Positions 1-61,063 of a stretch of 61,063 bases of DNA are shown piece by piece. Under the pieces are notes generated by a model. It was not told where the DNA came from. It ran no database searches and was given only the letters and a program-made list of their open reading frames with translations. This stretch comes from Anaerolineae bacterium. Its GTDB lineage: Bacteria > Chloroflexota > Anaerolineae > JAADDB01. The DNA is taken from contig WFQU01000049.1 of the NCBI GenBank assembly GCA_015486845.1, forward strand, positions 1-61,063, given 5' to 3'. Numbering within the stretch: the first letter of the stretch is position 1; each line of letters begins with the position of its first letter. The position numbers and the translations under genes are program-made.

Positions 1-469
1 CTTGAAGAAGTTGAACTTCTGAAATAGGGCATCAGTGTTGATCGACGTTCTATTTTCCGGAGGAGAGGGTAGCCGAGGGCAATGCCCTCAGCCACCCTCC
101 AGAGAAGTTTATTTTCAGGGGAGAATCTGTCACTAATTTTTTGACTATTGTTTTTTATCTGCGTGCACAGCCTGCGTTGATCTGCGTCCCATTTTTATTT
201 TCAGGGGAGTTTGTCATTGCGAGGCCCGGCAGGGCCGTGGCAATCTTCCTCACTGGCGTTGGAGATTGCTTGACCCAAAAGAGGGTCATACTGTCGCTTC
301 GCTCGCAATGACACGACTGACTTGAAGGCGTTGTGTCAGCTATACTTAGGGGTGACCTCTCCCCTAAGCTGCGCTGCGCTTAGCTTTTTCCCCTCCCTGG
401 TACGGGGAGGGGAAGGCTTGTCACCCTTTTGGGCGGTAAGCCAGGGGAGAGGTCTTATTTTCAGGGGAG
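1..469. repeat. Mosaic intergenic repeat array (hairpin modules joined by TATTTTCARRGGAG)
   Basis: Junction motif at 51-65, 110-123, 196-209, 341-354 (degenerate) and 456-469; modules recur at about 24000-24075, 16642-16741, 32572-32828 and 60965-61035. Confidence 0.9.
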
Positions 470-474
470 ATAAC

Positions 475-1644
475 GTGGATCGAAGGATGGCGTGTAAACA
501 GTTTCTGCGCTGGCGCTGGCATATTTTCCGGACGAGAAAGAACGCGACGGGGGCGCTCCTTTGGTCGCTGCTACGCTATTTCCCATTCGTTTTGCTATGG
601 TTGCTCGTTGGTGACGCTGTTTTGGCCGTACCAGTTGGCCCGGCGCAGCCTATTCACAGTATTAACTCGAAAATCTGTATTCACACACGCCTTACCGACG
701 AAGTGGAACCGTGGAAAATCCGGCAGACGTTGCAATTGGCCGGCGAAATGGGTGCCCGGCAGGTGGTGGAATATTTTCCCTGGGCTTATGTGGAACGCTC
801 GCCGAGCCACGATGATTGGTCTCATGACGATCTGGTCATGCGACATATCCACGGCCAGGGCTTGAAGGTCATTGCTCGGCTGGGTTTAGTCCCTGGCTGG
901 GCACGCCCTCGGCAAAGCATCGATTCTTACATTGATGTCGATCACTACCAGGACTTCGCCGCGTACGCTGCCCGCTTTGCCGGACGTTACCACCATGACA
1001 TAGCTGCATTAGTGGTGTGGAACGAACCTAATTTGCGCCAAGAATGGGGCGGCCGTCCCCCTGACCCGGCCGCTTACACGGCTATGCTCTGCCAGGTCTA
1101 TAGCGCCGTTAAAGCTGTCGTTCCGGATATGATTGTTTTAGGCGGCGCACTGGCGCCGACCATTGCGCCGCCCGATAATGCCCAGGTGATGACGGATCTG
1201 ACCTATTTGCAAGCGCTATACGACGCCGGTGCCAACCATTGTTTCGACGGTTTAGCTGCCCACGCCTACGGTTGGACTGCACCGGCTGATGCGCCGGCAT
1301 CTCCAGACACCATTAATTTTCGCCGGGTCGAATTGCTACACCAGATCATGGCGGCGCATGGTGAGGGGGTAAAGCAGATCTGGATTACAGAGGGGGGGTG
1401 GAATGATCATCCCCGTTGGACAAAAGCCGTCCTGCCCGGCCAACGGATCGCTTATACTCTCACCGCTTACGATATTACCTGGCATGACTGGCCGTGGGCA
1501 GCTACTTTTTGTCCCTGGGTGCTGCGTTTTCCCCGGCCCACGTACACTTATCAGGATAATTTTACGTTTGTAGATGTCGATTTTACCCCTAAGCCTATTT
1601 ACTGGGACGTGCGAGCCTATGCCCACGGGGAGAAAGTGCCTTGA
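475..1644 (+). CDS. Secreted/membrane-anchored clan GH-A glycoside hydrolase (GH5/GH39-like)
   Basis: WNEPN acid/base and WITEGGW nucleophile motifs, hydrophobic N-terminal segment. ORF track starts at 322 inside the repeat; GTG 475 (after AGGGGAG) or ATG 487 is more plausible. Confidence 0.8.
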   Translation: MDRRMACKQFLRWRWHIFRTRKNATGALLWSLLRYFPFVLLWLLVGDAVLAVPVGPAQPIHSINSKICIHTRLTDEVEPWKIRQTLQLAGEMGARQVVEYFPWAYVERSPSHDDWSHDDLVMRHIHGQGLKVIARLGLVPGWARPRQSIDSYIDVDHYQDFAAYAARFAGRYHHDIAALVVWNEPNLRQEWGGRPPDPAAYTAMLCQVYSAVKAVVPDMIVLGGALAPTIAPPDNAQVMTDLTYLQALYDAGANHCFDGLAAHAYGWTAPADAPASPDTINFRRVELLHQIMAAHGEGVKQIWITEGGWNDHPRWTKAVLPGQRIAYTLTAYDITWHDWPWAATFCPWVLRFPRPTYTYQDNFTFVDVDFTPKPIYWDVRAYAHGEKVP

Positions 1645-2447
1645 GGTCATTGCTTTACCCCACGCGCGCACTTTGTTTGACTGGCTTGTTGATTCTTTGG
1701 ACACTTTGGTCCGTTGGCAGCACGGCGCTGCAGCGAATGCTCATCCCTGACCCTGTCTGGCAGCGGGTACAAACCAGCGGTGTTTGGCGGGTCGGACTGG
1801 ATCCTAGTTTTCCACCGTTGACCACTTTGAATACACAAGGGCAACCGGACGGCATCGAAGTCTGTTTAGCCCGCCAGTTGGCTGCCCAAATGGGCGTTCG
1901 TTTGCAGGTTGTCTCTCTCAGCTTTGACGCGCTTTACCCGGCTCTTTGGTCAGGACAAGTGGATAGCATCATCGGTGGACTTCCTTTTGATCCGTTGTTG
2001 ACCCGCGATGTACGTTATTCTCACGCTTATTTGGACGGTGGCTTGCTCATGGTCTGGCAGTCGACAAGGACACAGCCAGCGCGAAATCTGGCTGGGCAAC
2101 GCGTCGCAGTGGTATGGGGCGGTGATGGTGACCGTTATTTGCGCGAGGCCCAGCGCCGGGGAATGAAATTATCTCCGTTACGATTCCTCACACCGGCAGA
2201 GGCATTGCAAGCGCTGCGCGACGGGCAAGCGGATGTTGCCATCGTTAACGCTATCACGGTTTACTCGGATGCTACAGCGCACGGCGGCATTCGTTGGGCC
2301 TGGCCGCCGCTGCTTCCTCTCCCTTATCACATTGCCATGCCGGCCAAAGCGCATCGTTTGCAAAAGGCGATTAACGAAGCGCTACACCGCCTACCTGCCC
2401 GGGGGAAAAACAGCTTGCCCTGGCTCTGGTCGCATTGTAGCCCTTGA
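1641..2447 (+). CDS. Amino-acid ABC transporter substrate-binding protein (family 3)
   Basis: WRVGLDPSFPP, GIEVCLA, FDALY..L.SGQVD, ALQALRDGQAD motifs; overlaps upstream stop. Confidence 0.8.
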   Translation: MRSLLYPTRALCLTGLLILWTLWSVGSTALQRMLIPDPVWQRVQTSGVWRVGLDPSFPPLTTLNTQGQPDGIEVCLARQLAAQMGVRLQVVSLSFDALYPALWSGQVDSIIGGLPFDPLLTRDVRYSHAYLDGGLLMVWQSTRTQPARNLAGQRVAVVWGGDGDRYLREAQRRGMKLSPLRFLTPAEALQALRDGQADVAIVNAITVYSDATAHGGIRWAWPPLLPLPYHIAMPAKAHRLQKAINEALHRLPARGKNSLPWLWSHCSP

Positions 2448-2606
2448 AGTTGCTCAGCGTGCAATGAGGTTAATCGCTCACTCCTTATTACATTATACTA
2501 CCGCCTTTGGTCCAATATGTTGCACTTAGAATTGCCAAATAGGCTTCATTTCTCTTTTCTCCTGTTTAGAAATGTGCTAAAATGGCATAGTTTAAATCTT
2601 ATTTCG

Positions 2607-3275
2607 GTGGGCAAACTGAAAAGGAGAAGTATTATCGCCAAGAGAAAAGCTTCTCACGATTGGTTGTTGCTAATAGCGTTGTCCGGCAGTCTTGGGCTAT
2701 ATTGGTTGACCAATCAGTACGCCGCTTCGTGGGCCGGCGACAGCGCCTGGATTACATTGCAAGCCTGGGATCAAAAGGTTCCGCTTTGGCTGCCAGCGTT
2801 AATCGCCTACCAGTCTTTATTTTTCGTGGGCGTTGGCTTACTGCTCTGGCTGTGGTGGAAGCGGCGAAGATCGTTTCGGCGCTTGGCGCTCACGTGGATT
2901 ACGGACGCACTCATCAGCAATACCATTTTCTTTATTTTACCGACTAAAATGCTGCGTCCAACAATTCAGGCTACCGATTTTTGGACTTGCTGGTTGCAAC
3001 AAGTTTATGCGTATGATTTGCCCTTCAACGCTTTCCCAAGTTTGCACGTAAGTACGGCGTTGATCATGGGCTGGTTTTGGTGGCGTAATATTTCTAAGGT
3101 GTGGCTAAAGGTAATTGGTATCATGTGGGCTTTAGCGGTCATGGTCAGCACAATATTGGTCAAACAGCATTCACTTTTGGATGTCCTGGGCGGTTTGATA
3201 GTGGGCCTGGTAGCTATTTGGTCGGTCGATCGTTTTTTCAGCAAGGCAGAGCCTACTATTAGCTCAGCAGACTAA
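2607..3275 (+). CDS. PAP2-family membrane phosphatase/phosphotransferase
   Basis: NAFPSLHV and STILVKQHSLLDVLGG motifs, several TM helices; start uncertain (2517, 2607 or 2634). Confidence 0.8.
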   Translation: MGKLKRRSIIAKRKASHDWLLLIALSGSLGLYWLTNQYAASWAGDSAWITLQAWDQKVPLWLPALIAYQSLFFVGVGLLLWLWWKRRRSFRRLALTWITDALISNTIFFILPTKMLRPTIQATDFWTCWLQQVYAYDLPFNAFPSLHVSTALIMGWFWWRNISKVWLKVIGIMWALAVMVSTILVKQHSLLDVLGGLIVGLVAIWSVDRFFSKAEPTISSAD

Positions 3276-3311
3276 ACGCATAATTCTATGCGGTGAACAA
3301 AGGAGACAAAG

Positions 3312-4499
3312 ATGTCAGGAAAACCGGTTATCGTTAGCGCAGTACGAACGCCCATCGGTAAGTTCCGTGGGGCATTGAAAGATGTCGCGGCGGTGCAATT
3401 GGGCGCTGTGGCGATCAAAGCCGCTGTCGAGCGGGCCGGCATTGATCCGGTTACGGTGGACGAAGTCATCATGGGCAATGTGGTACAAGCCGGCTCCGGA
3501 CAGAACCCGGCCCGTCAAGCTTCAATTTACGGCGGCATCCCGCCTACAGTAGGCGCCCTGACTGTAAACAAGGTGTGCGGTTCTGGTCTGAAAGCGGTAA
3601 TGCTGGCGGCCCAGGCCATTAAAGCGGGAGATGGCAAAGTGTACGTAGCCGGCGGTATGGAAAGCATGGATAGCGCACCATACCTTTTGTACAAAGCGCG
3701 CTTTGGTTACCGGTTGGGGGATGATAAAATCGTGGACAGTGTGGTTCATGACGGGCTCTGGTGTCCTTTTGAAGATCAACACATGGGCATCTCGGCGGAA
3801 TGGATTGCCCAGGCGTATCACATAACCCGGGAAGACCAAGATGCTTTTTCCTATGAGAGCCATCGCCGGGCCCTTGCTGCTATGGACAATGGCGAGTTCG
3901 ACGCCGAAACCGTGCCGGTGATGGTGCCGCAGCGCAAAGGCGGTTCGTTTCGCTTCGATAAAGACGAGGCGCCTCGCCGGGATACCAGCCTGGAAGCGTT
4001 AGCCCGGTTGCGTCCTGCTTTCCAAAAAGGTGGTAGTGTAACCGCCGGCAATGCGCCTGGCATCACCGACGGTGCCTCAGCATTGGTAGTCATGGATGAA
4101 GAAGAAGCGGTGGCTTTGGGGTTACAGCCTCTGGCGCGCATTACTGCTTATGCCCAGGCAGCCGTCAAACCGTTGGAGATTTTCACGGCGCCGATTTTCG
4201 CTTTTCGCAATTTACTACAGAAATTGGGGCTTAACGATATCAAAACGTTGGACTTGCTGGAAATAAACGAAGCGTTTGCTGCCCAAATGCTTGCTGACGG
4301 CCGGACGTTAGGCGTGGACTGGGCACGGGTTAATGTTAACGGCGGTGCCATCGCTTTGGGCCACCCTATTGGCGCTAGCGGGGCGCGTGTTTTGACAACG
4401 TTGCTTTACGCACTGCGAAATCGCGGTCTGCGAACTGGCGCAGCAGGGCTCTGCCTCGGCGGTGGGGAAGCGGTTGCCTTAGCCGTCGAGATGATTTAG
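3312..4499 (+). CDS. atoB: Acetyl-CoA C-acetyltransferase (thiolase)
   Basis: NKVCGSG, EINEAFA, GHPIGASG and CLGGG thiolase motifs; AAGGAG SD. Confidence 0.93.
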   Translation: MSGKPVIVSAVRTPIGKFRGALKDVAAVQLGAVAIKAAVERAGIDPVTVDEVIMGNVVQAGSGQNPARQASIYGGIPPTVGALTVNKVCGSGLKAVMLAAQAIKAGDGKVYVAGGMESMDSAPYLLYKARFGYRLGDDKIVDSVVHDGLWCPFEDQHMGISAEWIAQAYHITREDQDAFSYESHRRALAAMDNGEFDAETVPVMVPQRKGGSFRFDKDEAPRRDTSLEALARLRPAFQKGGSVTAGNAPGITDGASALVVMDEEEAVALGLQPLARITAYAQAAVKPLEIFTAPIFAFRNLLQKLGLNDIKTLDLLEINEAFAAQMLADGRTLGVDWARVNVNGGAIALGHPIGASGARVLTTLLYALRNRGLRTGAAGLCLGGGEAVALAVEMI

Positions 4500-4500
4500 G

Positions 4501-4524
4501 CTATTTGAGAAGTTGAACTTCTCA
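4501..4524. repeat. Single AGAAGTTGAACTTCT palindrome with degenerate junction motif
   Basis: CTATT-TGAGAAGTT-G-AACTTCTCA in the 45-bp thiolase-FabG gap; half of the double palindrome at 30446, 32473 and 43613. Confidence 0.75.
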
Positions 4525-4544
4525 TCGGGAAAAGGAGCTGGATA

Positions 4545-5285
4545 ATGCGATTAAAAGATCGTGTGGCCATGGTAACCGGTGCCGGCCGTGGTATCGGTCG
4601 ACAAACCGCTCTCACTTTCGCCCGTGAGGGCGCTAAACTGGTGATTGCAGATATCGATACGGCCAGTGGCGAGCAGACTGCCGCAAAGATTCGGGAAAGT
4701 GGCAGTGAGGCTATTTTCGTGCACATCGACGTGGCTGACGAGGCCAGCGTGAATGCTGCCGTAACGCAAGTTGTGGCACAATTCGGCCGTATCGATGTCT
4801 TGGTAAATAATGCCGGCGTGCTGCGAGACGCCAAATTGGTGAAAATGAGCGATGCCGATTTCGATTTCGTCATTAGCGTGAACATGAAAGGCGTTTTCCA
4901 TTGCAGCCGCGCCGTGGCACCGCTGATGATCGAGCGGGGGTACGGCGTGATTTTGAATGCTTCTTCGGTAGTGGCATTGTACGGGAATTATGGGCAAAGC
5001 AGTTATGTGGCCAGCAAAAGCGGCGTTATCGGGATGACCAAAGTCTGGGCGCGTGAATTGGGGCCGAAAGGTGTGCGCGTCAATGCAGTGGCTCCGGGGT
5101 TTATACAAACGGAGATGTTGGCGGCTGTTCCGGAAAAAGTGCTAAACATGATGCGGCAGAAGACACCGTTGCGTCGCTTAGGGCGGGCGCAAGATATCGC
5201 CAACGCCTATCTCTTTTTGGCTTCGGCTGAGGCGAGCTTTATCACGGGCCACGTGCTCAGTGTCGATGGTGGGGTGATCACATAA
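4545..5285 (+). CDS. fabG: 3-oxoacyl-ACP / acetoacetyl-CoA reductase (SDR)
   Basis: TGAGRGIG, NNAG, YVASK, NAVAPGFI motifs. Confidence 0.88.
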   Translation: MRLKDRVAMVTGAGRGIGRQTALTFAREGAKLVIADIDTASGEQTAAKIRESGSEAIFVHIDVADEASVNAAVTQVVAQFGRIDVLVNNAGVLRDAKLVKMSDADFDFVISVNMKGVFHCSRAVAPLMIERGYGVILNASSVVALYGNYGQSSYVASKSGVIGMTKVWARELGPKGVRVNAVAPGFIQTEMLAAVPEKVLNMMRQKTPLRRLGRAQDIANAYLFLASAEASFITGHVLSVDGGVIT

Positions 5286-5303
5286 ACATCGGGGGATCAT
5301 GAT

Positions 5304-6356
5304 ATGGGAAAAGGGTTGAGCTTTTCCGAAATTGAATCTATGCGCGCTGGCGCTCGTACCGCCGTGCACGTTTGTATGAATATCAAAGCGCAAGATCGGG
5401 TGCTATTCATCTGCGATGAAGAAACGACGCCCATTGCCCGGTTGCTGGTGGAAGAAGCGGCTAATCAAGGTGCCTGTGTGGAGTGTGCTTATTTGGAAAA
5501 GTACGGCCGCCGGCCGATTACCAGATTCCCGGTTGCATTGCGAGCGCGGTTACAATCTTTCCACCCAACGGTGACTTTTTACACGGCGCAAGCCGTGCCG
5601 GGGGAGGTGCCATTGCGCATTGCCTTGCACCGGTTCTTGAGCGAGTCTTTGGCGGCGCGCCACGCTCATATGATTGGGATCACGCCGGCATTGTTGCGGG
5701 AAGGAATGGCTGTAGACTACTACAAAGTGGCCGAAGTGACGGCTATGGTTTACGAACAAGCCCGCAGCACCCGTGAGGCACACGTTATTTCTCCCTTGGG
5801 CACAGATTTAACGGCGCGCTTTGCTCCGGATCGGCATTGGGTGAAAGCGGACGGCCTTTACCATCAACCTGGGCAATGGGGCAATTTGCCCGATGGCGAG
5901 GTCTTCACGGCGCCGCTGGATGTCAACGGCGTTATTGCGGCCGAAGTGTTGGGTGATTTTTTCAGCCGTAAGTACGGCGTTTTGCAGAAGCCGGTCCTGT
6001 TCCGCATTGAGAACGGGCTGGTGGTGAGAATTGACAACGCTGGCCGAACGTTGCGCCACGAATTAGAAGCGTATTTGTGGAGTAACGAGTATAGCAATCG
6101 TGTCGGCGAATTTGCCATCGGCACGAATATCGGGTTGAAACGGTTGTGCGGAAATATGCTGCAGGATGAGAAATTCCCCGGCGCGCATATTGCTTTTGGC
6201 AACCCGTACTCGGAACAGACCGGTGCCGGCTGGTCGGCGCAGACGCACATGGACGCGGTAACTACTGGTTGTACCATCACATTGGATGACGAAGTAATTA
6301 TGCGAGATGGTCATTTTGATTACGACGTATTGGGTTCTCGTTTGTCATACGCTTGA
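5304..6356 (+). CDS. M29-family aminopeptidase
   Basis: NLPDGEVFTAP, GEFAIGTN, DEK..GAHIAFG, THMD motifs. Confidence 0.87.
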   Translation: MGKGLSFSEIESMRAGARTAVHVCMNIKAQDRVLFICDEETTPIARLLVEEAANQGACVECAYLEKYGRRPITRFPVALRARLQSFHPTVTFYTAQAVPGEVPLRIALHRFLSESLAARHAHMIGITPALLREGMAVDYYKVAEVTAMVYEQARSTREAHVISPLGTDLTARFAPDRHWVKADGLYHQPGQWGNLPDGEVFTAPLDVNGVIAAEVLGDFFSRKYGVLQKPVLFRIENGLVVRIDNAGRTLRHELEAYLWSNEYSNRVGEFAIGTNIGLKRLCGNMLQDEKFPGAHIAFGNPYSEQTGAGWSAQTHMDAVTTGCTITLDDEVIMRDGHFDYDVLGSRLSYA

Positions 6357-6419
6357 ACCATGGGCGGGGCAGCTATTCATGATTGTACCGGTAAGTGTGC
6401 TAATAATGCAAGGATGGTT

Positions 6420-6692
6420 TTACTGAAAAAATCTTTACCGCCGAGAACACAAAGTGCGCAGAGAGAAAGACAATGGGGCCGCAACTGGATTTTGCCTTTG
6501 CAATCGCAACTGCTAAGCCCAGGGCGGATGGAACGCGGATTGCGTGCAGATAAATCAGAAAAGAGCAGCGGAAATCAGCGCGTATCAACGTCATCTGCGT
6601 CCTATTGTTGGGAAAGATGGGCAATCATTTGAAATCTTTGCATTTTCTCTGCGTTCTCGGCGGACTCTGCGCTAAAAGAGCTTTTTCAGGGG
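6420..6692. repeat. Intergenic repeat block bounded by inverted CTGAAAAA...TTTTTCAG
   Basis: Inverted ends, CGCAGAG/CTCTGCG and GCAGAT/ATCTGC arms; inner part resembles 22295-22385 and 54340-54445. Confidence 0.7.
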
Positions 6693-6707
6693 ACGCAAGG
6701 ATTTCTT

Positions 6708-7544
6708 ATGCCGTTTGTTGAACATCAAGGGTGTCGTCTATTTTACCGAGATCAGGGTCAGGGGCCGGAAACAATTCTCTTCTTGCACAGTAATTTCGCC
6801 AGCGGGCGTTGGTGGGAACCGGTCGCGTCGTTCTTGGCCGGGCCATATCGACGCTTGATTCCTGATTTGCGCGGGCACGGACAGAGCTGCCGGCCAGAAA
6901 CGGGCTATGATGTGCCCAGCCAAGCCGGTGATTTGGCCGGCGTTATTGGCGCGGCCGCTCCGGAGGTGTTACACTTGGTGGCGCATGGTTTCGGCGCAGC
7001 TGTGGCGCTGGAGTACGCTGTAACCCACCCCGGCCGGTTGCGTTCGTTGACTTTGGTGGCGCCGGCGCCGGCCGAAGGCGTGAAAACGCCGCCGGAAGCA
7101 TTAGCCGTTTTCCAGGCTATGCGCGAGGATCGTAATTTGTTGTTGCGGGCACTGAGCAGTATGATGCCGTCATTGCCCCCGGGTAACTTGATGCAGGCGT
7201 TGGTGGATGAAACGCAGACCATGGCCCCGGCCGCGTTCATTGCGGACGCCCAGGCGCTTTCGCTCTGGCATGTGCAGGATCGACTGCGTTCGTTTCGAGT
7301 TCCCACACTGATCGTGTGGGGCGATTTAGATGTAATGGTTTCTTACCAAGAGGCGGAACGCACTATGCTGGATATTCCTGGCGCGACGTTAGAAGTGCTG
7401 CAGAATGCCGGGCATGTGCCATTTCTGGAAAAGCCGGAACCGTTCGTGAATATATTGCTGGCCTTCCTTGGGGAAGATTTCGATCACTACGAGGAAATCC
7501 GGCAGGTCGACGAAGACGAACCGCCGGTTATGCTAAATCTTTGA
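6708..7544 (+). CDS. Alpha/beta-fold hydrolase-like protein (nucleophile Ser absent)
   Basis: PDLRGHGQS, VPTLIVWGDLD and AGHVPF present; nucleophile elbow reads AHGFGA. Confidence 0.85.
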   Translation: MPFVEHQGCRLFYRDQGQGPETILFLHSNFASGRWWEPVASFLAGPYRRLIPDLRGHGQSCRPETGYDVPSQAGDLAGVIGAAAPEVLHLVAHGFGAAVALEYAVTHPGRLRSLTLVAPAPAEGVKTPPEALAVFQAMREDRNLLLRALSSMMPSLPPGNLMQALVDETQTMAPAAFIADAQALSLWHVQDRLRSFRVPTLIVWGDLDVMVSYQEAERTMLDIPGATLEVLQNAGHVPFLEKPEPFVNILLAFLGEDFDHYEEIRQVDEDEPPVMLNL

Positions 7545-7556
7545 GGATGTGTAGCT

Positions 7557-7766
7557 ATGCCTGTTTGTCCGAAATGCAACACTTGGAACCCTGATGATCG
7601 TACTGTTTGCTGGCGTTGTGGCGCCGAACTGCCTCGGCCGGAAGAAAAAAAGAAGAAGCGTTCCTTTTCCCTTTTTGGCTTGCCGGCCTGGACCTGGCTT
7701 GCCTTGATTTTCCTTTTAGCTATTTCTTGCTTGGGCCCCTATATTGCGATGCTTTTGCAGCGATGA
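7557..7766 (+). CDS. Small zinc-ribbon membrane protein
   Basis: CPKC...CWRCG, Lys-rich linker, C-terminal TM helix; ATGA overlap with mutY. Confidence 0.75.
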   Translation: MPVCPKCNTWNPDDRTVCWRCGAELPRPEEKKKKRSFSLFGLPAWTWLALIFLLAISCLGPYIAMLLQR

Positions 7767-8860
7767 GTGTCGAGATTTCCCGACGATTACTGACCTGGTT
7801 CGCCGCCAATGGGCGTGATTTGCCTTGGCGGCATGAACGGACGCCTTATCGAGTCGCCGTGGCGGAATTCATGTTGCAACAAACGCAGGTTCGGCAGGTC
7901 ATCCCTTATTATCAACGCTGGCTGCAACGGTTTCCTTCTTGGGTAACTTTGGCTGTTGCGCCGCTGGACGATGTCTTGAAGCTTTGGGAGGGGTTAGGCT
8001 ATTACAGCCGGGCGCGCCGGCTGCATCAGTTGGCGCAAATCGTTGTGGCGGATTACGGCGGCCAACTGCCAAGTCAGGAAAAAACGCTATTGGCGTTGCC
8101 CGGTATTGGTCGTTATACGGCTGGTGCGATTTTGAGCCTGGCATTCGGTCAGGATATGCCGTTGCTGGACGGCAATGTGCGCCGGGTGTTAGCCCGGCTT
8201 TACGCCTGGGGCGGCGATCCGAACAGCCGGGAAGGGGAGCGCTGGCTTTGGGCACAGAGCCGGGCGCTGCTTCCTTCGGGACAGGCCGGTGCTATGAACG
8301 AAGCGTTGATGGATTTGGGCGCAATGATTTGCACACCGCGGGGCCCCCGTTGTGACCTTTGCCCGCTGGCTGCCTACTGCCTGGCGTTTACATCTGGCCG
8401 GCCGGAAGCTTTTCCCTCCTCGTCGCTAAAGCCGCCATTGCCGCACCATCAAATTGTAGCCGCCGTTTGGCAAGACACAGCCGGCCGCTTTTTGCTGGCC
8501 AAGCGCCCGTTGCCTGGCCTCTTGGCCAGTCTATGGGAATTTCCCAGCATCGATTGCGGTGCCGAACCGGCGTATCCCCCGGATGCCTGTTTGCAAAAAT
8601 GGCTGGCTACAGAGATGGGGTGGGGGAGGACGCTCATCGGCGCGGCGCTGCCGCCTTTGCGGCACGCGTACACCCATTTTCGGCTAACGTTGTACCCGTT
8701 TTACGTTTCCCTACCTGCCAAAACAGACATGCTAAATAGTTTACTGAAAACTTATCCGGCCTGGCGCTGGGCAACCCCGACGCAAGCCAGGCAAGGGCTG
8801 GCAATGACCGGTGTTTCCGGACGTTTGCTGGCCCAATTGGTGCGGGAAGGATCGATTTGA
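7763..8860 (+). CDS. mutY: A/G-specific adenine glycosylase
   Basis: RDLPWR, EFMLQQTQV, WEGLGYYSRA, HhH LPGIGRYTA, DGNV, CX6CX2CX5C, NUDIX-like C-terminus; start moved to ATG 7763. Confidence 0.95.
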   Translation: MSVEISRRLLTWFAANGRDLPWRHERTPYRVAVAEFMLQQTQVRQVIPYYQRWLQRFPSWVTLAVAPLDDVLKLWEGLGYYSRARRLHQLAQIVVADYGGQLPSQEKTLLALPGIGRYTAGAILSLAFGQDMPLLDGNVRRVLARLYAWGGDPNSREGERWLWAQSRALLPSGQAGAMNEALMDLGAMICTPRGPRCDLCPLAAYCLAFTSGRPEAFPSSSLKPPLPHHQIVAAVWQDTAGRFLLAKRPLPGLLASLWEFPSIDCGAEPAYPPDACLQKWLATEMGWGRTLIGAALPPLRHAYTHFRLTLYPFYVSLPAKTDMLNSLLKTYPAWRWATPTQARQGLAMTGVSGRLLAQLVREGSI

Positions 8861-9846
8861 TGCGTGGGATTGTGCTAGTGACAGGTGCAAATGGTTTTTT
8901 GGGCAGCAATTTGGTGGCTGCTTTGGCCAATCGTGGCGCAGCCGTGCGTGCTTTGCATCGGTCTACTTCGGACTTGCGGGCGTTAGCCGGGTTGCGCTAC
9001 GAAGACGCGGTGGGCGATGTGTTGGATGAGACCAGTTTACGCGCTGCCATGGCCGGCTGCGATCTTGTCTTCCACGTGGCAGCCGTGGCGGATTATTGGC
9101 GGACGCCGGTGGAACGACTTTATCGCGTCAATGTGGAGGGCACCCGGAACGTGGTTCGTGCGGCAGTGGCTGCCGGTGTTCGGCGCGTTGTGCTTACGAG
9201 CTCTGTTGCTTCGTTGGGCGTTCCGCCCCGAGGGGAATTGCTGAATGAGCGAAGCCAGTTCAACTTGCCGCCGGAACATTTCCCGTACGGGCACAGCAAA
9301 GCAGAGGCGGAACAAGTGGCTCGCACCGAAGCTGGCGACGCGCTGGAACTAATCATTGTTAATCCGGCTGTGATCTTGGGCCCCCGCGATTTGCATTTCA
9401 TCTCCGGTAGCATCATCAAAGAAGTTTACCAACATCGAGTGCCCATTTGCCCGCCTGGCGGCACTAATTATATTTCGGTGAATAGTGTGGTAGCCGGTGA
9501 ACTGGCCGCGGCAGAAAAAGGACGTCCCGGCCAACGTTATATTCTCGGCGGCGTGAATTTGTCCCATGTCAAGGCGTTTTTGACTGTGGCTCGATTGTTG
9601 CACGTGCCGTTCACGTGCCGCCATGTGCCCGGTTGGACGCTGCCGCTGTTGGCCCGGTTAGTCGATCTCTACAATTGGCTGGGCCTTGGACCACGGCTGG
9701 TGGACGGCAATCAGGTACGCCTTTCCGGACAAGAAATTTACGTGGACACCAGCCTGGCCCGGCACGAATTGGGCCTGCCACCTACCGATTTCGAGGCCAC
9801 CATCATCGCAACGTTCCGTTGGTATCGGCAGGAAGGATTGTTATAG
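8857..9846 (+). CDS. NAD-dependent epimerase/dehydratase (HpnA/dihydroflavonol-reductase-like)
   Basis: TGANGFLG, FHVAA, YGHSK, GQRYILGG. Confidence 0.88.
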   Translation: MMRGIVLVTGANGFLGSNLVAALANRGAAVRALHRSTSDLRALAGLRYEDAVGDVLDETSLRAAMAGCDLVFHVAAVADYWRTPVERLYRVNVEGTRNVVRAAVAAGVRRVVLTSSVASLGVPPRGELLNERSQFNLPPEHFPYGHSKAEAEQVARTEAGDALELIIVNPAVILGPRDLHFISGSIIKEVYQHRVPICPPGGTNYISVNSVVAGELAAAEKGRPGQRYILGGVNLSHVKAFLTVARLLHVPFTCRHVPGWTLPLLARLVDLYNWLGLGPRLVDGNQVRLSGQEIYVDTSLARHELGLPPTDFEATIIATFRWYRQEGLL

Positions 9847-9854
9847 AATTCCAA

Positions 9855-10120
9855 TCCCCGGCGATCTATGTTAGCCGAGGCTGGTTTACGTTAGGTTTTG
9901 CGGTAATGGCGCAGGTTCCACAATTGTTGTAGCGTTTTTTAGCGCTGGTTTTTATGGCAGCGATTTTGGAGTTCCCTGAAAAAAGCAGTGGACCGTAGAA
10001 ATCGTTGAGAACGCTGAACAGGAACGAAGGTTGTAAAGACAAAAGTCTCTTGCAGACCCATGATTTTTCTCTCTGTGCGCCTTACGTTCTTGGTGGTACC
10101 AATTCTTGTAGTTGATTTTT
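9855..10120. repeat. Degenerate repeat-module remnants between convergent genes
   Basis: CCCTGAAAAAAGC (reverse junction-like) and a decayed match to the module at 43654-43706. Confidence 0.45.
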
Positions 10121-10142
10121 AGATTTCTTGGTTTATGTTCAC

Positions 10143-10766
10143 TTATATTTTTCCGGCGACCTCCTGGTCTAACCGTTGGAAGAATGCCACCATATAACGG
10201 TGGCGCTCTTCAGCAATGTGACGGGCAATGTCAGTATACAAACGATCTTTAACCCTGCGGAGCTTGAAAACGAATTCGTGCACCGGGGTATACGCGATGG
10301 CTGTTGGTGTTGCTTCTGCCTCGGCCTGCGCTACCGGAACAGTCCACAGCGGCGAACCGTGTTCCCCGGCATAGACAAAGGCGCGGGCAATACCGATGGC
10401 GCCGATTGCATCCAGGTTATCCGCGTCGCTGAGGCATTTCGCTTCCAAAGTGGCTGGCTCCGGTGGATAACGGAAGCGGTGTGCTACAATGCAGTGAGAA
10501 ACCGCTGTCACGAACGCTTCCGGTTCCCCTGCTAACAATTCTGTCGCCAACCGGGCACCGACAAGGTGATGACGGGCCCTGTCGACACCAACACCGACAT
10601 CGTGCAATAGCGCAGCCGTCCGCACGACGGATACATCAGCACCTTCAGCTTCAGCAATGCGCTCTGCCAAGCGCAATACGCGCAAAACGTGGCTGAAATC
10701 GTGCGCTGCGCCGTGTTCACCGTAAAGCAGCCGCGCCTTTTCAACAGTTAATTCCATGCTTCTCAC
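10143..10766 (-). CDS. HD-domain phosphohydrolase
   Basis: [32 protein letters not shown]. Confidence 0.9.
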
Positions 10767-13267
10767 CGAATGATACTTTCGATTTTCTGCTGGAATGTAT
10801 AGAGCAGATTCTTGACATCTTCCTCATTATCCCCTTCGACATCAATGTGGAATACGGCTTTATCCGCATCTGGCCGCATCAACACCCAGCGCCGGCCGCC
10901 TAAGAAAACTTTGACGCCGTCCAATGTCTGCACGTTGTCGCTTTTGTAGGTCTCGTTCAACACGCGCATGACCTTGCCTTTATGCGCCCAGGGCGTATCT
11001 ACCTGCACGCTGCCGACCCAATGGGGTGGCAAGGTGTCCCGCACATCGTGTAGCGTCGTTTGCTGCACGGCCATAGTTTCTAACAACTGCGCTAAAGCCA
11101 TCATACCATCCACTGCAGGGTGGAATTCTGGTACAACGAAATTGCCGCGGCCATCCATCGCCAGTATTACATCCGGTTCTTGCGATTGGCCCATCAAATC
11201 GTGCAAATCGTATTTACAGCGTATAACGCTGCCGCCGTAACGCTGAGCGATTTCGTCTAAAGCAGTGGGCATTGTTACTGTGGCCACCAGTCGTTTGCCC
11301 GGATGTGACCGCATGATGAGCTCAGCCAGCACTAAGGCTGTTTCCATTGAAGAGAGCGGCTGCCCATCTTTGCAAACGATGAAAAGCTTTTCGCCGCTCA
11401 CATCCAGTTTCGCGCCAAAGGAAACATCCTGCAATACTTTCGTGATAGCGCCTAGTTGGTATAGCCCCGCCTGAAACTGTTCTTCTAGAACAGCTAATTT
11501 GGTTTCGGAGGGGTGGGCGTTTAGAGGTACTTGCTCTACCGCCAGACTTTGTAACAGGGCCGGCAAGATGCTGCTACTGGTACCATAGCTGTAATCTACC
11601 ACTACTTTATATTTTCTATTCACGATGGCATCATTGTTTACCGCAGCTAGAAAATCTTTCTCATAATGGGAAAGCACGCCTGGCGCGTATTCGATAAGAC
11701 CAATCTCGTCCATATACGCCCGTCGGAAATCCTCACGAAAATAAATGCGCTCGATTTTGCGTTCCACTGCATTGCTCAAGTCTAAACCGGAGCCGTTGAA
11801 AATGTGAATATCCACCACGCGTTGATCAAAAGGAGATAGCCGCACATTAATGCCGGCGACTGCTTCGGTTTGACGGGTATAGTAACGCGCCACTGGCCCG
11901 GGTACGCTGGCTAAATCCCAAACGTTCACGCCGGCGGCCGGTAGGCCGGCAATAATAGCTCGTTTCAACATGCGCGAGCTGCGGTGCACATCCCGATTAA
12001 TGGTAACCCATGATCCTTTTGGGAAGTGGGCGCCCACTGCAGCGCCAACTTTGGCCGCCATCTCCGGTGTTAAATCTACGTTGACTACGCCGCTAATCCC
12101 AAACCGACCAAAAAGCGTGCGCCGCACCCGGCTGCCCCAAATTATACTCTCATGAACTTGCGCTCCGCTTTCCACCTCTTTTTTGGGCCAAAGACGCACA
12201 TTCTCGTAAATGATGGCATTCTCGTGAATGATGGAGCCATCCGCGACCACACTGCCATCGTGGAGCATTGCCTTGGACTTAATCGAACACCCCCGCCCAA
12301 CAATGGTGCCCGATAGCTGTACATCCTCACCGATGTAGCACCCTCGCCAAAGAATAGAGTGCGTCACCTCTACGCGCGAGTCGATGATTGTGTCATTGCG
12401 GATAACCGTTGGTCCATCGATGTGGACGCCTCCTTTGATGCGTACTCCCGGGCCTAAATAGATGGGGCCTTTGAGGATGGCGTCCGGGGCAATTTCTACG
12501 TCGTCGCTGCCTAACCATACATTGTCGCCCCAGTGCCGGCCCAGCGGTTCTAAATTCACCCGTCCTGACAACAAATCGCCCGTAGCACGCACGTATTCGT
12601 TGATATTGCCGACATCGGTCCAATAACCATTAGCCACGAAGCCGTACATGCTGCCCGGTTGCGAAAGAAATTGCGGGAAAATGTCATTGCTCCAATCCAC
12701 CGGTTTCCCCGGCTTGATCAAATCCAGTACTTCCGGCTCGATCACGTAAATGCCGGTGTTCACTTGATCCGAGATCACCTCACTCCAGCCGGGCTTCTCT
12801 AAAAACTGCGTAATCTGGCCCGCATCATCGGTGATCACTACACCATATTCCAGCGGCGTTGGCACGCGATATAGCGTTAGCGTCACTTTAGCTTTTTTTT
12901 CTTTGTGGAAGGCGATAATTTGGCCTAAGTTAAAATCGGTCAAAGCATCGCCGCTAATTACCAAAAAAGTATCATCCTGCAATAACGACGCGGCGTTTTT
13001 GACACTACCGGCTGTTCCTAACGGCGTCTCTTCTACAGCGTACTGAATGTTCATACCCCAAGCACTGCCATCACCGAAAAAGTCATGGATCATATCGGCC
13101 ATGTACATGGTTGTCATTACCACATCCGTAATGCCATATCGCTTCAACAAGTCGAGGATATGTGAAATCATCGGTTTGTTCACCATGGGCACCATGGGCT
13201 TTGGCCGATCTTTCGTCAGCGGACGCAGTCGTGAACCTTCTCCTCCCGCCATCACCACAGCCTTCAT
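10763..13267 (-). CDS. Mannose-1-phosphate guanylyltransferase with phosphomannomutase-like C-terminal half
   Basis: [25 protein letters not shown], hexapeptide repeats, then a PMM/PGM-type region (LFGRFGISG). Confidence 0.9.
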
Positions 13268-13411
13268 TGTTAGCCTCCCTTATTTTAGTAACCTATCACA
13301 TGAAAAGCGCACAAACTCATCAGCATAACAACAGGAATATGGACAATTTAACTATATTCTACTACAATTTCACTCTATCAATATTGAGCTATCCAGCAAA
13401 GGAGTTATATC

Positions 13412-14362
13412 ATGGAAACAGTAAAATATTGTCCTATTTGTGGACAGCGCTTGGAAATGCGCATGATGAGCGATCGAGTACGGCCGGTCTGTCCGAACTG
13501 CGGTTTTGTTTATTACATGAATCCGGCTGTTGCCGCCGGCACACTGGTAGAGGAAGATGGCAAAGTCCTCCTTATTCGTCGCGGTGTTGAACCACGCAAA
13601 GGCTATTGGGCCTTGCCTGCTGGTTACGTGGAAGCCGACGAAAGTGCCGAAGAAGCAGCCGTCCGCGAGACTAAGGAAGAAACCAATGTCCCGGTTGAAC
13701 TCGATGAACTTCTGGGTGTTTATTCTTTTGGACAATCAGTCGGTGATCGCGGTGTGCTCATCTTATACAGTGCTCACGCCACGCCGAATGCCCAGCCGCC
13801 TCATCCCAGCGACGACGCTACCGAAGCACGGTTTTTTGCTCCGGCGGAGCTTCCCCCTAATGAGAATCTGGCTTTTGATAGCCACAGATCTGCTTTAGCA
13901 GAGTGGCGCCGCGCTCGAGCCGTCTCCTATCGCATCGCTGTCTCAGAAGATAAACAAGCCATTTTTACTTTAGCACAGCAATTTAAAGAGCCTATGTTTC
14001 GGTCGTCGCTCTCTGACAGTAATGGCTGTCAGTTCATTTTAGCTTGGGATGTCAATCAATTAGTCGGGTTTGCCAGTCTGAGCTTGCACCCTATTTCGGG
14101 CGATGTGCGGCTCAATCAGGTTTTCGTGGTGCCAAGCCATCGTCGTTGGGGGATTGGGAGCCACTTAATACAACATGCTATTGATCATGTTCGCACCGTT
14201 GGGAAAAACCGCCTTTTCGCTGAAATCCCGACTAGTAATACCGGCCTGGTCGTTTACATCAAGAGTGGTTTTCAGGTTTCAGGCTTCATGAACCAGGCAT
14301 CACCCCATCGCTATCCCGAAAACCAGCCAGTGCTCTTTCTTACTTATAATGTAAGCAAATAA
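13412..14362 (+). CDS. Zn-ribbon/NUDIX hydrolase fused to GNAT acetyltransferase
   Basis: CPICG..CPNC, Nudix box GYVEADESAEEAAVRETKEET, GNAT motif A VVPSHRRWGIGSHLI. Confidence 0.85.
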   Translation: METVKYCPICGQRLEMRMMSDRVRPVCPNCGFVYYMNPAVAAGTLVEEDGKVLLIRRGVEPRKGYWALPAGYVEADESAEEAAVRETKEETNVPVELDELLGVYSFGQSVGDRGVLILYSAHATPNAQPPHPSDDATEARFFAPAELPPNENLAFDSHRSALAEWRRARAVSYRIAVSEDKQAIFTLAQQFKEPMFRSSLSDSNGCQFILAWDVNQLVGFASLSLHPISGDVRLNQVFVVPSHRRWGIGSHLIQHAIDHVRTVGKNRLFAEIPTSNTGLVVYIKSGFQVSGFMNQASPHRYPENQPVLFLTYNVSK

Positions 14363-14384
14363 TTTCGCTTGACGGGACTGGAAC

Positions 14385-14500
14385 TAAAAAGCTTGACGCC
14401 AAGGCGCAGAGATGAAGTTTATTTCAAGGAAGTTGGGGACAGGCGTAAGAGCGTAACGTGTGTGGTCCCTACAGGACGACTATCTATTCCTGATTCCTAA
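14385..14500. repeat. Degenerate repeat modules with junction TTTATTTCAAGGAAG
   Basis: TTGACGCC..AAGGCGCAGAG resembles 30394-30430 and 32521-32559; junction-like motif at about 14418-14432. Confidence 0.55.
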
Positions 14501-14792
14501 CCTCCGCTCTTTTTCTCCCCGTCTACCGCGTTTCTGTGCAAGATCTTGGTCTTGCACAGAAGAATTTCACTAGAAAGATACTATATTATAGCACAACTTC
14601 CTATTAACATTAAAGAATGCGTAACGGTAACTAACAATTCCAAAGGCCCTGTATCTGGCGAAAAGGCGTTTTGTATTCCACCCAGGGGGTGCTATACTTC
14701 CTTGTTCATACCAAACAAGCTAAACTTGGCATGAGCAAGTGTGAAAAACAACTGTCTGTTCTACTAAGGAACAGAGTTAATGAGGTGAATGT

Positions 14793-16277
14793 GTGTTATT
14801 ATTACCCATTCTATATGCCATTGCTAGCTATAGCTTAGCGCTGTATGGATTACAGGCGTTGCTGCTGACAATGTTCTATATTTGGAAAGAAGTGACGAGG
14901 GTCGAGCCATTAGTTGCGGTTCCCAAGGATTGTGAGTGGCCGATTCTCACGATTCAGTTACCCATTTACAACGAGAAGGCTGTGGTTGAACGCTTATTGT
15001 TTGCTGTAACCAGTTTAGACTATCCCCGGGCTCGGCTACAAATTCAGGTGCTGGATGATTCCGATGACGAAACGACACGTGTTTTGCAACAAGAAGTACT
15101 GTATTACCGGAAGCAAGGTTACTGGATTAATCTGATGCGTAGGCATGACCGGACAGGCTTCAAAGCGGGCGCATTAGCGACTGCTTTTGTCCAAGTCAAA
15201 GGAGACTTCATCGCCATCTTCGATGCCGACTTCGCACCGGCACCTGATTGGGCGCAAAAGAGCGTGTTAGCGCTTATTAAACATCCGGCCTGGGGGTTCG
15301 TGCAAACTCGCTGGGGCCACTTGAATGCGCCGGCTTCCTGGCTTACCCGAGCCCAGGCCATCGCTCTGGATGGCCATTTTGTCGTCGAGCAGGGCGCCCG
15401 GTCCGCTTTCGGCTTGCCGTTTGGCTTCAACGGTAGCGGCGGTATTTGGCGGCGGCAGACCATCGAGGACGCCGGCGGTTGGCAAGCCGACACGTTATGT
15501 GAAGATTTAGACCTGAGCTATCGTGCCCAATTGCGAGGTTGGCAGGGTGGTTATCTGCCTGATGTCGTTGCGCCGGCGGAGCTGCCACCATCCATGAGTG
15601 CCTGGAAACAACAACAATTTCGTTGGGCCAAAGGCTCGGTACAGGTTATGCGCAAAGTCGGTGGCGACATTCTGCGGGAAAAAAGCTGGTCATGGACGGT
15701 GAAAATAGCGGCATTCTGGCATTTGAGCGGCTATATCTCACATTTGTTCTTGCTCTTGCTTTTAGCGCTACTCTTGCCCATGATCCAATTCCACTTGCCT
15801 TGGGTGCCTTTTTTAGCGCCAATAGGCTTGTTGGGCTTCGGACCTATCCTACTTTATGTCGTTAGCCAGCAGCAGTTATATGACCAATGGCTTCGCCGCT
15901 TGCTTGCTCTGCCGTTTCTATTAGCTGTTGGCGTGGGTCTGGCTCTCAACAATAGCGTGGCTGTACTCGAGGGGATCATCGGGCAAGATTCCCCTTTCCG
16001 GCGTACCCCCAAGTATAATTTGTCTGGCGCTAACAATGGTTGGGTCGGTCGCGGTTATGCGCCGCCGGTGGATCCGCGCACGGGAGGGGAGCTTCTTTTA
16101 GCCGGTTACGCTTTAGTAACGTTATGGGCCGCCTGGCGAGCAGGAGACTGGCTACTCATGCCATTTATCAGTTTATTTGTGATCGGGTTTGCCTGGGTTG
16201 GGTGGCAATCGCTGCGTGAACGCCGTGTAGCCATTCGCTACACCCGCCAGGCTGCCGTACGCCGGTCGCTGTCGTGA
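14793..16277 (+). CDS. Membrane GT2 glycosyltransferase (cellulose-synthase-like)
   Basis: QVLDDS, GFKAGAL, IFDAD, CEDLD and QQFRW motifs; C-terminal TM helices. Confidence 0.92.
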   Translation: MLLLPILYAIASYSLALYGLQALLLTMFYIWKEVTRVEPLVAVPKDCEWPILTIQLPIYNEKAVVERLLFAVTSLDYPRARLQIQVLDDSDDETTRVLQQEVLYYRKQGYWINLMRRHDRTGFKAGALATAFVQVKGDFIAIFDADFAPAPDWAQKSVLALIKHPAWGFVQTRWGHLNAPASWLTRAQAIALDGHFVVEQGARSAFGLPFGFNGSGGIWRRQTIEDAGGWQADTLCEDLDLSYRAQLRGWQGGYLPDVVAPAELPPSMSAWKQQQFRWAKGSVQVMRKVGGDILREKSWSWTVKIAAFWHLSGYISHLFLLLLLALLLPMIQFHLPWVPFLAPIGLLGFGPILLYVVSQQQLYDQWLRRLLALPFLLAVGVGLALNNSVAVLEGIIGQDSPFRRTPKYNLSGANNGWVGRGYAPPVDPRTGGELLLAGYALVTLWAAWRAGDWLLMPFISLFVIGFAWVGWQSLRERRVAIRYTRQAAVRRSLS

Positions 16278-16280
16278 AAA

Positions 16281-16827
16281 GGTCTTATTTTCAGAGAGGA
16301 ATCGACCTGGGCCTGTGGCGCACCAAAGCGGATGAAAATTTACGACTGGCGTCAAGCGTTTAGGCAGCTTGGCAGCGTCAACACCGGCTAAAGCCTCGAC
16401 GCCGGTGTTGGGGAAAGTGCAGCGCTTCGCTAATAAAGATGTCATCAGGCTTATTTTTTCGCCATTATTTTTTATCTGCGTGCGCAGCCAGCGTTAATCT
16501 GCGTCCTATTTTATTTTCAAGGGAGTTATCATGGGCCTACGGCACACCACAGCGAATGAAAACCTACGGCTGGACTCGAGCCTTTAGGCGGTTTTGTAGC
16601 GTTACCCCCGGCTAAAGCCTCTACTCCGGCGCAATGGGAGCTATTTTCAGGGGAGAATCTGTTACTAATTTCTTGACCATTGTTTTTTTATCTGCGTGCG
16701 CAGCCAGCGTTAATCTGCGTCCTATTTTATTTTCAAGGGAGTTATCATGAGCCTACGGCACACCACAGCGAATGAAAATTAAGATCAGCGTGCATCAGCG
16801 TTAATCTGCGTTCTATTTTCAGAGGAG
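16281..16827 (+). repeat. Mosaic repeat array with three full bipartite sites and two half sites
   Basis: Full sites at 16286-16339, 16512-16562 and 16728-16779; half sites at 16642-16655 and 16814-16827; about 16462-16562 is nearly duplicated at 16678-16778. Confidence 0.92.
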
Positions 16828-16833
16828 ACAAAA

Positions 16834-17124
16834 ATGACGCGTATCGGCATTGGTATTGTGTTCATCATCATAGCCGGGTTTTATCCGTTTGCGGCCATGC
16901 TCCGGCTAAACAAACGGTTGGGCCGGCCGGATGGCCCAGGTCGTAACGAATTGATCGCACTCATGGTGATGCACAGCGCGTTGCCATTCGCCCTTGCTCT
17001 CATCGGTATGGGCGTGATGATCCATCGCCTGTATATCGCCCCGGCCTACCGGATCAGTGTGCTTTTCTTGTTACTGCTGGCCGCCGCAGGCGGTGGCCTG
17101 AGCCGACGGTGGAAAAAACAATGA
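16834..17124 (+). CDS. Small hypothetical membrane protein
   Basis: Three hydrophobic segments, AGAGGAG SD, ATGA coupling to next gene. Confidence 0.7.
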   Translation: MTRIGIGIVFIIIAGFYPFAAMLRLNKRLGRPDGPGRNELIALMVMHSALPFALALIGMGVMIHRLYIAPAYRISVLFLLLLAAAGGGLSRRWKKQ

Positions 17125-18248
17125 TTCCGTCAGAACACGTCTGGCGCGTGGCCATTGTACACGACTGGCTCAATCAAATTGGCGGTGCGGAGTATGTTTT
17201 GGAAGTGCTCAAAGAGATATTTCCGGCTGCGCCGGTGTTCACCAGCATTTATGATCCCAAGCGGATGCCGGATGCTTACCGTCAATGGGAAATCCATACT
17301 TCGTGGTTGAACAAACTGCCGGGCATAGCAGCCCACCATCAATGGTACTTGTCCCTCTTCCCGTTGGCATTCGAGGAATTCGACTTCAGCGGCTTCGACT
17401 TAGTCATCAGTAACAAAAGTGCCTTCAGCCACAGCGTTATCACGCCGCCGGAGACAGAACATATTAGCTACTGTCTCACGCCGACCCGCTTCCTGTGGCA
17501 ATATCAAGCTTATCGACAACGGGAAGGATTAGGGCGCTTGGCTAACGCGCTTTTTAGGCGGACGCTGCACAACCAGCGCCAGTTTGACCGCTTAGCGGCT
17601 GACCGGGTCGATCATTTCATCGCTATTTCCCGGGCCGTACAAGCACGCATCCAAAAGTATTATCGCCGGGAAAGTGTGGTCATTTACCCGCCGGTGAACA
17701 CAGATGCTTTTCAGCCCACCGTTCATCCCAGCGCCGACTATTTCTTAGTCTCCTCACGGCTAATCCCATACAAACGGATCGACTTAGCCGTCCAGGCGTG
17801 CACGAACCTAAACCTACCACTGGTTGTGGCGGGAGAAGGGCGGGATAGTGCTTACTTGCGGCGCGTGGCCGGCCCGACGGTACGATTTCTTCCCCGGCAG
17901 CCGCTGGCCAAATTGCGCACACTCGTGCAAAATTGTCGTGCTTTCCTCTTCCCCGGCCTGGAAGATTTCGGAATCACGCCGGTGGAAGCGATGGCCGCCG
18001 GCCGGCCGGTGATCGCATTTGCCGGAGGTGGCGCGTTGGATACAATTGTAAATGGTGTTACTGGAGAGTTCTTCCACGAACCGACTGTGGAAAGTCTGGT
18101 GGACGTGCTACAATCTTTCGATCCGGCGGATTACGATCCGGCCGCCTGCCGGGCACAAGCTGAGCAATTCGCCAAGGAAAAGTTTCAAGCGAAACTGCTG
18201 ACTTTTATCAACGAAGTCATGGAACGCAGAGCGCAGCAAAGGAAATAA
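17121..18248 (+). CDS. GT4 glycosyltransferase
   Basis: VHDWLNQIGGAE, RLIPYKRID, EDFGITPVEAMAAGRPV. Confidence 0.92.
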   Translation: MIPSEHVWRVAIVHDWLNQIGGAEYVLEVLKEIFPAAPVFTSIYDPKRMPDAYRQWEIHTSWLNKLPGIAAHHQWYLSLFPLAFEEFDFSGFDLVISNKSAFSHSVITPPETEHISYCLTPTRFLWQYQAYRQREGLGRLANALFRRTLHNQRQFDRLAADRVDHFIAISRAVQARIQKYYRRESVVIYPPVNTDAFQPTVHPSADYFLVSSRLIPYKRIDLAVQACTNLNLPLVVAGEGRDSAYLRRVAGPTVRFLPRQPLAKLRTLVQNCRAFLFPGLEDFGITPVEAMAAGRPVIAFAGGGALDTIVNGVTGEFFHEPTVESLVDVLQSFDPADYDPAACRAQAEQFAKEKFQAKLLTFINEVMERRAQQRK

Positions 18249-18249
18249 C

Positions 18250-18933
18250 ATGGAGCTCAAATTATACTGGAAAATCTTCTGCCGGCGTTGGTGGCTAACG
18301 GCACTTATTGTCTTCTTGGCTGCTCTAACCCTACCGTTCCACCAAAACCTGCCGCCCTCCTATCACGCCGCAATGCGTTTCTTAGTAGGCGTCAAGCCGG
18401 ACATCACCTCGCCTAACGCGTACGATTACGATCGCTATTACACCTGGCGGACGGCGGAATATCTCATTGACGACTTGAGCGAAGTGGTACGGGGCAGCGT
18501 TTTCAGCCAGGCCGTGCAACAGCAGTTACAACAAGATGGTGCTGCCGCCAAGATTGCGGCAGTGACTATCCAGGGTAGCACGCAAACCAGCAAACTGCAC
18601 CGGTTGCTCCATATCGGTATTGATGGGCCAAACAAGTCTGACGTGAGCGCCATTGCTGCGGCCACACAGAAAGTGTTGGAAAACGAAGTTACTCGTTTCT
18701 TTCCCGAGGCGTACGCTCGGGGAGCGACAGTCATCCTGGTGGATGGGCCGCACATTAGCCGCAACGCACCGGGCCTACGAGAAAAACTGGCCATGCCGAT
18801 GCGTCTCTTTTTAGCGTTGTTGGCCGGATTGTTGGGTGAATTCCTATTGTACTATTTAGATGACCGCATTTGGGAACGGAGCGACCTGGAAACATTTGGC
18901 TGGACCGTGATCGCCGAGATACCCCGTAGTTAA
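18250..18933 (+). CDS. Wzz/CpsC-like polysaccharide co-polymerase
   Basis: MELKLYWKIFCRRWWL, two TM helices, YLDDRI..DLE..G.TVIAEIP tail. Confidence 0.75.
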   Translation: MELKLYWKIFCRRWWLTALIVFLAALTLPFHQNLPPSYHAAMRFLVGVKPDITSPNAYDYDRYYTWRTAEYLIDDLSEVVRGSVFSQAVQQQLQQDGAAAKIAAVTIQGSTQTSKLHRLLHIGIDGPNKSDVSAIAAATQKVLENEVTRFFPEAYARGATVILVDGPHISRNAPGLREKLAMPMRLFLALLAGLLGEFLLYYLDDRIWERSDLETFGWTVIAEIPRS

Positions 18934-19062
18934 ACGGAGCAGCCTGCCCCGGCAAAGAGCTTGCCGCACACAGGACAACAATGGTAAAATATCGTGGTCA
19001 ACCGGTTGGCGGGAAAGCTTGGGGATGCTATCAAGATATCACCTCTCCAAGGAGGGAAATTA

Positions 19063-19740
19063 GTGGAATTTAAAGAATATTATGCTATTTTGCGTAAACA
19101 TGGCTGGATCATCGTTGTATTAGCCCTGCTTTCCGGCGTAGCCGGCTATAAACTGAGCAGCTTACAAGAACCGCTGTATCGAGCTTCGGTGCAGGTGCGG
19201 ATAGAACCCGTTGGCCTGGATTGGGGCCGAGCCAATGCTGTCCAGGTGTTGCTGCACAGCTACCAGGTACTTATTAAGAGCCATCAAACGGCCCAACAAG
19301 TCATCAATCGCGCCCAGTTGGATATGTCCACCGACACGCTGCTCAGCCAGATGCAAGTTAGCCCGGATGAGTCTAATTTTACGATTCGCATTGACGTGGA
19401 AAACCGAGATCCCCAAGTGGCTAAACAGATCGCCGAAACGACGGCCAATGTTTTTATCGCTAACCGCCAAGCCTGGAACCAAAATCAACAACGAAATAGT
19501 CAAGTGGACGTATCGATAAGAGATTACGTGCGCCATGTTCCGCAAATTCGTCCTAAGCCCAAAATCAATGCCTTGGCCGGGCTCATTTTAGGTGGTATCG
19601 TCGGCATACTAATCGTCTTACTTTTGGAATGGATCGAAGCGGATATCCTGCGCACGCCAGAAAAAGTGGAACGACAATTAGCCTTGCCGGTGCTGGGCGG
19701 CATTCCGTCTTCCAAAAAAGCTGAAGGGAGCCATTCATGA
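19063..19740 (+). CDS. Wzz/CpsC-like polysaccharide co-polymerase
   Basis: Two TM helices, PKPKIN Pro motif, VERQLALPVLGGIP tail; GTG 19063 follows AAGGAGG. Confidence 0.82.
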   Translation: MEFKEYYAILRKHGWIIVVLALLSGVAGYKLSSLQEPLYRASVQVRIEPVGLDWGRANAVQVLLHSYQVLIKSHQTAQQVINRAQLDMSTDTLLSQMQVSPDESNFTIRIDVENRDPQVAKQIAETTANVFIANRQAWNQNQQRNSQVDVSIRDYVRHVPQIRPKPKINALAGLILGGIVGILIVLLLEWIEADILRTPEKVERQLALPVLGGIPSSKKAEGSHS

Positions 19741-20396
19741 ACCTCATCACTTTACAAGACAGCCGTTCGCCTGTGGCTGAGGCATACCGTACTTTGCGCA
19801 CGAATTTAGAATTTGCTAATGCCGAAGCGCCGTTGCGCAGTGTCGTGGTCGCAGCGCCCACGGCGGAGCCGGATATTGCTGAGCTGGTGGCTAATTTAGG
19901 CGTTACGTTTGCCAAGACCGGCCGCAAGGTCATTTTGGTGGAAGGTGACTTGCGGCAGCGAAAATTGCACACCTTTTTTGGATTGCACAATGATGTTGGT
20001 TTGACCTCGCTGGTGCGAGAAGGTAGCACTTTGGAAGCAGCGTTGCAAGAGAGCGGCGTGCCTAATGTACAGGTGTTGACGGCTGGGCCGGCGACAGATA
20101 GTCCTACAGATATTTTGGACGCTCGCCAGCTTGAAAAAGCGTTGGATCGCATGCACGAAATAGCGGATTGGACTCTTTTTACCGCGCCACCGCTCTTGAC
20201 TTTTAGTGATGGCGTCATTTTGGGGCACCACGCGGATGGTATTTTGTTGGTCGTGCGTGCTGGCAGAACGCACCGCAGCGCCGCGCTGCGCGCCAAGCAA
20301 ATTTTAGAACGGGTTCATGTGCGCCAGATTGGCGTTGCCATGCTTAATAGCCCTGTGCAACGCGACGCAATAGATTACATCAAAAGTAAAGGATAA
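19737..20396 (+). CDS. CpsD/CapB-like tyrosine-kinase homologue with degenerate Walker motifs
   Basis: SPVAEAYRTLRTNL, ANLGVTFA, ADGILLVVRAGRT; no GK[ST]. Confidence 0.85.
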   Translation: MNLITLQDSRSPVAEAYRTLRTNLEFANAEAPLRSVVVAAPTAEPDIAELVANLGVTFAKTGRKVILVEGDLRQRKLHTFFGLHNDVGLTSLVREGSTLEAALQESGVPNVQVLTAGPATDSPTDILDARQLEKALDRMHEIADWTLFTAPPLLTFSDGVILGHHADGILLVVRAGRTHRSAALRAKQILERVHVRQIGVAMLNSPVQRDAIDYIKSKG

Positions 20397-20402
20397 TCGG
20401 GA

Positions 20403-21470
20403 ATGAAAGGATTAGTGCTCAGCGGCGGTAAAGGAACGCGTCTGTATCCCATCACTTACACCCGAGCCAAACAGTTGGTGCCGGTGGCCAACAAGCCGGT
20501 TCTATTCCGGGTTATCGAATCCATCAGGGACGCTGACATTGAGGAAATTGGCATCGTAGTGGGCAACACTGCCGCCGAAATACAAGAAGTCGTCGGTGAT
20601 GGCAGCCGCTGGGGTGTTCGCATTACTTACATCCCGCAGGAAGCCCCGCTGGGCCTGGCCCATGCAGTGAAGATCAGCCAGGACTTCTTGGGCGATAACA
20701 ATTTTGTTATGTTCTTGGGCGATAATGTCATTCAAGGTGGCATTTCTAAACTCATTCGTGATTTTGAGACCAATGCCTATAACGCTCAGGTCGTGCTGAA
20801 GAAGGTTAGCGAGCCGCAGCATTACGGCGTGGCAGAATTAGACGAACATGAACGGATCCGCCGCCTGGTGGAAAAACCACGCCAGCCCCAAAGTGATTTA
20901 GCTTTGGTAGGCATTTATATGTTCGACCCCAATATTTTCCAGGCTGTCCAGGCTATCAAGCCGTCATGGCGCGGGGAATTAGAAATTACTGACGCTATCC
21001 AATGGTTGGTGGAAAATGGCTTTGACGTGCACCCTTACGTGCATAAAGGGTGGTGGATTGACACTGGCAAGCCTATTGACATGCTAGAAGCGAATAACCG
21101 CGTGCTGTTGGAAATTGTGCCGAACGTGGCCGGCTATATCGATCGTGATTCAGATGTAGACGCCCGGGTTACTATTGAGGCGGGTGCAGAAGTGATCAAC
21201 AGCGTTGTGCGCGGTCCTACCATTATTGGGAGCAATAGCCGTTTGATAAACGCCTATGTTGGTCCTTTTACGTCTATTTACCACGATTGTCTGCTGGAAA
21301 ATGTGGAAATCGAGCACAGTATTGTCATGGAACAGTGCACGCTGAAAAATATTCCCAACCGCATTGAGGATAGTCTCATTGGGCGTAACGTGGAAATCAG
21401 CCACTCGGCTATCAAGCCGCGGGCGTATAAGCTGACCATTGGTGACAACAGTCAGTTGGGATTGTTGTAA
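20403..21470 (+). CDS. rfbA: Glucose-1-phosphate thymidylyltransferase (long form)
   Basis: LSGGKGTRLYPIT..AKQLVPVANKP, PLGLAHA, LGDN, RGELEITDA, hexapeptide tail. Confidence 0.9.
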   Translation: MKGLVLSGGKGTRLYPITYTRAKQLVPVANKPVLFRVIESIRDADIEEIGIVVGNTAAEIQEVVGDGSRWGVRITYIPQEAPLGLAHAVKISQDFLGDNNFVMFLGDNVIQGGISKLIRDFETNAYNAQVVLKKVSEPQHYGVAELDEHERIRRLVEKPRQPQSDLALVGIYMFDPNIFQAVQAIKPSWRGELEITDAIQWLVENGFDVHPYVHKGWWIDTGKPIDMLEANNRVLLEIVPNVAGYIDRDSDVDARVTIEAGAEVINSVVRGPTIIGSNSRLINAYVGPFTSIYHDCLLENVEIEHSIVMEQCTLKNIPNRIEDSLIGRNVEISHSAIKPRAYKLTIGDNSQLGLL

Positions 21471-22243
21471 TGGTGCGTTCTTTTCCTGAGTTAGCGGCTC
21501 AACGGTGGCATATCTGGCGGCATCCTCTGGAACATGATGGACTATCTTGCCCAAACTGGCAACGCTTAGCGCCTATTTATCGCTTGCGCCTGACTGATAC
21601 GTTGCCACAGCGTCAGCGAAAATTGCGGCAGTTGATGGTTTTCTTGCATCAGCGTTTTATTCGCTTGCAAGAAGCCTGGCCGGCGTGGGACGAGTTCGAT
21701 GTCGGCGCTTATTTTGATCTCTATCCGGATCAAGCGACAGCGCTGTGCGAGACCAGGGTGCATAACGGTAAGTTGCAAGTCGTTTTCTTCGTCGATATGC
21801 TCATGCCGTCTTTCCGCCGGGCGCTGCACTACTGGCAAACAGTGGTCGTGCCGGCCTACAAACAAGTAGAACCATCGTTAGCTGGCCCGGTTAGCCGGCC
21901 CACTTCACTGCAACAGGTGCTGGGCACGGCTTTCGACAACGACATCATGCCGGAATTTGATGCCCTCTATCTGGAGGCACACACTGCCATGTTACAAAGT
22001 ATACGCCCCTTGGCCCAGTCCGGTGATGTACATTTCTTGGCCCATAGCGCTGCTTGTTTAGAACGTCTGCGCGTGGCCAAAGCTTATCGCAAAGCCGGGC
22101 CAAATCAGATTGCAACCAAATTAGATCAGGTTCCCACGCTTACGCTGGAACACACCATTGTTATTGCGCACAATGTTCGACGACGACGCCAGATGCGTTT
22201 GGCGCGTTACCGGGATAGACTGAAACATCATTGGGCGCTATAG
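21470..22243 (+). CDS. Hypothetical protein
   Basis: 257-aa ORF coupled to rfbA by TAATG; no motif recognised. Confidence 0.65.
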   Translation: MVRSFPELAAQRWHIWRHPLEHDGLSCPNWQRLAPIYRLRLTDTLPQRQRKLRQLMVFLHQRFIRLQEAWPAWDEFDVGAYFDLYPDQATALCETRVHNGKLQVVFFVDMLMPSFRRALHYWQTVVVPAYKQVEPSLAGPVSRPTSLQQVLGTAFDNDIMPEFDALYLEAHTAMLQSIRPLAQSGDVHFLAHSAACLERLRVAKAYRKAGPNQIATKLDQVPTLTLEHTIVIAHNVRRRRQMRLARYRDRLKHHWAL

Positions 22244-22294
22244 CTACAAAGTCATAAAATTTGTGGTAACTACTCAATCATCGTCAAAGAGAAC

Positions 22295-22385
22295 ATTGAT
22301 TACGCAGAGTTCACGCAGATAAATTAGACAAAAGTAGAGGGAATTAGCGTTTATCTGTATCACCTGCGCCGTATTGTCGGGGATG
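22295..22385. repeat. Degenerate CGCAGAT/ATCTGCG module
   Basis: Resembles 6530-6615 and 54340-54445. Confidence 0.55.
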
Positions 22386-22425
22386 CTGCGTTGTCAGAAA
22401 TTGTGCCTACCCACAAGGAGGAGAA

Positions 22426-23670
22426 ATGACAGTAATAAGAGCGTTTACTGGTATTCGGCCGCGAGCGGATAGGGTTGGACAAGTTGCCAGTCCGCCCTAC
22501 GACGTGATGAATGCTGCAGAAGCCAAACAAATGGCCGGGAACAACGATGCTTCATTTCTGCATGTTGTAAAAGCCGAAATCGATTTTCCCGACGGCACCG
22601 ACCCACACAGCGACGTAGTTTACCAAAAGGGGGCAGAAAATTTGCAAAAGCTGCTCGCTCGGGGCATTCTGCAACGCGATGTTCAACCCAGTTTGTATCT
22701 CTACGAGCAGACTATGGGCGAGCACCGACAACGCGGCATCATAGCGGCAGTCAGCGTGGCGGAATACGAGCAGGGAATTATCAAGAAACACGAATTGACC
22801 CGCCCGGATAAAGAGGATGACCGGACCCGGCATATCGACATTCTCAACGCCCATACTGGACCGGTGATGTTAACTTATCGAGCAAAGCCCAAAATAGACC
22901 GACTTAGCGATGAAATCTGTGACACGACAGTACCCGTTTACGATTTCGTGGCGCGGGATAATGTTCGCCATCGATTTTGGGTCGTTTCCGATCCGGCGCC
23001 AATCGCCGCCTTGCAAGCGTGTTTCCAAGAAGTCGCGGCGTTGTACATCGCTGATGGGCACCACCGCAGCGCAGCTGCGGCGCGGGTGGCCGCATTGCGC
23101 CGGGCGCACAACCCTCACCATACCGGGCAGGAACCGTATAACTACTTCTTGGGTGTCCTTTTCCCCCACGATCAATTGCAGATTTTGGGCTATTACCGGG
23201 CTATTAAAGATTTGAACGGACTCGATCCGGATACTTTCCTGAGCAAAATAGCCACACTGTTCGATGTGACGACCACCGACACGCCGATTCCCTCGGAGAA
23301 ACACCAATTTGGCATGTACTTGGACGGCCAATGGTACCGGTTAGTCGCTAAAGCGGATACTTTCACGCCGAACGATCCGGTGCAGAGCTTGGACGTCTCC
23401 ATTTTGCAGGAAAACCTCATCTGCCCGATTTTGGACATCCAATCGCCGCGCACGGACCAACGTATTGCTTTCATCGGTGGCATTCGCGGCAGCAAAGCGC
23501 TGGAACAACGGTGCCATGAAGACATGCGGGTTGCGTTTACTTTGTATCCAACCAGCGTTGAGCAATTAATGGACATCGCGGACAGTGGCGCTATTATGCC
23601 TCCTAAGTCCACCTGGTTCGAGCCTAAACTCTATTCTGGCGTCGTGGTGCATAGCTTGAGCGAAGCATAA
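22426..23670 (+). CDS. DUF1015 family protein
   Basis: ASPPYDV, IKKHELTR, YIADGHHR, MPPKSTWFEPKL. Confidence 0.9.
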   Translation: MTVIRAFTGIRPRADRVGQVASPPYDVMNAAEAKQMAGNNDASFLHVVKAEIDFPDGTDPHSDVVYQKGAENLQKLLARGILQRDVQPSLYLYEQTMGEHRQRGIIAAVSVAEYEQGIIKKHELTRPDKEDDRTRHIDILNAHTGPVMLTYRAKPKIDRLSDEICDTTVPVYDFVARDNVRHRFWVVSDPAPIAALQACFQEVAALYIADGHHRSAAAARVAALRRAHNPHHTGQEPYNYFLGVLFPHDQLQILGYYRAIKDLNGLDPDTFLSKIATLFDVTTTDTPIPSEKHQFGMYLDGQWYRLVAKADTFTPNDPVQSLDVSILQENLICPILDIQSPRTDQRIAFIGGIRGSKALEQRCHEDMRVAFTLYPTSVEQLMDIADSGAIMPPKSTWFEPKLYSGVVVHSLSEA

Positions 23671-23684
23671 CACGTCAGGGCGGA

Positions 23685-24221
23685 CCTGAAAAACGAGAGC
23701 AGAAAAGGGGCCCCCTATCCCTCAACCTTGGGGGGGCAACACACCCCCAGAATTGGGGGCCGGGGGGCGCACGGAGCTCAAAGCTCCGTGCTACAGGGTA
23801 AGGAAGCCCGCTGAAGCGGGCTTAGGTTTTACGTAGCCCGGCGGCTTTCAGCCCCGGACAATGGGTGCGGCTGTCGCCAAGCCTTTAGGTGGGTTGGTGG
23901 GTCTACCACTGGCTAAAGCCTCGATGCCGGTACGTTAATTGATTTTGAGAAAACTATTTTCGTATTGCTGGCCTAATGTATTTGAGATCAGCGTGTATCA
24001 ACGTTGATCAGCGTTCTGTTTTCCGGAGGAAAGGGTAGCCGAAGGCATTGCCTTCGGCTACCCTCCAGAGAAGTTTATTTTCAAAGGAGTCGGCATGAGC
24101 CTACGGCACACCACAGCGGATGAAAATCTACGACTGGCGTCGAGCCTTTAGGCGGCTTGGTAGCGTCAACACCGGCTAAAGCCTCCACTCCGGTACCGTG
24201 GCGTTCTATTTTCAAGAGGAG
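23685..24221 (+). repeat. Mosaic repeat array
   Basis: CCCCCAGAATTGGGGG, GCACGGAGCT-CAA-AGCTCCGTGC, AAGCCCGCT-GA-AGCGGGCTT and GGCTAAAGCC (x2) modules; full site 24076-24127, terminal half site 24207-24221. Confidence 0.9.
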
Positions 24222-24226
24222 TGACT

Positions 24227-26020
24227 ATGGAGTCAACAAACCTGTATCCGTTATATCGATATTTACAAGCTTATAATATTTCCCTGCCTTCATTCTCTCC
24301 GGACGGTCAACATGTGATTTTCCTGACCGACGTCACTGGCCTGCCGCAATTATGGGAATTGCCATTGCCAGGCGGCTGGCCCCGGCAACGCACTTTCGAG
24401 ATGGAAAGAATCGCTTTCGGCCAATACAGTCCCACGAGGACACAGTTGGTCTACGGCCAAGACGAAGGCGGCAATGAGAAGATGCAAATCTGGATGTTGG
24501 ATGCCGATGGACGCCAACGGCAGCTCACTAACGATCCCAACGCAATTCACCATTTCGGTGCTTGGTCACGCGACGGCCGGCAAATCGCTTTTTCCCACAA
24601 TGAGCGTAACGGCCGCGATTTCGATATCGCTGTCATGGATATCGCCACCGGTCAGCGCCGGGAAGTGTATCGGGGCGAGCGTCTCATGCTGCCTACGGAC
24701 TGGTCGCCGCACCAGCGCTATTTAGTGGTGCAACAGAACCATGTGCCTTTCAACCACGACCTCTACCTGCTCGATTTGGTAGATGGCCAGGCCCGGCAGC
24801 TCACGCCACATGACGGTGACGCCCGTTATTTGCACCCCACTTTCGCGCCGGATGGACATTCTCTCTACCTGATCAGCGATAAGGGTCGGGAATTCTTAAC
24901 GCCGGCCCGCCTGGACTTGCCGGATGGCGCATTACACTTTTTATTCGAGACAGATTGGGACGTGCCGGAAATGGTTGTCAGCCGGGATGGCATGTGGCTC
25001 GTTTATGTTATCAACGAGGATGGCACCTTCCGGCTGCACAGCCGGCATTTGGCTGACGGGCAGGAAAACATTGTTAATGACCTGCCGGCCGGCGTCATGA
25101 GCGGCTTAGCCTTTAGCCAGAACAACCGGCAAGTCGCATTCCAGCTAGACGGCCCCCAGAACCCACCCGATATCTGGCTATACGACGTACAAAGCGGTCA
25201 GACACGCCGGCTCACCCAAAATAGTCGGGGCGGCATCCCCGCCGAGGCGCTACAGGCGCCAACACTAATTCACTATCCCACTTTCGATGACCTCCAGATA
25301 CCCGCTTTTTTCTATCGGCCTAATAATGGCCCCGAACGACCACCTTGCATCGTCTATGTGCACGGTGGCCCGGAGAGCCAATTTCAGAACAAATACGAGC
25401 CGGTGTTGCAATACTTCGTGCAGCGCGGGTTTGCTGTTCTGGCCACCAATGTGCGCGGTTCCACCGGCTATGGCCGCACGTATACCCATTTGGACGACGT
25501 GGAAAAGCGGTTGGACAGCGTCGCTGATTTAGCCCACGCTGTTTATTGGCTGCGGCAACGTGGCGCCGTGCAACCAGATCGTATCGGCATCATGGGACGA
25601 AGCTATGGCGGCTTCATGGTTCTGGCCGCGGTGACGCACTATCCGGAGCTCTGGCAAGCTGCCGTGGACATCGTTGGTATCGCCAACATGGTTACTTTTC
25701 TGGAAAACACTAGCCCGTGGCGGCGTCACCTGCGTGAAGCAGAATATGGCAGCTTGGCCCACCATCGCGAACTTTTAGCGCGTATTTCGCCTATCCACAT
25801 GGTTGATCACATCACAGCCCCTATGTTAGTGATCCACAGCGATAACGATACTCGGGTGCCCATCGGCGAAGCGGAGCAGATCGTGGCTGCGCTTCGCGAT
25901 AGGCGACATCCGGTTGAATATCTTCACTATGCCAACGAGGGACACCAAATGGTGCATTTAGAGAACAAGATCGACGCGTATCGTCATACGGCTGATTTCT
26001 TGGCCAAATTTTTGGCGTGA
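24227..26020 (+). CDS. S9-family peptidase
   Basis: Propeller repeats (FSPDG, WSRDG), VHGGPE, NVRGSTGYG, GRSYGG, NDTRV, EGH. Confidence 0.93.
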   Translation: MESTNLYPLYRYLQAYNISLPSFSPDGQHVIFLTDVTGLPQLWELPLPGGWPRQRTFEMERIAFGQYSPTRTQLVYGQDEGGNEKMQIWMLDADGRQRQLTNDPNAIHHFGAWSRDGRQIAFSHNERNGRDFDIAVMDIATGQRREVYRGERLMLPTDWSPHQRYLVVQQNHVPFNHDLYLLDLVDGQARQLTPHDGDARYLHPTFAPDGHSLYLISDKGREFLTPARLDLPDGALHFLFETDWDVPEMVVSRDGMWLVYVINEDGTFRLHSRHLADGQENIVNDLPAGVMSGLAFSQNNRQVAFQLDGPQNPPDIWLYDVQSGQTRRLTQNSRGGIPAEALQAPTLIHYPTFDDLQIPAFFYRPNNGPERPPCIVYVHGGPESQFQNKYEPVLQYFVQRGFAVLATNVRGSTGYGRTYTHLDDVEKRLDSVADLAHAVYWLRQRGAVQPDRIGIMGRSYGGFMVLAAVTHYPELWQAAVDIVGIANMVTFLENTSPWRRHLREAEYGSLAHHRELLARISPIHMVDHITAPMLVIHSDNDTRVPIGEAEQIVAALRDRRHPVEYLHYANEGHQMVHLENKIDAYRHTADFLAKFLA

Positions 26021-26262
26021 AAAGCCGGCATGGGCCGGCGGCCTGCCTGTGCAGGCAACGCAGACAGGCGCACTACAGCGGATGAGAATCTCTTGATAAG
26101 ATTGGGGATAGCGGGCTTGAGAATTTTAGTGTTGTCGCCGTGAGCTTGTCTGAGCTTGATAGTAACCAATGTATGAGTCGGGTCTAAGAACAGGGCGCTT
26201 TGTATTGCCAGCGTAATATATTTTGAGATCAGCGTGCATCAGCGTTCCACTTTTTAAGGAGG
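26021..26262 (+). repeat. Repeat array starting with a right half site that carries a 27-nt hairpin insert
   Basis: CCGGCATGGGCC..[CCTGCCTGTGCAGGCAACGCAGACAGG]..CACTACAGCGGATGAGAAT; later parts resemble 59909-59933 and 23960-24000. Confidence 0.8.
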
Positions 26263-26269
26263 TAAGGCC

Positions 26270-27415
26270 ATGGATTTCGCGTTCAATGAAGAACAACAAT
26301 TTTTGCACGATACGTTACACGATTTTGTTGCAAAAGAGGTCAAGCCGCAAGCCCGGCACGTGGATGAAACAGGAGAATTCCCTTGGGACATAATCCAAAA
26401 ACTGGGTGCTATGGGCATGTTGGGGCTCAACATCCCGGAGGCATATGGTGGCGCCGGTGCCGATGAACTGAGTGTAGCTATTTTCTTAGAAGAATTGGGC
26501 CGGGGCTGCGGTTCCACCGGACTCATCAGCGAGGCCCATCTCTGTTTAGCTGCGGCAGCTATCAACCTTTTCGGAAGTGAAGCACAAAAGCAGCGCTATT
26601 TGACGCCGTTGGCCCGGGGCAAAGTGTTGGGCGCGTTGGGTTTGACCGAGCCCGGCACAGGCAGCGACTTGCAAGGTATCCGCACCACAGCCCGGCGGGA
26701 CGGCGACGAATGGATCATCAATGGCAGCAAAATGTGGATGACTAACGGCGGCGTAGCGGGAACGGCCGTGTTACTCTGCCGCACCAAAGCGGAGCGAAGT
26801 AGTCATAGCCTGAGCCAGTTCATTGTGCCCACCGATACCCCCGGCTTCCAAGCCGGGCCGCCGGAAAAGAAAATGGGGTTGCACGGCTGCTGGAGCCACG
26901 CGGTGAGTTTGGACGATGTGCGCGTGCCGTTAGACCATCTGCTGGGCGCAGAAGGGAAAGGGCTACAACAAACATTGGCTGTTCTGGACGGTGGGCGTAT
27001 CGGTATCGGGGCCCTCAGCGTCGGTCTGGGACAAGCAGCCTTGGAGGAAGCTATCGGCTATGCCAGGCAGCGGGAAACTTTCGGCCGCCCCATCGCTGAG
27101 CACCAGGCGATCCAGTTCAAATTGGCCGACATGGCCACGAAAGTGCACATTGCCCGGCAAGCGCTTTATTATGCCGCTTGGCGCAAAGAACAGGGATTAC
27201 CGTTCAGCAAAGAAGGCGCTATGGCCAAGCTCTTTGCCACAGAGATGGCTGAAGAAGTCGCCTACCAGGCCATCCAAATCCACGGCGGCTATGGCTACAG
27301 CCACGAATATCCGGTAGAACGCATTTACCGGGATGCCAGGCTGATGACTATCGGCGAGGGTACTAGCGAAGTGCAGCGGATGGTCATTGCTCGACGGATA
27401 ATCAAAGGCCGCTGA
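26270..27415 (+). CDS. Acyl-CoA dehydrogenase
   Basis: LTEPGTGSD, NGSKMWMTN, RETFGRPI, IHGGYGY, IGEGTSEVQR. Confidence 0.95.
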   Translation: MDFAFNEEQQFLHDTLHDFVAKEVKPQARHVDETGEFPWDIIQKLGAMGMLGLNIPEAYGGAGADELSVAIFLEELGRGCGSTGLISEAHLCLAAAAINLFGSEAQKQRYLTPLARGKVLGALGLTEPGTGSDLQGIRTTARRDGDEWIINGSKMWMTNGGVAGTAVLLCRTKAERSSHSLSQFIVPTDTPGFQAGPPEKKMGLHGCWSHAVSLDDVRVPLDHLLGAEGKGLQQTLAVLDGGRIGIGALSVGLGQAALEEAIGYARQRETFGRPIAEHQAIQFKLADMATKVHIARQALYYAAWRKEQGLPFSKEGAMAKLFATEMAEEVAYQAIQIHGGYGYSHEYPVERIYRDARLMTIGEGTSEVQRMVIARRIIKGR

Positions 27416-27561
27416 GTTCGCAAACTACGGCTCTTTGTGCTACATTTCGGAATGGGAAAACTCATTAGAAGAGCAGGATGCACCGGCTCTGATCACCGTT
27501 ACTGGCGTCTTGCTCGAAACAGGTTGAGCAATAACGAAAATAAAGACGAAGGGGTAAAATC

Positions 27562-28494
27562 ATGCGTATTGTCGTCACCGGCGGCGCCGGCTTTGTCGGC
27601 TCCCATTTATGCGATCGGTTGTTGGCCGAAGGACATTCGGTTATTGCAATGGATAATCTCATCACCGGCAGCACTGATAACATCGCCCATCTTTCCAGCA
27701 ACAAGAATTTCCAATTTATTTACCATGACGTGACAGAATATATCTATATCGCCGGGGAAGTGGATGGCATTTTCCACTTGGCTTCTCCCGCTAGCCCCAT
27801 TGACTTTCCCACTTTGCCTATCCAAATTATGAAAGTGGGCGCTTTGGGCACCCACAAGGCGTTAGGTTTAGCCAAAGCGAAAGGAGCTCGGTTTTTAATG
27901 GCATCTACTTCGGAGGTGTATGGTGACCCAGAAGTGCATCCCCAACCAGAAAGTTATTGGGGGCACGTCAATCAAATTGGCCCGCGCGGCGTTTACGACG
28001 AAGCCAAACGTTTCGCTGAAGCGCTGACCATGGCTTACCATCGCATCCATAATGTGGACACGCGTATTATTCGCATTTTCAACACGTATGGGCCCCGGAT
28101 GCGGCTCAAAGATGGCCGTGTCGTGCCTAATTTCATGACGCAAGCGCTGCGAGGCCAGCCCCTGACCGTTTATGGTGACGGCAGCCAGACCCGCTCTTTC
28201 ACCTACGTGTCCGATTTGGTCGGAGGGATGTATCGGCTGTTCATGTCGGACGAAATCACGCCGGTGAATGTCGGTAACCCGGTGGAATACAGCATTCGCC
28301 AATTTGCTGATCTTGTGAACCAGGTCACCGGCAACAGCGCCGGCGTTACTTTCTTGCCGCTGCCCAAAGATGATCCGAAACGCCGCCGCCCGGACATCAG
28401 CAAAGCGCGCCGAGTACTCGGCTGGGAACCACAAGTGTCCCTATCCGAAGGATTGCAACGCACCGTGACCTATTTCCGAGCAGCGATGAAGTAA
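27562..28494 (+). CDS. UDP-glucuronate decarboxylase family SDR
   Basis: [55 protein letters not shown]. Confidence 0.92.
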
Positions 28495-28633
28495 GTATAC
28501 AAAGTATACAGATCGTTGGAAAGCTACCGGGGCTCCCGCAAAGCCGCGGTACGGTGATTTTTAGCCACGTCCGTACTTTATTTCGTCAATTATGATGATA
28601 TGATGTCGTATAGCTAAAGATAACACAGTCCGT

Positions 28634-29026
28634 TTAAATATACAGCGGTCCTGGTCCCGGTGGCTTGGGCCGCGCTGCTTCTTCGCCTGGCTCAACAAAT
28701 ACCATCGGGAACGATTTTGTTTCCTGAGCCAATATTTCATTATCTCTGCTTAAAGTGACTTCTAAGCGGTACGTTTCTCCCTCTTGAGGTTCTGAGCGCA
28801 GGTGCAATGTGACGGAGATATTGAAATCTCTATTTTCTATGATGTTGAACTCACTCAGCCGCCGGCCTTCCGGTGCATACAGGGTCGCTTCGACATTAGG
28901 ATACTTGCTAAACGGGGAGAGGTCAATGCGTACCCACAACTTCGTTAAATCCGGATAGGGATAAATCAATAAACGTTCGATCTTTGGGGTAGTTTCTTCA
29001 ATCTCCGGCACAGGGAAATCTGCCAT
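28634..29026 (-). CDS. Hypothetical protein
   Basis: 130-aa ORF with AAGGAG SD. Confidence 0.75.
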   Translation of the reverse strand: MADFPVPEIEETTPKIERLLIYPYPDLTKLWVRIDLSPFSKYPNVEATLYAPEGRRLSEFNIIENRDFNISVTLHLRSEPQEGETYRLEVTLSRDNEILAQETKSFPMVFVEPGEEAARPKPPGPGPLYI

Positions 29027-29144
29027 AATGTTTTTGTTCTCCTTGAAAGAAACGGGTTCCTCTGTTACAATTCGGAATGTCTTTCATTAACCACAAATAA
29101 CATTGTAGCGCAACTATCATCCGCTTGTCTATTTCGAGAACGCG

Positions 29145-30149
29145 TTGACACTTCAAGGAGAGAGCACTATGCATCGTTGCCAGTCTGGAATCGTTATCTT
29201 TTTATCTTTGCTTCTGGCTATTGTCATGCCAATTACCGTACAGGCTGACGAAACGACTATAACGTATCAAGTACATGCAGGCGAAACATTGGTTAGTATT
29301 GCTCAGCTTTTTGGCACGGATGTGGGCTATTTAATGCAGCTCAACGGTTTGCGTGCCCCGAACTTTATTTGGGCGGGGAAGAAACTCATCGTGCCGCAAC
29401 CGACGGCCACGCCAACGCCGGATTATTATGTTGTCAGGGTTGGCGATACATTAAGCAGCATCGCGTTGCGGTTTCATCTCACAGTGCCTCAATTAATGAC
29501 CCTGAACGACCTACGTTCCAGTTACTATATTTGGATTGGCCAACATTTGCGTGTTCAGGGCCTAGTCACTGAACCTTCGCCTCCTTCGGACGAAGATATT
29601 ACATATAGGGAACATGTCGTGCAGTGGGGAGAGACGCTTGCCAGCATCGCCGCACAGTACAATGTGAACCCGGCTGACATTATTGCCGCGAACAGCTTGC
29701 GCAACGCGAACTATGTCTGGGCCGGACAAAAGTTGCGCATTCCGCAACGAGGCGGCAATCCGCTGCCGCCGCCGGCTGCACCACATCCCATCAGCAGCGG
29801 CAAATGGATAGATGTCAACGTGACCACGCAACGTATTGTGGCCTACACCGGAAGCATGCCGGTTTTTTCGACCAGCGTCAGCGGCGGTACGCCGGCGCAT
29901 CCCACTGTTTTAGGAACGTATCACATTTACCTGAAATTGCCGTCACAGCGCATGACTGGCCCGGGCTACGATTTGCCCCATGTACCATGGGTCATGTACT
30001 TTTATAGCGGCTACTCTTTTCACGGCACTTACTGGCATCACAATTTTGGTTATCCCATGAGCCACGGTTGCCTGAACATGCGCACTCCAGAAGCACAATG
30101 GCTCTATCAATGGGCTCCTTTAGGGACGGCCGTCTTTGTGCACCAGTAA
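29145..30149 (+). CDS. LysM (x3) L,D-transpeptidase (YkuD domain)
   Basis: Signal peptide, three LysM repeats, HGTYWH..SHGCLNM catalytic motif; ATG 29169 after AAGGAG is an alternative start. Confidence 0.92.
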   Translation: MTLQGESTMHRCQSGIVIFLSLLLAIVMPITVQADETTITYQVHAGETLVSIAQLFGTDVGYLMQLNGLRAPNFIWAGKKLIVPQPTATPTPDYYVVRVGDTLSSIALRFHLTVPQLMTLNDLRSSYYIWIGQHLRVQGLVTEPSPPSDEDITYREHVVQWGETLASIAAQYNVNPADIIAANSLRNANYVWAGQKLRIPQRGGNPLPPPAAPHPISSGKWIDVNVTTQRIVAYTGSMPVFSTSVSGGTPAHPTVLGTYHIYLKLPSQRMTGPGYDLPHVPWVMYFYSGYSFHGTYWHHNFGYPMSHGCLNMRTPEAQWLYQWAPLGTAVFVHQ

Positions 30150-30156
30150 TGTGTGC

Positions 30157-30261
30157 TTACTGTTCCATTTCTTTGAGCATGGCAGCGGTCTCGCCCAAAG
30201 TAGAGCCGGAAACCAGTTCCGATAGTGTTTCGGGATCGCCAAAATAGCCAATAGCTGCCAT
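30157..30261 (-). pseudogene. Possible nitroreductase C-terminal remnant
   Basis: AAIGYFGDPETL-SELV resembles the nitroreductase tail AIGYxGDPxxL...LSELV from recall; abuts a repeat junction. Confidence 0.35.
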
Positions 30262-30291
30262 GATGTACTGGTTTTCCTTCCTCTTGAGGTG

Positions 30292-30681
30292 CTTCTTTGA
30301 AAATAGAACGCTGATCAACGCTGATGCGCGCTGATACACGCTGATCGCAAATATATAACTCCAGCAATACGAAAATATTTTTCTCAAAATAAGTTGACGC
30401 AGCGGCGTAAAGGCGCAGAGCGTCTAAAAAACCAGGCTCCCTTTAAGAAGTTCAACTTCTTCAAGAAGTTGAACTTCTAATTGACAGAAAGGAACCGGCG
30501 TTGAGCAGCTTCTTGGCAGCGGGCGCTACCTTGATGTACCCCGCCGCCGCGCCGGCATTGATGCTTTAGCCAGTTGTAGACCCACCAATACGCCTAAAGG
30601 CTTGACGCCAGTCGCATCATTTTTAGCCGCTGTGGTGTGCCGCCCGCACAGGCAGTCTGCAGGCTCATGTCGACTCCAAGA
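30292..30681 (-). repeat. Mosaic repeat array (reverse orientation)
   Basis: Right half site 30620-30681 directly after the aminotransferase stop, GGCTAAAG module, double palindrome 30446-30478, terminal CTATTTTCAAAGAAG at 30292-30306. Confidence 0.88.
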
Positions 30682-31824
30682 CTAAGCCGCGGCGATAACC
30701 GCCAGCGTCCGGTCTATTTCCGCATGGCTATTGTAAAAGTGCGGCGAGACTCGAATGAAATTACCGCGTTGGGAAATAATAACACCTGCTGTAGAAAGCT
30801 TGGCTGCCAAAGCCGCAGGATCATCTTTCGGCACGAATGAAACAATGCCGGACCGTTCGGATTCGTGTTCGTGTGGTGAAATCACTGTCAAATCCAAGCG
30901 TTCTAGGCCGGTAAGTAGGTGCTCTGTTAATTCCAGCACCCGCCGGCTGATATCCTCCACACCCCAGTCTAAGAAGTGTTGTACGTTCTGGTTCAAGCCC
31001 AGCAGCATAAGTGGGGCAATGGATCCTTCTTCATAGCGGGTGGCATCGTGCCGAAAAGGAGAGTCATAGCGGAAAAAGTCACGCCAATCCTCTACGCCGA
31101 CCCAGCCTGTCATGATCAGGTCTAACTCGTCTAGTCGCTCCTGACGGATGTAAAGAAAGCCAAAGCCAACTGGTCCTAAAAGCCATTTGGCGCTTCCGGC
31201 CGATAGGAAATCTACCGGTGTTTGCTGCACATCCACAGGGAAGACGCCTAAGCCTTGGATGGCATCGACGCAGAAAAGCGCACCGCCCCGGTGCACGATA
31301 TCTGCTAAAGTATCCAAGTCGTTGCGATAGCCGGTTGCGAATTCGACAAAACTCAATGTCACTAAGCGCGTGCGGCTATCCATAGCTGCTGCAACGCTCT
31401 GCGGGAGGATACGGTTGTTTTCTGCTTTCACGAAGCGTACTTCCACGCCTTTGCGTCGCAAGTTTTCCCAGGGGTAGACGTTGGCCGGAAATTCGGTTTC
31501 GGCGCACACGACATTATCTCCGGCTTGCCATGGCAAGCCGGCCGCCACGATATTCAATCCATGGGACGTGTTACGGGTGAAGGTAACTTCTGTTTCTTGC
31601 CGAGCGTTGATGAGCCTGGCCACGTTGCCTCGGGTCGTTCCGTAAATCCGATCTTCCCATTCACCTTGTATGGCTAATCCTCCCGTCAGGCTGCGCGCAG
31701 CCAAAAAAGATTGCATCATCTGTGCTGTGCTGCGAGGCACGGGGCCAATGGAGGCATGATTAAGGTATGTGTAGCGCTCCGTTACGGGAAAATCTTGTCG
31801 AATGGCTTCCAAATTGTCCAACAT
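30682..31824 (-). CDS. Class V PLP aminotransferase (cysteine-desulfurase-like fold)
   Basis: YLNHASIGP, NTSHG, VDAIQ, SAKWLLGP (PLP Lys), RVSPHFYN; ATG 31824 follows AAGGAG. Confidence 0.9.
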   Translation of the reverse strand: MLDNLEAIRQDFPVTERYTYLNHASIGPVPRSTAQMMQSFLAARSLTGGLAIQGEWEDRIYGTTRGNVARLINARQETEVTFTRNTSHGLNIVAAGLPWQAGDNVVCAETEFPANVYPWENLRRKGVEVRFVKAENNRILPQSVAAAMDSRTRLVTLSFVEFATGYRNDLDTLADIVHRGGALFCVDAIQGLGVFPVDVQQTPVDFLSAGSAKWLLGPVGFGFLYIRQERLDELDLIMTGWVGVEDWRDFFRYDSPFRHDATRYEEGSIAPLMLLGLNQNVQHFLDWGVEDISRRVLELTEHLLTGLERLDLTVISPHEHESERSGIVSFVPKDDPAALAAKLSTAGVIISQRGNFIRVSPHFYNSHAEIDRTLAVIAAA

Positions 31825-32099
31825 GAATAACCTTCTCCTTTTTAGCTCATTTATGATACGGCTGTTGCCCGTCACGATAATGTGCACGCCGCCATCTCTT
31901 CTTAACGGTGCTACTTTCTGGTGTCGGTGTGATTTTTGCAGCGTTAGCGTCATGCAGGGTAAGGGGGAATATCGAAAAAATATTATGGCACGAGCTTGCG
32001 CCACTGGCAAACTTTGCTGTTCACATTCGATGCTACTGTCTCGAGGCTATCGCTATGCGCCGGGTCAAATTTGGAATGGCTGTTATAGCATCTGCTTGA

Positions 32100-32139
32100 T
32101 TGACAAGCTTTTCGATAACCGTTAGACTATGGTTATAAT
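32100..32139 (+). promoter_or_regulatory. Sigma70-type promoter
   Basis: TTGACA (32100-32105), 17 nt, TAGACT (32123-32128); also TATAAT at 32134-32139. Confidence 0.6.
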
Positions 32140-32140
32140 T

Positions 32141-32885
32141 AATTTTAGAGAAGTTGGCGTGGGCCTTCGGCCTGCCTGTGCGGGCACGCAGACAGGCGCG
32201 CCACAGCGGCTGAAAAACGCCCTTTATCCCCCAACCTTAGGGGGAGCAAAAGGTAGAAAGGAAAGGGAAAAGGGGTAGCAGACCTTCTTACTGTCCCGAT
32301 TATCTATTTTCTACCTCCCATCCTCCCCTTGCCAGCGCGGCGGCGGGGTGCGTCAAGGTAGCGTCCGCTGCCAAGGGGCTACTCAACACTAGCCCCCTTT
32401 TCTAAGTGGCTTATCATTTACGTAGCACGGAGCTCAAAGCTCCGTGCGCTCGGGCGGAGAACGCCGGCGATTAGAAGTTCAACTTCTTCAAGAAGTTGAA
32501 CTTCTTGAAGGAGGCCCGATTTTTTTAGACGCTATGCGCCTTGGCGACGCTGCGTCAACTGATTTTGAGGAGAGTTTGTCATTGCGAGACCCGGCAGGGC
32601 CATGGCAATCTTCCTCACTGGCGTTGGAGATTGCTTGACCAAAAAGAGGGTCACACTGTCGCTTCGCTCGCAATGACGCGACTGATTTGAAGGCGTTGCG
32701 TCAGCTATCTTTCAGGGGTGATCTTTCCCCCAAGCTGTGCTGCGCTTAGCTTTTTCCCCTCCCTGTATCGGGGAGAGAAGGCTTGTTACCTCTTTGGGAG
32801 GTAAGCCAGGGGAGAGGTCTTATTTTCAATAGAGGCCATTTTTTAACCATTGTTTTTTTATCTGTGTGCGCAGCCTGCGTCCCAT
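32141..32885 (+). repeat. Mosaic repeat array
   Basis: Site with 26-nt insert 32141-32216, palindromes 32425-32447 and 32473-32505, block 32572-32828 closely matching 207-463. Confidence 0.9.
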
Positions 32886-32951
32886 CGTTCTCTTTGGAGA
32901 GAGTACGAACAGCCAGTTTGCTCTCACAGAACTATCATCCACAGGGATCAT

Positions 32952-33752
32952 ATGAAAACAAAGATAATTTTCCTGCTCATCTTTTTGTTGTGCTTGCCGA
33001 TTAATGCTTGGGCCAACGTCGTCGAGCAAAACACGTTGTCTGTTTGGCCACAAGTGCTCACATTTAGTGTAGTCGCTGGGCAGTCGCCAGTAAACCAGGT
33101 CGTTGCTGTTACTAATAGTGGCGGGAATGATTCGATTGCGTGGCAAGCTACGCCATTCGGTGCTTTCCCCTGGCTAAATTTGATTCCGACAAATGGACAA
33201 ACGCCGGGCACTATCACTGTTGCGGTTGACCCGGCAGAAGCGGATTACGGCACACAGACAGCACAGTTCATTGTCTCGGCAGATGTTCCAGTAACAGTCA
33301 CTGTGAATCTCACTGTCGAACCGCCGGTTTTACAGACGACGCCTGATCGTATCGCTATGGAATTTATGGCAGGAGAGAGCTATTTGCCGGCTCAAGTGCA
33401 CATTACCCAGGCCAATCTGCCTGGCGGCCAAGCTATCCATTGGGTGGCCGGCGCTTTGCCTGTGGCCGGCGCGGACTTGTCGACTGTGGAAGCTGTGACC
33501 ACGACCGGAGTGCGGCGGCGCGATCGGAGCCTGGTTTCCGCGCCGGCGTGGGTACAACTTTCTCCGGCTGAAGGGCGCACGCCGGCTGTAATGTTCGTAC
33601 ATATAGACGCAGCCGCAGCCGGCTATGGCGAACACAGGGCGACCATAATCATCGATGGCGGTCAAGGATGCGTTGATCGTCTCCATGCCGTAGATCTAAC
33701 CGTGCATATCTTTCGTACTCGGCACTACTTGCCCTTGGTGATTACCCCGTAA
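32952..33752 (+). CDS. Secreted BACON/Ig-like repeat protein with C-terminal YLPLV tail
   Basis: Signal peptide, two WL/WV..P..G.TP repeats, ends RHYLPLVITP; ATG 32952. Confidence 0.75.
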   Translation: MKTKIIFLLIFLLCLPINAWANVVEQNTLSVWPQVLTFSVVAGQSPVNQVVAVTNSGGNDSIAWQATPFGAFPWLNLIPTNGQTPGTITVAVDPAEADYGTQTAQFIVSADVPVTVTVNLTVEPPVLQTTPDRIAMEFMAGESYLPAQVHITQANLPGGQAIHWVAGALPVAGADLSTVEAVTTTGVRRRDRSLVSAPAWVQLSPAEGRTPAVMFVHIDAAAAGYGEHRATIIIDGGQGCVDRLHAVDLTVHIFRTRHYLPLVITP

Positions 33753-33855
33753 TAAAAAAGCAATGAGCCACCCTAACCTGGACGTCAGGATCAAAAGGGT
33801 TGCCCCCCATAATATCATGATAACATGCCTGGGAACATTAGAGAACATTGCTGAT

Positions 33856-33884
33856 TTGGCAAGGAAGAGGCTTGTCTATATAAT
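33856..33884 (+). promoter_or_regulatory. tRNA promoter
   Basis: TTGGCA, 17 nt, TATAAT, 12 nt upstream of the tRNA. Confidence 0.7.
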
Positions 33885-33896
33885 TACCGTTGTTTT

Positions 33897-33984
33897 GGAG
33901 AGGTCGCATAGTCTGGCCTAGTGCGCGCGCCTGGAGAGCGCGTAGGGTCTTTGGCCCTCGTGGGTTCGAATCCCACCCTCTCCG
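33897..33984 (+). tRNA. tRNA-Ser(GGA)
   Basis: Acceptor GGAGAGG/CCTCTCC, anticodon arm CGCGC-CTGGAGA-GCGCG, long variable arm, GGTTCGAATCC, G discriminator; CCA not encoded. Confidence 0.97.
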
Positions 33985-33988
33985 CTGA

Positions 33989-34024
33989 AAAAGAGTCCAT
34001 TCTGCTAAAAGAATGGACTCTTTT
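33989..34024. terminator. Intrinsic terminator (possibly bidirectional)
   Basis: AAAAGAGTCCATTCT / AGAATGGACTCTTTT perfect inverted repeat, 6-nt loop. Confidence 0.85.
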
Positions 34025-34039
34025 GGTTTAGGCTGTTTT

Positions 34040-34068
34040 TTGACAAAGCGATTGCTTTCGTGTATCAT
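34040..34068 (+). promoter_or_regulatory. SRP RNA promoter
   Basis: TTGACA, 17 nt, TATCAT, 6 nt before the RNA 5' end. Confidence 0.8.
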
Positions 34069-34074
34069 TTTCTC

Positions 34075-34342
34075 GGTCGTGCTAAGTGGGGAGCTAGCGG
34101 TGCCCTGTACCCGCAATCCGCTACAGCGGGACTGAATTCCTTGCTGAGGGTTATGGCAGGCAGTTACGGCTGGTTTAAGCGGCGTTGATGGCTGGGTCCT
34201 GCGCGGCGAGAAGCTGCAAACCTGGTCAGGTCCGGAAGGAAGCAGCCATAAGTAGCCTCTCTCGGGTGACGTGGGAGTGCCTGGCCTGAGTTGGCTGAAC
34301 AAGCCGCCTGACTTGTTCTTTCTCGAAGTGAGGTGCACGACC
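34075..34342 (+). ncRNA. ffs: Large bacterial SRP RNA (Alu-domain type)
   Basis: Helix 8 GTCAGGTCCGGAAGGAAGCAGC, 5' GGGGAGCTAGCGGTGCCCTGTACCCGCAATCCGCT, terminal pairing GGTCGTGC/GCACGACC. Confidence 0.95.
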
Positions 34343-34355
34343 AGAACTTATGAGG

Positions 34356-34391
34356 GCGGGGGATGTTGTTTTTGCAACATCTCCCGCTTTT
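34356..34391 (+). terminator. Intrinsic terminator of SRP RNA
   Basis: GCGGGGGATGTTG / CAACATCTCCCGC followed by TTTT. Confidence 0.8.
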
Positions 34392-34519
34392 ATGACAAGG
34401 GATGACGTTTTAGTTCGATATTGTGTCAATGGGCAGGAAGCGTGCTCAGTACAATCTCAAACTCGTTGATTCAAGTGCCTTTGACCTTGTTAGGAGTTAC
34501 GCAGTTCAGCCAGGTGAAT

Positions 34520-34722
34520 GTCATTGCGAGCCCCCGTAGGGGGAGCGAAGCAATCTCTAATGCCAATGAGGAAGATTGCCACGGCCCTGTTGGGCCTCGC
34601 AATGACAAACTCTGAAAATCGTCCCCCCGGCCCCCAATTCTGGGGGTGTGTTGCTCCCACCAAAGTTGGGGGATAGGGGGCGTTTTCATCCGCTGTGGTG
34701 CGCCATAGGCCCATGTCGGTTC
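34520..34722 (-). repeat. Mosaic repeat array (reverse) overlapping the epimerase 3' end
   Basis: Right half site 34683-34722, CCCCCAATTCTGGGGG module, GATTTTCAGAG junction, GTCATTGCGAG...CTCGCAATGAC module 34520-34606. Confidence 0.88.
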
Positions 34723-35690
34723 TGTATCTTTTGCGCTATGCCTTGCTGGCAGAACCAGGTTACAGCCTCAGTGAATGCTTCGTGTAGATCTGATTGTGGC
34801 ATTTGCAACTCGCGGATCGCTTTGGCCGGGTTAGCTGTTAGCCGCAACGGGGCTGATCCACGTGGGCCGGCTGTGGGCCGGCCGTGTAGCCAGCGTCGCA
34901 TTCGAACGCGCCAGCCGCTGCCCGGAGGACGCAGCCTAACGCCGCCGGTCGTGGCCAGCATGGCCAAGAAATCGGCCAGCAAGAAGTTGCCCTCTCGATG
35001 GCCGAGGATATAGCGCTGGCCGATATGCCCTCGTTCTGCCGCTAAGAACATACCCGTCGCCACGTCCCGGGCCGGCACAAAATTGATGCCACCCGGCGGA
35101 AACGAAGGCACGCGCCGTTGCAGCACCTGCACGATGCGTTGGCCGGTGACAGTTGGCGTACGGTCAAAGGCACCCACCGGTGCGCAAGGATTGACCACCA
35201 CGATGGGTGCGCCGGCGTCTGCCAAAGCCAACGCAGCTTGTTCGCCCCGATATTTCGATTTCACATAATCACTGGCTTGCTCATCGAGATTGTATGGCGT
35301 CGTTTCGTTGGCCAGACCGTGCCGCGGTTGGCCGATGACGCCGATCGTGCTGGTGTGCACGATGCGTTGACAGCCGGCGCTGGCAGCCGCTTGTAAAATC
35401 TGCCTGGTCCAATCCGTATTGACGCGATACATTTCGCTGCGCCGGGCGGGATCCTGGGTATAGAGGGCGGCTAAGTGGAAGAACCAGTCCGTACCGGCTA
35501 AGGCGGCGGCTAAGAAAGGTTCGTTCGTTAAGTCGCCCCGCCGTACTTCCACAGGTAGCCCCTGTAAATTCGCGTCGTCGCTGCCTTTGCGTAGTAAAAC
35601 GCGTACGTGCCACCCTTCCGCCAGCAATTTGCGCACCAAGTGTGCGCCCAAGAAACCGTTAGCCCCGCTAACTGCGGCGATTTTTGTCAT
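34686..35690 (-). CDS. NAD-dependent epimerase/dehydratase (HpnA-like)
   Basis: SGANGFLG, FHLAA, YVKSK, GQRYILG; ATGA coupling to the radical SAM gene. Confidence 0.88.
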   Translation of the reverse strand: MTKIAAVSGANGFLGAHLVRKLLAEGWHVRVLLRKGSDDANLQGLPVEVRRGDLTNEPFLAAALAGTDWFFHLAALYTQDPARRSEMYRVNTDWTRQILQAAASAGCQRIVHTSTIGVIGQPRHGLANETTPYNLDEQASDYVKSKYRGEQAALALADAGAPIVVVNPCAPVGAFDRTPTVTGQRIVQVLQRRVPSFPPGGINFVPARDVATGMFLAAERGHIGQRYILGHREGNFLLADFLAMLATTGGVRLRPPGSGWRVRMRRWLHGRPTAGPRGSAPLRLTANPAKAIRELQMPQSDLHEAFTEAVTWFCQQGIAQKIQNRHGPMAHHSG

Positions 35691-36994
35691 TTCTGTTTTG
35701 CTCCCCAACGCTGGTACTGTTTCCGTGCTTTAGCTAACCAGCGTTGCCGGCGTGTCAGTGGCGCAAAAGGCTTGGCCCGCGAGGCGATTCGTTTCTCCCA
35801 GTAATCCAGCCGTTCTGCCGACAGTGTCTCGCCAGGGAGCGGCTGCATGCCCGGGTAGCGATGGAAGCGCTTAACGCTGATGTACGGCGCAGCAATGGTC
35901 TGCAGGAAAGCATCCGTTTGCGCTAAATCATCTTCTGTTTCTCCCGGTAAGCCGATGAGTACGAAAACCCGGCAAAGCAGGCGTAACTGACGACAAGTTA
36001 TCACGTTAAGTCGCACTTTCTCTAAATACAGCGCGATTTCATCCGGCGAAGCGAGGCGTCCCCAGCGGGCTAAAAGCGTTCCTGATGCCGAATCCAGCCC
36101 GATTTTGACTTGTTGGCAACCCAAAGCGTGCATCCGCACTAAAAGTTTAGGATAGAAATGTTCCGGTCGTGATTCGCACTCCCATGGGATGCGTGGATAA
36201 TGGGTTAAAGCTTCCAATAAATGCTTCACCCAATCCCGGTCGGCAGCGAAAACGGCATCTCGGAAAATGTGGCGTGGCTTGTGGAACGTGCGGGAGAGCC
36301 AAGCTAACTCGGCAGCCACGACTTCCGGCGCGCGTTGGTCATGGCGGTTGCCTTGTCCCAGTCGGTAAGGGCACCAACGACATTGATCCTCGCAGCCGCG
36401 GCCACCGTAAAGTGAAAGAAACGGGTAGCGTTCGTGAGGCAAGCTATCCCAAGCTGGCCGCGGCAAATTGCTCAGCGAGCGCAAGGGTAGCGGGGTGGGG
36501 GGATCGGTTTCGTCCGGTAACCAGAGCCCCGGCGCATTGCCGCCATGTAGCATTGCTTCGGCTGCTTTCACGATGCCGCTGAGCGGATCGCCCAAGAGAA
36601 TGGGAGGGCGATCCGGACGCGCTTTTAGTTCTGATACGAGGTAAGTCAACGCCGGCCCAAAAAAGAAATACGGACGATCCAGTCGAGCCGCCCAGGCGAA
36701 ATCGGCTCGCCAAAACGGTGCCGCGGTGAAAATGCCAACAAGGTCACTCTGTTTTTGGTATGCTATTCGTAGCGCTTTATCGGCGTCCATTTGTTTAGCG
36801 ACGGTGTCCAACGTTAGTGTATGCCATTTGGCTATCCGAAAAAGCGCAGTCACGTAAGCCAAAGTCTGTGGTGGATAGTAAAATCCCGCCTTGCTGCGCA
36901 CGCCCATTGCCGCTGAGCCTTCCCTGTTGGCCGTTACACCGGCCGGCGAAGGTGGATTGATTATCAGAATGGACGGACGATCCTGTTCTACCAT
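35687..36994 (-). CDS. Radical SAM protein with B12-binding-like N-terminal domain
   Basis: RGCEDQCRWC (CxxxCxxC), YYPPQTLAY, LPRPAWD, LIGLPGET. Confidence 0.85.
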   Translation of the reverse strand: MVEQDRPSILIINPPSPAGVTANREGSAAMGVRSKAGFYYPPQTLAYVTALFRIAKWHTLTLDTVAKQMDADKALRIAYQKQSDLVGIFTAAPFWRADFAWAARLDRPYFFFGPALTYLVSELKARPDRPPILLGDPLSGIVKAAEAMLHGGNAPGLWLPDETDPPTPLPLRSLSNLPRPAWDSLPHERYPFLSLYGGRGCEDQCRWCPYRLGQGNRHDQRAPEVVAAELAWLSRTFHKPRHIFRDAVFAADRDWVKHLLEALTHYPRIPWECESRPEHFYPKLLVRMHALGCQQVKIGLDSASGTLLARWGRLASPDEIALYLEKVRLNVITCRQLRLLCRVFVLIGLPGETEDDLAQTDAFLQTIAAPYISVKRFHRYPGMQPLPGETLSAERLDYWEKRIASRAKPFAPLTRRQRWLAKARKQYQRWGAKQK

Positions 36995-37359
36995 TACTCC
37001 ACTGCCTCTCGTAACGCTTGCTTAGCTCGCTCCAGTGCCTCTGCCACCGGAACATTACGCTGCTGCAAAGCTAATGGCAAAACGCCGTTCTTTTCTAAAA
37101 TCCGTTTGTTTTTGTTGCCCATGGAATGGCCAACAAAGAGCCGGCAATCGCGCAGAAATTGTACCATCATCTTTGCTTTCTCCGGTTGATTGTGTTTTTG
37201 CAAGCCCAAGCGCGCATCGGTGTAACGGTTTTCCCTCGTTTCGACGAAATGGCTGTTTCCTGCCGAGTCTATATTGTAAATCAGGTAGCGCTCGGCATCG
37301 CCAAAATGGCCGAAGCGCACGCTTTCTCCGTCATCGGTAGCGATGGCAATGTAAGTCAT
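36994..37359 (-). CDS. NifB/NifX-like (IssA/MTH1175-type) cluster-binding protein
   Basis: IAIATDDG..V..GHFGDAERY motif; ATG 37359 after AGGAG. Confidence 0.8.
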   Translation of the reverse strand: MTYIAIATDDGESVRFGHFGDAERYLIYNIDSAGNSHFVETRENRYTDARLGLQKHNQPEKAKMMVQFLRDCRLFVGHSMGNKNKRILEKNGVLPLALQQRNVPVAEALERAKQALREAVE

Positions 37360-39109
37360 GTGTGATTTCTCCTGTCCAAGGTTTTTTTGTGTAAATGCGA
37401 ATCCATTTTTCGTCGACTGCCGGCTTGAACCAACGTTCGATCTCCTGCCGCAAAGCGGGGCGCAGCCAGCCGTAGTCGAAAATAGCATCGTAAGCGGCAA
37501 CGAAAGCGGGGGGGAAATGGGGCTCTGCTTCTGGCGGCCGGGGTGGCAGCACTGTAGGCGGTCGGTAGATTCGGTAAGGACCGACATTGCCTGCGACTTT
37601 GTAGCCGTAGTCGGAGATGATCGGTAATACTCTTCTCTGCATCATTGGATCATCAGGGCGCACCCAGATGGTGGAGTCGGCGCGAGCGTTCTCGTAAAAA
37701 TAGCCGCCCGCATACGCTACCGGCCAGGGTAAAATGCTACCCGGTTTGTAGCGCACCGGGTGGTACGATTCGCTGAAAAAATAGGGGGAATAGCCCCCTT
37801 TCTCCATGATGTAATAAGCCCAAAAGTGGGCTCCCGGTGAGATGCGTCCTTGCCGGAAATTGTCGAACGGGAAAATAGTCAGGCCGCCGGGCAACCTTTC
37901 CCACGCCTGCGCGTATTGTTGCAGGCTGACATTCGCTACGGCGTAATCATGTCCCGTGTTGCCATAATAGAGGAGCGCACAAATGAGTAAAACAGCCGTC
38001 ACGACTAGCCGGCCCTGTTTAGATTGCGGAATCCATAGCAGCGGTAGCCCTAACCAGATCGCAAAGAGGTACATTCGTTGGTAGATGTAGAAAGGTACCC
38101 AAAGACCGATGGGCAAGAGGAAGAACGCGGCTACGGCGAAGAGCGCCGGCCACACCCAGCGAGTCAGGCCCCGGTAGCGTAGACCTCTTTCCAGCAGGAT
38201 CAAATAGATTAGTAGCGGTAAGGCGAGAAGTATCTCTTCACGGCGTGGTGAAAAGGAGCGTAGAACAATGCCCGAAGCGAATTCGCTGAGTTTACGACTC
38301 AGCGGCGCCCAGACAATGAACGGGGTGCCGATGATGGCGTCGGTGCTGCTTTGTCCGCTGGCTGTTATCCAGATGAGAAACAAGAAGAGCGGCAGGAACG
38401 GCAGCCAAAGCAGCAGCCAGCGTTTCGGCCGGCGCAGATCGGCCAAAGAAAGCAATCCGGCAGCGGCCAGAAGGGTACCGGCGCCCTGTAGATGGGCTAA
38501 GTAGGCGGCTATGGCCAATAGCGCCGTCAATAGTCCGGCCCAGATGGCCGGACACCACGCGATTGCTTCCGCCCAGACCGCTTGCCGGTAGCGGTACCAT
38601 GCTGCCAATCCCCAGGTAAACAGCCCCACGCTCAACGAGAAGCTGGCAAAGCCCATATTGAAACACCAGTTGTAGCCCAGAAAAAGGGAAAATAAAGCTA
38701 TCAATGTGCCATCTCGACGTCCCCGTAGCTGGACTAACAGCCACCAGACGCCCCACGGCGCGATGAGAAGGATCAGCGACATGTAGATCTTCTCTGTTAG
38801 CAGCGGGGAGATGCCGGCGCGCAGCAGCACGATCATCAAATAGTGGCCTAAGATGCCGCTGCGGGGCGTTAGATTCACCGTGAAATGGCGGGCGAAATCA
38901 TAGGCCGGGTCGTGAAGATGCACTACGGTGAATGCGCCTAATAAATGGTTGGGTAGATCGGTTACCGGTGGATAGTGCACCAGCCAGACCGGCAACAACG
39001 CCGCGACGCTGCCAATCGCGAATAGCCATAGTAACAGGTGTGCATCATCTCCCGGCCAGATTTGTCCCGCTCGAGCTATTTTTCTAGTGATGCCGTTTTC
39101 GTTATTCAC
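37331..39109 (-). CDS. Polytopic membrane protein (GT-C-like)
   Basis: About 11 TM helices, YPPVTDLPNH first-loop motif, soluble C-terminal domain. Confidence 0.7.
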   Translation of the reverse strand: MNNENGITRKIARAGQIWPGDDAHLLLWLFAIGSVAALLPVWLVHYPPVTDLPNHLLGAFTVVHLHDPAYDFARHFTVNLTPRSGILGHYLMIVLLRAGISPLLTEKIYMSLILLIAPWGVWWLLVQLRGRRDGTLIALFSLFLGYNWCFNMGFASFSLSVGLFTWGLAAWYRYRQAVWAEAIAWCPAIWAGLLTALLAIAAYLAHLQGAGTLLAAAGLLSLADLRRPKRWLLLWLPFLPLFLFLIWITASGQSSTDAIIGTPFIVWAPLSRKLSEFASGIVLRSFSPRREEILLALPLLIYLILLERGLRYRGLTRWVWPALFAVAAFFLLPIGLWVPFYIYQRMYLFAIWLGLPLLWIPQSKQGRLVVTAVLLICALLYYGNTGHDYAVANVSLQQYAQAWERLPGGLTIFPFDNFRQGRISPGAHFWAYYIMEKGGYSPYFFSESYHPVRYKPGSILPWPVAYAGGYFYENARADSTIWVRPDDPMMQRRVLPIISDYGYKVAGNVGPYRIYRPPTVLPPRPPEAEPHFPPAFVAAYDAIFDYGWLRPALRQEIERWFKPAVDEKWIRIYTKKPWTGEITHDLHCHRYR

Positions 39110-39149
39110 GGCTATACTTTCCTAACCTGGACAAGCCAGAACCAAACTA

Positions 39150-39265
39150 TCGGGACACAGATTTACACAGACTGCGTACACAGATTTTTTCGTAATCTTT
39201 TATCTGTGTTTTTCTGTGTGTATCTGTGTCCAAAAACCTTTCTTTGCGGCCTCGCGGTGAACTTT
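39150..39265. repeat. ACACAGAT/ATCTGTGT inverted tandem module inside an operon
   Basis: GGACACAGATTTACACAGA...TCTGTGTGTATCTGTGTCC. Confidence 0.7.
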
Positions 39266-39308
39266 TTGCAGCGAATTCATGGCTTGTGACTTTGGCAGCT
39301 CGTGCACA

Positions 39309-40928
39309 TTATAACTGTCCTCGTTTGATCTCGGCGACGATATGTTCCCCGGCCCGTAGCGCCAGCGCCTGGATGGTCAACGTCGGGTTCACCGAGCCGC
39401 CAGTGGAAAAGATGCTGCTGTCTGCAATGAACAGATTGGGAACGTCGTGGGTTTGCCCCCACTGGTTGACGACCGAGTTGGCCGGATCGGTGCCCATGCG
39501 GCAAGTGCCCATGTAATGGCTGCTGCCGCCGGGGGTGTAAGTCGGCTCGATGACCAGTTCGGCTGCGCCGGCTGCGTCCCAAAGCTGTTTCATCTTCTGT
39601 TGGATGTCGGCGATGAGCCTGCGATCATTTTCCCGCGGTTCGTTGGTGATGTGCGGCACCGGTAAACCGTAGCTATCCACCACCCGGCGATCCAATTCTA
39701 CCCGGTTGCGGCGGTCTGGCAGTTGTTCTCCTACGCTGCCGAGACCGACCAAATGCCCGAAAACTTCCTGCATCCGTTGCTTGTGCTTCATCCCCCAACC
39801 GGGCAGCCGCCGCGCCACCGAAATAGGCCATTGCCAGCCGTTATTGACTTCCAACGCGAAGCCGCGGCTGAAATCGTGGGCTGGATTCGTTTCGTAAAAA
39901 TCGTGGATGACCCCGCCGGCCGGTATCCCTTTGTAAGCGTCCAGCCGTTGTTCGAAATAGGCCCAACTGAAAACAGCGAGATGTTCCATGAAATAGCGCC
40001 CCACGATGCCGGAGGAATTGGCTAAGCCACGCCGGAAACGGTTGGACTGGGAAAGTAGCAACAGCCGCGGCGTTTCGATGGCGTTGCCGGCGACGATGAT
40101 CAACCGGGCCGGCTGTTCTCTTTCCTGGCCTTGCTCGTCGAAATAGATGACGCTGCGAGCCCGGCCACGCTTGTCCACCATGATCTCATGGGCCATCGCG
40201 TTGCTGATGATGGTCAGATTGCCGGTGGCTTCGGCAGCGGGAATAAAGACCACATCGGCGCTCCCTTTAGCTCGGATCAGGCAGCCAAAACGACACGTGC
40301 CGCAACCGGTAGCAGCCGGTCGGCCGCGCCAGGGTTGGGAAGGCATGGCGACAGGGGAAGGTATCAGGTGCCAGCCTAATTTGTTGGCGCCCTTCTTTAA
40401 AACTTGGCTGCCACAGTTCCAGGGATGGGGTGGGGTGGGGAACGGTTTGCTGCGCCGCGGTGCGAAAGGATTGCCGTCATCCGTGCCGGAAGCGCCGATG
40501 AGCTGTTCCACCTGCGTGTAGTACGGTTCCAACTCGTCGTAAGTCAACGGCCAATCCACGGCGATGCCTTCCCCACTGTGCAAACGAAAATCGGATGGGT
40601 GTAGCCGGGGAATGACGCCCACGAAAGCCAAAGTGGAACCGCCAACTCCTTTGACGCGGGTGTAATTGAACCAGCGCTTGCTGCCCCAGGTGTAACGATC
40701 CCGAGCTGGGGTGGGGGGATCGAAAACGTGCGGCGCAGTAACCTCGAAATCAGGGCGCCAGGTGGTGTATTGGCCGGGGTTGAAGCGAGGGCCGGCTTCC
40801 AGTATTACAACTTTGAGCCCTGCTTCGGTTAATACTTTGGCTACCGCGGCGCCGCCAGCGCCGGCACCAACGATGCAGACGTCGACCGGCGCTTCCTTTT
40901 TTTGCCAGAAGAAAGATGTCATGCTCAT
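39309..40928 (-). CDS. GMC-family flavoprotein oxidoreductase
   Basis: VGAGAGG, GVGGST, Cys cluster GCGTCRFGC, ETPRLLL, HYMGTCRMG, NPTLTI. Confidence 0.92.
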   Translation of the reverse strand: MSMTSFFWQKKEAPVDVCIVGAGAGGAAVAKVLTEAGLKVVILEAGPRFNPGQYTTWRPDFEVTAPHVFDPPTPARDRYTWGSKRWFNYTRVKGVGGSTLAFVGVIPRLHPSDFRLHSGEGIAVDWPLTYDELEPYYTQVEQLIGASGTDDGNPFAPRRSKPFPTPPHPWNCGSQVLKKGANKLGWHLIPSPVAMPSQPWRGRPAATGCGTCRFGCLIRAKGSADVVFIPAAEATGNLTIISNAMAHEIMVDKRGRARSVIYFDEQGQEREQPARLIIVAGNAIETPRLLLLSQSNRFRRGLANSSGIVGRYFMEHLAVFSWAYFEQRLDAYKGIPAGGVIHDFYETNPAHDFSRGFALEVNNGWQWPISVARRLPGWGMKHKQRMQEVFGHLVGLGSVGEQLPDRRNRVELDRRVVDSYGLPVPHITNEPRENDRRLIADIQQKMKQLWDAAGAAELVIEPTYTPGGSSHYMGTCRMGTDPANSVVNQWGQTHDVPNLFIADSSIFSTGGSVNPTLTIQALALRAGEHIVAEIKRGQL

Positions 40929-40933
40929 TGTGT

Positions 40934-41647
40934 TTAGCCCTCCACCGGCCGGAAAGGAAAATCAGAACGTTTTTGCGGCGGGCAGTGATCGATGATATTC
41001 CATTTGCCGCCGGCACCATCCCAATAGCCGCGCGGTTGCGGCGGTCCATCGTAGCCTAATGCTGGCCAACTGCGTGGATCACCGTAAACCGCCTCGAAAG
41101 TGTCGTCTCGAGCCAAAGCGAAGAATGTGACGCCGCTGCCTAAGCCGAAAAGATCGTTGTAGAGGATGTCGTATTTGCGCCAAGCCCGCTCCATGACGTT
41201 CACTGCCGGGTCTAAACGGCGGCTCAGTTCGGCGTCTGCTTGTTTTAATAGTGCCTCTTGTTGTTGCGTGGTCAAGTCGAGGAACCGTTTGCCTCGGCCG
41301 AAAGTGCGTGCTGCAGCCTGATCCAGCCAACGTAATCCTTGGCGATAGCGACGTTCCATGCTTTGGTGGCCATGGATGCGTTGTTCGATGGTGGTGGCGG
41401 CCTGCAGTGCTCCGGCCCCGGGAATGTTTTCCTCATCTGGCACGATGTGTGCCGTGAGTAGGCTCAGCGTGCGAAATTCATGCGCCGTGAAAAACGGTCC
41501 CGGTCCGGCGACAGTGGGCCGGACTATACCGACGCTGCGTTGGCGCAGCCATTCGTATTTGGCGGCAAAGTAAGCGATGATGACGCCGACGCTGCCACCC
41601 AAAGTGCCGGCGAGAAAGCCCCGCCGGGTGAGTTTTTTTTCTTTCAT
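40934..41647 (-). CDS. Tat-exported gluconate-2-dehydrogenase subunit-3-like protein
   Basis: TRRGFL twin-arginine motif, IVPDE..PGA, FLDLT..QQ, W..LGYDGPP. Confidence 0.82.
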   Translation of the reverse strand: MKEKKLTRRGFLAGTLGGSVGVIIAYFAAKYEWLRQRSVGIVRPTVAGPGPFFTAHEFRTLSLLTAHIVPDEENIPGAGALQAATTIEQRIHGHQSMERRYRQGLRWLDQAAARTFGRGKRFLDLTTQQQEALLKQADAELSRRLDPAVNVMERAWRKYDILYNDLFGLGSGVTFFALARDDTFEAVYGDPRSWPALGYDGPPQPRGYWDGAGGKWNIIDHCPPQKRSDFPFRPVEG

Positions 41648-41669
41648 CAATGTTTCTCCATAGTGCTGG

Positions 41670-43394
41670 CTACTTTTCCCTCCGGAAAATGTAAACATGG
41701 GGGTGGTCGAACAAATGAAACGTTAGCTCGGCAGCGTCATCGTTAATGGTTATGCCGCAGCAATCCGGGTAAGTTTTGAATGTTTTGATCACATTGAAAC
41801 CTAATTGTCCGTTTTGTAGCTTGGCGTAGAACGCATATTCGGCGGGGAAAAGGTGTGGTAATTTCAGGTAACGTCCCATCCAGGTATCGCTGAGCACAAT
41901 GTAGTCCACCCCCGTCAATGCGTGGTAAAGCTGCGCCTGCACTTGTGCCGGTGGTGGCGGGGTCGGGTTAAAGAAGGCCGGGTCTGTTTGTGCTGCCTGG
42001 CCGTAGTGGTCTAATACTTTGACGTGCAATTGTTTGATGTTGTAGCGTGTGTTCAACTGGTTGAACTTCAGTGTCGAATCCCGTTCTACCAGGACCGTGC
42101 TACCGGCCGGCAGGCGGCGTAAGTAGGCCAATGCCTGTAGCCGGGTGTCCGGCTGACGATAAATGTTCAAGTAGGCCAACGCATAAAAGGTTGTAGTGGT
42201 GACGGTCAAAGCGATCAGTACGCCGCTTGCCACTTTCTGCCAACGGATGCGGCTTTGCCAGAGAACGACCAGCCAACGGGCTGCCAGCAGCGCGAAAAAC
42301 GGTAAGAGCGGCAGGACGTAGCGGACGAATTTGGCATACCAGGAACCGATGATCAGTCCGTAAGGTAGCACCCAGGCCAGGATCAGCAGATCTTTTTGCT
42401 CTCCTTGCCATGCTTTGTAAACGGAATAGACGATGCCTACTAGACCGAGAATTTCCAGCAGCGGGCCTAAGCCCCAGAAAAGGGGGTTAACTAACTGATA
42501 GAGAAACGGCACGGTGTGGGCAAAGTGCATGGTGTAGAAGGGACGATAAACGCCTCGCACTACGTCGAACTGCGTGGCGATGGCGTAATTGGCATTGTGT
42601 TGCCAGTACGTGCCGGCTTGCAGGATTGGCCAAGGGTCAATAAGCAAGAATACGCCGACTGCGAGGGATACCATCCAGGCAAAATCGCGCGTCCAAAGCC
42701 GGCGCAATCGTAATTTCCAAGGCCGCAGTTGCCAGGCGTCGACCCGTAGCAAGTGGGCGACGAAAAGCGGCACTAAGAGCGGCAAGCCGGCCGCTTTGGT
42801 GGCTAAGGACAGCCCGGCTAAGAGCCCGGTCAACAGATAATCTTGCCGCCGGCCGTAAAGCAGCATGCCCGCGGCGGCGTACATGGCGAAGACGATCCAG
42901 CAGACCATCATGGTGTCTACGGCGTAGAAATGGCTTTCTCGCAGGGCCGAGACCGTGACGGCTAAGAAAAAGGCTGCCCAGAGGCCGACGAATTGATTCC
43001 AAAGGCGCCGGCCTAACAAATAGACGCCGTAAACAGTCAGTGTGCCGAGGAAGGCTGAGATGAGCCGGCCCACCAATAACATCGGCGCTGTATTAATGCC
43101 AAGCGGGTACCCGGTTATTTTGAGTAAAGCGTTTCCAGCTAACCAGAACAGCCAAAGCACATAAAATGGCAGTGAGCCGTACGTTGAGACTGCCGGATTG
43201 GGCCATCCGCCTTGCGCCACGCGCTGATTCATTTGCTGGGTCATGTTGATGACAAAATTCTCGTCGCCGTGAAAATCGTACGGGTAGCCCCATGCTAAGC
43301 CGTAAAAGCGAAGAATCGCAGCGAGGATAATGACAAACAGCACGATATATGGCAAATAATGTTGCCACAATGTTCTCTCTTGTTGCTTGACCAA
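41670..43394 (-). CDS. PMT/ArnT-like GT-C glycosyltransferase
   Basis: LRFYGL..G.....HGDE, GRLISA, SHFYAVD, RYVLPLLP; many TM helices. Confidence 0.85.
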   Translation of the reverse strand: MVKQQERTLWQHYLPYIVLFVIILAAILRFYGLAWGYPYDFHGDENFVINMTQQMNQRVAQGGWPNPAVSTYGSLPFYVLWLFWLAGNALLKITGYPLGINTAPMLLVGRLISAFLGTLTVYGVYLLGRRLWNQFVGLWAAFFLAVTVSALRESHFYAVDTMMVCWIVFAMYAAAGMLLYGRRQDYLLTGLLAGLSLATKAAGLPLLVPLFVAHLLRVDAWQLRPWKLRLRRLWTRDFAWMVSLAVGVFLLIDPWPILQAGTYWQHNANYAIATQFDVVRGVYRPFYTMHFAHTVPFLYQLVNPLFWGLGPLLEILGLVGIVYSVYKAWQGEQKDLLILAWVLPYGLIIGSWYAKFVRYVLPLLPFFALLAARWLVVLWQSRIRWQKVASGVLIALTVTTTTFYALAYLNIYRQPDTRLQALAYLRRLPAGSTVLVERDSTLKFNQLNTRYNIKQLHVKVLDHYGQAAQTDPAFFNPTPPPPAQVQAQLYHALTGVDYIVLSDTWMGRYLKLPHLFPAEYAFYAKLQNGQLGFNVIKTFKTYPDCCGITINDDAAELTFHLFDHPHVYIFRREK

Positions 43395-43559
43395 AAAGTA
43401 TCACTCCTTTTGTGCCTGAATAGGATAGAAGGGCTCTTGTAGCCCCGATGAGTAAGAAGTATACTTATCTTTGGGAAATAGCTCAAACGGTAAAGGTGGG
43501 TGCTGGAGGGGGGGAAGTAGAGAGAGGAAAATGGATGGTGCCTGGTAGGGGGGGGCGAA

Positions 43560-44040
43560 ATGTCTTGGCTTTCGCTGCTTTGTGTGAGAAAATTTTTCCT
43601 CTGTCCTATTTCAGAAGTTCAACTTCTTCAAGAAGTTGAACTTCTAATCAATGGTCCGGCGATTAGAAATCGCTGCTACAACTGCGAAACCTGCCTGCGC
43701 AGGTTACATGCTAATCGCCGTAGGGCGATTTTGCAGATGTTGCCGTGACTTTTAGTCGCTGGGCCCGGAGTAATCGTCCCCCCGGGCCCCCAAGAAAGAT
43801 GATACACGCTGATACACGCTGATCTAAGTTGAACGAATACTAATAAATATGCTAAGATTGACAGTCTGTGGTTAATGCGTTGTCAGGTATTATGTACGGG
43901 TCTTGGCGCTGTGATAAAGTAATGGGTTGATTATCTTTACGTTTTGTACAACCGATTGAATCTTCTCAATAACTTGGGGAACGCTCCTGGGCCCCCAATT
44001 CTGGGGGAGCATATCCCCTAAAGTTGGGAAAAAAGGGGGC
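43560..44040. repeat. Mosaic repeat array between divergent genes
   Basis: CTATTTCAGAAG junction into double palindrome 43613-43645, GCGATTAGAAATCGC module (39 nt identical to 61025-61063), GATACACGCT x2, CCCCCAATTCTGGGGG. Confidence 0.82.
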
Positions 44041-44116
44041 ATGACGTTCGGTTCACACCGAAGTATTGAGAAGAAACCACCGACTCTTGTTAGTCTGTCA
44101 GTGAGGAATAATTGGC

Positions 44117-47100
44117 ATGCTTTTCATCATCTTATTGTTCGTCGGTGCTGTACTTACTTTACTGTTGCTGCTTTATACACTGCCGCGCGCCTCTACGCCT
44201 TCGATTAAAGCATTTGTACTCCTCTTAGGGGCCATGGAGTGGTGGTCTGTGACCTATGCATTGGAATTGCTCTCGCCTTCCCTTTCGATGACAATCTTCT
44301 GGAGCAAATTGGAGTATTTGGGCATCGCGACGATGCCACCATTTTGGTTGGTCTTTGCGTTAGGATACAGTCAATATGAACGCTGGCTGACACGACGCCG
44401 TTTGATAGCTCTTGGTATTATTCCAGCTGTCACCATCTTGCTGGTTTTTACCAATGAATACCATCATTTGATTTGGACGCATATTTCCTTGAATAGAAAT
44501 GCGTCTGTGCCGCTATTTGTCGCTCAATACGGCGCCTGGTTTTGGGTTCATACCACTTTTTCTTATCTTTGTCTAATAGTGGGCATTGTCGTCCTGTCGC
44601 GCCGGTTATGGCGTGTAGCTGGCCTTTATCGTGTTCAAACGATTGTGCTTATCTTGGGCATTGTTGTGGCTGTTCTGGGCAACATAATTTATGTAGCCAA
44701 GATTATCCCGTTGGCCGGTCTGGATATCACACCGTTGACCTTCATTATATCGGTTACTTTTCTCAGCGCGGGTATCTTTGGCTTTAATCTGGTTGATATT
44801 GTGCCCGTTGCTCGGCATACGGTTGTGGAAAAGATGTCCGAGGCTGTGATTTCTATAGATGACCATCAGCGTATCATTGACCTCAACCCGGCTGCTGCCC
44901 GGCTGGCAAAACGCTCTCGTGCTTCTTTGCTGGGGCAAGACGCCTCGCTGATTCCTTGGCTAACGAATTTCATAGCAAGCCGCCGTGAAGTCAACGAAGT
45001 TCGCATTGATGAGCGTGTTTATGAGATGACGCACACGCTTTTACGCGATGAAAAGGAGAGATTATTAGGCGGCATTATCGTGTCGCGGGATATAACGCAG
45101 CATAAGCGAATAGAAACGAGTTTGGCTTGGCGTACGAAGTTGGCTGAGCACCAAATGACTATCGCGCGTGCTTCTCTACAAAGTATCGATCCGGCCGAAG
45201 CTTTGCAGCGCGTTTTGGAAGCATTGGTTAAAGCCACGACCGCTGAGGCCGGTCAGCTCCTTTTGCTGCGTGAGGATGCTGTCGTCCGTCGCCAATTCAT
45301 TGTTTCTGATGCCAAGTTGCCTTTTCCCGAGGGTTCATCTTTGCCGGAAAGTCTCAGGAAGCGGCTACGAGATCAGTCTACTTTGCGTGTCTCGGATTTA
45401 CAAAAGGAAGCCTTTCTTTTCACTGATCAAGATATGACGCTGGATGACCAATCTGTCCTCGTTATGCCGATCCGTGAAAAAGCGGCTTTGGCTGGCGTGG
45501 TTATCCTATGGCACACCCAGCCGGAATATTTCACCGCCTTTCACCAACAATTACTGACGCAAATGAAAGACTATTTCGTTGTTTTGTTGCGTAATGCTAA
45601 AATTTCGGAGGCGGAACGGCAATCTGCTGCCAGGCAAGCATTGCTCTACGATTTGTTACACAGGGTGGCCAGCCAATTAGACCTGGATGTGTTGTTACAG
45701 GTCGCAGTGACGGCGATAGCGGATGCTACAGGCTGGCCCAGTGTGGCTATTGTCATCCCTGATAAACTCAAGCACAGATTTGTCGTGCGGGCCATTGCCG
45801 GGGAGGTCGTTATTCCACCTGGTTGGAGCATGCCCATCGATCGAGGTGTTATTGGGCGTGCTTACCGCACCGGTAAAACACAAAATGTGCCCGATGTTGG
45901 TACGGATGTGGACTATATGGTCGTTGCTTCCCAATTACGCAGCGAATTAGCTATCCCGATTTGGCGGCACCGCGGTGCGAGCCAAGTAGAAATTCTTGGT
46001 ATTCTTGATTTTGAAAGTGATCACTATGCTGCTTTTCAAGCAGAAGATACCGTATTAGGCGAATCCATTGCTGATTCGTTGGCGTTAGCCATCGAGAATG
46101 CCACATTATACCAGGAAGCACGGCAGCGAGCGGCGCAGGAGGCGGCCCTAAACACAGTGATCGCTGCCCTCAATCGCTCGGAAGATTTGATGGACATCCT
46201 CCAGGTCGGTCTGCGGCAGGCGTTATCGGCAACTAACCTGCCCATGGGCGCCATTTATCTGCGCCAGGATGGTGGTGATGACCTCCTCCTTGCCGCTTCA
46301 CAAGGGCTACCCAAGGCAATGGCCGTAGCGGTGCGTCACCATGCCTGGGGAGAAGGCATTACTGGCCAGGCTGCTGCCCAAAGACAGGATATCGTTGTCT
46401 CCGATTTGCAACAAGTGTTACCGGTAGAACAGCGTGATTTGGCGGTAAGGCTCTCTATACGATCACAGATTAGTTTGCCTTTGTGGGCCGGCCATGACGT
46501 TACTGGCGTGTTCACGGTCAACGATACACAGCCCCATTCTTTCACTGAAAGTGAGCACGTACTTTTGCGCGCGTTGGCCGATCAATTTGGTATTGCTATT
46601 GAACGAACACGGCTTTTCGAGGCCGTAGCCAACAAGCAGCGTCAGTTGCAAGCCATGATCAATGCCAGCCGGGACGGCATCTTGATGATTACGAACGACA
46701 TGATCATCACAGAAATGAACCCGGCCGCTCGCGAATTGCTGGATCTGCCCGGCAAGCCCCAGGATTGGATAGGGCGGTCAGGATGGCAGGCATGGCGTGT
46801 TTTGCGTCATACGGCGCCTGAAGCTGTACGCGCCTCCATTCGCGATATTCGTCGTGTTAAAAAAGAAGATGGGCCAGTTTCAGGCGAGTTCATTGTCAAC
46901 GGAAGGCCAACACGAACGCTACACTACCTCAACGTTCCGGTGCAAGCGGGTTCCGTTTCTTTGGGCCGGCTCGTCGTATTGCATGATGTCACCGAAGAGC
47001 GGGCTTTGGAAACGATGCGTGAAGACTTGACGCATATGGTCGTACATGACTTGCGCAATCCTTTGGCCGGCATTATTGGTACATTGGAGGTTTTGCAGCA

Positions 47101-47695
47101 GTTTCCTGAGACTTTATTGGAAGAAGACGGCGAGGAAGTGTTGCAAGTCGCCCAGTTGACGGCGGAACAAATGCGCACGTTGATTAATTCGATCTTGGAC
47201 ATCAACCAGTTAGAACATGGCCGGATGCCGGTGGACTGTACGCCTTTGATGTTAGCACCATTGGTCGCAAGTATCGTTCAATTGCGTCGGCCACTCGTAT
47301 CTCGCCAAGCGGTAAAAGTGGAAAACGAATTGTCTCCTTCGTTGCCGCCGGCCTGGGCAGACAGACGGTTGGTGGAACGGGTTTTGCAAAACCTGTTGGA
47401 CAATGCTATTAAATTCACGCCGGCCGGCGGCTATGTGCACATTTCTGGGCACGCGGAACATGACGAATTGGTCATATCGGTCGCCAATAGTGGTCCTGGC
47501 ATTTCGCCTGAACAACAAAGACAACTATTCCAAAAATTCGCAGCGGGCCAACACGGCGCACATGGCAACGGCTTAGGCCTGGCTTTTTGTAAATTGGCGA
47601 TCGAGACGCAAAACGGCCGCATCTGGATCGAGAGTGAGCCGGGGCAAGAAACTATAGCTACATTTACGTTACCTCTGTACCACGAAACCCTTTGA
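44117..47695 (+). CDS. Sensor histidine kinase (7TM, PAS, 3 GAF, PAS, HisKA, HATPase)
   Basis: N-terminal 7TM region, HDLRNPL H-box, NLLDNAIKF N-box, GNGLGLAFC G2-box. Confidence 0.93.
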   Translation: MLFIILLFVGAVLTLLLLLYTLPRASTPSIKAFVLLLGAMEWWSVTYALELLSPSLSMTIFWSKLEYLGIATMPPFWLVFALGYSQYERWLTRRRLIALGIIPAVTILLVFTNEYHHLIWTHISLNRNASVPLFVAQYGAWFWVHTTFSYLCLIVGIVVLSRRLWRVAGLYRVQTIVLILGIVVAVLGNIIYVAKIIPLAGLDITPLTFIISVTFLSAGIFGFNLVDIVPVARHTVVEKMSEAVISIDDHQRIIDLNPAAARLAKRSRASLLGQDASLIPWLTNFIASRREVNEVRIDERVYEMTHTLLRDEKERLLGGIIVSRDITQHKRIETSLAWRTKLAEHQMTIARASLQSIDPAEALQRVLEALVKATTAEAGQLLLLREDAVVRRQFIVSDAKLPFPEGSSLPESLRKRLRDQSTLRVSDLQKEAFLFTDQDMTLDDQSVLVMPIREKAALAGVVILWHTQPEYFTAFHQQLLTQMKDYFVVLLRNAKISEAERQSAARQALLYDLLHRVASQLDLDVLLQVAVTAIADATGWPSVAIVIPDKLKHRFVVRAIAGEVVIPPGWSMPIDRGVIGRAYRTGKTQNVPDVGTDVDYMVVASQLRSELAIPIWRHRGASQVEILGILDFESDHYAAFQAEDTVLGESIADSLALAIENATLYQEARQRAAQEAALNTVIAALNRSEDLMDILQVGLRQALSATNLPMGAIYLRQDGGDDLLLAASQGLPKAMAVAVRHHAWGEGITGQAAAQRQDIVVSDLQQVLPVEQRDLAVRLSIRSQISLPLWAGHDVTGVFTVNDTQPHSFTESEHVLLRALADQFGIAIERTRLFEAVANKQRQLQAMINASRDGILMITNDMIITEMNPAARELLDLPGKPQDWIGRSGWQAWRVLRHTAPEAVRASIRDIRRVKKEDGPVSGEFIVNGRPTRTLHYLNVPVQAGSVSLGRLVVLHDVTEERALETMREDLTHMVVHDLRNPLAGIIGTLEVLQQFPETLLEEDGEEVLQVAQLTAEQMRTLINSILDINQLEHGRMPVDCTPLMLAPLVASIVQLRRPLVSRQAVKVENELSPSLPPAWADRRLVERVLQNLLDNAIKFTPAGGYVHISGHAEHDELVISVANSGPGISPEQQRQLFQKFAAGQHGAHGNGLGLAFCKLAIETQNGRIWIESEPGQETIATFTLPLYHETL

Positions 47696-47737
47696 AATTC
47701 TGTTCTTGCTATCATTATTCCGCATGCGCCTATTTTA

Positions 47738-47765
47738 TTGACCTTTTTCCCATTGTGTTTATAAT
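47738..47765 (+). promoter_or_regulatory. Putative promoter of the ABC operon
   Basis: TTGACC, 16 nt, TATAAT. Confidence 0.55.
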
Positions 47766-47911
47766 GGCAGTGTGTATGTCGAACGTGGTTGTAGTGATTT
47801 CTATTTTGGGCGGTTTACGAGGAGGTGATGCGGCTCTATTGGATAATGGGATAGTGCACCCTGTTGGTTGTAATCGGTGGTTACTGGATTATCACATTAA
47901 GGAGGAGTAGA

Positions 47912-49570
47912 ATGCGACGGACAAGATTATTCAGTTTGATAGTCGTAACAATCATGTTATTGAGTGTTCTGGCCGCGTGTGGCCCTAAAGCTACGCCGAC
48001 CGCAGCACCGGCCCCAACCAAGGCCCCGACCCAAGCACCTGCGCCCACAAAGGTACCAACTAAGGCACCGACGGTGGCTCCGACGAAGGCTGTGGAAGAA
48101 AAGCCTATTGTCATTGGCACAACGGACAAGGTGACCGTGCTTGATCCGGCGGACTCCTATGATTTCCACACTTGGGAGATCCATCACAACACGATGGATA
48201 CGCTGTTGCATTACAAGCCGGGTACCACGAATTTGGAGCCAGGTATTGCTGCCGCGATGCCTACCGTCAGTGCTGATGGCAAAACGTATACCTTCAAAAT
48301 TCGTCCCGGCCTCAAGTTCCCCAGTGGCGCACCGGTAGATGCTAAAGCCGTGAAATGGTCCATTGATCGCGTGATTAAATTGAAAGGCGATCCAAATTGG
48401 TTGGTCACGAGTTTTGTGGATCATGTGGATGTTGTTGATCCCTTGACGGTCAACTTCGTGCTCAAGAATCCGGTGAACTATTTCCCCATGTTGGTCGCAA
48501 CGCAGCCTTATTCGCCGTTGGATTCGACCTGTTATCCCGCTGATAAATTCGCTCCGGATAGCACGTGTGGTGGTTATGGCCCGTACAAGATCACGAAATG
48601 GGTGCGTGATGTAGAACTGGATTTGGAAGCCTATCCTGGCTATAAAGGTAGTTTTCAGCCGCAGACTAAAAAGATCATCATGAAATATTTCTCTGACCCA
48701 ACGACGATGCGTTTGGCCTTGGAGAATGGTGAGATTGATGTAGCGACGAAGAAGCTGAATCCTACCGACTACGAGGATTTGAAGAGCAACCCGAAATTGC
48801 AGGTTATCAAGGGCCCCGGCTCACTGATCCGCTACATTTGCTTTAATGTCAAAACAGCGCCATTCGATCAGGTGAAAGTGCGCGATGCGATTGCCGCTGC
48901 CGTCGATCGGAATGCCATTGCTTCGAAAGCATTTTTGGGCACGCACGATCCGCTTTACTCCATGGTACCCATGGGCATGTGGAGTCATATCGATGCGTTC
49001 AAGACCAAGTACGGGACGCGGAATCTGGATCTGGCTAAGAAGCTGCTCACCGAGGCCGGCTTCAGCGCCGACAAGCCGCTGAAGATGGATCTCTGGTGGA
49101 CGCCTTCCCATTATGGTGCCACGGAATCGGATGTTGTTTCCGTGCTGAAGAACTCGCTGGAAGAGACCGGTATGATCAAGGTTAGCTTGCAAAGCGCCGA
49201 GTGGTCTACGTACAAGCAATACATGAATGCGGGCAGTATGCCAGTCTTCATGTTGGGCTGGTACCCGGATTACCTGGATCCTGATGATTATACTGCTCCG
49301 TTCGCCGAGACGGGTGCATCGAATGATATGGGCATTTTCTACAGCAATCCGGCCATGGATAAGCTTATCAAAGCCGGTCGTGACGCTAAAGAGCTTCGTG
49401 GTGCTAATCGCGAGAAAGTCTACGAGGATATGCAAACCTTGTGGGCGACTGAAGCGCCGACCATTCCTCTGACCCAAGGTTCTTTAATTGTTGTGGCGCA
49501 GAAGAATATTACCGGCGTCGTTTTGGACCCGAACATGTTGGTGCATTACTTCTTGCTCAAGCGAAAGTAA
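47912..49570 (+). CDS. Peptide ABC transporter substrate-binding lipoprotein (family 5)
   Basis: Lipobox LAAC, Pro/Thr/Ala linker, LDPA, YTFKIR, GWYPDYLDPD; AAGGAGG SD before ATG 47912. Confidence 0.92.
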   Translation: MRRTRLFSLIVVTIMLLSVLAACGPKATPTAAPAPTKAPTQAPAPTKVPTKAPTVAPTKAVEEKPIVIGTTDKVTVLDPADSYDFHTWEIHHNTMDTLLHYKPGTTNLEPGIAAAMPTVSADGKTYTFKIRPGLKFPSGAPVDAKAVKWSIDRVIKLKGDPNWLVTSFVDHVDVVDPLTVNFVLKNPVNYFPMLVATQPYSPLDSTCYPADKFAPDSTCGGYGPYKITKWVRDVELDLEAYPGYKGSFQPQTKKIIMKYFSDPTTMRLALENGEIDVATKKLNPTDYEDLKSNPKLQVIKGPGSLIRYICFNVKTAPFDQVKVRDAIAAAVDRNAIASKAFLGTHDPLYSMVPMGMWSHIDAFKTKYGTRNLDLAKKLLTEAGFSADKPLKMDLWWTPSHYGATESDVVSVLKNSLEETGMIKVSLQSAEWSTYKQYMNAGSMPVFMLGWYPDYLDPDDYTAPFAETGASNDMGIFYSNPAMDKLIKAGRDAKELRGANREKVYEDMQTLWATEAPTIPLTQGSLIVVAQKNITGVVLDPNMLVHYFLLKRK

Positions 49571-49809
49571 AGCACGCTATTGATGATGGTTATGTGGGGC
49601 GACATCGACCTCGGTGCCGCCCCCTTATCCTATTATAAGAGATGTGTATTCTCTCTTTCTGGTTGTTTCGCTTGCAATAAAAATTCCTGTGTGGCAATGT
49701 AGTACGAACTTTGTCATTTAGACGTTGGACTGGACGAGTACTTTTCGACGATTCAGTTATAGCGTGGGGCAAGTTTGTGCCCTGATTGCCACTTTTGGAG
49801 CTAAAATTT

Positions 49810-50826
49810 ATGTCTCTTCGTTCTTACATTATAACGCGGATTTTGATGACTATTCCGATGTTGCTGGTGTTGGTGACATTGGTCTTTTTTATCCTGCGCG
49901 TCATGCCTGGCGATCCTGTTTTGGCCATGATGAGGCCGGGAACGCCGAAAGCATATTTGAACGAATTGCGCCACGAAATGGGTCTGGACAAGCCGATCAT
50001 GGTGCAATACGTGGATTACTTGTGGGATTTGGCGCGTGGCCGCTTAGGTACCTCTTTAGCGCCCGTGCGGGGGCGTCCTGTGGCTAAGGATTTGTGGGCG
50101 AAATTCCCGGCCACGTTAGAACTCTCCCTGACCTCTTTCCTGATCACTATTATTGTTGGCGTGTCTACCGGCGCCTACGCTGCTTATAAACGGCGTAGCG
50201 CTGCTGATTATACATTCCGTCTTTATAGCATTATTATTTATGCTATTCCGGTTTTTTGGTTAGGCTTGATGTTTCAGCTTATTTTCGGCGTTTATTTGCA
50301 CTGGCTACCTGTCGCCGGCCGTATCGATGACCTGGCCTTAGCGCCGAAGACCATCACCGGCATGTATTTGCTGGATAGTGTTTTAACCGGAAACTGGCCC
50401 AGCTTTGTCAATGCAGCTAAGCATTTGATTTTGCCCTCGGTAACCTTGGGACTTTACCTTTCTGGTATTTTTACCCGTTTAACGAGATCAAACATGCTCA
50501 ACTCGTTGCGCCAGGATTTTGTGACGGCGGCCCGGGCCAGGGGAATTTCGGAGAACCGGGTTGTTGTGCGCCACGCCTTGAAAAATGCGTTCATCCCTAT
50601 TTTGACCATGATGGGGTTGCAATTCGCGCTGCTTTTAGCCGGCGCGGTTTTGACCGAAAGCACCTTTTCTTGGCCCGGCTTGGGACGTTTTTTGGTAGAG
50701 CGCATCGGCTACCGGGATTTTCCTTCTATTCAAGGGACGGTTGCTTTCTTTGCTATCCTGGTGGCAGTTGTGAGTTTGTTGGTTGATATTTTATATGCTT
50801 ATTTAGATCCGCGCATCCGGTATTGA
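49810..50826 (+). CDS. Peptide ABC permease (DppB-like)
   Basis: MPGDP, GLDKP, FPATLEL, ARARG..E, YAYLDPRIRY. Confidence 0.93.
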   Translation: MSLRSYIITRILMTIPMLLVLVTLVFFILRVMPGDPVLAMMRPGTPKAYLNELRHEMGLDKPIMVQYVDYLWDLARGRLGTSLAPVRGRPVAKDLWAKFPATLELSLTSFLITIIVGVSTGAYAAYKRRSAADYTFRLYSIIIYAIPVFWLGLMFQLIFGVYLHWLPVAGRIDDLALAPKTITGMYLLDSVLTGNWPSFVNAAKHLILPSVTLGLYLSGIFTRLTRSNMLNSLRQDFVTAARARGISENRVVVRHALKNAFIPILTMMGLQFALLLAGAVLTESTFSWPGLGRFLVERIGYRDFPSIQGTVAFFAILVAVVSLLVDILYAYLDPRIRY

Positions 50827-50841
50827 TGAGGAGGGCATAGG

Positions 50842-51990
50842 TTGAACGATTGGGAACAAGTTGGACTGATTGCTCGTTTTTTGCGCGGGCGAAAATGGTA
50901 TGGTAGTGAGTGGTATATCACTGTAGCTGGGGCATTCATTTTGTTCATCGTGATTTCCAGCACGCTATTAGCCCCGCTCCTGGCTCCCTATAACCCGATC
51001 AAGCCGGCCGGCGGACGTTTCGAGGAACCGGGTGCGGGCAAAACGGTTATTGTGGTAGCGACTGGCACGACGAACATCACCAAGCCAGCAGATCTGGCCG
51101 GCCAAAAAGTCGCCGCGAAAGCGCATTCGACCGGTTCTGTCCGAGCCGAAGCGTTGAAGGCCGATGTTTATCCCGCTTTGAGCGTGAAAAAAGCGCTGGA
51201 TTCTTTAGCTGCGGGGAACGTTAGAGCGGTACTGTTGACGACTCAAGAAGCGCAAAAGCTATTGCCTGCTTATCAGGGCGCGCTGAAAACAGTAGGAAAA
51301 CCGTTTGGGATCACCTTTTATATGGGTACGGATAATTTAGGCCGGGATATTTGGAGCCGCATTATTTGGGGCGCTCGGGGGATTTTGTTGGTTGCTATTT
51401 TGGCAGCGCTCTTTTCGGCGCTGATCGGCATTCCTTTGGGGCTTATTTCTGGCTATTGGGGCGGCACTGTTGATCGCGTGCTTTCATTGATTATGGATAG
51501 TATTTATGCTTTTCCTGGCCTTATTTTGGCCATTGCCATGGCTGCCATGTTGGGGCCGGGCATCGTCAATATTGCTGTGGCGATTTCGGTTGTCTATATT
51601 CCTACTTATTTTCGTATTACCAGGGGCCAGGTCCTCTCGGTGAAAGAGGAATTATACGTTGAGGCTGCTCACAGCTTGGGGGCCACGGCCAGCACGATTA
51701 TCAAGGCCTACATTTTCCCCAATGTAGTGCCTTCCATCGTGGTGGTGTTTTCTTTGAATATTGCTGACGCTATTCTGACGGAGGCTGGCTTGAGCTTTTT
51801 GGGTTTGGGACTGCCTCCGCCTACGCCGGACTGGGGCTTCGATTTGAACAAAGGGCGGGCTTATTTGCCCCTTGGCTATTGGTGGCCGATTACGTTCCCC
51901 GGCGCCATGATTGCTTTGGTCGCGTTGGGCTTTAGCCTGTTGGGCGAAGGTTTAGGTGAAATTTTGAACCCGCGCTTGCGGGAATCGTAA
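50842..51990 (+). CDS. Peptide ABC permease (DppC-like) with ~90-aa insertion
   Basis: LAPYNP, GTDNLGRDI, YVEAA..LGA, EAGLSFLGLG, LNPRLR. Confidence 0.9.
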   Translation: MNDWEQVGLIARFLRGRKWYGSEWYITVAGAFILFIVISSTLLAPLLAPYNPIKPAGGRFEEPGAGKTVIVVATGTTNITKPADLAGQKVAAKAHSTGSVRAEALKADVYPALSVKKALDSLAAGNVRAVLLTTQEAQKLLPAYQGALKTVGKPFGITFYMGTDNLGRDIWSRIIWGARGILLVAILAALFSALIGIPLGLISGYWGGTVDRVLSLIMDSIYAFPGLILAIAMAAMLGPGIVNIAVAISVVYIPTYFRITRGQVLSVKEELYVEAAHSLGATASTIIKAYIFPNVVPSIVVVFSLNIADAILTEAGLSFLGLGLPPPTPDWGFDLNKGRAYLPLGYWWPITFPGAMIALVALGFSLLGEGLGEILNPRLRES

Positions 51991-52062
51991 AAAATAATAC
52001 CATTGCCCCGGTGAAGTAATATGCGCTGCCGGGGCAGGAATATGCTTTGATGCGGAGGTATT

Positions 52063-53073
52063 TTGGACGAGAGAAAACAGTCGGGGAACGGCATACCTTT
52101 GTTACAATTACGCGATCTGGTCGTGGAATATTATACTCGTTCAGGTGTCGTGCGGGCTGTGGATAGTGTCGATCTGGATATCTACAAAGGAGAGGTCGTT
52201 GGCTTGGTGGGTGAATCGGGCTGCGGCAAATCTACTTTAGGCATGGCATTGCTACGCTTGGTGCGCTCACCTGGAAAAATTACCAGCGGGAAAATTTTGT
52301 TCAAGGGGAAAGATATCCTCACGCTGAGTGAGAACGCGATGAGAGATTTACGGGGCCCAGAAATTTCGATGATCTTTCAGGACCCGATGACTTCATTAGA
52401 TCCGCTACAGCGCATTGACGATCACTTTGTGGAAAGTATTCGCGCCCACGATAAACACATTTCTAAAGAGGACGCGATTAAGCGCGCCGCCGAGCTCTTT
52501 GACTTGTTGGGCATCGCTCCTGATCGCTTGCAGGATTATCCACACCAGTTGAGTGGCGGAATGCGTCAACGGGTTATGATCGGTCTGGCGTTGGCGCTGG
52601 ATGCGGATTTGATCGTTGCTGACGAGCCGACGACCTCGTTGGATGTATTAGTGGAAGCGCAGTTCCTCGATTTGCTCAAAGATTTGCGCCGTCGATACAA
52701 CATGACGTTGATTTTGATTACGCACAATATCGGCATTGTGGCAGAATTGGCAGACCGGGTGGCTGTGATGTATGCCGGGGAAATTGTCGAGCTGGGCGAT
52801 GCGGGGCCACTCTTTGCCGAGCCGTTGCATCCGTATACGGATGCTTTATTAGGATCCGTGCCAAACATTAAGCTTGACGAAGAATTGAAGATTATGGGCG
52901 GCCAGCCGCCGGATCTCTTGGATCCCCCCGCCGGCTGTCGTTTCCATCCGCGCTGCCCTTACGCAATGGATCGCTGTCGTGAGGAAGAACCACCTTGGCA
53001 GGAAATTCAACCGGGACATTGGGCCGCTTGCTGGCTTTACGCTGAGGGGAAAAGGGAGACGCTTCATGGCTGA
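52063..53073 (+). CDS. Peptide ABC ATPase (DppD-like)
   Basis: GESGCGKST, LSGGMRQR, ADEPT, GCRFHPRC. Confidence 0.95.
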   Translation: MDERKQSGNGIPLLQLRDLVVEYYTRSGVVRAVDSVDLDIYKGEVVGLVGESGCGKSTLGMALLRLVRSPGKITSGKILFKGKDILTLSENAMRDLRGPEISMIFQDPMTSLDPLQRIDDHFVESIRAHDKHISKEDAIKRAAELFDLLGIAPDRLQDYPHQLSGGMRQRVMIGLALALDADLIVADEPTTSLDVLVEAQFLDLLKDLRRRYNMTLILITHNIGIVAELADRVAVMYAGEIVELGDAGPLFAEPLHPYTDALLGSVPNIKLDEELKIMGGQPPDLLDPPAGCRFHPRCPYAMDRCREEEPPWQEIQPGHWAACWLYAEGKRETLHG

Positions 53074-54097
53074 ACATTTCATTGCCGTGGAAAACCTGAA
53101 AATGTGGTTTCCAGTGCAACAGGATTTCATAGAAGGACTGTTTTCTCATCAGCGAGAGTTCGTGCGTGCAGTGGATGGTGTTTCTTTCCACATTGATCGC
53201 GGGGAAGTTTTTGGTTTGGCCGGCGAAAGCGGCAGCGGCAAAACAACCACCGGGCGCCTGATCTTGCGGCTATTGGAACCTACTGGGGGGCGCATTGATT
53301 TCGACGGCCGGGATATTACGCATCTTTCGGAAGCCGCCATGCGCCCGCTGCGCCGGCGTATGCAAGTGATCTTTCAAGATCCTAACGCCTCTTTGAATCC
53401 ACGCATGACTATCGGTAAAGCAGTTGGCCACGCGCTGGAAATCCACAATGTGGCCCACGGGGATAAAGCTAAAGAACGTGTTTTGGAGATGCTAACACGG
53501 ATGGGCTTGACGCCGCCGGATCGATACTATCGGCTTTATCCGCACCAGATCAGTGGCGGGCAGCGACAGCGGGTTGTTATGGCGCGAGCGCTTATTTTGC
53601 GTCCTGATTTCCTCGTGGCTGATGAGCCCATCGCCATGGCTGATGTGTCTGTTCGCGCTATGCTCTTAGATTTGTTGCGCCGGCTAAAAGACGATTTTCA
53701 CTTGACCTACCTTTTCATCACACACGATTTGGCAACGGCTAAGTACATTTGTGATCGTATTGCGGTCATGTACCTCGGGCAAATTGTGGAAATCGGCTCG
53801 GTGGATCAAGTGTATAGCAATCCATTGCACCCGTACACTCAGGCTTTGTTAGCAGCCGTGCCGGTACCGGATCCGAAATTCCGGCGCACAGCCCCTATTC
53901 CCAAAGGTGAGATTCCCAATCCGATTCACCCGCCTTCCGGCTGCCGGTTTCATGCTCGTTGTGCTTATGCCCGGGAGCGCTGTCGCACAGAACAGCCATT
54001 GTTGTTGCCTGTGGAAGGCGAGCCGGGGCATTTCGTTTCTTGCCACATGTTCGGAGAAAACGGTTGGAAGCCGGTTGCCCAGGAAGTACAGATTTAA
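53066..54097 (+). CDS. Peptide ABC ATPase (DppF-like)
   Basis: GESGSGKTT, ISGGQRQR, ADEP, GCRFHARC; ATG 53066. Confidence 0.95.
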   Translation: MAEHFIAVENLKMWFPVQQDFIEGLFSHQREFVRAVDGVSFHIDRGEVFGLAGESGSGKTTTGRLILRLLEPTGGRIDFDGRDITHLSEAAMRPLRRRMQVIFQDPNASLNPRMTIGKAVGHALEIHNVAHGDKAKERVLEMLTRMGLTPPDRYYRLYPHQISGGQRQRVVMARALILRPDFLVADEPIAMADVSVRAMLLDLLRRLKDDFHLTYLFITHDLATAKYICDRIAVMYLGQIVEIGSVDQVYSNPLHPYTQALLAAVPVPDPKFRRTAPIPKGEIPNPIHPPSGCRFHARCAYARERCRTEQPLLLPVEGEPGHFVSCHMFGENGWKPVAQEVQI

Positions 54098-54329
54098 CAC
54101 CAAGTCGCAGAAATCGCTGAGGTGCCCAGGAAAATAGCTGGAATCAGCGAATTAGCGTTATATGACTTGTTCAGATGGAGAGGGGACAAAATAAAAGAGC
54201 CCCTAATGTTAATCGATTCGGATCAAATATCTTTGTGTTCTGCCTTAAATTTTTTGGATCGCGGTGAGACTTGCTATCCGTGATTGGTAACGGGAAAGTT
54301 TTTGTGCTAATATTTTGGTAATGGCTCAG

Positions 54330-54450
54330 TCTTCAGTCAAATAGAACGCTGATTACGTAAGTTGCCTGCAGATACCCGCAGATAGATCAGAAAAGATCAA
54401 TAAACAGCAGCGTTTATTGGCAATCTCTGTGTCCTATTGTTGGAGAGGCC
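54330..54450. repeat. Degenerate CGCAGAT/AACGCTGAT module
   Basis: AAATAGAACGCTGAT matches 30302-30316; remainder resembles 6530-6615. Confidence 0.6.
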
Positions 54451-54639
54451 GAGTAATTCACATATTTGGTTAAATAAACTTCCGTCTGAGCTGGGCAAAG
54501 GTACCCCAAGCCTGTATATTTTAGCAGGAAGAAAGCATTATTCAGGAAACAGGAATGATGCCTACTATGATAAAGGCCTACGTCGATGAAAATATGGGAA
54601 TGGCTTCTCTTGCTTTGATAACTGCTTTTTCTCTCTGTG

Positions 54640-54672
54640 AAGAGACACGGTTTCACATCGTGTCTCTTTTTT
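54640..54672 (+). terminator. Intrinsic terminator upstream of pyrG
   Basis: AAGAGACACG / CGTGTCTCTT plus T-tract, 76 nt before the pyrG start. Confidence 0.7.
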
Positions 54673-54745
54673 ATGTCGGTGTATAGCCGTTTTTGCTGTT
54701 TATGCCTTGATGTGGAGCCTTATTCTTGAAACAGGAAGGTTTTAG

Positions 54746-56374
<1,629 letters not shown>

Positions 56375-56483
56375 AAAACCGTGCCGAGAGGATATGATCT
56401 GTGTTTTTCGCATAGCTGAATTGGGCCGTCATAGTTGCGTTGACCACCGGGATGATATTGCTGAACCTTGGCTATCTTTTTTA

Positions 56484-56513
56484 TTGCAGTCTTAGGCTGT
56501 GCTATGTTATAAT
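56484..56513 (+). promoter_or_regulatory. Promoter of the yebC-ruv operon
   Basis: TTGCAG, 18 nt, TATAAT with TGn extension. Confidence 0.65.
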
Positions 56514-56554
56514 GTGAGAAGTTCATATTGCGTCGAGGAAGGGGAGACTGAGAT

Positions 56555-57304
56555 ATGTCTGGACATTCGAAATGGTCTACTATCAAACGGAAAAAGGGGG
56601 CGAACGACGCTAAACGGGGTAAAGTCTTCACGAAAATTGCCCGTGAGATTCAAATTGCGGCCCGCAATGGTGCTGACCCGGACGTCAACTTTCGTTTGCG
56701 CTTGATCTTGGACAAAGCGCGCGCGGCCAATATGCCTAAAGACAATGTCGAGCGAGCCATCAAACGGGGCGCGGGGCTTGACAAAGAAGCCACTGCGTTG
56801 GAAGAAATTACTTATGAAGGTTATGCACCTCATGGCGTGGCGTTGATGATTCAAGCCCTGACTGATAATCGTAACCGCACGGTGGCCGAGATTCGCCACG
56901 CCTTGACGCGGGCTGGCGGTTCAATGGCAGAACGTGGTTCAGTAGCTTGGCAGTTCGAGGAGAAAGGCGTCATTACTGTTGACATGGGCGATATGGATCA
57001 GGATGATCTGTTCATGATTGCCTTAGAAGCAGGTGCAGAAGATGTTGAATTTAACGACGGCGAGGCCGAGATCACCACAGCGCGAGAGGATTTTCAAGTT
57101 GTTCAGGAGGCTTTAGAACAGGCCAACGTGGAGATTACTGAATCGGAATTGGCCTGGCTGCCTAAAATGTCGGTCTCGTTAGAGCCGTCCGCTGCTGCAC
57201 AGGTTTTGCGCCTCTTGGAGACATTGGAAGACAGCGATGATGTCACGAAGGTCTATTCCGCTTTGGACATTACGGATGAGGCTTTAAGCGTTTTAGAAGC
57301 ATAG
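56555..57304 (+). CDS. yebC: YebC/PmpR family protein
   Basis: MSGHSKWSTIKRKK, NMPKDN, YEGYAP.GV, TDNRNRT. Confidence 0.97.
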   Translation: MSGHSKWSTIKRKKGANDAKRGKVFTKIAREIQIAARNGADPDVNFRLRLILDKARAANMPKDNVERAIKRGAGLDKEATALEEITYEGYAPHGVALMIQALTDNRNRTVAEIRHALTRAGGSMAERGSVAWQFEEKGVITVDMGDMDQDDLFMIALEAGAEDVEFNDGEAEITTAREDFQVVQEALEQANVEITESELAWLPKMSVSLEPSAAAQVLRLLETLEDSDDVTKVYSALDITDEALSVLEA

Positions 57305-57319
57305 CGGCGGGCAGAAATC

Positions 57320-57826
57320 GTGGTTGTTTTGGGTATCGACCCGGGCGTGGGACGTACTGGTTATGGCTTAGTGCAGCAAGAGGGAAGTGGAGATATTCGA
57401 GCCATCGCCTACGGTGTCATTGAGACTGCTGTGGGAATGCCATTGCCGGCCCGATTGCGTTCTTTGTACGAACAATTGCAGCAGCTCTATGCTCGCTATC
57501 GACCGGATGAAATGGCTGTTGAAGAGCTGTTTTTCAGCCGGAATGTGACAACGGCCATTGCAGTGGGGGAAGCGCGAGGCGTTGTTTTGCTTTTTGCCGC
57601 CTTAGCCGACTTGCCACTTTATAATTATAAGCCGGCAGAAGTCAAGCAGGCAGTGGTTGGTGTAGGTAATGCCAGCAAGCATCAGGTCCAAGAGATGGTG
57701 CGCATGCAATTAGATTTAGAGGAACTGCCGCGGCCAGATGATGCTGCGGATGCTTTGGCTATTGCGATTTGTCATGTGAGTGGATCTACTTTTCGTTCTC
57801 GAGTGCGTGATTCGTGGCAAAATTGA
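57320..57826 (+). CDS. ruvC: Holliday junction resolvase
   Basis: LGIDPG, AVEELFF, PDDAADALAIAICH. Confidence 0.97.
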   Translation: MVVLGIDPGVGRTGYGLVQQEGSGDIRAIAYGVIETAVGMPLPARLRSLYEQLQQLYARYRPDEMAVEELFFSRNVTTAIAVGEARGVVLLFAALADLPLYNYKPAEVKQAVVGVGNASKHQVQEMVRMQLDLEELPRPDDAADALAIAICHVSGSTFRSRVRDSWQN

Positions 57827-57844
57827 TCAAAAGAAGGGGGTACA

Positions 57845-58594
57845 ATGGACCAACCAGCTAACAATGTCGTTCCTAATGAGGAGCCCAAGAAGATGATGGG
57901 TTATGCTTGGCGGGTTTTGATCGCCGAAGACGAGAAAAATCTACGTGATTTGCTCTCGCTCTCGTTGAGCAAAACTGGCTATGTCGTCAAAGCTGTGGCT
58001 GACGGTGTCGAACTGTTAGAGGAAGTTAAGGAGTTCAAGCCGGACATCATTTTGCTAGATATTATGATGCCACGCATGGATGGATTTGCTGCTTTGCAGA
58101 AAATCCGCCGTTCTTCTGATGTCCCGGTGGCCATGCTGACTGCTTTGGGTAATGTCGAAGATGTCGTGACTGGTTTCGAGCTTGGCGCTGATGACTACAT
58201 CACAAAGCCTTTTACTTTCAAGGAAGTCCGTGTGCGTTTAGAAGCTATTATGCGGCGTATTGCTTGGGCTAAAAATCCTCCGACGCCCATGGCAGTCACT
58301 ATTGGCGATGTCACATTGGATAACGAGACGCATGAGGTCAGGTTGCGCGGCAAAACGGTTGAATTGACGCCCATTGAATTCCAGTTATTGCAATATCTAA
58401 TGGCTCACCCGGGACAACCTGTTTCTAAAGAAACACTGTTTCGTGATGTTTGGGGCTACGAGTTTGTGGGTGGAACAAATTTAGTCGAAGTGGGTATTCG
58501 TCGCCTGCGCACGAAGATCGAAGAAGAGCCATCTCGACCGTATTACATCCGCACTGTACGTGGCGTGGGCTATAAATTCCAGGTGCCTGATTAA
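57845..58594 (+). CDS. OmpR-family response regulator
   Basis: AEDE, LLDIMMP, GADDYITKPF, LTPIEF, IRTVRGVGY. Confidence 0.95.
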   Translation: MDQPANNVVPNEEPKKMMGYAWRVLIAEDEKNLRDLLSLSLSKTGYVVKAVADGVELLEEVKEFKPDIILLDIMMPRMDGFAALQKIRRSSDVPVAMLTALGNVEDVVTGFELGADDYITKPFTFKEVRVRLEAIMRRIAWAKNPPTPMAVTIGDVTLDNETHEVRLRGKTVELTPIEFQLLQYLMAHPGQPVSKETLFRDVWGYEFVGGTNLVEVGIRRLRTKIEEEPSRPYYIRTVRGVGYKFQVPD

Positions 58595-59167
58595 ATGCTT
58601 GCTCGCGTCCAGGGGAACATTGCTGGCAAAGATGACGATCGTTTGTTGGTGGCTTTAGGTCCCATCGCGATAGATGTCTTTGTGCCCGAGCCTTTATGGA
58701 CGGCGTCCCGTGTCGGGGACAAAGTTACCCTTTATACCCATTTGCATGTGAGAGAGAACGGTCTGTCGCTCTTCGGCTTTGCAACGGTCGAAGAGCGCTC
58801 TTTTTTTCGACTTCTGTTGGCTGTGTCTGGCGTGGGACCCAAGTTAGCCTTGACTGTTCTTTCTGTGCTGTCCCCTGCCGCTTTATTGCGTGCCATTCAG
58901 CAAGAAACGCCCGAAGTCTTGACCCGTGTGCCTGGCATTGGCAAAAAGAGCGCTGAGAAAATTGTGTTTACCTTGAAAGATAAATTGCCAGGTGGGGGAG
59001 AGCCCGTGCCGATTTCTGCCTTGGATGAAATTGACATGGAAGTGGTCGAGGCGTTGGTGACATTGGGTTACAGCGTCGTAGAGGCGCAACGGGCCGTACA
59101 AGGTTTACCTGATGACCTCACAACGGTGGAGGATCGTTTGCGGGCGGCGTTGAGTCGGCTGGCATAA
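58595..59167 (+). CDS. ruvA: Holliday junction branch-migration protein
   Basis: LYTHLHVRE, VSGVGPKLAL, VPGIGKKSAE, ALVTLGY. Confidence 0.96.
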   Translation: MLARVQGNIAGKDDDRLLVALGPIAIDVFVPEPLWTASRVGDKVTLYTHLHVRENGLSLFGFATVEERSFFRLLLAVSGVGPKLALTVLSVLSPAALLRAIQQETPEVLTRVPGIGKKSAEKIVFTLKDKLPGGGEPVPISALDEIDMEVVEALVTLGYSVVEAQRAVQGLPDDLTTVEDRLRAALSRLA

Positions 59168-59193
59168 AAGTGCAGAGAGCGTGATCTGAATTA

Positions 59194-59820
59194 ATGACAG
59201 GAAAAGTAACTGTGATCGGTGTGGCTGGTGGCACCGGTTCGGGCAAAACGACGGTTTCTCAACGTATTTTGGAATCTGTGGGCCGAGATCGGATTGCTTA
59301 CCTCCCCCACGACGCTTATTACTATGACTTGAGTGCTTTGCCTTTTTCTGAGCGGGCCAAGCGTAATTTCGATCACCCTGACGCGCTGGAGAATGATTTG
59401 TTGCTTAAGCATTTGCACGCGTTGCGCCATGGCGAAAGTGTGCAGATGCCGGTCTACGATTTCAAGACACATACCCGCCGGCCGGAGACTGTTTCTGTGG
59501 GCCCGAACCGTCTGGTACTCGTAGAGGGGATACTGATCTTTGTCGACGAGCGTTTGCGCCGATTAATGGACCTCAAAATATTTGTGGATACTGCAGCCGA
59601 TATTCGCTTTATCCGCCGCCTGCAGCGCGATATCAAGGAGCGAGGACGAACCATGTCTTCTGTCATCGAGCAATATTTGGCGACGGTTCGCCCCATGCAC
59701 TTGGAATTCGTGGAGCCCAGTAAGCGCTATGCTGACATTATTATTCCGGAGGGCGGTTTTAATATGGCCGCGCTGGACATGGTAATTGCTCATTTGCGGG
59801 ATATCCTTGCTTCTGGCTGA
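59194..59820 (+). CDS. udk: Uridine kinase
   Basis: AGGTGSGKTT, NFDHPDA, VEGIL, RRLQRD..ERGR. Confidence 0.95.
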   Translation: MTGKVTVIGVAGGTGSGKTTVSQRILESVGRDRIAYLPHDAYYYDLSALPFSERAKRNFDHPDALENDLLLKHLHALRHGESVQMPVYDFKTHTRRPETVSVGPNRLVLVEGILIFVDERLRRLMDLKIFVDTAADIRFIRRLQRDIKERGRTMSSVIEQYLATVRPMHLEFVEPSKRYADIIIPEGGFNMAALDMVIAHLRDILASG

Positions 59821-59835
59821 TGATGCTAAGCTTCT

Positions 59836-60190
59836 CTGTTTTTTTGAAGTCGCTATGAGCATGCGGGCGGCGCACCACGGCGGATGAAAATGCTCTCTGT
59901 CCCTGTGGATTGGGGGGATAGCAGGCTTGAGAAGTAAACCTACGTTGATAGGAATGGCGTTAGTTGGTGACGGCTGGTAATCTGTTTAGTTTTCTTTCTT
60001 GGGAACTAACGCCCGAATCCCGTACCTGAAAAGAGGGGCAGGCCACTGAGGGTATTTTATCCTGTAGGCCTCCTGCAAGTCATTGACCACAGCGCTGTTC
60101 ATCTCGTCTGCCGGATTGTGGTTTTGTGTTCGTTAGAACCGGGCAGTAAGGTACGTTTTTGGGGTTTTTTAGACGCTTTGCGCCTCTACT
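59836..60190. repeat. Degenerate repeat array starting with a right half site
   Basis: GAAGTCGCTATGAGC..GGCGCACCACGGCGGATGAAAAT (59846-59891); TTTTTTAGACGCT matches 32521. Confidence 0.7.
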
Positions 60191-60595
60191 TCAGCTATTT
60201 TCCAAAGGAATGGAACGACGTGCATGTAGTAGATGCGCGGCCTTGGCCTGTTGCCAGAATCGTATAGCTAAGCTATGCCACGGTTCGTCATCAGTTAGGG
60301 TATAAGTCGTTCCATTGGAATTAAGCACTATTTTGAGCAGACCGTGCAGAACAAGATCCATTAAATGGGCTTCTGCCATGGCTTGATCTGCCAAAAAGCG
60401 ATCTGAAAGCTCTCTGGCAGTTATGGGGCGCTCAATGTGCTCCAATACGTACGCCGTCCACTCTGGATTGGATAAGCGTCTTAAAAAGTGAGCAGCAAAA
60501 CCTAACATCTCCAAATCCAGTTTGGCAGTGCCATTTGGTTGGGCAATGCGTGCTAATTCTTGTAGTCGTGCTAAGCTAACTTTACTTGTGCCCAT
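60191..60595 (-). CDS. Hypothetical protein, possible winged helix
   Basis: 134-aa ORF; ITARELS...HLMDLVLHGLL...TYTL pattern. Confidence 0.6.
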   Translation of the reverse strand: MGTSKVSLARLQELARIAQPNGTAKLDLEMLGFAAHFLRRLSNPEWTAYVLEHIERPITARELSDRFLADQAMAEAHLMDLVLHGLLKIVLNSNGTTYTLTDDEPWHSLAIRFWQQAKAAHLLHARRSIPLENS

Positions 60596-60899
60596 CGCAA
60601 TACAAGGTTTCTCCGTTGGAATACTTCGTATATAGTATACCTGTGGTCAAGCTGTGCCACCATGGTACTTTGGGGTACACGCTCTCCGTTAATGGGACCA
60701 TAATTCAAGAGTTTCCTATATTGCTAAAGTTTTTGCAATTTTTACTTTGTTTGATGCGGCAATGTGTGGGTTGATGACGGCAGATGCGTTGGTTAGTTTT
60801 TTTCTTGGGGGCCAGCCCCCGTATTAACTTAAATCCGGACCAGCTATATCAGGTCTTTATTCAGTTTGGTTTTGGTTGGTATTACTCTGACTCTACTGC

Positions 60900-61063
60900 A
60901 AAAAGGTTCACTTCCGAGAGCACAGAGGACGCAGAGAGAGAAATAATAGGATTTTAACGAATATTCTTCTCTGAAAATAAAAATGGGACGCAGATCAACA
61001 CAGGCTGCGCACGCAGATAAAAAACAATGGTCCGGCGATTAGAAATCGCTGCTACAACTGCGA
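60900..61063 (-). repeat. Mosaic repeat array (reverse), cut by the window end
   Basis: Reverse complement of 60965-61032 closely matches 141-207 and ends in TATTTTCAGAGAAG. Confidence 0.88.

Follow-up and report, generated by a model that had tools for sequence, protein, structure and literature searches.

Polar mosaic repeats with a Shine–Dalgarno-bearing end occupy intergenic gaps in an uncultured Anaerolineae bacterium

How does a gap of more than half a kilobase between two genes come to be filled with sequences that recur throughout the same genome, and does anything move them? The gap in question (16278-16833) lies in a window of 61,063 nt, the whole stretch of DNA analyzed here, which is contig C49 of a 3.28-Mb metagenome-assembled genome (MAG) of 182 contigs from an Anaerolineae bacterium. 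It is bordered by a family-2 glycosyltransferase (GT2) gene on one side and by a 96-aa ORF and a family-4 glycosyltransferase gene on the other. The sequencing runs containing this stretch are hydrothermal-vent and marine-sediment metagenomes, with no RNA run among those listed. The initial annotation of the gap, made from the sequence, had proposed a cassette-integration system in which a ~52-bp bipartite site, folded into an inner hairpin, strings together gene-less hairpin modules that are reshuffled by a recombinase encoded outside the window.

We found that every part of the gap (16280-16837) is a module with 30-300 copies elsewhere in the genome. When repeats were defined as 12-mers with a copy number of at least eight in the 3.28-Mb genome, they covered 314,635 bases, or 9.6% of it. 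Seed-and-extend produced ~30 consensus pieces, which were reduced to a library of 27 modules, and genes were called by a crude longest-ORF heuristic.

J and A at the 52-bp site

The right core of the proposed site, GGCRCACCACAGCGRA, has 10 matches in the window at up to two mismatches, where 0.08 are expected: 16317, 16541, 16757, 24105, 26067, 26778, 30626(-), 32195, 34689(-), and 59869. The one at 26778 sits in an acyl-CoA dehydrogenase ORF and looks like a chance match. The left half, TATTTTCARRGGAG, also has 10 matches at up to one mismatch, against 0.03 expected, three of which lie in complete sites and seven of which stand on their own (110, 196, 456, 16642, 16814, 30292(-), and 60966(-)). 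The sites are therefore real, and right-core matches fit the complete sites that had been placed at 16286, 16512, 16728, 24076, and 32141, as well as the right-half sites at 26021, 30620(-), 34683(-), and 59846. The inverted TTTTCA...TGAAAA ends are present, and the integron cores GTTRRRY/RYYYAAC are absent from the site sequence, both as originally described. Two details needed adjusting: at 32141 only the right half holds, the left half being degenerate and the site carrying a ~26-nt insert, and the "more than ten" left-half-only positions were a slight overcount, the seven strict ones being joined by ~3 looser ones.

We will refer to the left half as J and to the right half as A. Genome-wide, the A core has 331-381 copies depending on stringency, and J has 450 copies at up to one mismatch and 673 at up to two. 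At least five module families (D, E, H, K, and R17) share J (TATTTTCARRGGAG) as their 3' end, and J itself terminates in GGAG. A consists of an optional TTTTCA, RRGGAG, 5 nt, ATG-RGCC, then a loop of 3 nt or, in the long form, an insert of ~26 nt (CCTGCCTGTGCGGGCACGCAGACAGG), and finally GGCRCACCACAGCGGMTGAAAA, giving the consensus GGAG-TYRKC-ATG-RGCC, loop or insert, GGCRCACCACAGCGGMTGAAAA. Copies anchored on the core display a sharp 3' boundary after TGAAAAT, a strongly conserved core of 22-23 nt, and a more variable left side.

According to the module annotation, the sequence upstream of A is J in 135 of 355 copies and unique in 202. Conversely, what lies downstream of the 673 J copies is unique sequence in 427 and A in 135, while upstream of J we found D (181), E (107), H (70), R17 (60), K (57), B (26), or P2 (25). 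Non-repeat sequence occurs 3' of A in only 14 of 347 copies, and several of these 14 sequences recur as low-copy modules in a MAG of a different genus of the same family (G004, which is 'Anaerolineae bacterium S014_12', as the match positions coincide; hereafter the sister genome). These neighbor counts identify J as a shared 3' end and A as a separate head module. The 52-bp "site" is thus not one bipartite element but the seam between two independent high-copy repeats, J and A.

With this distinction, the whole gap can be read on the plus strand. Site copy 1 (16286..16338), which begins 8 nt past the GT2 stop codon (16275-16277), is a degenerate J (TATTTTCAGAGAGG) joined to a short A head (core 16317-16332) that ends in TGAAAA. 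It is followed by module B (16341..16407), a long imperfect hairpin with ~130-170 genome copies, by a low-copy filler with 28-43 blast matches (16408..16452), and by module D (16453..16511), a periodic repeat of the ATCTGCGT type that ends in CCTATTTT and has ~260 copies. Site copy 2 (16512..16562) comprises a J (16512-16525) and a short A (core 16541-16556), after which come a second copy of B with a tail (CAATGGGAGC; 16563..16641) and a J (16642-16655) leading into Dx and D modules (16642..16727). Site copy 3 (16728..16778), again a J (16728-16741) with a short A (core 16757-16772), precedes module E (16779..16813), made of three ATCWGCGT repeats at 10-nt spacing, and the island closes with a terminal J (16814..16827). 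The 96-aa ORF starts with an ATG at 16834, and the GGAG of this J, 6 nt upstream, is hence its Shine–Dalgarno sequence.

Elsewhere in the window the two repeats occur together or apart. Site copy 4 is a J with a short A (24076-24126) followed by module B (24076..24196, plus strand), and a J-like TATTTTCAAGAGGAG at 24212 lies upstream of an S9 peptidase gene. A long A without J, followed by module T (26029..26088, plus strand), is found right behind the stop codon of that gene (TGA, 26018-26020). Another long A without J (30620..30677, minus strand) lies 5 nt past the stop of a minus-strand aminotransferase gene, with B, C2, FF, and R17 on its 3' side on that strand. At 32141..32216 (plus strand), a long A with a degenerate J (AATTTTAGAGAAG) is followed by module P; at 34683..34715 (minus strand), a short A is followed by P and P2, its own TGA (34686-34688) providing the stop of a crude ORF (34686-35708, minus strand); and at 59846..59890 (plus strand), behind a gene ending at 59820, an A with a degenerate head is followed by T. 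Finally, a J that ends module K (456..469, plus strand) lies 5 nt upstream of the in-frame GTG (475) of a long ORF, and further J copies are at 110-123 and 196-209 (plus strand).

Reads were compared as Logan contigs of four runs, which break inside repeats, and the junctions listed from these contigs look like other genomic copies. Contigs of a strain from a second study, X2, span 30456-31215 and 31267-32213, so X2 shares those parts of the island there. Neither circles nor empty or filled alleles at the strain level were seen in these contigs.

Translation signals, order, and polarity

Among the 450 strict copies of J, 137 precede the start codon of an ORF of at least 80 aa by 2-12 nt, and 115 run into A. 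The 40 nt upstream are filled by repeat sequence in 128 of these 137 copies. As for J copies before non-repeat sequence, 177 of 309 open an ORF of at least 60 aa from a position 2-14 nt ahead of its start codon, with a modal spacing of 6 nt, compared to 731 of 2987 for random GGAG controls. These findings show that J often serves as the Shine–Dalgarno sequence of the gene that follows. Within the window, this applies to the ORFs starting at 475 and 16834, and probably also to the one starting at 24227.

The modules between A and J, which belong to ~25 families, were initially described as recurring in different orders. The module next to A on its 3' side is B (104), E (69), P (55), or T (38). 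B leads to C2 in 105 of 170 cases, C2 to C3 in 159 of 186, and C3 to the FF palindrome in 167 of 209; D and E lead to J in 181 of 262 and 107 of 192 cases, respectively. The resulting chain runs from A through B, C2, C3, and the FF palindrome to R17 or D and then to J. P is followed by P2 and then by J or an inverted Q, and J itself by a gene start, by A, or by Dx-D. Module order is a constrained grammar genome-wide, not a free one. The J variants obey a comparable linkage: the J upstream of A is CAAGGGAG in 42 of 80 cases, and the first J downstream of an A head is CAGAGGAG in 61 of 80. J variants track the neighboring module, which indicates that copying involves whole blocks, e.g., the composite D-J-A-E-J, and points away from exchange at the seam.

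The repeats are also oriented relative to genes. Between co-directional genes, A copies with the orientation of the genes outnumber those with the opposite one by 109 to 20. Convergent gaps hold 24 A copies, which have no start codon downstream, and these count against the main reading proposed below.

The hairpins invoked by the initial annotation were examined by folding. The short site folds no better than its shuffles (z = 0.39, 1.01, and -0.09), so its supposed inner hairpin has no extra stability, while folding is moderate for the long A (z = -1.46) and for module B (-26 kcal/mol, z = -1.32). The description of the modules as hairpins is apt for B, but not for D and E, which are ATCWGCGT repeats with a 10-nt period. 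Even in B there are no compensatory changes among 112 distinct copies, where alifold leaves a 7-bp stem with 0 double-change cells. When searched against Rfam 15 at the gathering threshold, the window returned SRP RNA and tRNA only; there was no meaningful match in 16200-16900 at E values up to 10 and none in 30250-32900 at E values up to 1. We detected 0 promoter-like or terminator-like sites in 16200-16900, which means that the island must be read through.

None of the modules (30-130 nt) is an ORF-bearing cassette, and in this respect the cassettes are gene-less as first described. A survey of the frames opened by the ATG of A in 350 heads gave ORFs of 11 aa in 67 and of 18 aa in 60, and the few long frames appear to be fortuitous or to extend into a neighboring gene. 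We rejected the idea that A encodes a small peptide: with a 26-nt length difference between the short and long forms, no reading frame is maintained, and the common peptide variants differ by amino acid changes, neither frames nor variants being conserved. An overlap of TGAAAA with upstream stop codons was discarded as well, since it was seen in 12 of 149 repeat-followed cases, compared to 32 of 2011 unique-followed ones, and these are mostly ORFs running into A.

Turnover at orthologous gaps and candidate enzymes

A contig of the sister genome (in L013) is syntenic with positions 10152-18095 of the window. At the studied gap it has TCGTAGGAGGCTTTACCCATG, a 15-nt gap in which the GT2 gene ends ...TCG TAG and its stop overlaps the Shine–Dalgarno sequence of the small ORF. 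In the source genome, an island of ~556 nt stretches from the GT2 stop to the start of the ORF, ending in TATTTTCAGAGGAG-ACAAAA-ATG. We compared 33 orthologous junctions between the two genomes, and both filled and empty alleles, which had been put forward as informative, were found: 18 junctions are module-free in both, 6 have modules in the source genome alone, 7 have them in the sister genome alone (a class that is inflated because its loci were fetched via an A-core match), 2 are filled in both with different content, and 0 have the same content. These findings show that elements are gained or lost at orthologous gaps. The modules themselves are 86-98% identical between the two genomes, and the flanking proteins 58-88%.

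Filled gaps typically extend from a few nucleotides past the upstream stop, where the A head is often decayed, to a J at a distance of 4-8 nt from the start codon. In two insertions of the sister genome, the unique left flank ends in (A)AGGGAG or GAGGAG, which places a GGAG on both sides. There is no sign of a duplication beyond GGAG: the preceding dinucleotide is the same on both sides of 7 of 37 units, where 8.7 would be expected. The ends of the A...J units are not inverted copies of each other, and their middles are bounded by a TGAAAAT/ATTTTCA pair of 7-8 nt. At one locus (L033), the 26-nt insert is tandemly duplicated.

We then looked at distribution in a sample of 401 genomes from the class, which holds >60 families. 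The A core (up to one mismatch) is present in five of them: the source genome (265 copies), the sister genome (51), G074 (7), and two with a single match each, whereas a reversed-pattern control gave 0 matches across all 401. Exact copies of J number 22 in the sister genome, 40 in G074, and 0 in G001-G003, and neither J nor A is present in 3 to 7 same-family genomes lacking the system. No A-core match (0) was found in viral contigs, and one scan for metagenome loci with the S9 peptidase found none. Named MAGs with the same repeat are labeled Anaerolineae or Chloroflexota, and in three Chloroflexota ones (CAYPUV, DUEH, and JAGVTM) the modules downstream of A are lineage-specific and likewise end in CTATTTTCARGGAG ahead of gene starts. 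Such conserved ends around variable middles may correspond to the cis-acting ends of non-autonomous elements.

A recombinase acting on the site had been placed outside the window, and one enzyme family does use the left half. An IS110-family element of 1864 bp (C2:152-2015), whose gene matches PF02371 with 27.2 bits (cut-off 21.3), is inserted inside J, with TATTTTCAGAG at its left junction and GAGGAG at its right one and without evident duplication. The same left junction recurs at two more loci, in the sister genome (L026, behind module E, and C233, with a different flank), and the right junction is also found on C141 of the source genome and at L040, where the IS end has 3 mismatches. Overall, the left junction is seen at three loci and the right one at two, plus one with the 3 mismatches. 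This shows that J is the integration point of an IS110-family element in two genomes. The IS110-family protein is 93% identical between the source and sister genomes, well above the housekeeping proteins, which suggests a recent transfer. With this query, it was not found in G074, which has 40 exact J and 7 A copies. Searches of the element found neither a bridge nor a seek RNA, and its non-coding regions contain no guide-like match to target or donor beyond chance. Its ends (TATCCGG... and ...CTTATAC) differ from the unit ends.

No recombinase gene was seen to adjoin the arrays, and none of the other enzymes considered is connected to them. Between an A and a J, there is no recombinase or transposase gene. 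Correlating the site with genes for tyrosine recombinases, serine recombinases, or HUH enzymes had been suggested as a check. Eight of nine matches to tyrosine recombinases (PF00589) were examined, together with four DDE matches, and none is linked to A...J units. The FF palindrome, which has ~280 loci, borders both PF01797 (Y1) genes (C99:6781-7116 and C73:8267-8521), neither of which is flanked by A or J; FF is hence a REP/REPIN-like family associated with a RAYT-like gene. The genome has no match to reverse transcriptase (PF00078) or TnpB (PF07282). The 19 genes with an A on both sides all look ordinary from their first residues and include no candidate enzyme. A GIY-YIG (Ssn-like) origin of the GTCATTGCGAG repeats was rejected, as the sole small GIY-YIG gene is not flanked by those repeats. 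No parent IS with the same ends was found in this 98%-complete MAG; multi-copy ISs are often missing from MAGs.

Explanations and known relatives

The reading that we favor, and to which we give about an even chance, is that A and J delimit polar mosaic repeats that are non-autonomous and form a NIME/BIME-like family. A unit would consist of an A head, a variable middle in constrained order, and a J tail; it would be co-oriented with genes, spanning the region from the upstream stop codon to the next Shine–Dalgarno sequence. Units may stand head to tail, in which case the seams from J to A would be what was originally read as the complete site. Such units would be non-autonomous mobile DNA of the NIME/BIME/REPIN kind, which a putative enzyme provided in trans could insert beside a GGAG, and homologous recombination between shared modules may mix them further. 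At least three families share a nearly identical A core of 22 nt, which is equally compatible with selection for a cellular function.

It appears doubtful to us that a dedicated, non-integron site-specific recombinase integrates, stacks, and reshuffles gene-less circular cassettes at the seam of J and A. Each circle would carry J plus A as an attP-like site, the chromosomal Shine–Dalgarno-proximal GGAG being attB-like. Serial integration predicts what is seen, namely 1) right halves only at array starts, 2) complete sites at inner seams, and 3) left halves only at ends, and the model also accommodates the GGAG common to both junction types and the islands present or absent at orthologous gaps. 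That an IS110-family site-specific recombinase uses J is in its favor, and there is a precedent in ISPpu9, which is described in a recent preprint as forming minicircles of a gene-less module alone (10.1101/2025.01.17.633520). The model fits poorly with the constrained order, with J variants that travel with neighboring modules, and with A being nearly always fused to its downstream module. The missing recombinase gene beside the arrays, IS ends that are not unit ends, the lack of a simple guide-like match in the non-coding regions of the IS, and the failure to find the IS110 gene in G074, which has J, weigh against it too. Of the cassette integration first proposed, the mosaic, the seam pattern, the turnover, and the use of J by an IS110-family element stand; no dedicated enzyme and no free shuffling were found, nor any circles in the contigs compared.

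A bolder version, which we regard as improbable, is that A...J units are excised as circles by an RNA-guided IS110-type recombinase or a relative, are integrated at the Shine–Dalgarno-proximal J/GGAG seam, and move between Anaerolineae lineages. If true, this would be a natural "modular transposition" that, for hundreds of genes, rewrites both the intercistronic region and the ribosome-binding site.

We also deem it unlikely that the units are selected RNA-level intercistronic elements, acting in mRNA processing, mRNA stability, or translation start, and spread by recombination or gene conversion. The strong co-orientation with genes, the use of J as a Shine–Dalgarno sequence at a modal spacing of 6 nt, and the conservation of the A core and J across families would all follow from it, as would an island that is placed inside an operon whose sister-genus counterpart is compact, and that is read through for want of promoter- or terminator-like sites. 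Yet there is no Rfam match, the short A folds no better than shuffles, and module B shows no compensatory changes in its 112 distinct copies. Distribution is patchy, with A in 5 of 401 genomes of the class and neither J nor A in 3 to 7 same-family genomes lacking the system, and every shared orthologous gap has different content in the two genomes. The last explanation, old immobile remnants whose mosaic arose by unequal or homologous recombination, slippage, and deletion only, is very unlikely. It would explain the constrained order, composite copying, many degenerate heads at array starts, and the tandemly doubled 26-nt insert of L033, but these are outweighed by orthologous sites that are filled in one genome and compact and empty in the other, whichever genome is taken first, by copies that keep 86-98% identity between genera whose proteins share 58-88%, and by hundreds of dispersed loci.

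Compared with known systems, the arrays are less like an integron than like the mosaics of repeats in Neisseria and E. coli. An integron has an attI platform with an adjacent IntI, attC hairpins, and cassettes that usually contain one ORF. The likeness consists of direct repeats of a site that bound modules and of stacked arrays; here, there are hundreds of dispersed loci instead of one platform, no integrase beside the arrays, modules without ORFs, and a site without GTTRRRY cores. The small dispersed repeats of cyanobacteria described by Elhai et al. in 2008 are reportedly very short and nested, and nesting of short repeats is also seen here, e.g., in the 26-nt insert inside A. For the A...J units, neither the terminal inverted repeats nor the target-site duplication of MITEs was found. 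REPs and BIMEs are high-copy intergenic repeats combined into mosaics, and REPs flank RAYT genes. Our repeats are similarly intergenic high-copy mosaics, and FF flanks both PF01797 genes, but A and J are not palindromes of 20-40 nt and do not flank RAYT-like genes.

The integration of an IS at one exact position of a high-copy repeat is shared with IS110/IS1111 elements (ISPpu9, ISPpu10, ISPa11, and IS621), and insertion of IS110-family elements into REP repeats is known (PMC1525189). While those elements target a REP hairpin, the target here is a repeat end that bears a Shine–Dalgarno sequence. The closest architecture is that of the NIME arrays of Neisseria, in which dRS3 repeats (ATTCCC-N8-GGGAAT) flank RS elements, as described in a 2007 paper (PMC1797815). 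In that paper and in a later one, the conserved repeat separates many families of gene-less 50-150-bp repeats in intergenic arrays that vary between genomes, dRS3 is targeted for integration by a transposase-like recombinase, and a site-specific recombinase acting on the repeat is hypothesized (PMC1797815, PMC11893778). In the same way, a short repeat with inverted ends (TTTTCA...TGAAAA) here separates ~27 gene-less module families in arrays, and the connector is targeted by the recombinase of a mobile element, of the IS110 family, at J. What differs is the connector sequence (TATTTTCARRGGAG plus the A core), which is unrelated to dRS3, its two-part nature, the gene-linked polarity, the role of J as a Shine–Dalgarno sequence, the constrained order, and the host, an uncultured Chloroflexota of the class Anaerolineae. 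According to the 2007 paper, no NIME arrays had been seen outside Neisseria (PMC1797815), and our search of the literature returned no report of such repeats in Anaerolineae or Chloroflexi.

Taken together, these findings would extend to Chloroflexota a NIME-type architecture that had been described in 2007 as confined to Neisseria. In practical terms, the repeats break metagenome assemblies, no gene being called between A and the downstream contig end in 91 of 347 A copies, and create spurious small ORFs. About a tenth of this small genome of a free-living bacterium is made of ~25 short repeat families with strict polarity and order. Between two genera, the turnover of the elements has been complete, although their sequences are nearly identical. 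Some 170 genes draw their ribosome-binding site from a repeat end, and the system would be a natural case of mobile repeats fused with translation signals, one end of which is a landing site for an IS110-family element.

Mobile-element genes associated with the repeats

The FF palindrome (AGAAGTTCAACTTCTTGAAGAAGTTGAACTTCT) occurs at approximately 280 loci in the genome under study (G000), including positions 1-20, 30442-30481, 32469-32526 and 43609-43648 of the window. Both copies of the Y1_Tnp gene (PF01797) in this genome, which lie on the minus strand at C99:6781-7116 and C73:8267-8521, are flanked by FF, and one of the two carries an in-frame TAG. FF and the PF01797 gene thus look like a REP/REPIN family with its own RAYT.

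J, the short repeat ending in GGAG that forms the common 3' end of several module families, is the exact insertion point of an IS110-family element, which interrupts it internally. The element or its insertion loci were found in G000 (C2:152-2015 and C141:115) and in G004, a different genus of the same family (C233, locus L063, and L026:2396). The IS110-family protein is 93% identical between the two genera, whereas housekeeping proteins of the same pair show 58-88% identity. Locus L026 also contains a gene-less piece of ~190 nt, with the end of this IS at its start.

A longer repeat family (R25/R20/R27), at least 293 nt in length with ~30 copies genome-wide and GGGGAACCGTACGGTTCCCC at its start or end, may be a larger nonautonomous element or an IS end. 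A further type, GTCATTGCGAG...GCAATC...CTCGCAATGAC, is found in the window at 197-352, 32562-32717 and 34520-34620; its 12-mer CTCGCAATGACA has 95 copies. Small GIY-YIG Ssn nucleases have associated hairpin repeats (PMC11893778), to which this type is similar in outline, but the flanks of the sole small GIY-YIG gene (C75:6714-6929) are devoid of it.

Substructure of the modules

The ~26-nt insert (CCTGCCTGTGCGRGCACGCAGACAGG) distinguishing the long form of the head repeat A is tandemly doubled in G004 (L033:2110-2200) and therefore acts as a small separate unit nested in A. Modules E and D contain ATCWGCGT runs immediately 5' of J (16779-16813, 30301-30345 and 43803-43823), spaced by ~10 nt, or one helical turn, which could be iterated protein-binding sites.

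Repeats, neighboring genes and contig ends

Between two of its repeat islands, the window holds a tRNA at 33897-33984 and, at 34077-34340, an SRP RNA of the large bacterial type. The heuristic ORF overlying them, 33838-34338 on the minus strand, was rejected as spurious. Genome-wide, no gene call precedes the contig end on the downstream side of 91 of 347 A copies, versus 30 on the upstream side; A-type repeats appear to break the assembly.

An A-core match with two mismatches within an acyl-CoA dehydrogenase ORF (26778-26793) is probably due to chance. Several ORFs extend into an A copy and terminate at its own TGA, as at 34686-34715 on the minus strand and likewise on C68, C69, C153 and other contigs, and TGAAAA is the stop context in 12 of the 149 repeat-followed stops. 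A may have supplied the stop codon of such genes, or replaced their 3' end.

Follow-up and report, generated by a model that had tools for sequence, protein, structure and literature searches.

Genes and repeats at the locus

The window, as the whole stretch of DNA under analysis is called here, covers 61,063 nt of the genome (G000) of an uncultured Anaerolineae bacterium. Within it, a DUF1015 gene and a gene for a prolyl oligopeptidase (S9) are separated by an array of short repeats on the plus strand. The repeats begin 28 nt past the DUF1015 stop codon, and positions 23698 to 24075 are taken up by G/C-rich modules, including the second REP hairpin of the array (23868 to 23933), a ATCAGCGT module of 10-nt periodicity (23982 to 24023), and a joint variant, TGTTTTCCGGAGGA, with a GGGTAGCC...GGCTACCC hairpin module. 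An internal joint, TATTTTCAAAGGAG, then occupies 24076 to 24089. It forms the 3' end of the hairpin module before it, a head comes directly after, and the preliminary description of this DNA had termed it the "full site." The head, TCGGC-ATG-AGCC...GGCACACCACAGCGGATGAAAAT (24090 to 24127), is the conserved 5' end of a repeat unit and is followed by an imperfect hairpin of the REP type, GAGCCTTTAGGCGG...CCGGCTAAAGCCTC (24128 to 24197). The terminal joint, TATTTTCAAGAGGAG (24207 to 24221), closes the array. Its GGAG is the Shine-Dalgarno (SD) sequence of the peptidase gene, and here similarity to other repeats ends; the spacer TGACT is specific to the gene, which begins at ATG 24227 (spacer and gene, 24222 to 26020).

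Other gene boundaries in the window carry related arrays, also on the plus strand except where stated. One is cut by the start of the contig (1 to 474) and contains a REP palindrome and joints at 51 (a variant), 110, and 196, before a terminal joint (456 to 469), ATAAC, and GTG 475. A 556-nt array (16278 to 16833) runs from 2 nt past the stop codon of a GT2 gene to the SD of a 96-amino-acid gene. A variant joint, TATTTTCAGAGAGGA, adjoins the GT2 stop, exact joints lie at 16512, 16642, 16728, and 16814 among three heads and two REP hairpins, and the last joint (16814 to 16827) is followed by ACAAAA and ATG 16834. Behind the peptidase gene itself (stop codon, 26018 to 26020), a 249-nt array (26021 to 26269) opens with a long-form head and ends in TTTTTAAGGAGG, the 7-nt spacer TAAGGCC, and ATG 26270 of an acyl-CoA dehydrogenase (ACAD) gene. 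The array at 30319 to 30681, on the minus strand, lies behind an aminotransferase stop codon (30682 to 30684) and consists of TCTT-GGAG-head, a REP hairpin, and a doublet of the GAAGTTSAACTTC REP. Finally, a head preceded by GAAG (59846 to 59935) follows a uridine kinase gene (stop codon, 59818 to 59820). The preliminary description had reported four arrays ending in a half site, a short spacer, and a start codon, and all four read that way; the heads that it placed behind stop codons near 26021, 30681, and 59846 are likewise there, at distances of 4, 4, and about 25 nt.

Are the arrays correctly assembled? The order of modules inside them comes from one short-read assembly. The population occurs in vent and sediment communities, and three sequencing runs, none on record as RNA, contain the stretch. 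The array at 26021 to 26269 is spanned in full by an independent contig from run X1 (24185 to 30324). No independent contig bridges the interiors at 16356 to 16799 and 23752 to 24185; contigs stop inside these arrays, and the order of modules there is provisional. Clean joints at which a whole unit was present or absent were not seen in contigs of runs X1, X2, X3, and X7 over 14500 to 34400, and the peptidase protein had no match in a metagenome scan. That the arrays are an artifact of a short-read metagenome bin might be suspected from the contigs of three runs that break inside them and from the many contigs of the bin that begin or end in them. It is nonetheless extremely improbable, as independent contigs cover the gene-proximal edges (14500 to 16356, 16799 to 18008, and 24185 to 30324) with zero differences and the same architecture is found in other genomes.

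A directional unit that ends in GGAG

The 14-mer at the unit's 3' end, TATTTTCARRGGAG, has 268 exact copies in the 3.28-Mb genome and its reversed control has none; the window holds 10 matches with at most one mismatch, against 0.03 expected from 100 shuffles. When copies are aligned, information content is maximal through GGAG and zero directly after it, and repeat similarity between copies stops exactly 3' of GGAG. The unit is directional, with a conserved 5' head, a variable body, and the 14-mer as its 3' end. The units are noncoding, 60 to 300 nt long, and arranged head to tail, so that each joint consists of the end of one unit and the start of the next.

The head starts directly 3' of ARRGGAG, is present in 326 to 342 copies, and contains a hairpin whose length varies from 3 to about 12 bp. 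At the other end, conservation is confined to the 14-mer, with no constant hairpin ahead of it: the right-end hairpin varies among unit types and is absent from some. ARRGGAG is retained before the head in 41 copies that have unique upstream sequence. The 7-mers at the two edges differ (AAGGGAG versus AGAGGAG), and GGAG is at the edges on both sides. Because conservation of GGAG equals that of the head, "target" and "element end" are inseparable here.

Does the head encode anything? It carries GGAG-N5-ATG, and 36 copies have an 11-codon open reading frame (ORF), MSLRHTTADEN. A 26-nt difference between its short and long forms breaks the reading frame, so the head is regarded as noncoding. As a real gene start it was rejected: ORFs from its ATG mostly have 11 or 18 codons, and the seven heads with a recognizable ATG that open ORFs of at least 80 codons read only through further repeats, except for one (255 codons) that continues past the array into the sequence beyond. 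RNA folding of 24076 to 24229 was no better than that of shuffles (z = -0.52), only the signal recognition particle RNA and one tRNA matched Rfam at gathering thresholds in the window, and the modules, read by eye, showed no convincing -35/-10 promoter pair.

Fusion to gene starts

At the observed junctions, a repeat unit in sense orientation separates a gene's SD core from the spacer and start codon that belong to the same gene, and the GGAG that the downstream gene now uses is the unit's. Among the 388 copies of a relaxed motif that lie far enough from contig ends, 133 have ATG, GTG, or TTG 3 to 11 nt downstream, opening an ORF of at least 80 amino acids (140 of 407 when all copies are included). 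The spacing from motif to start peaks at 6 to 7 nt genome-wide, within the 5- to 8-nt peak that the preliminary description expected. Its claim that one half site is fused to the next SD is thus borne out on the start side, far beyond chance (268 copies versus none in the control, and 133 of 388 at starts). About 1 gene in 20 in this bacterium is translated from a repeat-borne signal.

Repeat-borne and native GGAG sequences lie at the same distance from their starts (means of 7.3 nt, n = 129, and 7.5 nt, n = 599; chi-square P = 0.07, no difference). TTTTC precedes native GGAG in only 14 of 599 sites, so the TATTTTC part of the motif is not a general feature of ribosome binding sites (RBSs). 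Counted by array edge, 118 of the 598 edges that face a start fall within -5 to +12 nt, so that fusion to the SD is not general; 48 codirectional arrays are SD-fused.

Orientation and the stop side

The preliminary description held that the arrays are polarized, and orientation agrees. Among 174 codirectional intergenic regions with a head, the motif, or the module M2 or M5, 147 are in sense orientation throughout, 26 are antisense, and 1 is mixed. Its companion claim, that the other half site lies close behind a stop codon, is weak genome-wide. Only 13 of the 147 heads with a stop-facing upstream gene start within -12 to +15 nt of the stop, which is near an even spread (roughly estimated at 6 per 17-nt bin) and no excess. 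Of the picture of arrays with two half sites, then, the start half stands and the stop half is weak, and the picture is too simple in that the arrays are mosaics of many modules.

Could the motif simply be a regulatory or translational signal (an operator, a leader peptide, or a translation enhancer) that selection keeps gene by gene? The head's GGAG-N5-ATG with its recurrent 11-codon ORF and the ATCWGCGT words that recur at 10-nt spacing would suit such a role. We consider it very unlikely. The 26-nt difference between head forms preserves no frame, the heads of G045 have CATTCG where others have CATGAG, 255 of the 388 scored copies abut no gene start, and 36 arrays are found at convergent gene pairs, which have no SD between them.

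Compact junctions and unit numbers in relatives

Two of the window's arrays have compact counterparts in relatives. Where the window has the 249-nt array (26021 to 26269), the peptidase-to-ACAD junction of genome G003 is TGA, 11 nt (GGAGGGAGACC), and ATG. The 556-nt array (16278 to 16833) corresponds in genome G004 to a junction of TAG, 12 nt, and ATG between the GT2 gene and the small gene, with the SD overlapping the stop. Alignment with relatives lacking the array, which was to map the crossover to the SD, thus yielded compact stop-SD-start junctions at two arrays but placed the crossover only to within these 11 to 12 nt, because the relatives share 67 to 83% protein identity. The array ahead of the peptidase gene has no orthologous empty allele: the closest named relative of the DUF1015 protein (73% identity), from an Anaerolineae metagenome-assembled genome, shows no synteny at the 23671 to 24226 junction, and G003 has another gene upstream of its peptidase gene.

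Unit number varies at one orthologous gene. Between GGAG and the spacer-ATG of tnpA lie no unit in G126, one in G045, and three in G159, with edges at GGAG. The three in G159 are identical and could have arisen by slippage or unequal crossing-over. In 20 stretches of G045 and G074, 15 of 23 exact motif copies have a start 3 to 11 nt downstream that opens an ORF of at least 80 amino acids or one running to the end of the stretch. The same two ends, with different bodies, occur in three families of Anaerolineae. In the class as a whole, the motif occurs in 34 of 301 genomes and, G000 aside, reaches at least five copies in nine, a patchy distribution that fits mobile DNA.

Mosaic arrays and candidate enzymes

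Inside, the arrays combine modules of many families in a BIME-like mosaic, and some of these families are the REPs of RAYT genes. When paralogous arrays were compared on both strands, 361 of 403 presence/absence breakpoints lay away from any GGAG joint. These breakpoints at other module borders invite an explanation with no targeted mobility, namely, that the 14-mer is a good RBS leader spread by duplication, unequal crossing-over, and gene conversion, with selection keeping sense orientation and spacing. It gains from the composite blocks M5 + head + M2, which recur whole, from the identical tandem units of G159, and from the finding that start-facing edges reach the SD in only about one case in five. 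It has difficulty with the near-identical units that precede over 100 unrelated genes on different contigs, with the patchy occurrence of the same ends around different bodies in three families, and with the compact, ancestral-type junctions of 11 to 12 nt, which offer no homology to start recombination. We regard it as unlikely.

What might mobilize the units? The GAAGTTSAACTTC REP, a short, imperfect, intergenic palindrome with about 450 to 900 copies, brackets RAYT-like Y1 genes on two contigs of G000 (C99 and C73). The GAGCCTTTAGGCGG hairpin, another such repeat family (24131 to 24196 in the window), brackets a RAYT gene in G128 (locus L073), and an M9-like module brackets a Y1 gene in G045 (L097). 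The unit defined by head and 14-mer does not bracket a RAYT at any of the 13 Y1 loci in five genomes with the motif or at either of the two in G000; at two loci (L101 and L136) it is found only upstream of the Y1 gene, between GGAG and ATG. No autonomous copy of the unit or linked enzyme was found in G000, where just two RAYT-like Y1 matches occur, both tied to the GAAGTTSAACTTC REP, and TnpB was not found. REPs linked to Y1 genes do adjoin the units inside arrays.

A Y1 family adjacent to units in G045 was rejected as mobilizer because its distribution (103 of 301 genomes) does not track the motif; it was not found at an E value of 1e-25 in the motif-rich genomes G000 and G004, and the motif-rich G074 and G273 are not among the matches listed. 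The head was also considered as an insertion sequence (IS) remnant, and the multicopy proteins of G000 were a transposase-like protein with few copies, named by eye from its sequence, and aminotransferase fragments.

An IS110-family element in the motif

One mobile element does use the motif. On contig C2 of G000 lies an IS110-family element of 1,865 bp, single copy in this genome, with a 385-nt noncoding left end and a 433-amino-acid DEDD enzyme (transposase domain PF01548, 50.3 bits against a cutoff of 29). A second copy, in G004 (contig C233), is 92% identical over 1,842 nt and lies at an unrelated locus. Both copies interrupt TATTTTCAG-AG^GAGG, and each junction, read in the direction of the IS, has CT. 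Members of the family are reported to form circular intermediates and to recombine at a CT core under the guidance of a bridge RNA (PMC11208160; 10.1101/2025.01.17.633520), IS621 having such a core (PMC11208160). ISPpu9 is reported to insert in REP sequences and ISPpu10 in one conserved intergenic sequence.

The element bears on the mechanism originally put forward, in which a circle of double-stranded DNA with the full site crosses over at a GGAG/GAAG core with an RBS-like target through an IS110-type bridge recombinase or an integrase, leaving attL and attR. Parts of this reading hold up: arrays lie at RBSs and leave the genes translatable, relatives have empty junctions of 11 to 12 nt and zero, one, or three units, an IS110 element occupies the motif with the same CT as IS621, ISPpu9 sets a precedent for insertion in REPs, and tandem joints resemble element junctions. 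Other parts do not. Array interiors are mosaic with most breakpoints off GGAG, heads behind stops are no commoner than an even spread predicts, and the IS is single copy in G000 and has ends that share nothing with the units beyond 7-mers. Matches between its noncoding ends, as guides, and the target are also 7-mers only and uninformative. Taken literally, this mechanism seems quite doubtful.

Proposed insertion behind the Shine-Dalgarno sequence

On balance, we favor a reading of the arrays as BIME-like mosaics that include directional, nonautonomous units inserting 3' of GGAG and regenerating the SD. Units would arrive by insertion directly 3' of an SD-like GGAG. Each insertion would regenerate its target, permitting repeated insertion and tandem growth, and the same regeneration would fix the polarity of the array. 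Elements of the IS200/IS605 group insert directionally beside a short word without duplicating it, carry hairpins near their ends, and form a circular junction of right to left end. By analogy, the geometry of the arrays may reflect single-strand transposition of the HUH/Y1 kind: a unit would insert 3' of a short word and leave it unduplicated, hairpins would lie near its ends, and the "full site" would be a putative circular junction. The circular intermediates of IS200/IS605 are described as single-stranded and obligatory, and subterminal secondary structures are described as well (PMC6006769). Several results weigh against the favored reading: no autonomous copy or linked enzyme turned up in G000, the 3' end is constant only in the 14-mer, 361 of the 403 breakpoints fall off the joints, 26 arrays are antisense, and 36 occupy convergent gene pairs.

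A broader version is offered more tentatively, as something that may well prove wrong: that these are miniature mobile elements, patchily distributed in Anaerolineae, that land on the SD itself, in sense, after its GGAG, and end in a GGAG of their own, and that a bridge-RNA IS110 element exploits the same word. If so, the host gene would never lose its RBS and each insertion would make the next target, a self-renewing safe harbor, and about 5% of the genes here would have had their leaders rewritten. Insertion aimed at GGAG would let selfish DNA enter operons without polar damage and would turn the units into portable leaders that could shift the translation of many genes together.

Comparison with known systems

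Cluster K mycobacteriophages have start-associated sequences, a conserved word just before start codons, and the pneumococcal BOX and Neisseria Correia elements are modular noncoding repeats near genes that can alter expression. The arrays resemble these in being modular repeats near genes with a conserved word ahead of starts; none of them is known to be bounded by an SD or to regenerate one. A literature search listed no work on repeats with SD boundaries or on Anaerolineae repeats. Integron cassette arrays (attI/attC) are also head to tail, in one orientation, joined by a short conserved sequence, and read through from upstream. The units here share the order, the single orientation, and the short joints, but they are noncoding, 60 to 300 nt long, and their arrays are scattered over hundreds of loci.

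Likeness to IS200/IS605 elements (IS608, ISDra2, and miniature derivatives) would lie in directionality, putative insertion beside a short word (GGAG), hairpins near the ends, and a putative circular junction, while the units differ in having no linked transposase and no conserved right-end hairpin. The C2 element resembles the IS110/IS1111 elements IS621, ISPpu9, and ISPpu10 in its DEDD enzyme, long noncoding left end, repeat target, and CT junctions, yet it is a user of the motif and not the source of the units. Its two copies show that at least one system recombines at the motif, and they provide a natural, testable pair of target and donor for a bridge recombinase.

The arrays also resemble the REP, BIME, and REPIN sequences with their RAYTs in Escherichia coli and Pseudomonas (GTAG and CGTC tagged): hundreds of short intergenic hairpin repeats, mosaic arrangement, and two members that bracket RAYTs. 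GTAG repeats have been reported in Chloroflexi, and published REPs are found chiefly behind genes, where the neighboring ORFs are unidirectional or convergent, with ends that often supply a stop codon (PMC3733652). The present repeats depart from this in that the unit of head and 14-mer brackets no RAYT and that one unit family is 85% sense and, through the SD at its end, provides about 133 genes with their RBS. REP, BIME, and MITE repeats are usually described behind genes or without regard to translation signals. Here, a unit type is tied to the RBS, and the downstream gene receives a new SD at native spacing, at junctions that in relatives are only 11 to 12 nt long.

Repeat Units and Shine-Dalgarno Sequences

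The DNA at 24076-24229 reads as one complete repeat unit ahead of a gene. It comprises a first joint, a 14-mer ending in GGAG (TATTTTCAAAGGAG, 24076-24089), a conserved head of 38 nt (TCGGC-ATG-AGCC...GGCACACCACAGCGGATGAAAAT, 24090-24127), an imperfect hairpin (GAGCCTTTAGGCGG...CCGGCTAAAGCCTC, inside 24128-24197), and a second joint (TATTTTCAAGAGGAG, 24207-24221). The spacer TGACT follows, and then the ATG, at 24227, of a prolyl-oligopeptidase (S9) gene. At all seven places named in the preliminary description, this one included, the sequence is as described there. An independent contig bridges 24185-30324; none spans the interior of the arrays (runs of repeat modules in one intergenic region) at 16356-16799 and 23752-24185.

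How closely is the joint tied to start codons? With at most one mismatch, the 14-mer TATTTTCARRGGAG has 10 matches in the window versus 0.03 expected, and all eight exact copies lie on the + strand. The window's own genome (G000), a 3.28-Mb Anaerolineae metagenome bin made up of 182 contigs, holds 268 exact copies, while the reversed control gives 0. A relaxed pattern finds 407, and 140 of them have, within the next 2-12 nt, the start codon of an ORF 80 aa or longer. For copies clear of contig ends, the start of such an ORF lies at 3-11 nt in 133 of 388 and is lacking in 255. In an alignment of the copies anchored at GGAG, information content stays at its maximum through the last G and drops to zero immediately after it; the exact end of the repeat is therefore the 3' side of the Shine-Dalgarno (SD) core, and the spacer is each gene's own. 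These 133 joints, with conservation stopping after GGAG, uphold the earlier claim that arrays are fused to the next SD. The fusion is real and beyond chance, but it is no rule for arrays, since only 118 of 598 start-facing edges, about a fifth, reach the SD (-5 to +12 nt; start calls approximate). A repeat-borne joint serves about 5% of the 2,663 gene calls in G000, which come from a simple in-house caller with approximate start positions. On the minus strand of the window, a 1-mismatch joint (30292-30305) lies upstream of a 53-codon ORF (30157-30318), a putative small gene with a second purine-rich stretch ahead of its ATG.

Where upstream DNA is not repeated, 599 of 1,516 genes have a native GGAG at a distance of 4-11 nt; AA stands before most of these, and TTTTC before only 14. 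The TATTTTC part of the joint is no general property of ribosome-binding sites in this genome. The spacing from GGAG to start does not differ between repeat-borne (mean, 7.3 nt) and native (mean, 7.5 nt) sites (chi-square p = 0.07); the units regenerate an SD at native spacing.

Orientation was scored against the flanking genes, using the head, the joint, and two further oriented modules. Among 174 co-directional regions, every scored module is sense in 147 and antisense in 26, and 1 region is mixed, in keeping with the polarity first proposed. The counts by element, which are not independent within an array, are 113 sense to 19 antisense for heads and 122 to 15 for joints. ARRGGAG also precedes the head where the upstream DNA is unique (41 copies), so that GGAG lies on both flanks; the units are sense-oriented and GGAG-bounded. 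Arrays are commonest in divergent spacers (69 of 254), with 36 of 245 convergent and 174 of 1,280 co-directional spacers occupied. What about the upstream end, where the right half site (the head) had been placed close behind a stop codon? This does not hold generally: only 13 of 147 heads facing an upstream stop fall within -12 to +15 nt of it, roughly the level of an even spread. Repeats begin at most 12 nt from the upstream stop in about 18 of the 48 co-directional arrays that have an SD-fused end; the head comes first in about 13.

Composition of the Arrays

Comparison of paralogous arrays yielded 403 distinct presence/absence intervals, with a GGAG joint at both borders in 7, at one in 35, and at neither in 361; a shifted control gave 1, 30, and 372. 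Together, the edge, head-stop, and breakpoint counts describe mosaics in which the many kinds of module each have borders of their own, rather than strings of two half sites. Repeats occupy 566 of 1,779 intergenic regions in G000. The head has 326-342 copies and two forms. The long one differs from the short by a hairpin insert of 26 nt, so the two share no continuous reading frame; most ORFs opening at the ATG of the head have 11 or 18 codons.

The commonest word, GAAGTTSAACTTC, is a REP. It flanks two genes: a RAYT-like Y1 transposase gene located at one end of contig C99, and a broken version of this gene on C73. Of the 146 heads whose upstream DNA is repeated, 18 have GTAG, the tag of classical REPs, in place of GGAG, mostly directly behind this REP. 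The hairpin of 24131-24196 occurs in 26 of the 151 genomes sampled from the class. In genome G128, from a different family of the class, it forms tandem arrays (period, ~64-67 nt) on either side of a RAYT gene on contig C82 (L073, locus positions 560-1830), a compact REPtron. A further module (AACCTGCGCAGGCAGGTTT...) lies on both sides of an IS200-like tnpA in genome G045.

Behind internal joints there is often a complementary word, CCCTCC or TCTCCCC (window 24025-24075, 65-109, and also 348-455), so an internal SD-like GGAG could pair in a hairpin (GGAGAGGGTAGCC...GGCTACCCTCC; GGGGAGACCTCTCCCC). Such pairing might mask decoy ribosome-binding sites inside arrays.

Other features of this genome include a large-type bacterial SRP RNA (189 bits) adjoining a tRNA (window 34077-34340 and 33897-33984), a stretch also matched by contigs from other organisms in the runs. 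A transposase-like protein of ~432 aa has several partial copies (C102, C154, C157, C159, and C48), and DegT-like aminotransferase gene fragments lie in tandem on C102; both were named by eye.

Sites without Arrays and Distribution

At three sites, relatives allow the comparison with array-free alleles that the preliminary description proposed as a check. As in the window, the G003 orthologues of the peptidase and the acyl-CoA dehydrogenase are neighbors, across a gap of 11 nt (TGA, GGAGGGAGACC, ATG); the window has a 249-nt array there (26021-26269), its head 4 nt past the stop and AAGGAGG plus 7 nt ahead of the ATG. G004 has GT2, 96-aa, and 379-aa genes syntenic with 14793-18248, and its GT2 stop is 12 nt from the ATG, with an SD overlapping the stop, where the window has a 556-nt array. 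Upstream of an IS200-like tnpA, G126 has an LE-hairpin, GGAGG, AAGAACA, and ATG; G045 has the same LE-hairpin with AAGGAG, one 95-nt unit, and ACACA plus ATG; and G159 has three tandem 90-nt units at the position of the single one. Unit sites are thus compact junctions in relatives, and unit number varies at an orthologous locus. All three sites agree with insertion at the SD, but the crossover is not placed to the nucleotide because the relatives are only 67-91% identical in protein. For the junction at 24076-24229, no syntenic empty allele was found among the relatives compared. Unequal recombination as the origin of arrays can account for tandem growth, but not for arrival at 11- to 12-nt junctions.

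The 14-mer is patchy in the class, with at least one copy in 34 of 301 genomes (47 in G045, 40 in G074, 29 in G273, and 22 in G004) and 0 copies in the other seven sampled genomes of the same family. Units of G045 and G074, which represent other families, have a recognizably homologous head (CATTCG in G045 versus CATGAG in G000), an identical 14-mer, and different bodies. In 20 stretches from these two genomes, 15 of 23 exact 14-mers lie 3-11 nt upstream of a start, counting ORFs of at least 80 aa or running to the stretch end. Conserved ends, variable cargo, and patchy distribution are marks of a mobile element family.

Mechanism and Related Systems

We propose that a unit would insert directly 3' of an SD-like GGAG and that every insertion would recreate the GGAG target. 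HUH/Y1 single-strand transposition is a candidate mechanism that fits the geometry and the repeats neighboring the units. However, the unit brackets none of the Y1 genes at the loci examined, the sole RAYT of G000 belongs to another REP, and the Y1 family adjoining the unit in G045 has a distribution that does not follow that of the 14-mer.

One element of a different kind does recombine at the 14-mer. Contig C2 of G000 (~330-2195; L065/L109) carries an IS110-family element, 1,865 bp in length, that encodes a DEDD enzyme of 433 aa and has a noncoding left end of 385 nt. On one side of it stands ...TATTTTCAGAG, and on the other GAGGAGG plus ATCCAC plus TTG, the start of a gene whose N terminus was judged HIT-like by eye. 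A 92%-identical element occupies an unrelated locus in G004 (C233; L110), between ...TTTATTTTCAGAG and GAGGAGG. The units share no ends with the IS110-family element. In both genomes CT stands at both junctions, in IS orientation, and with the same insertion position this makes the 14-mer a genuine target of recombination in one system. For a bridge recombinase, the two insertions would provide a natural pairing of target and donor. Related elements such as ISPpu9 and ISPpu10 reportedly insert into REPs or into a single conserved intergenic sequence, and CT is the core that IS621 uses (PMC11208160).
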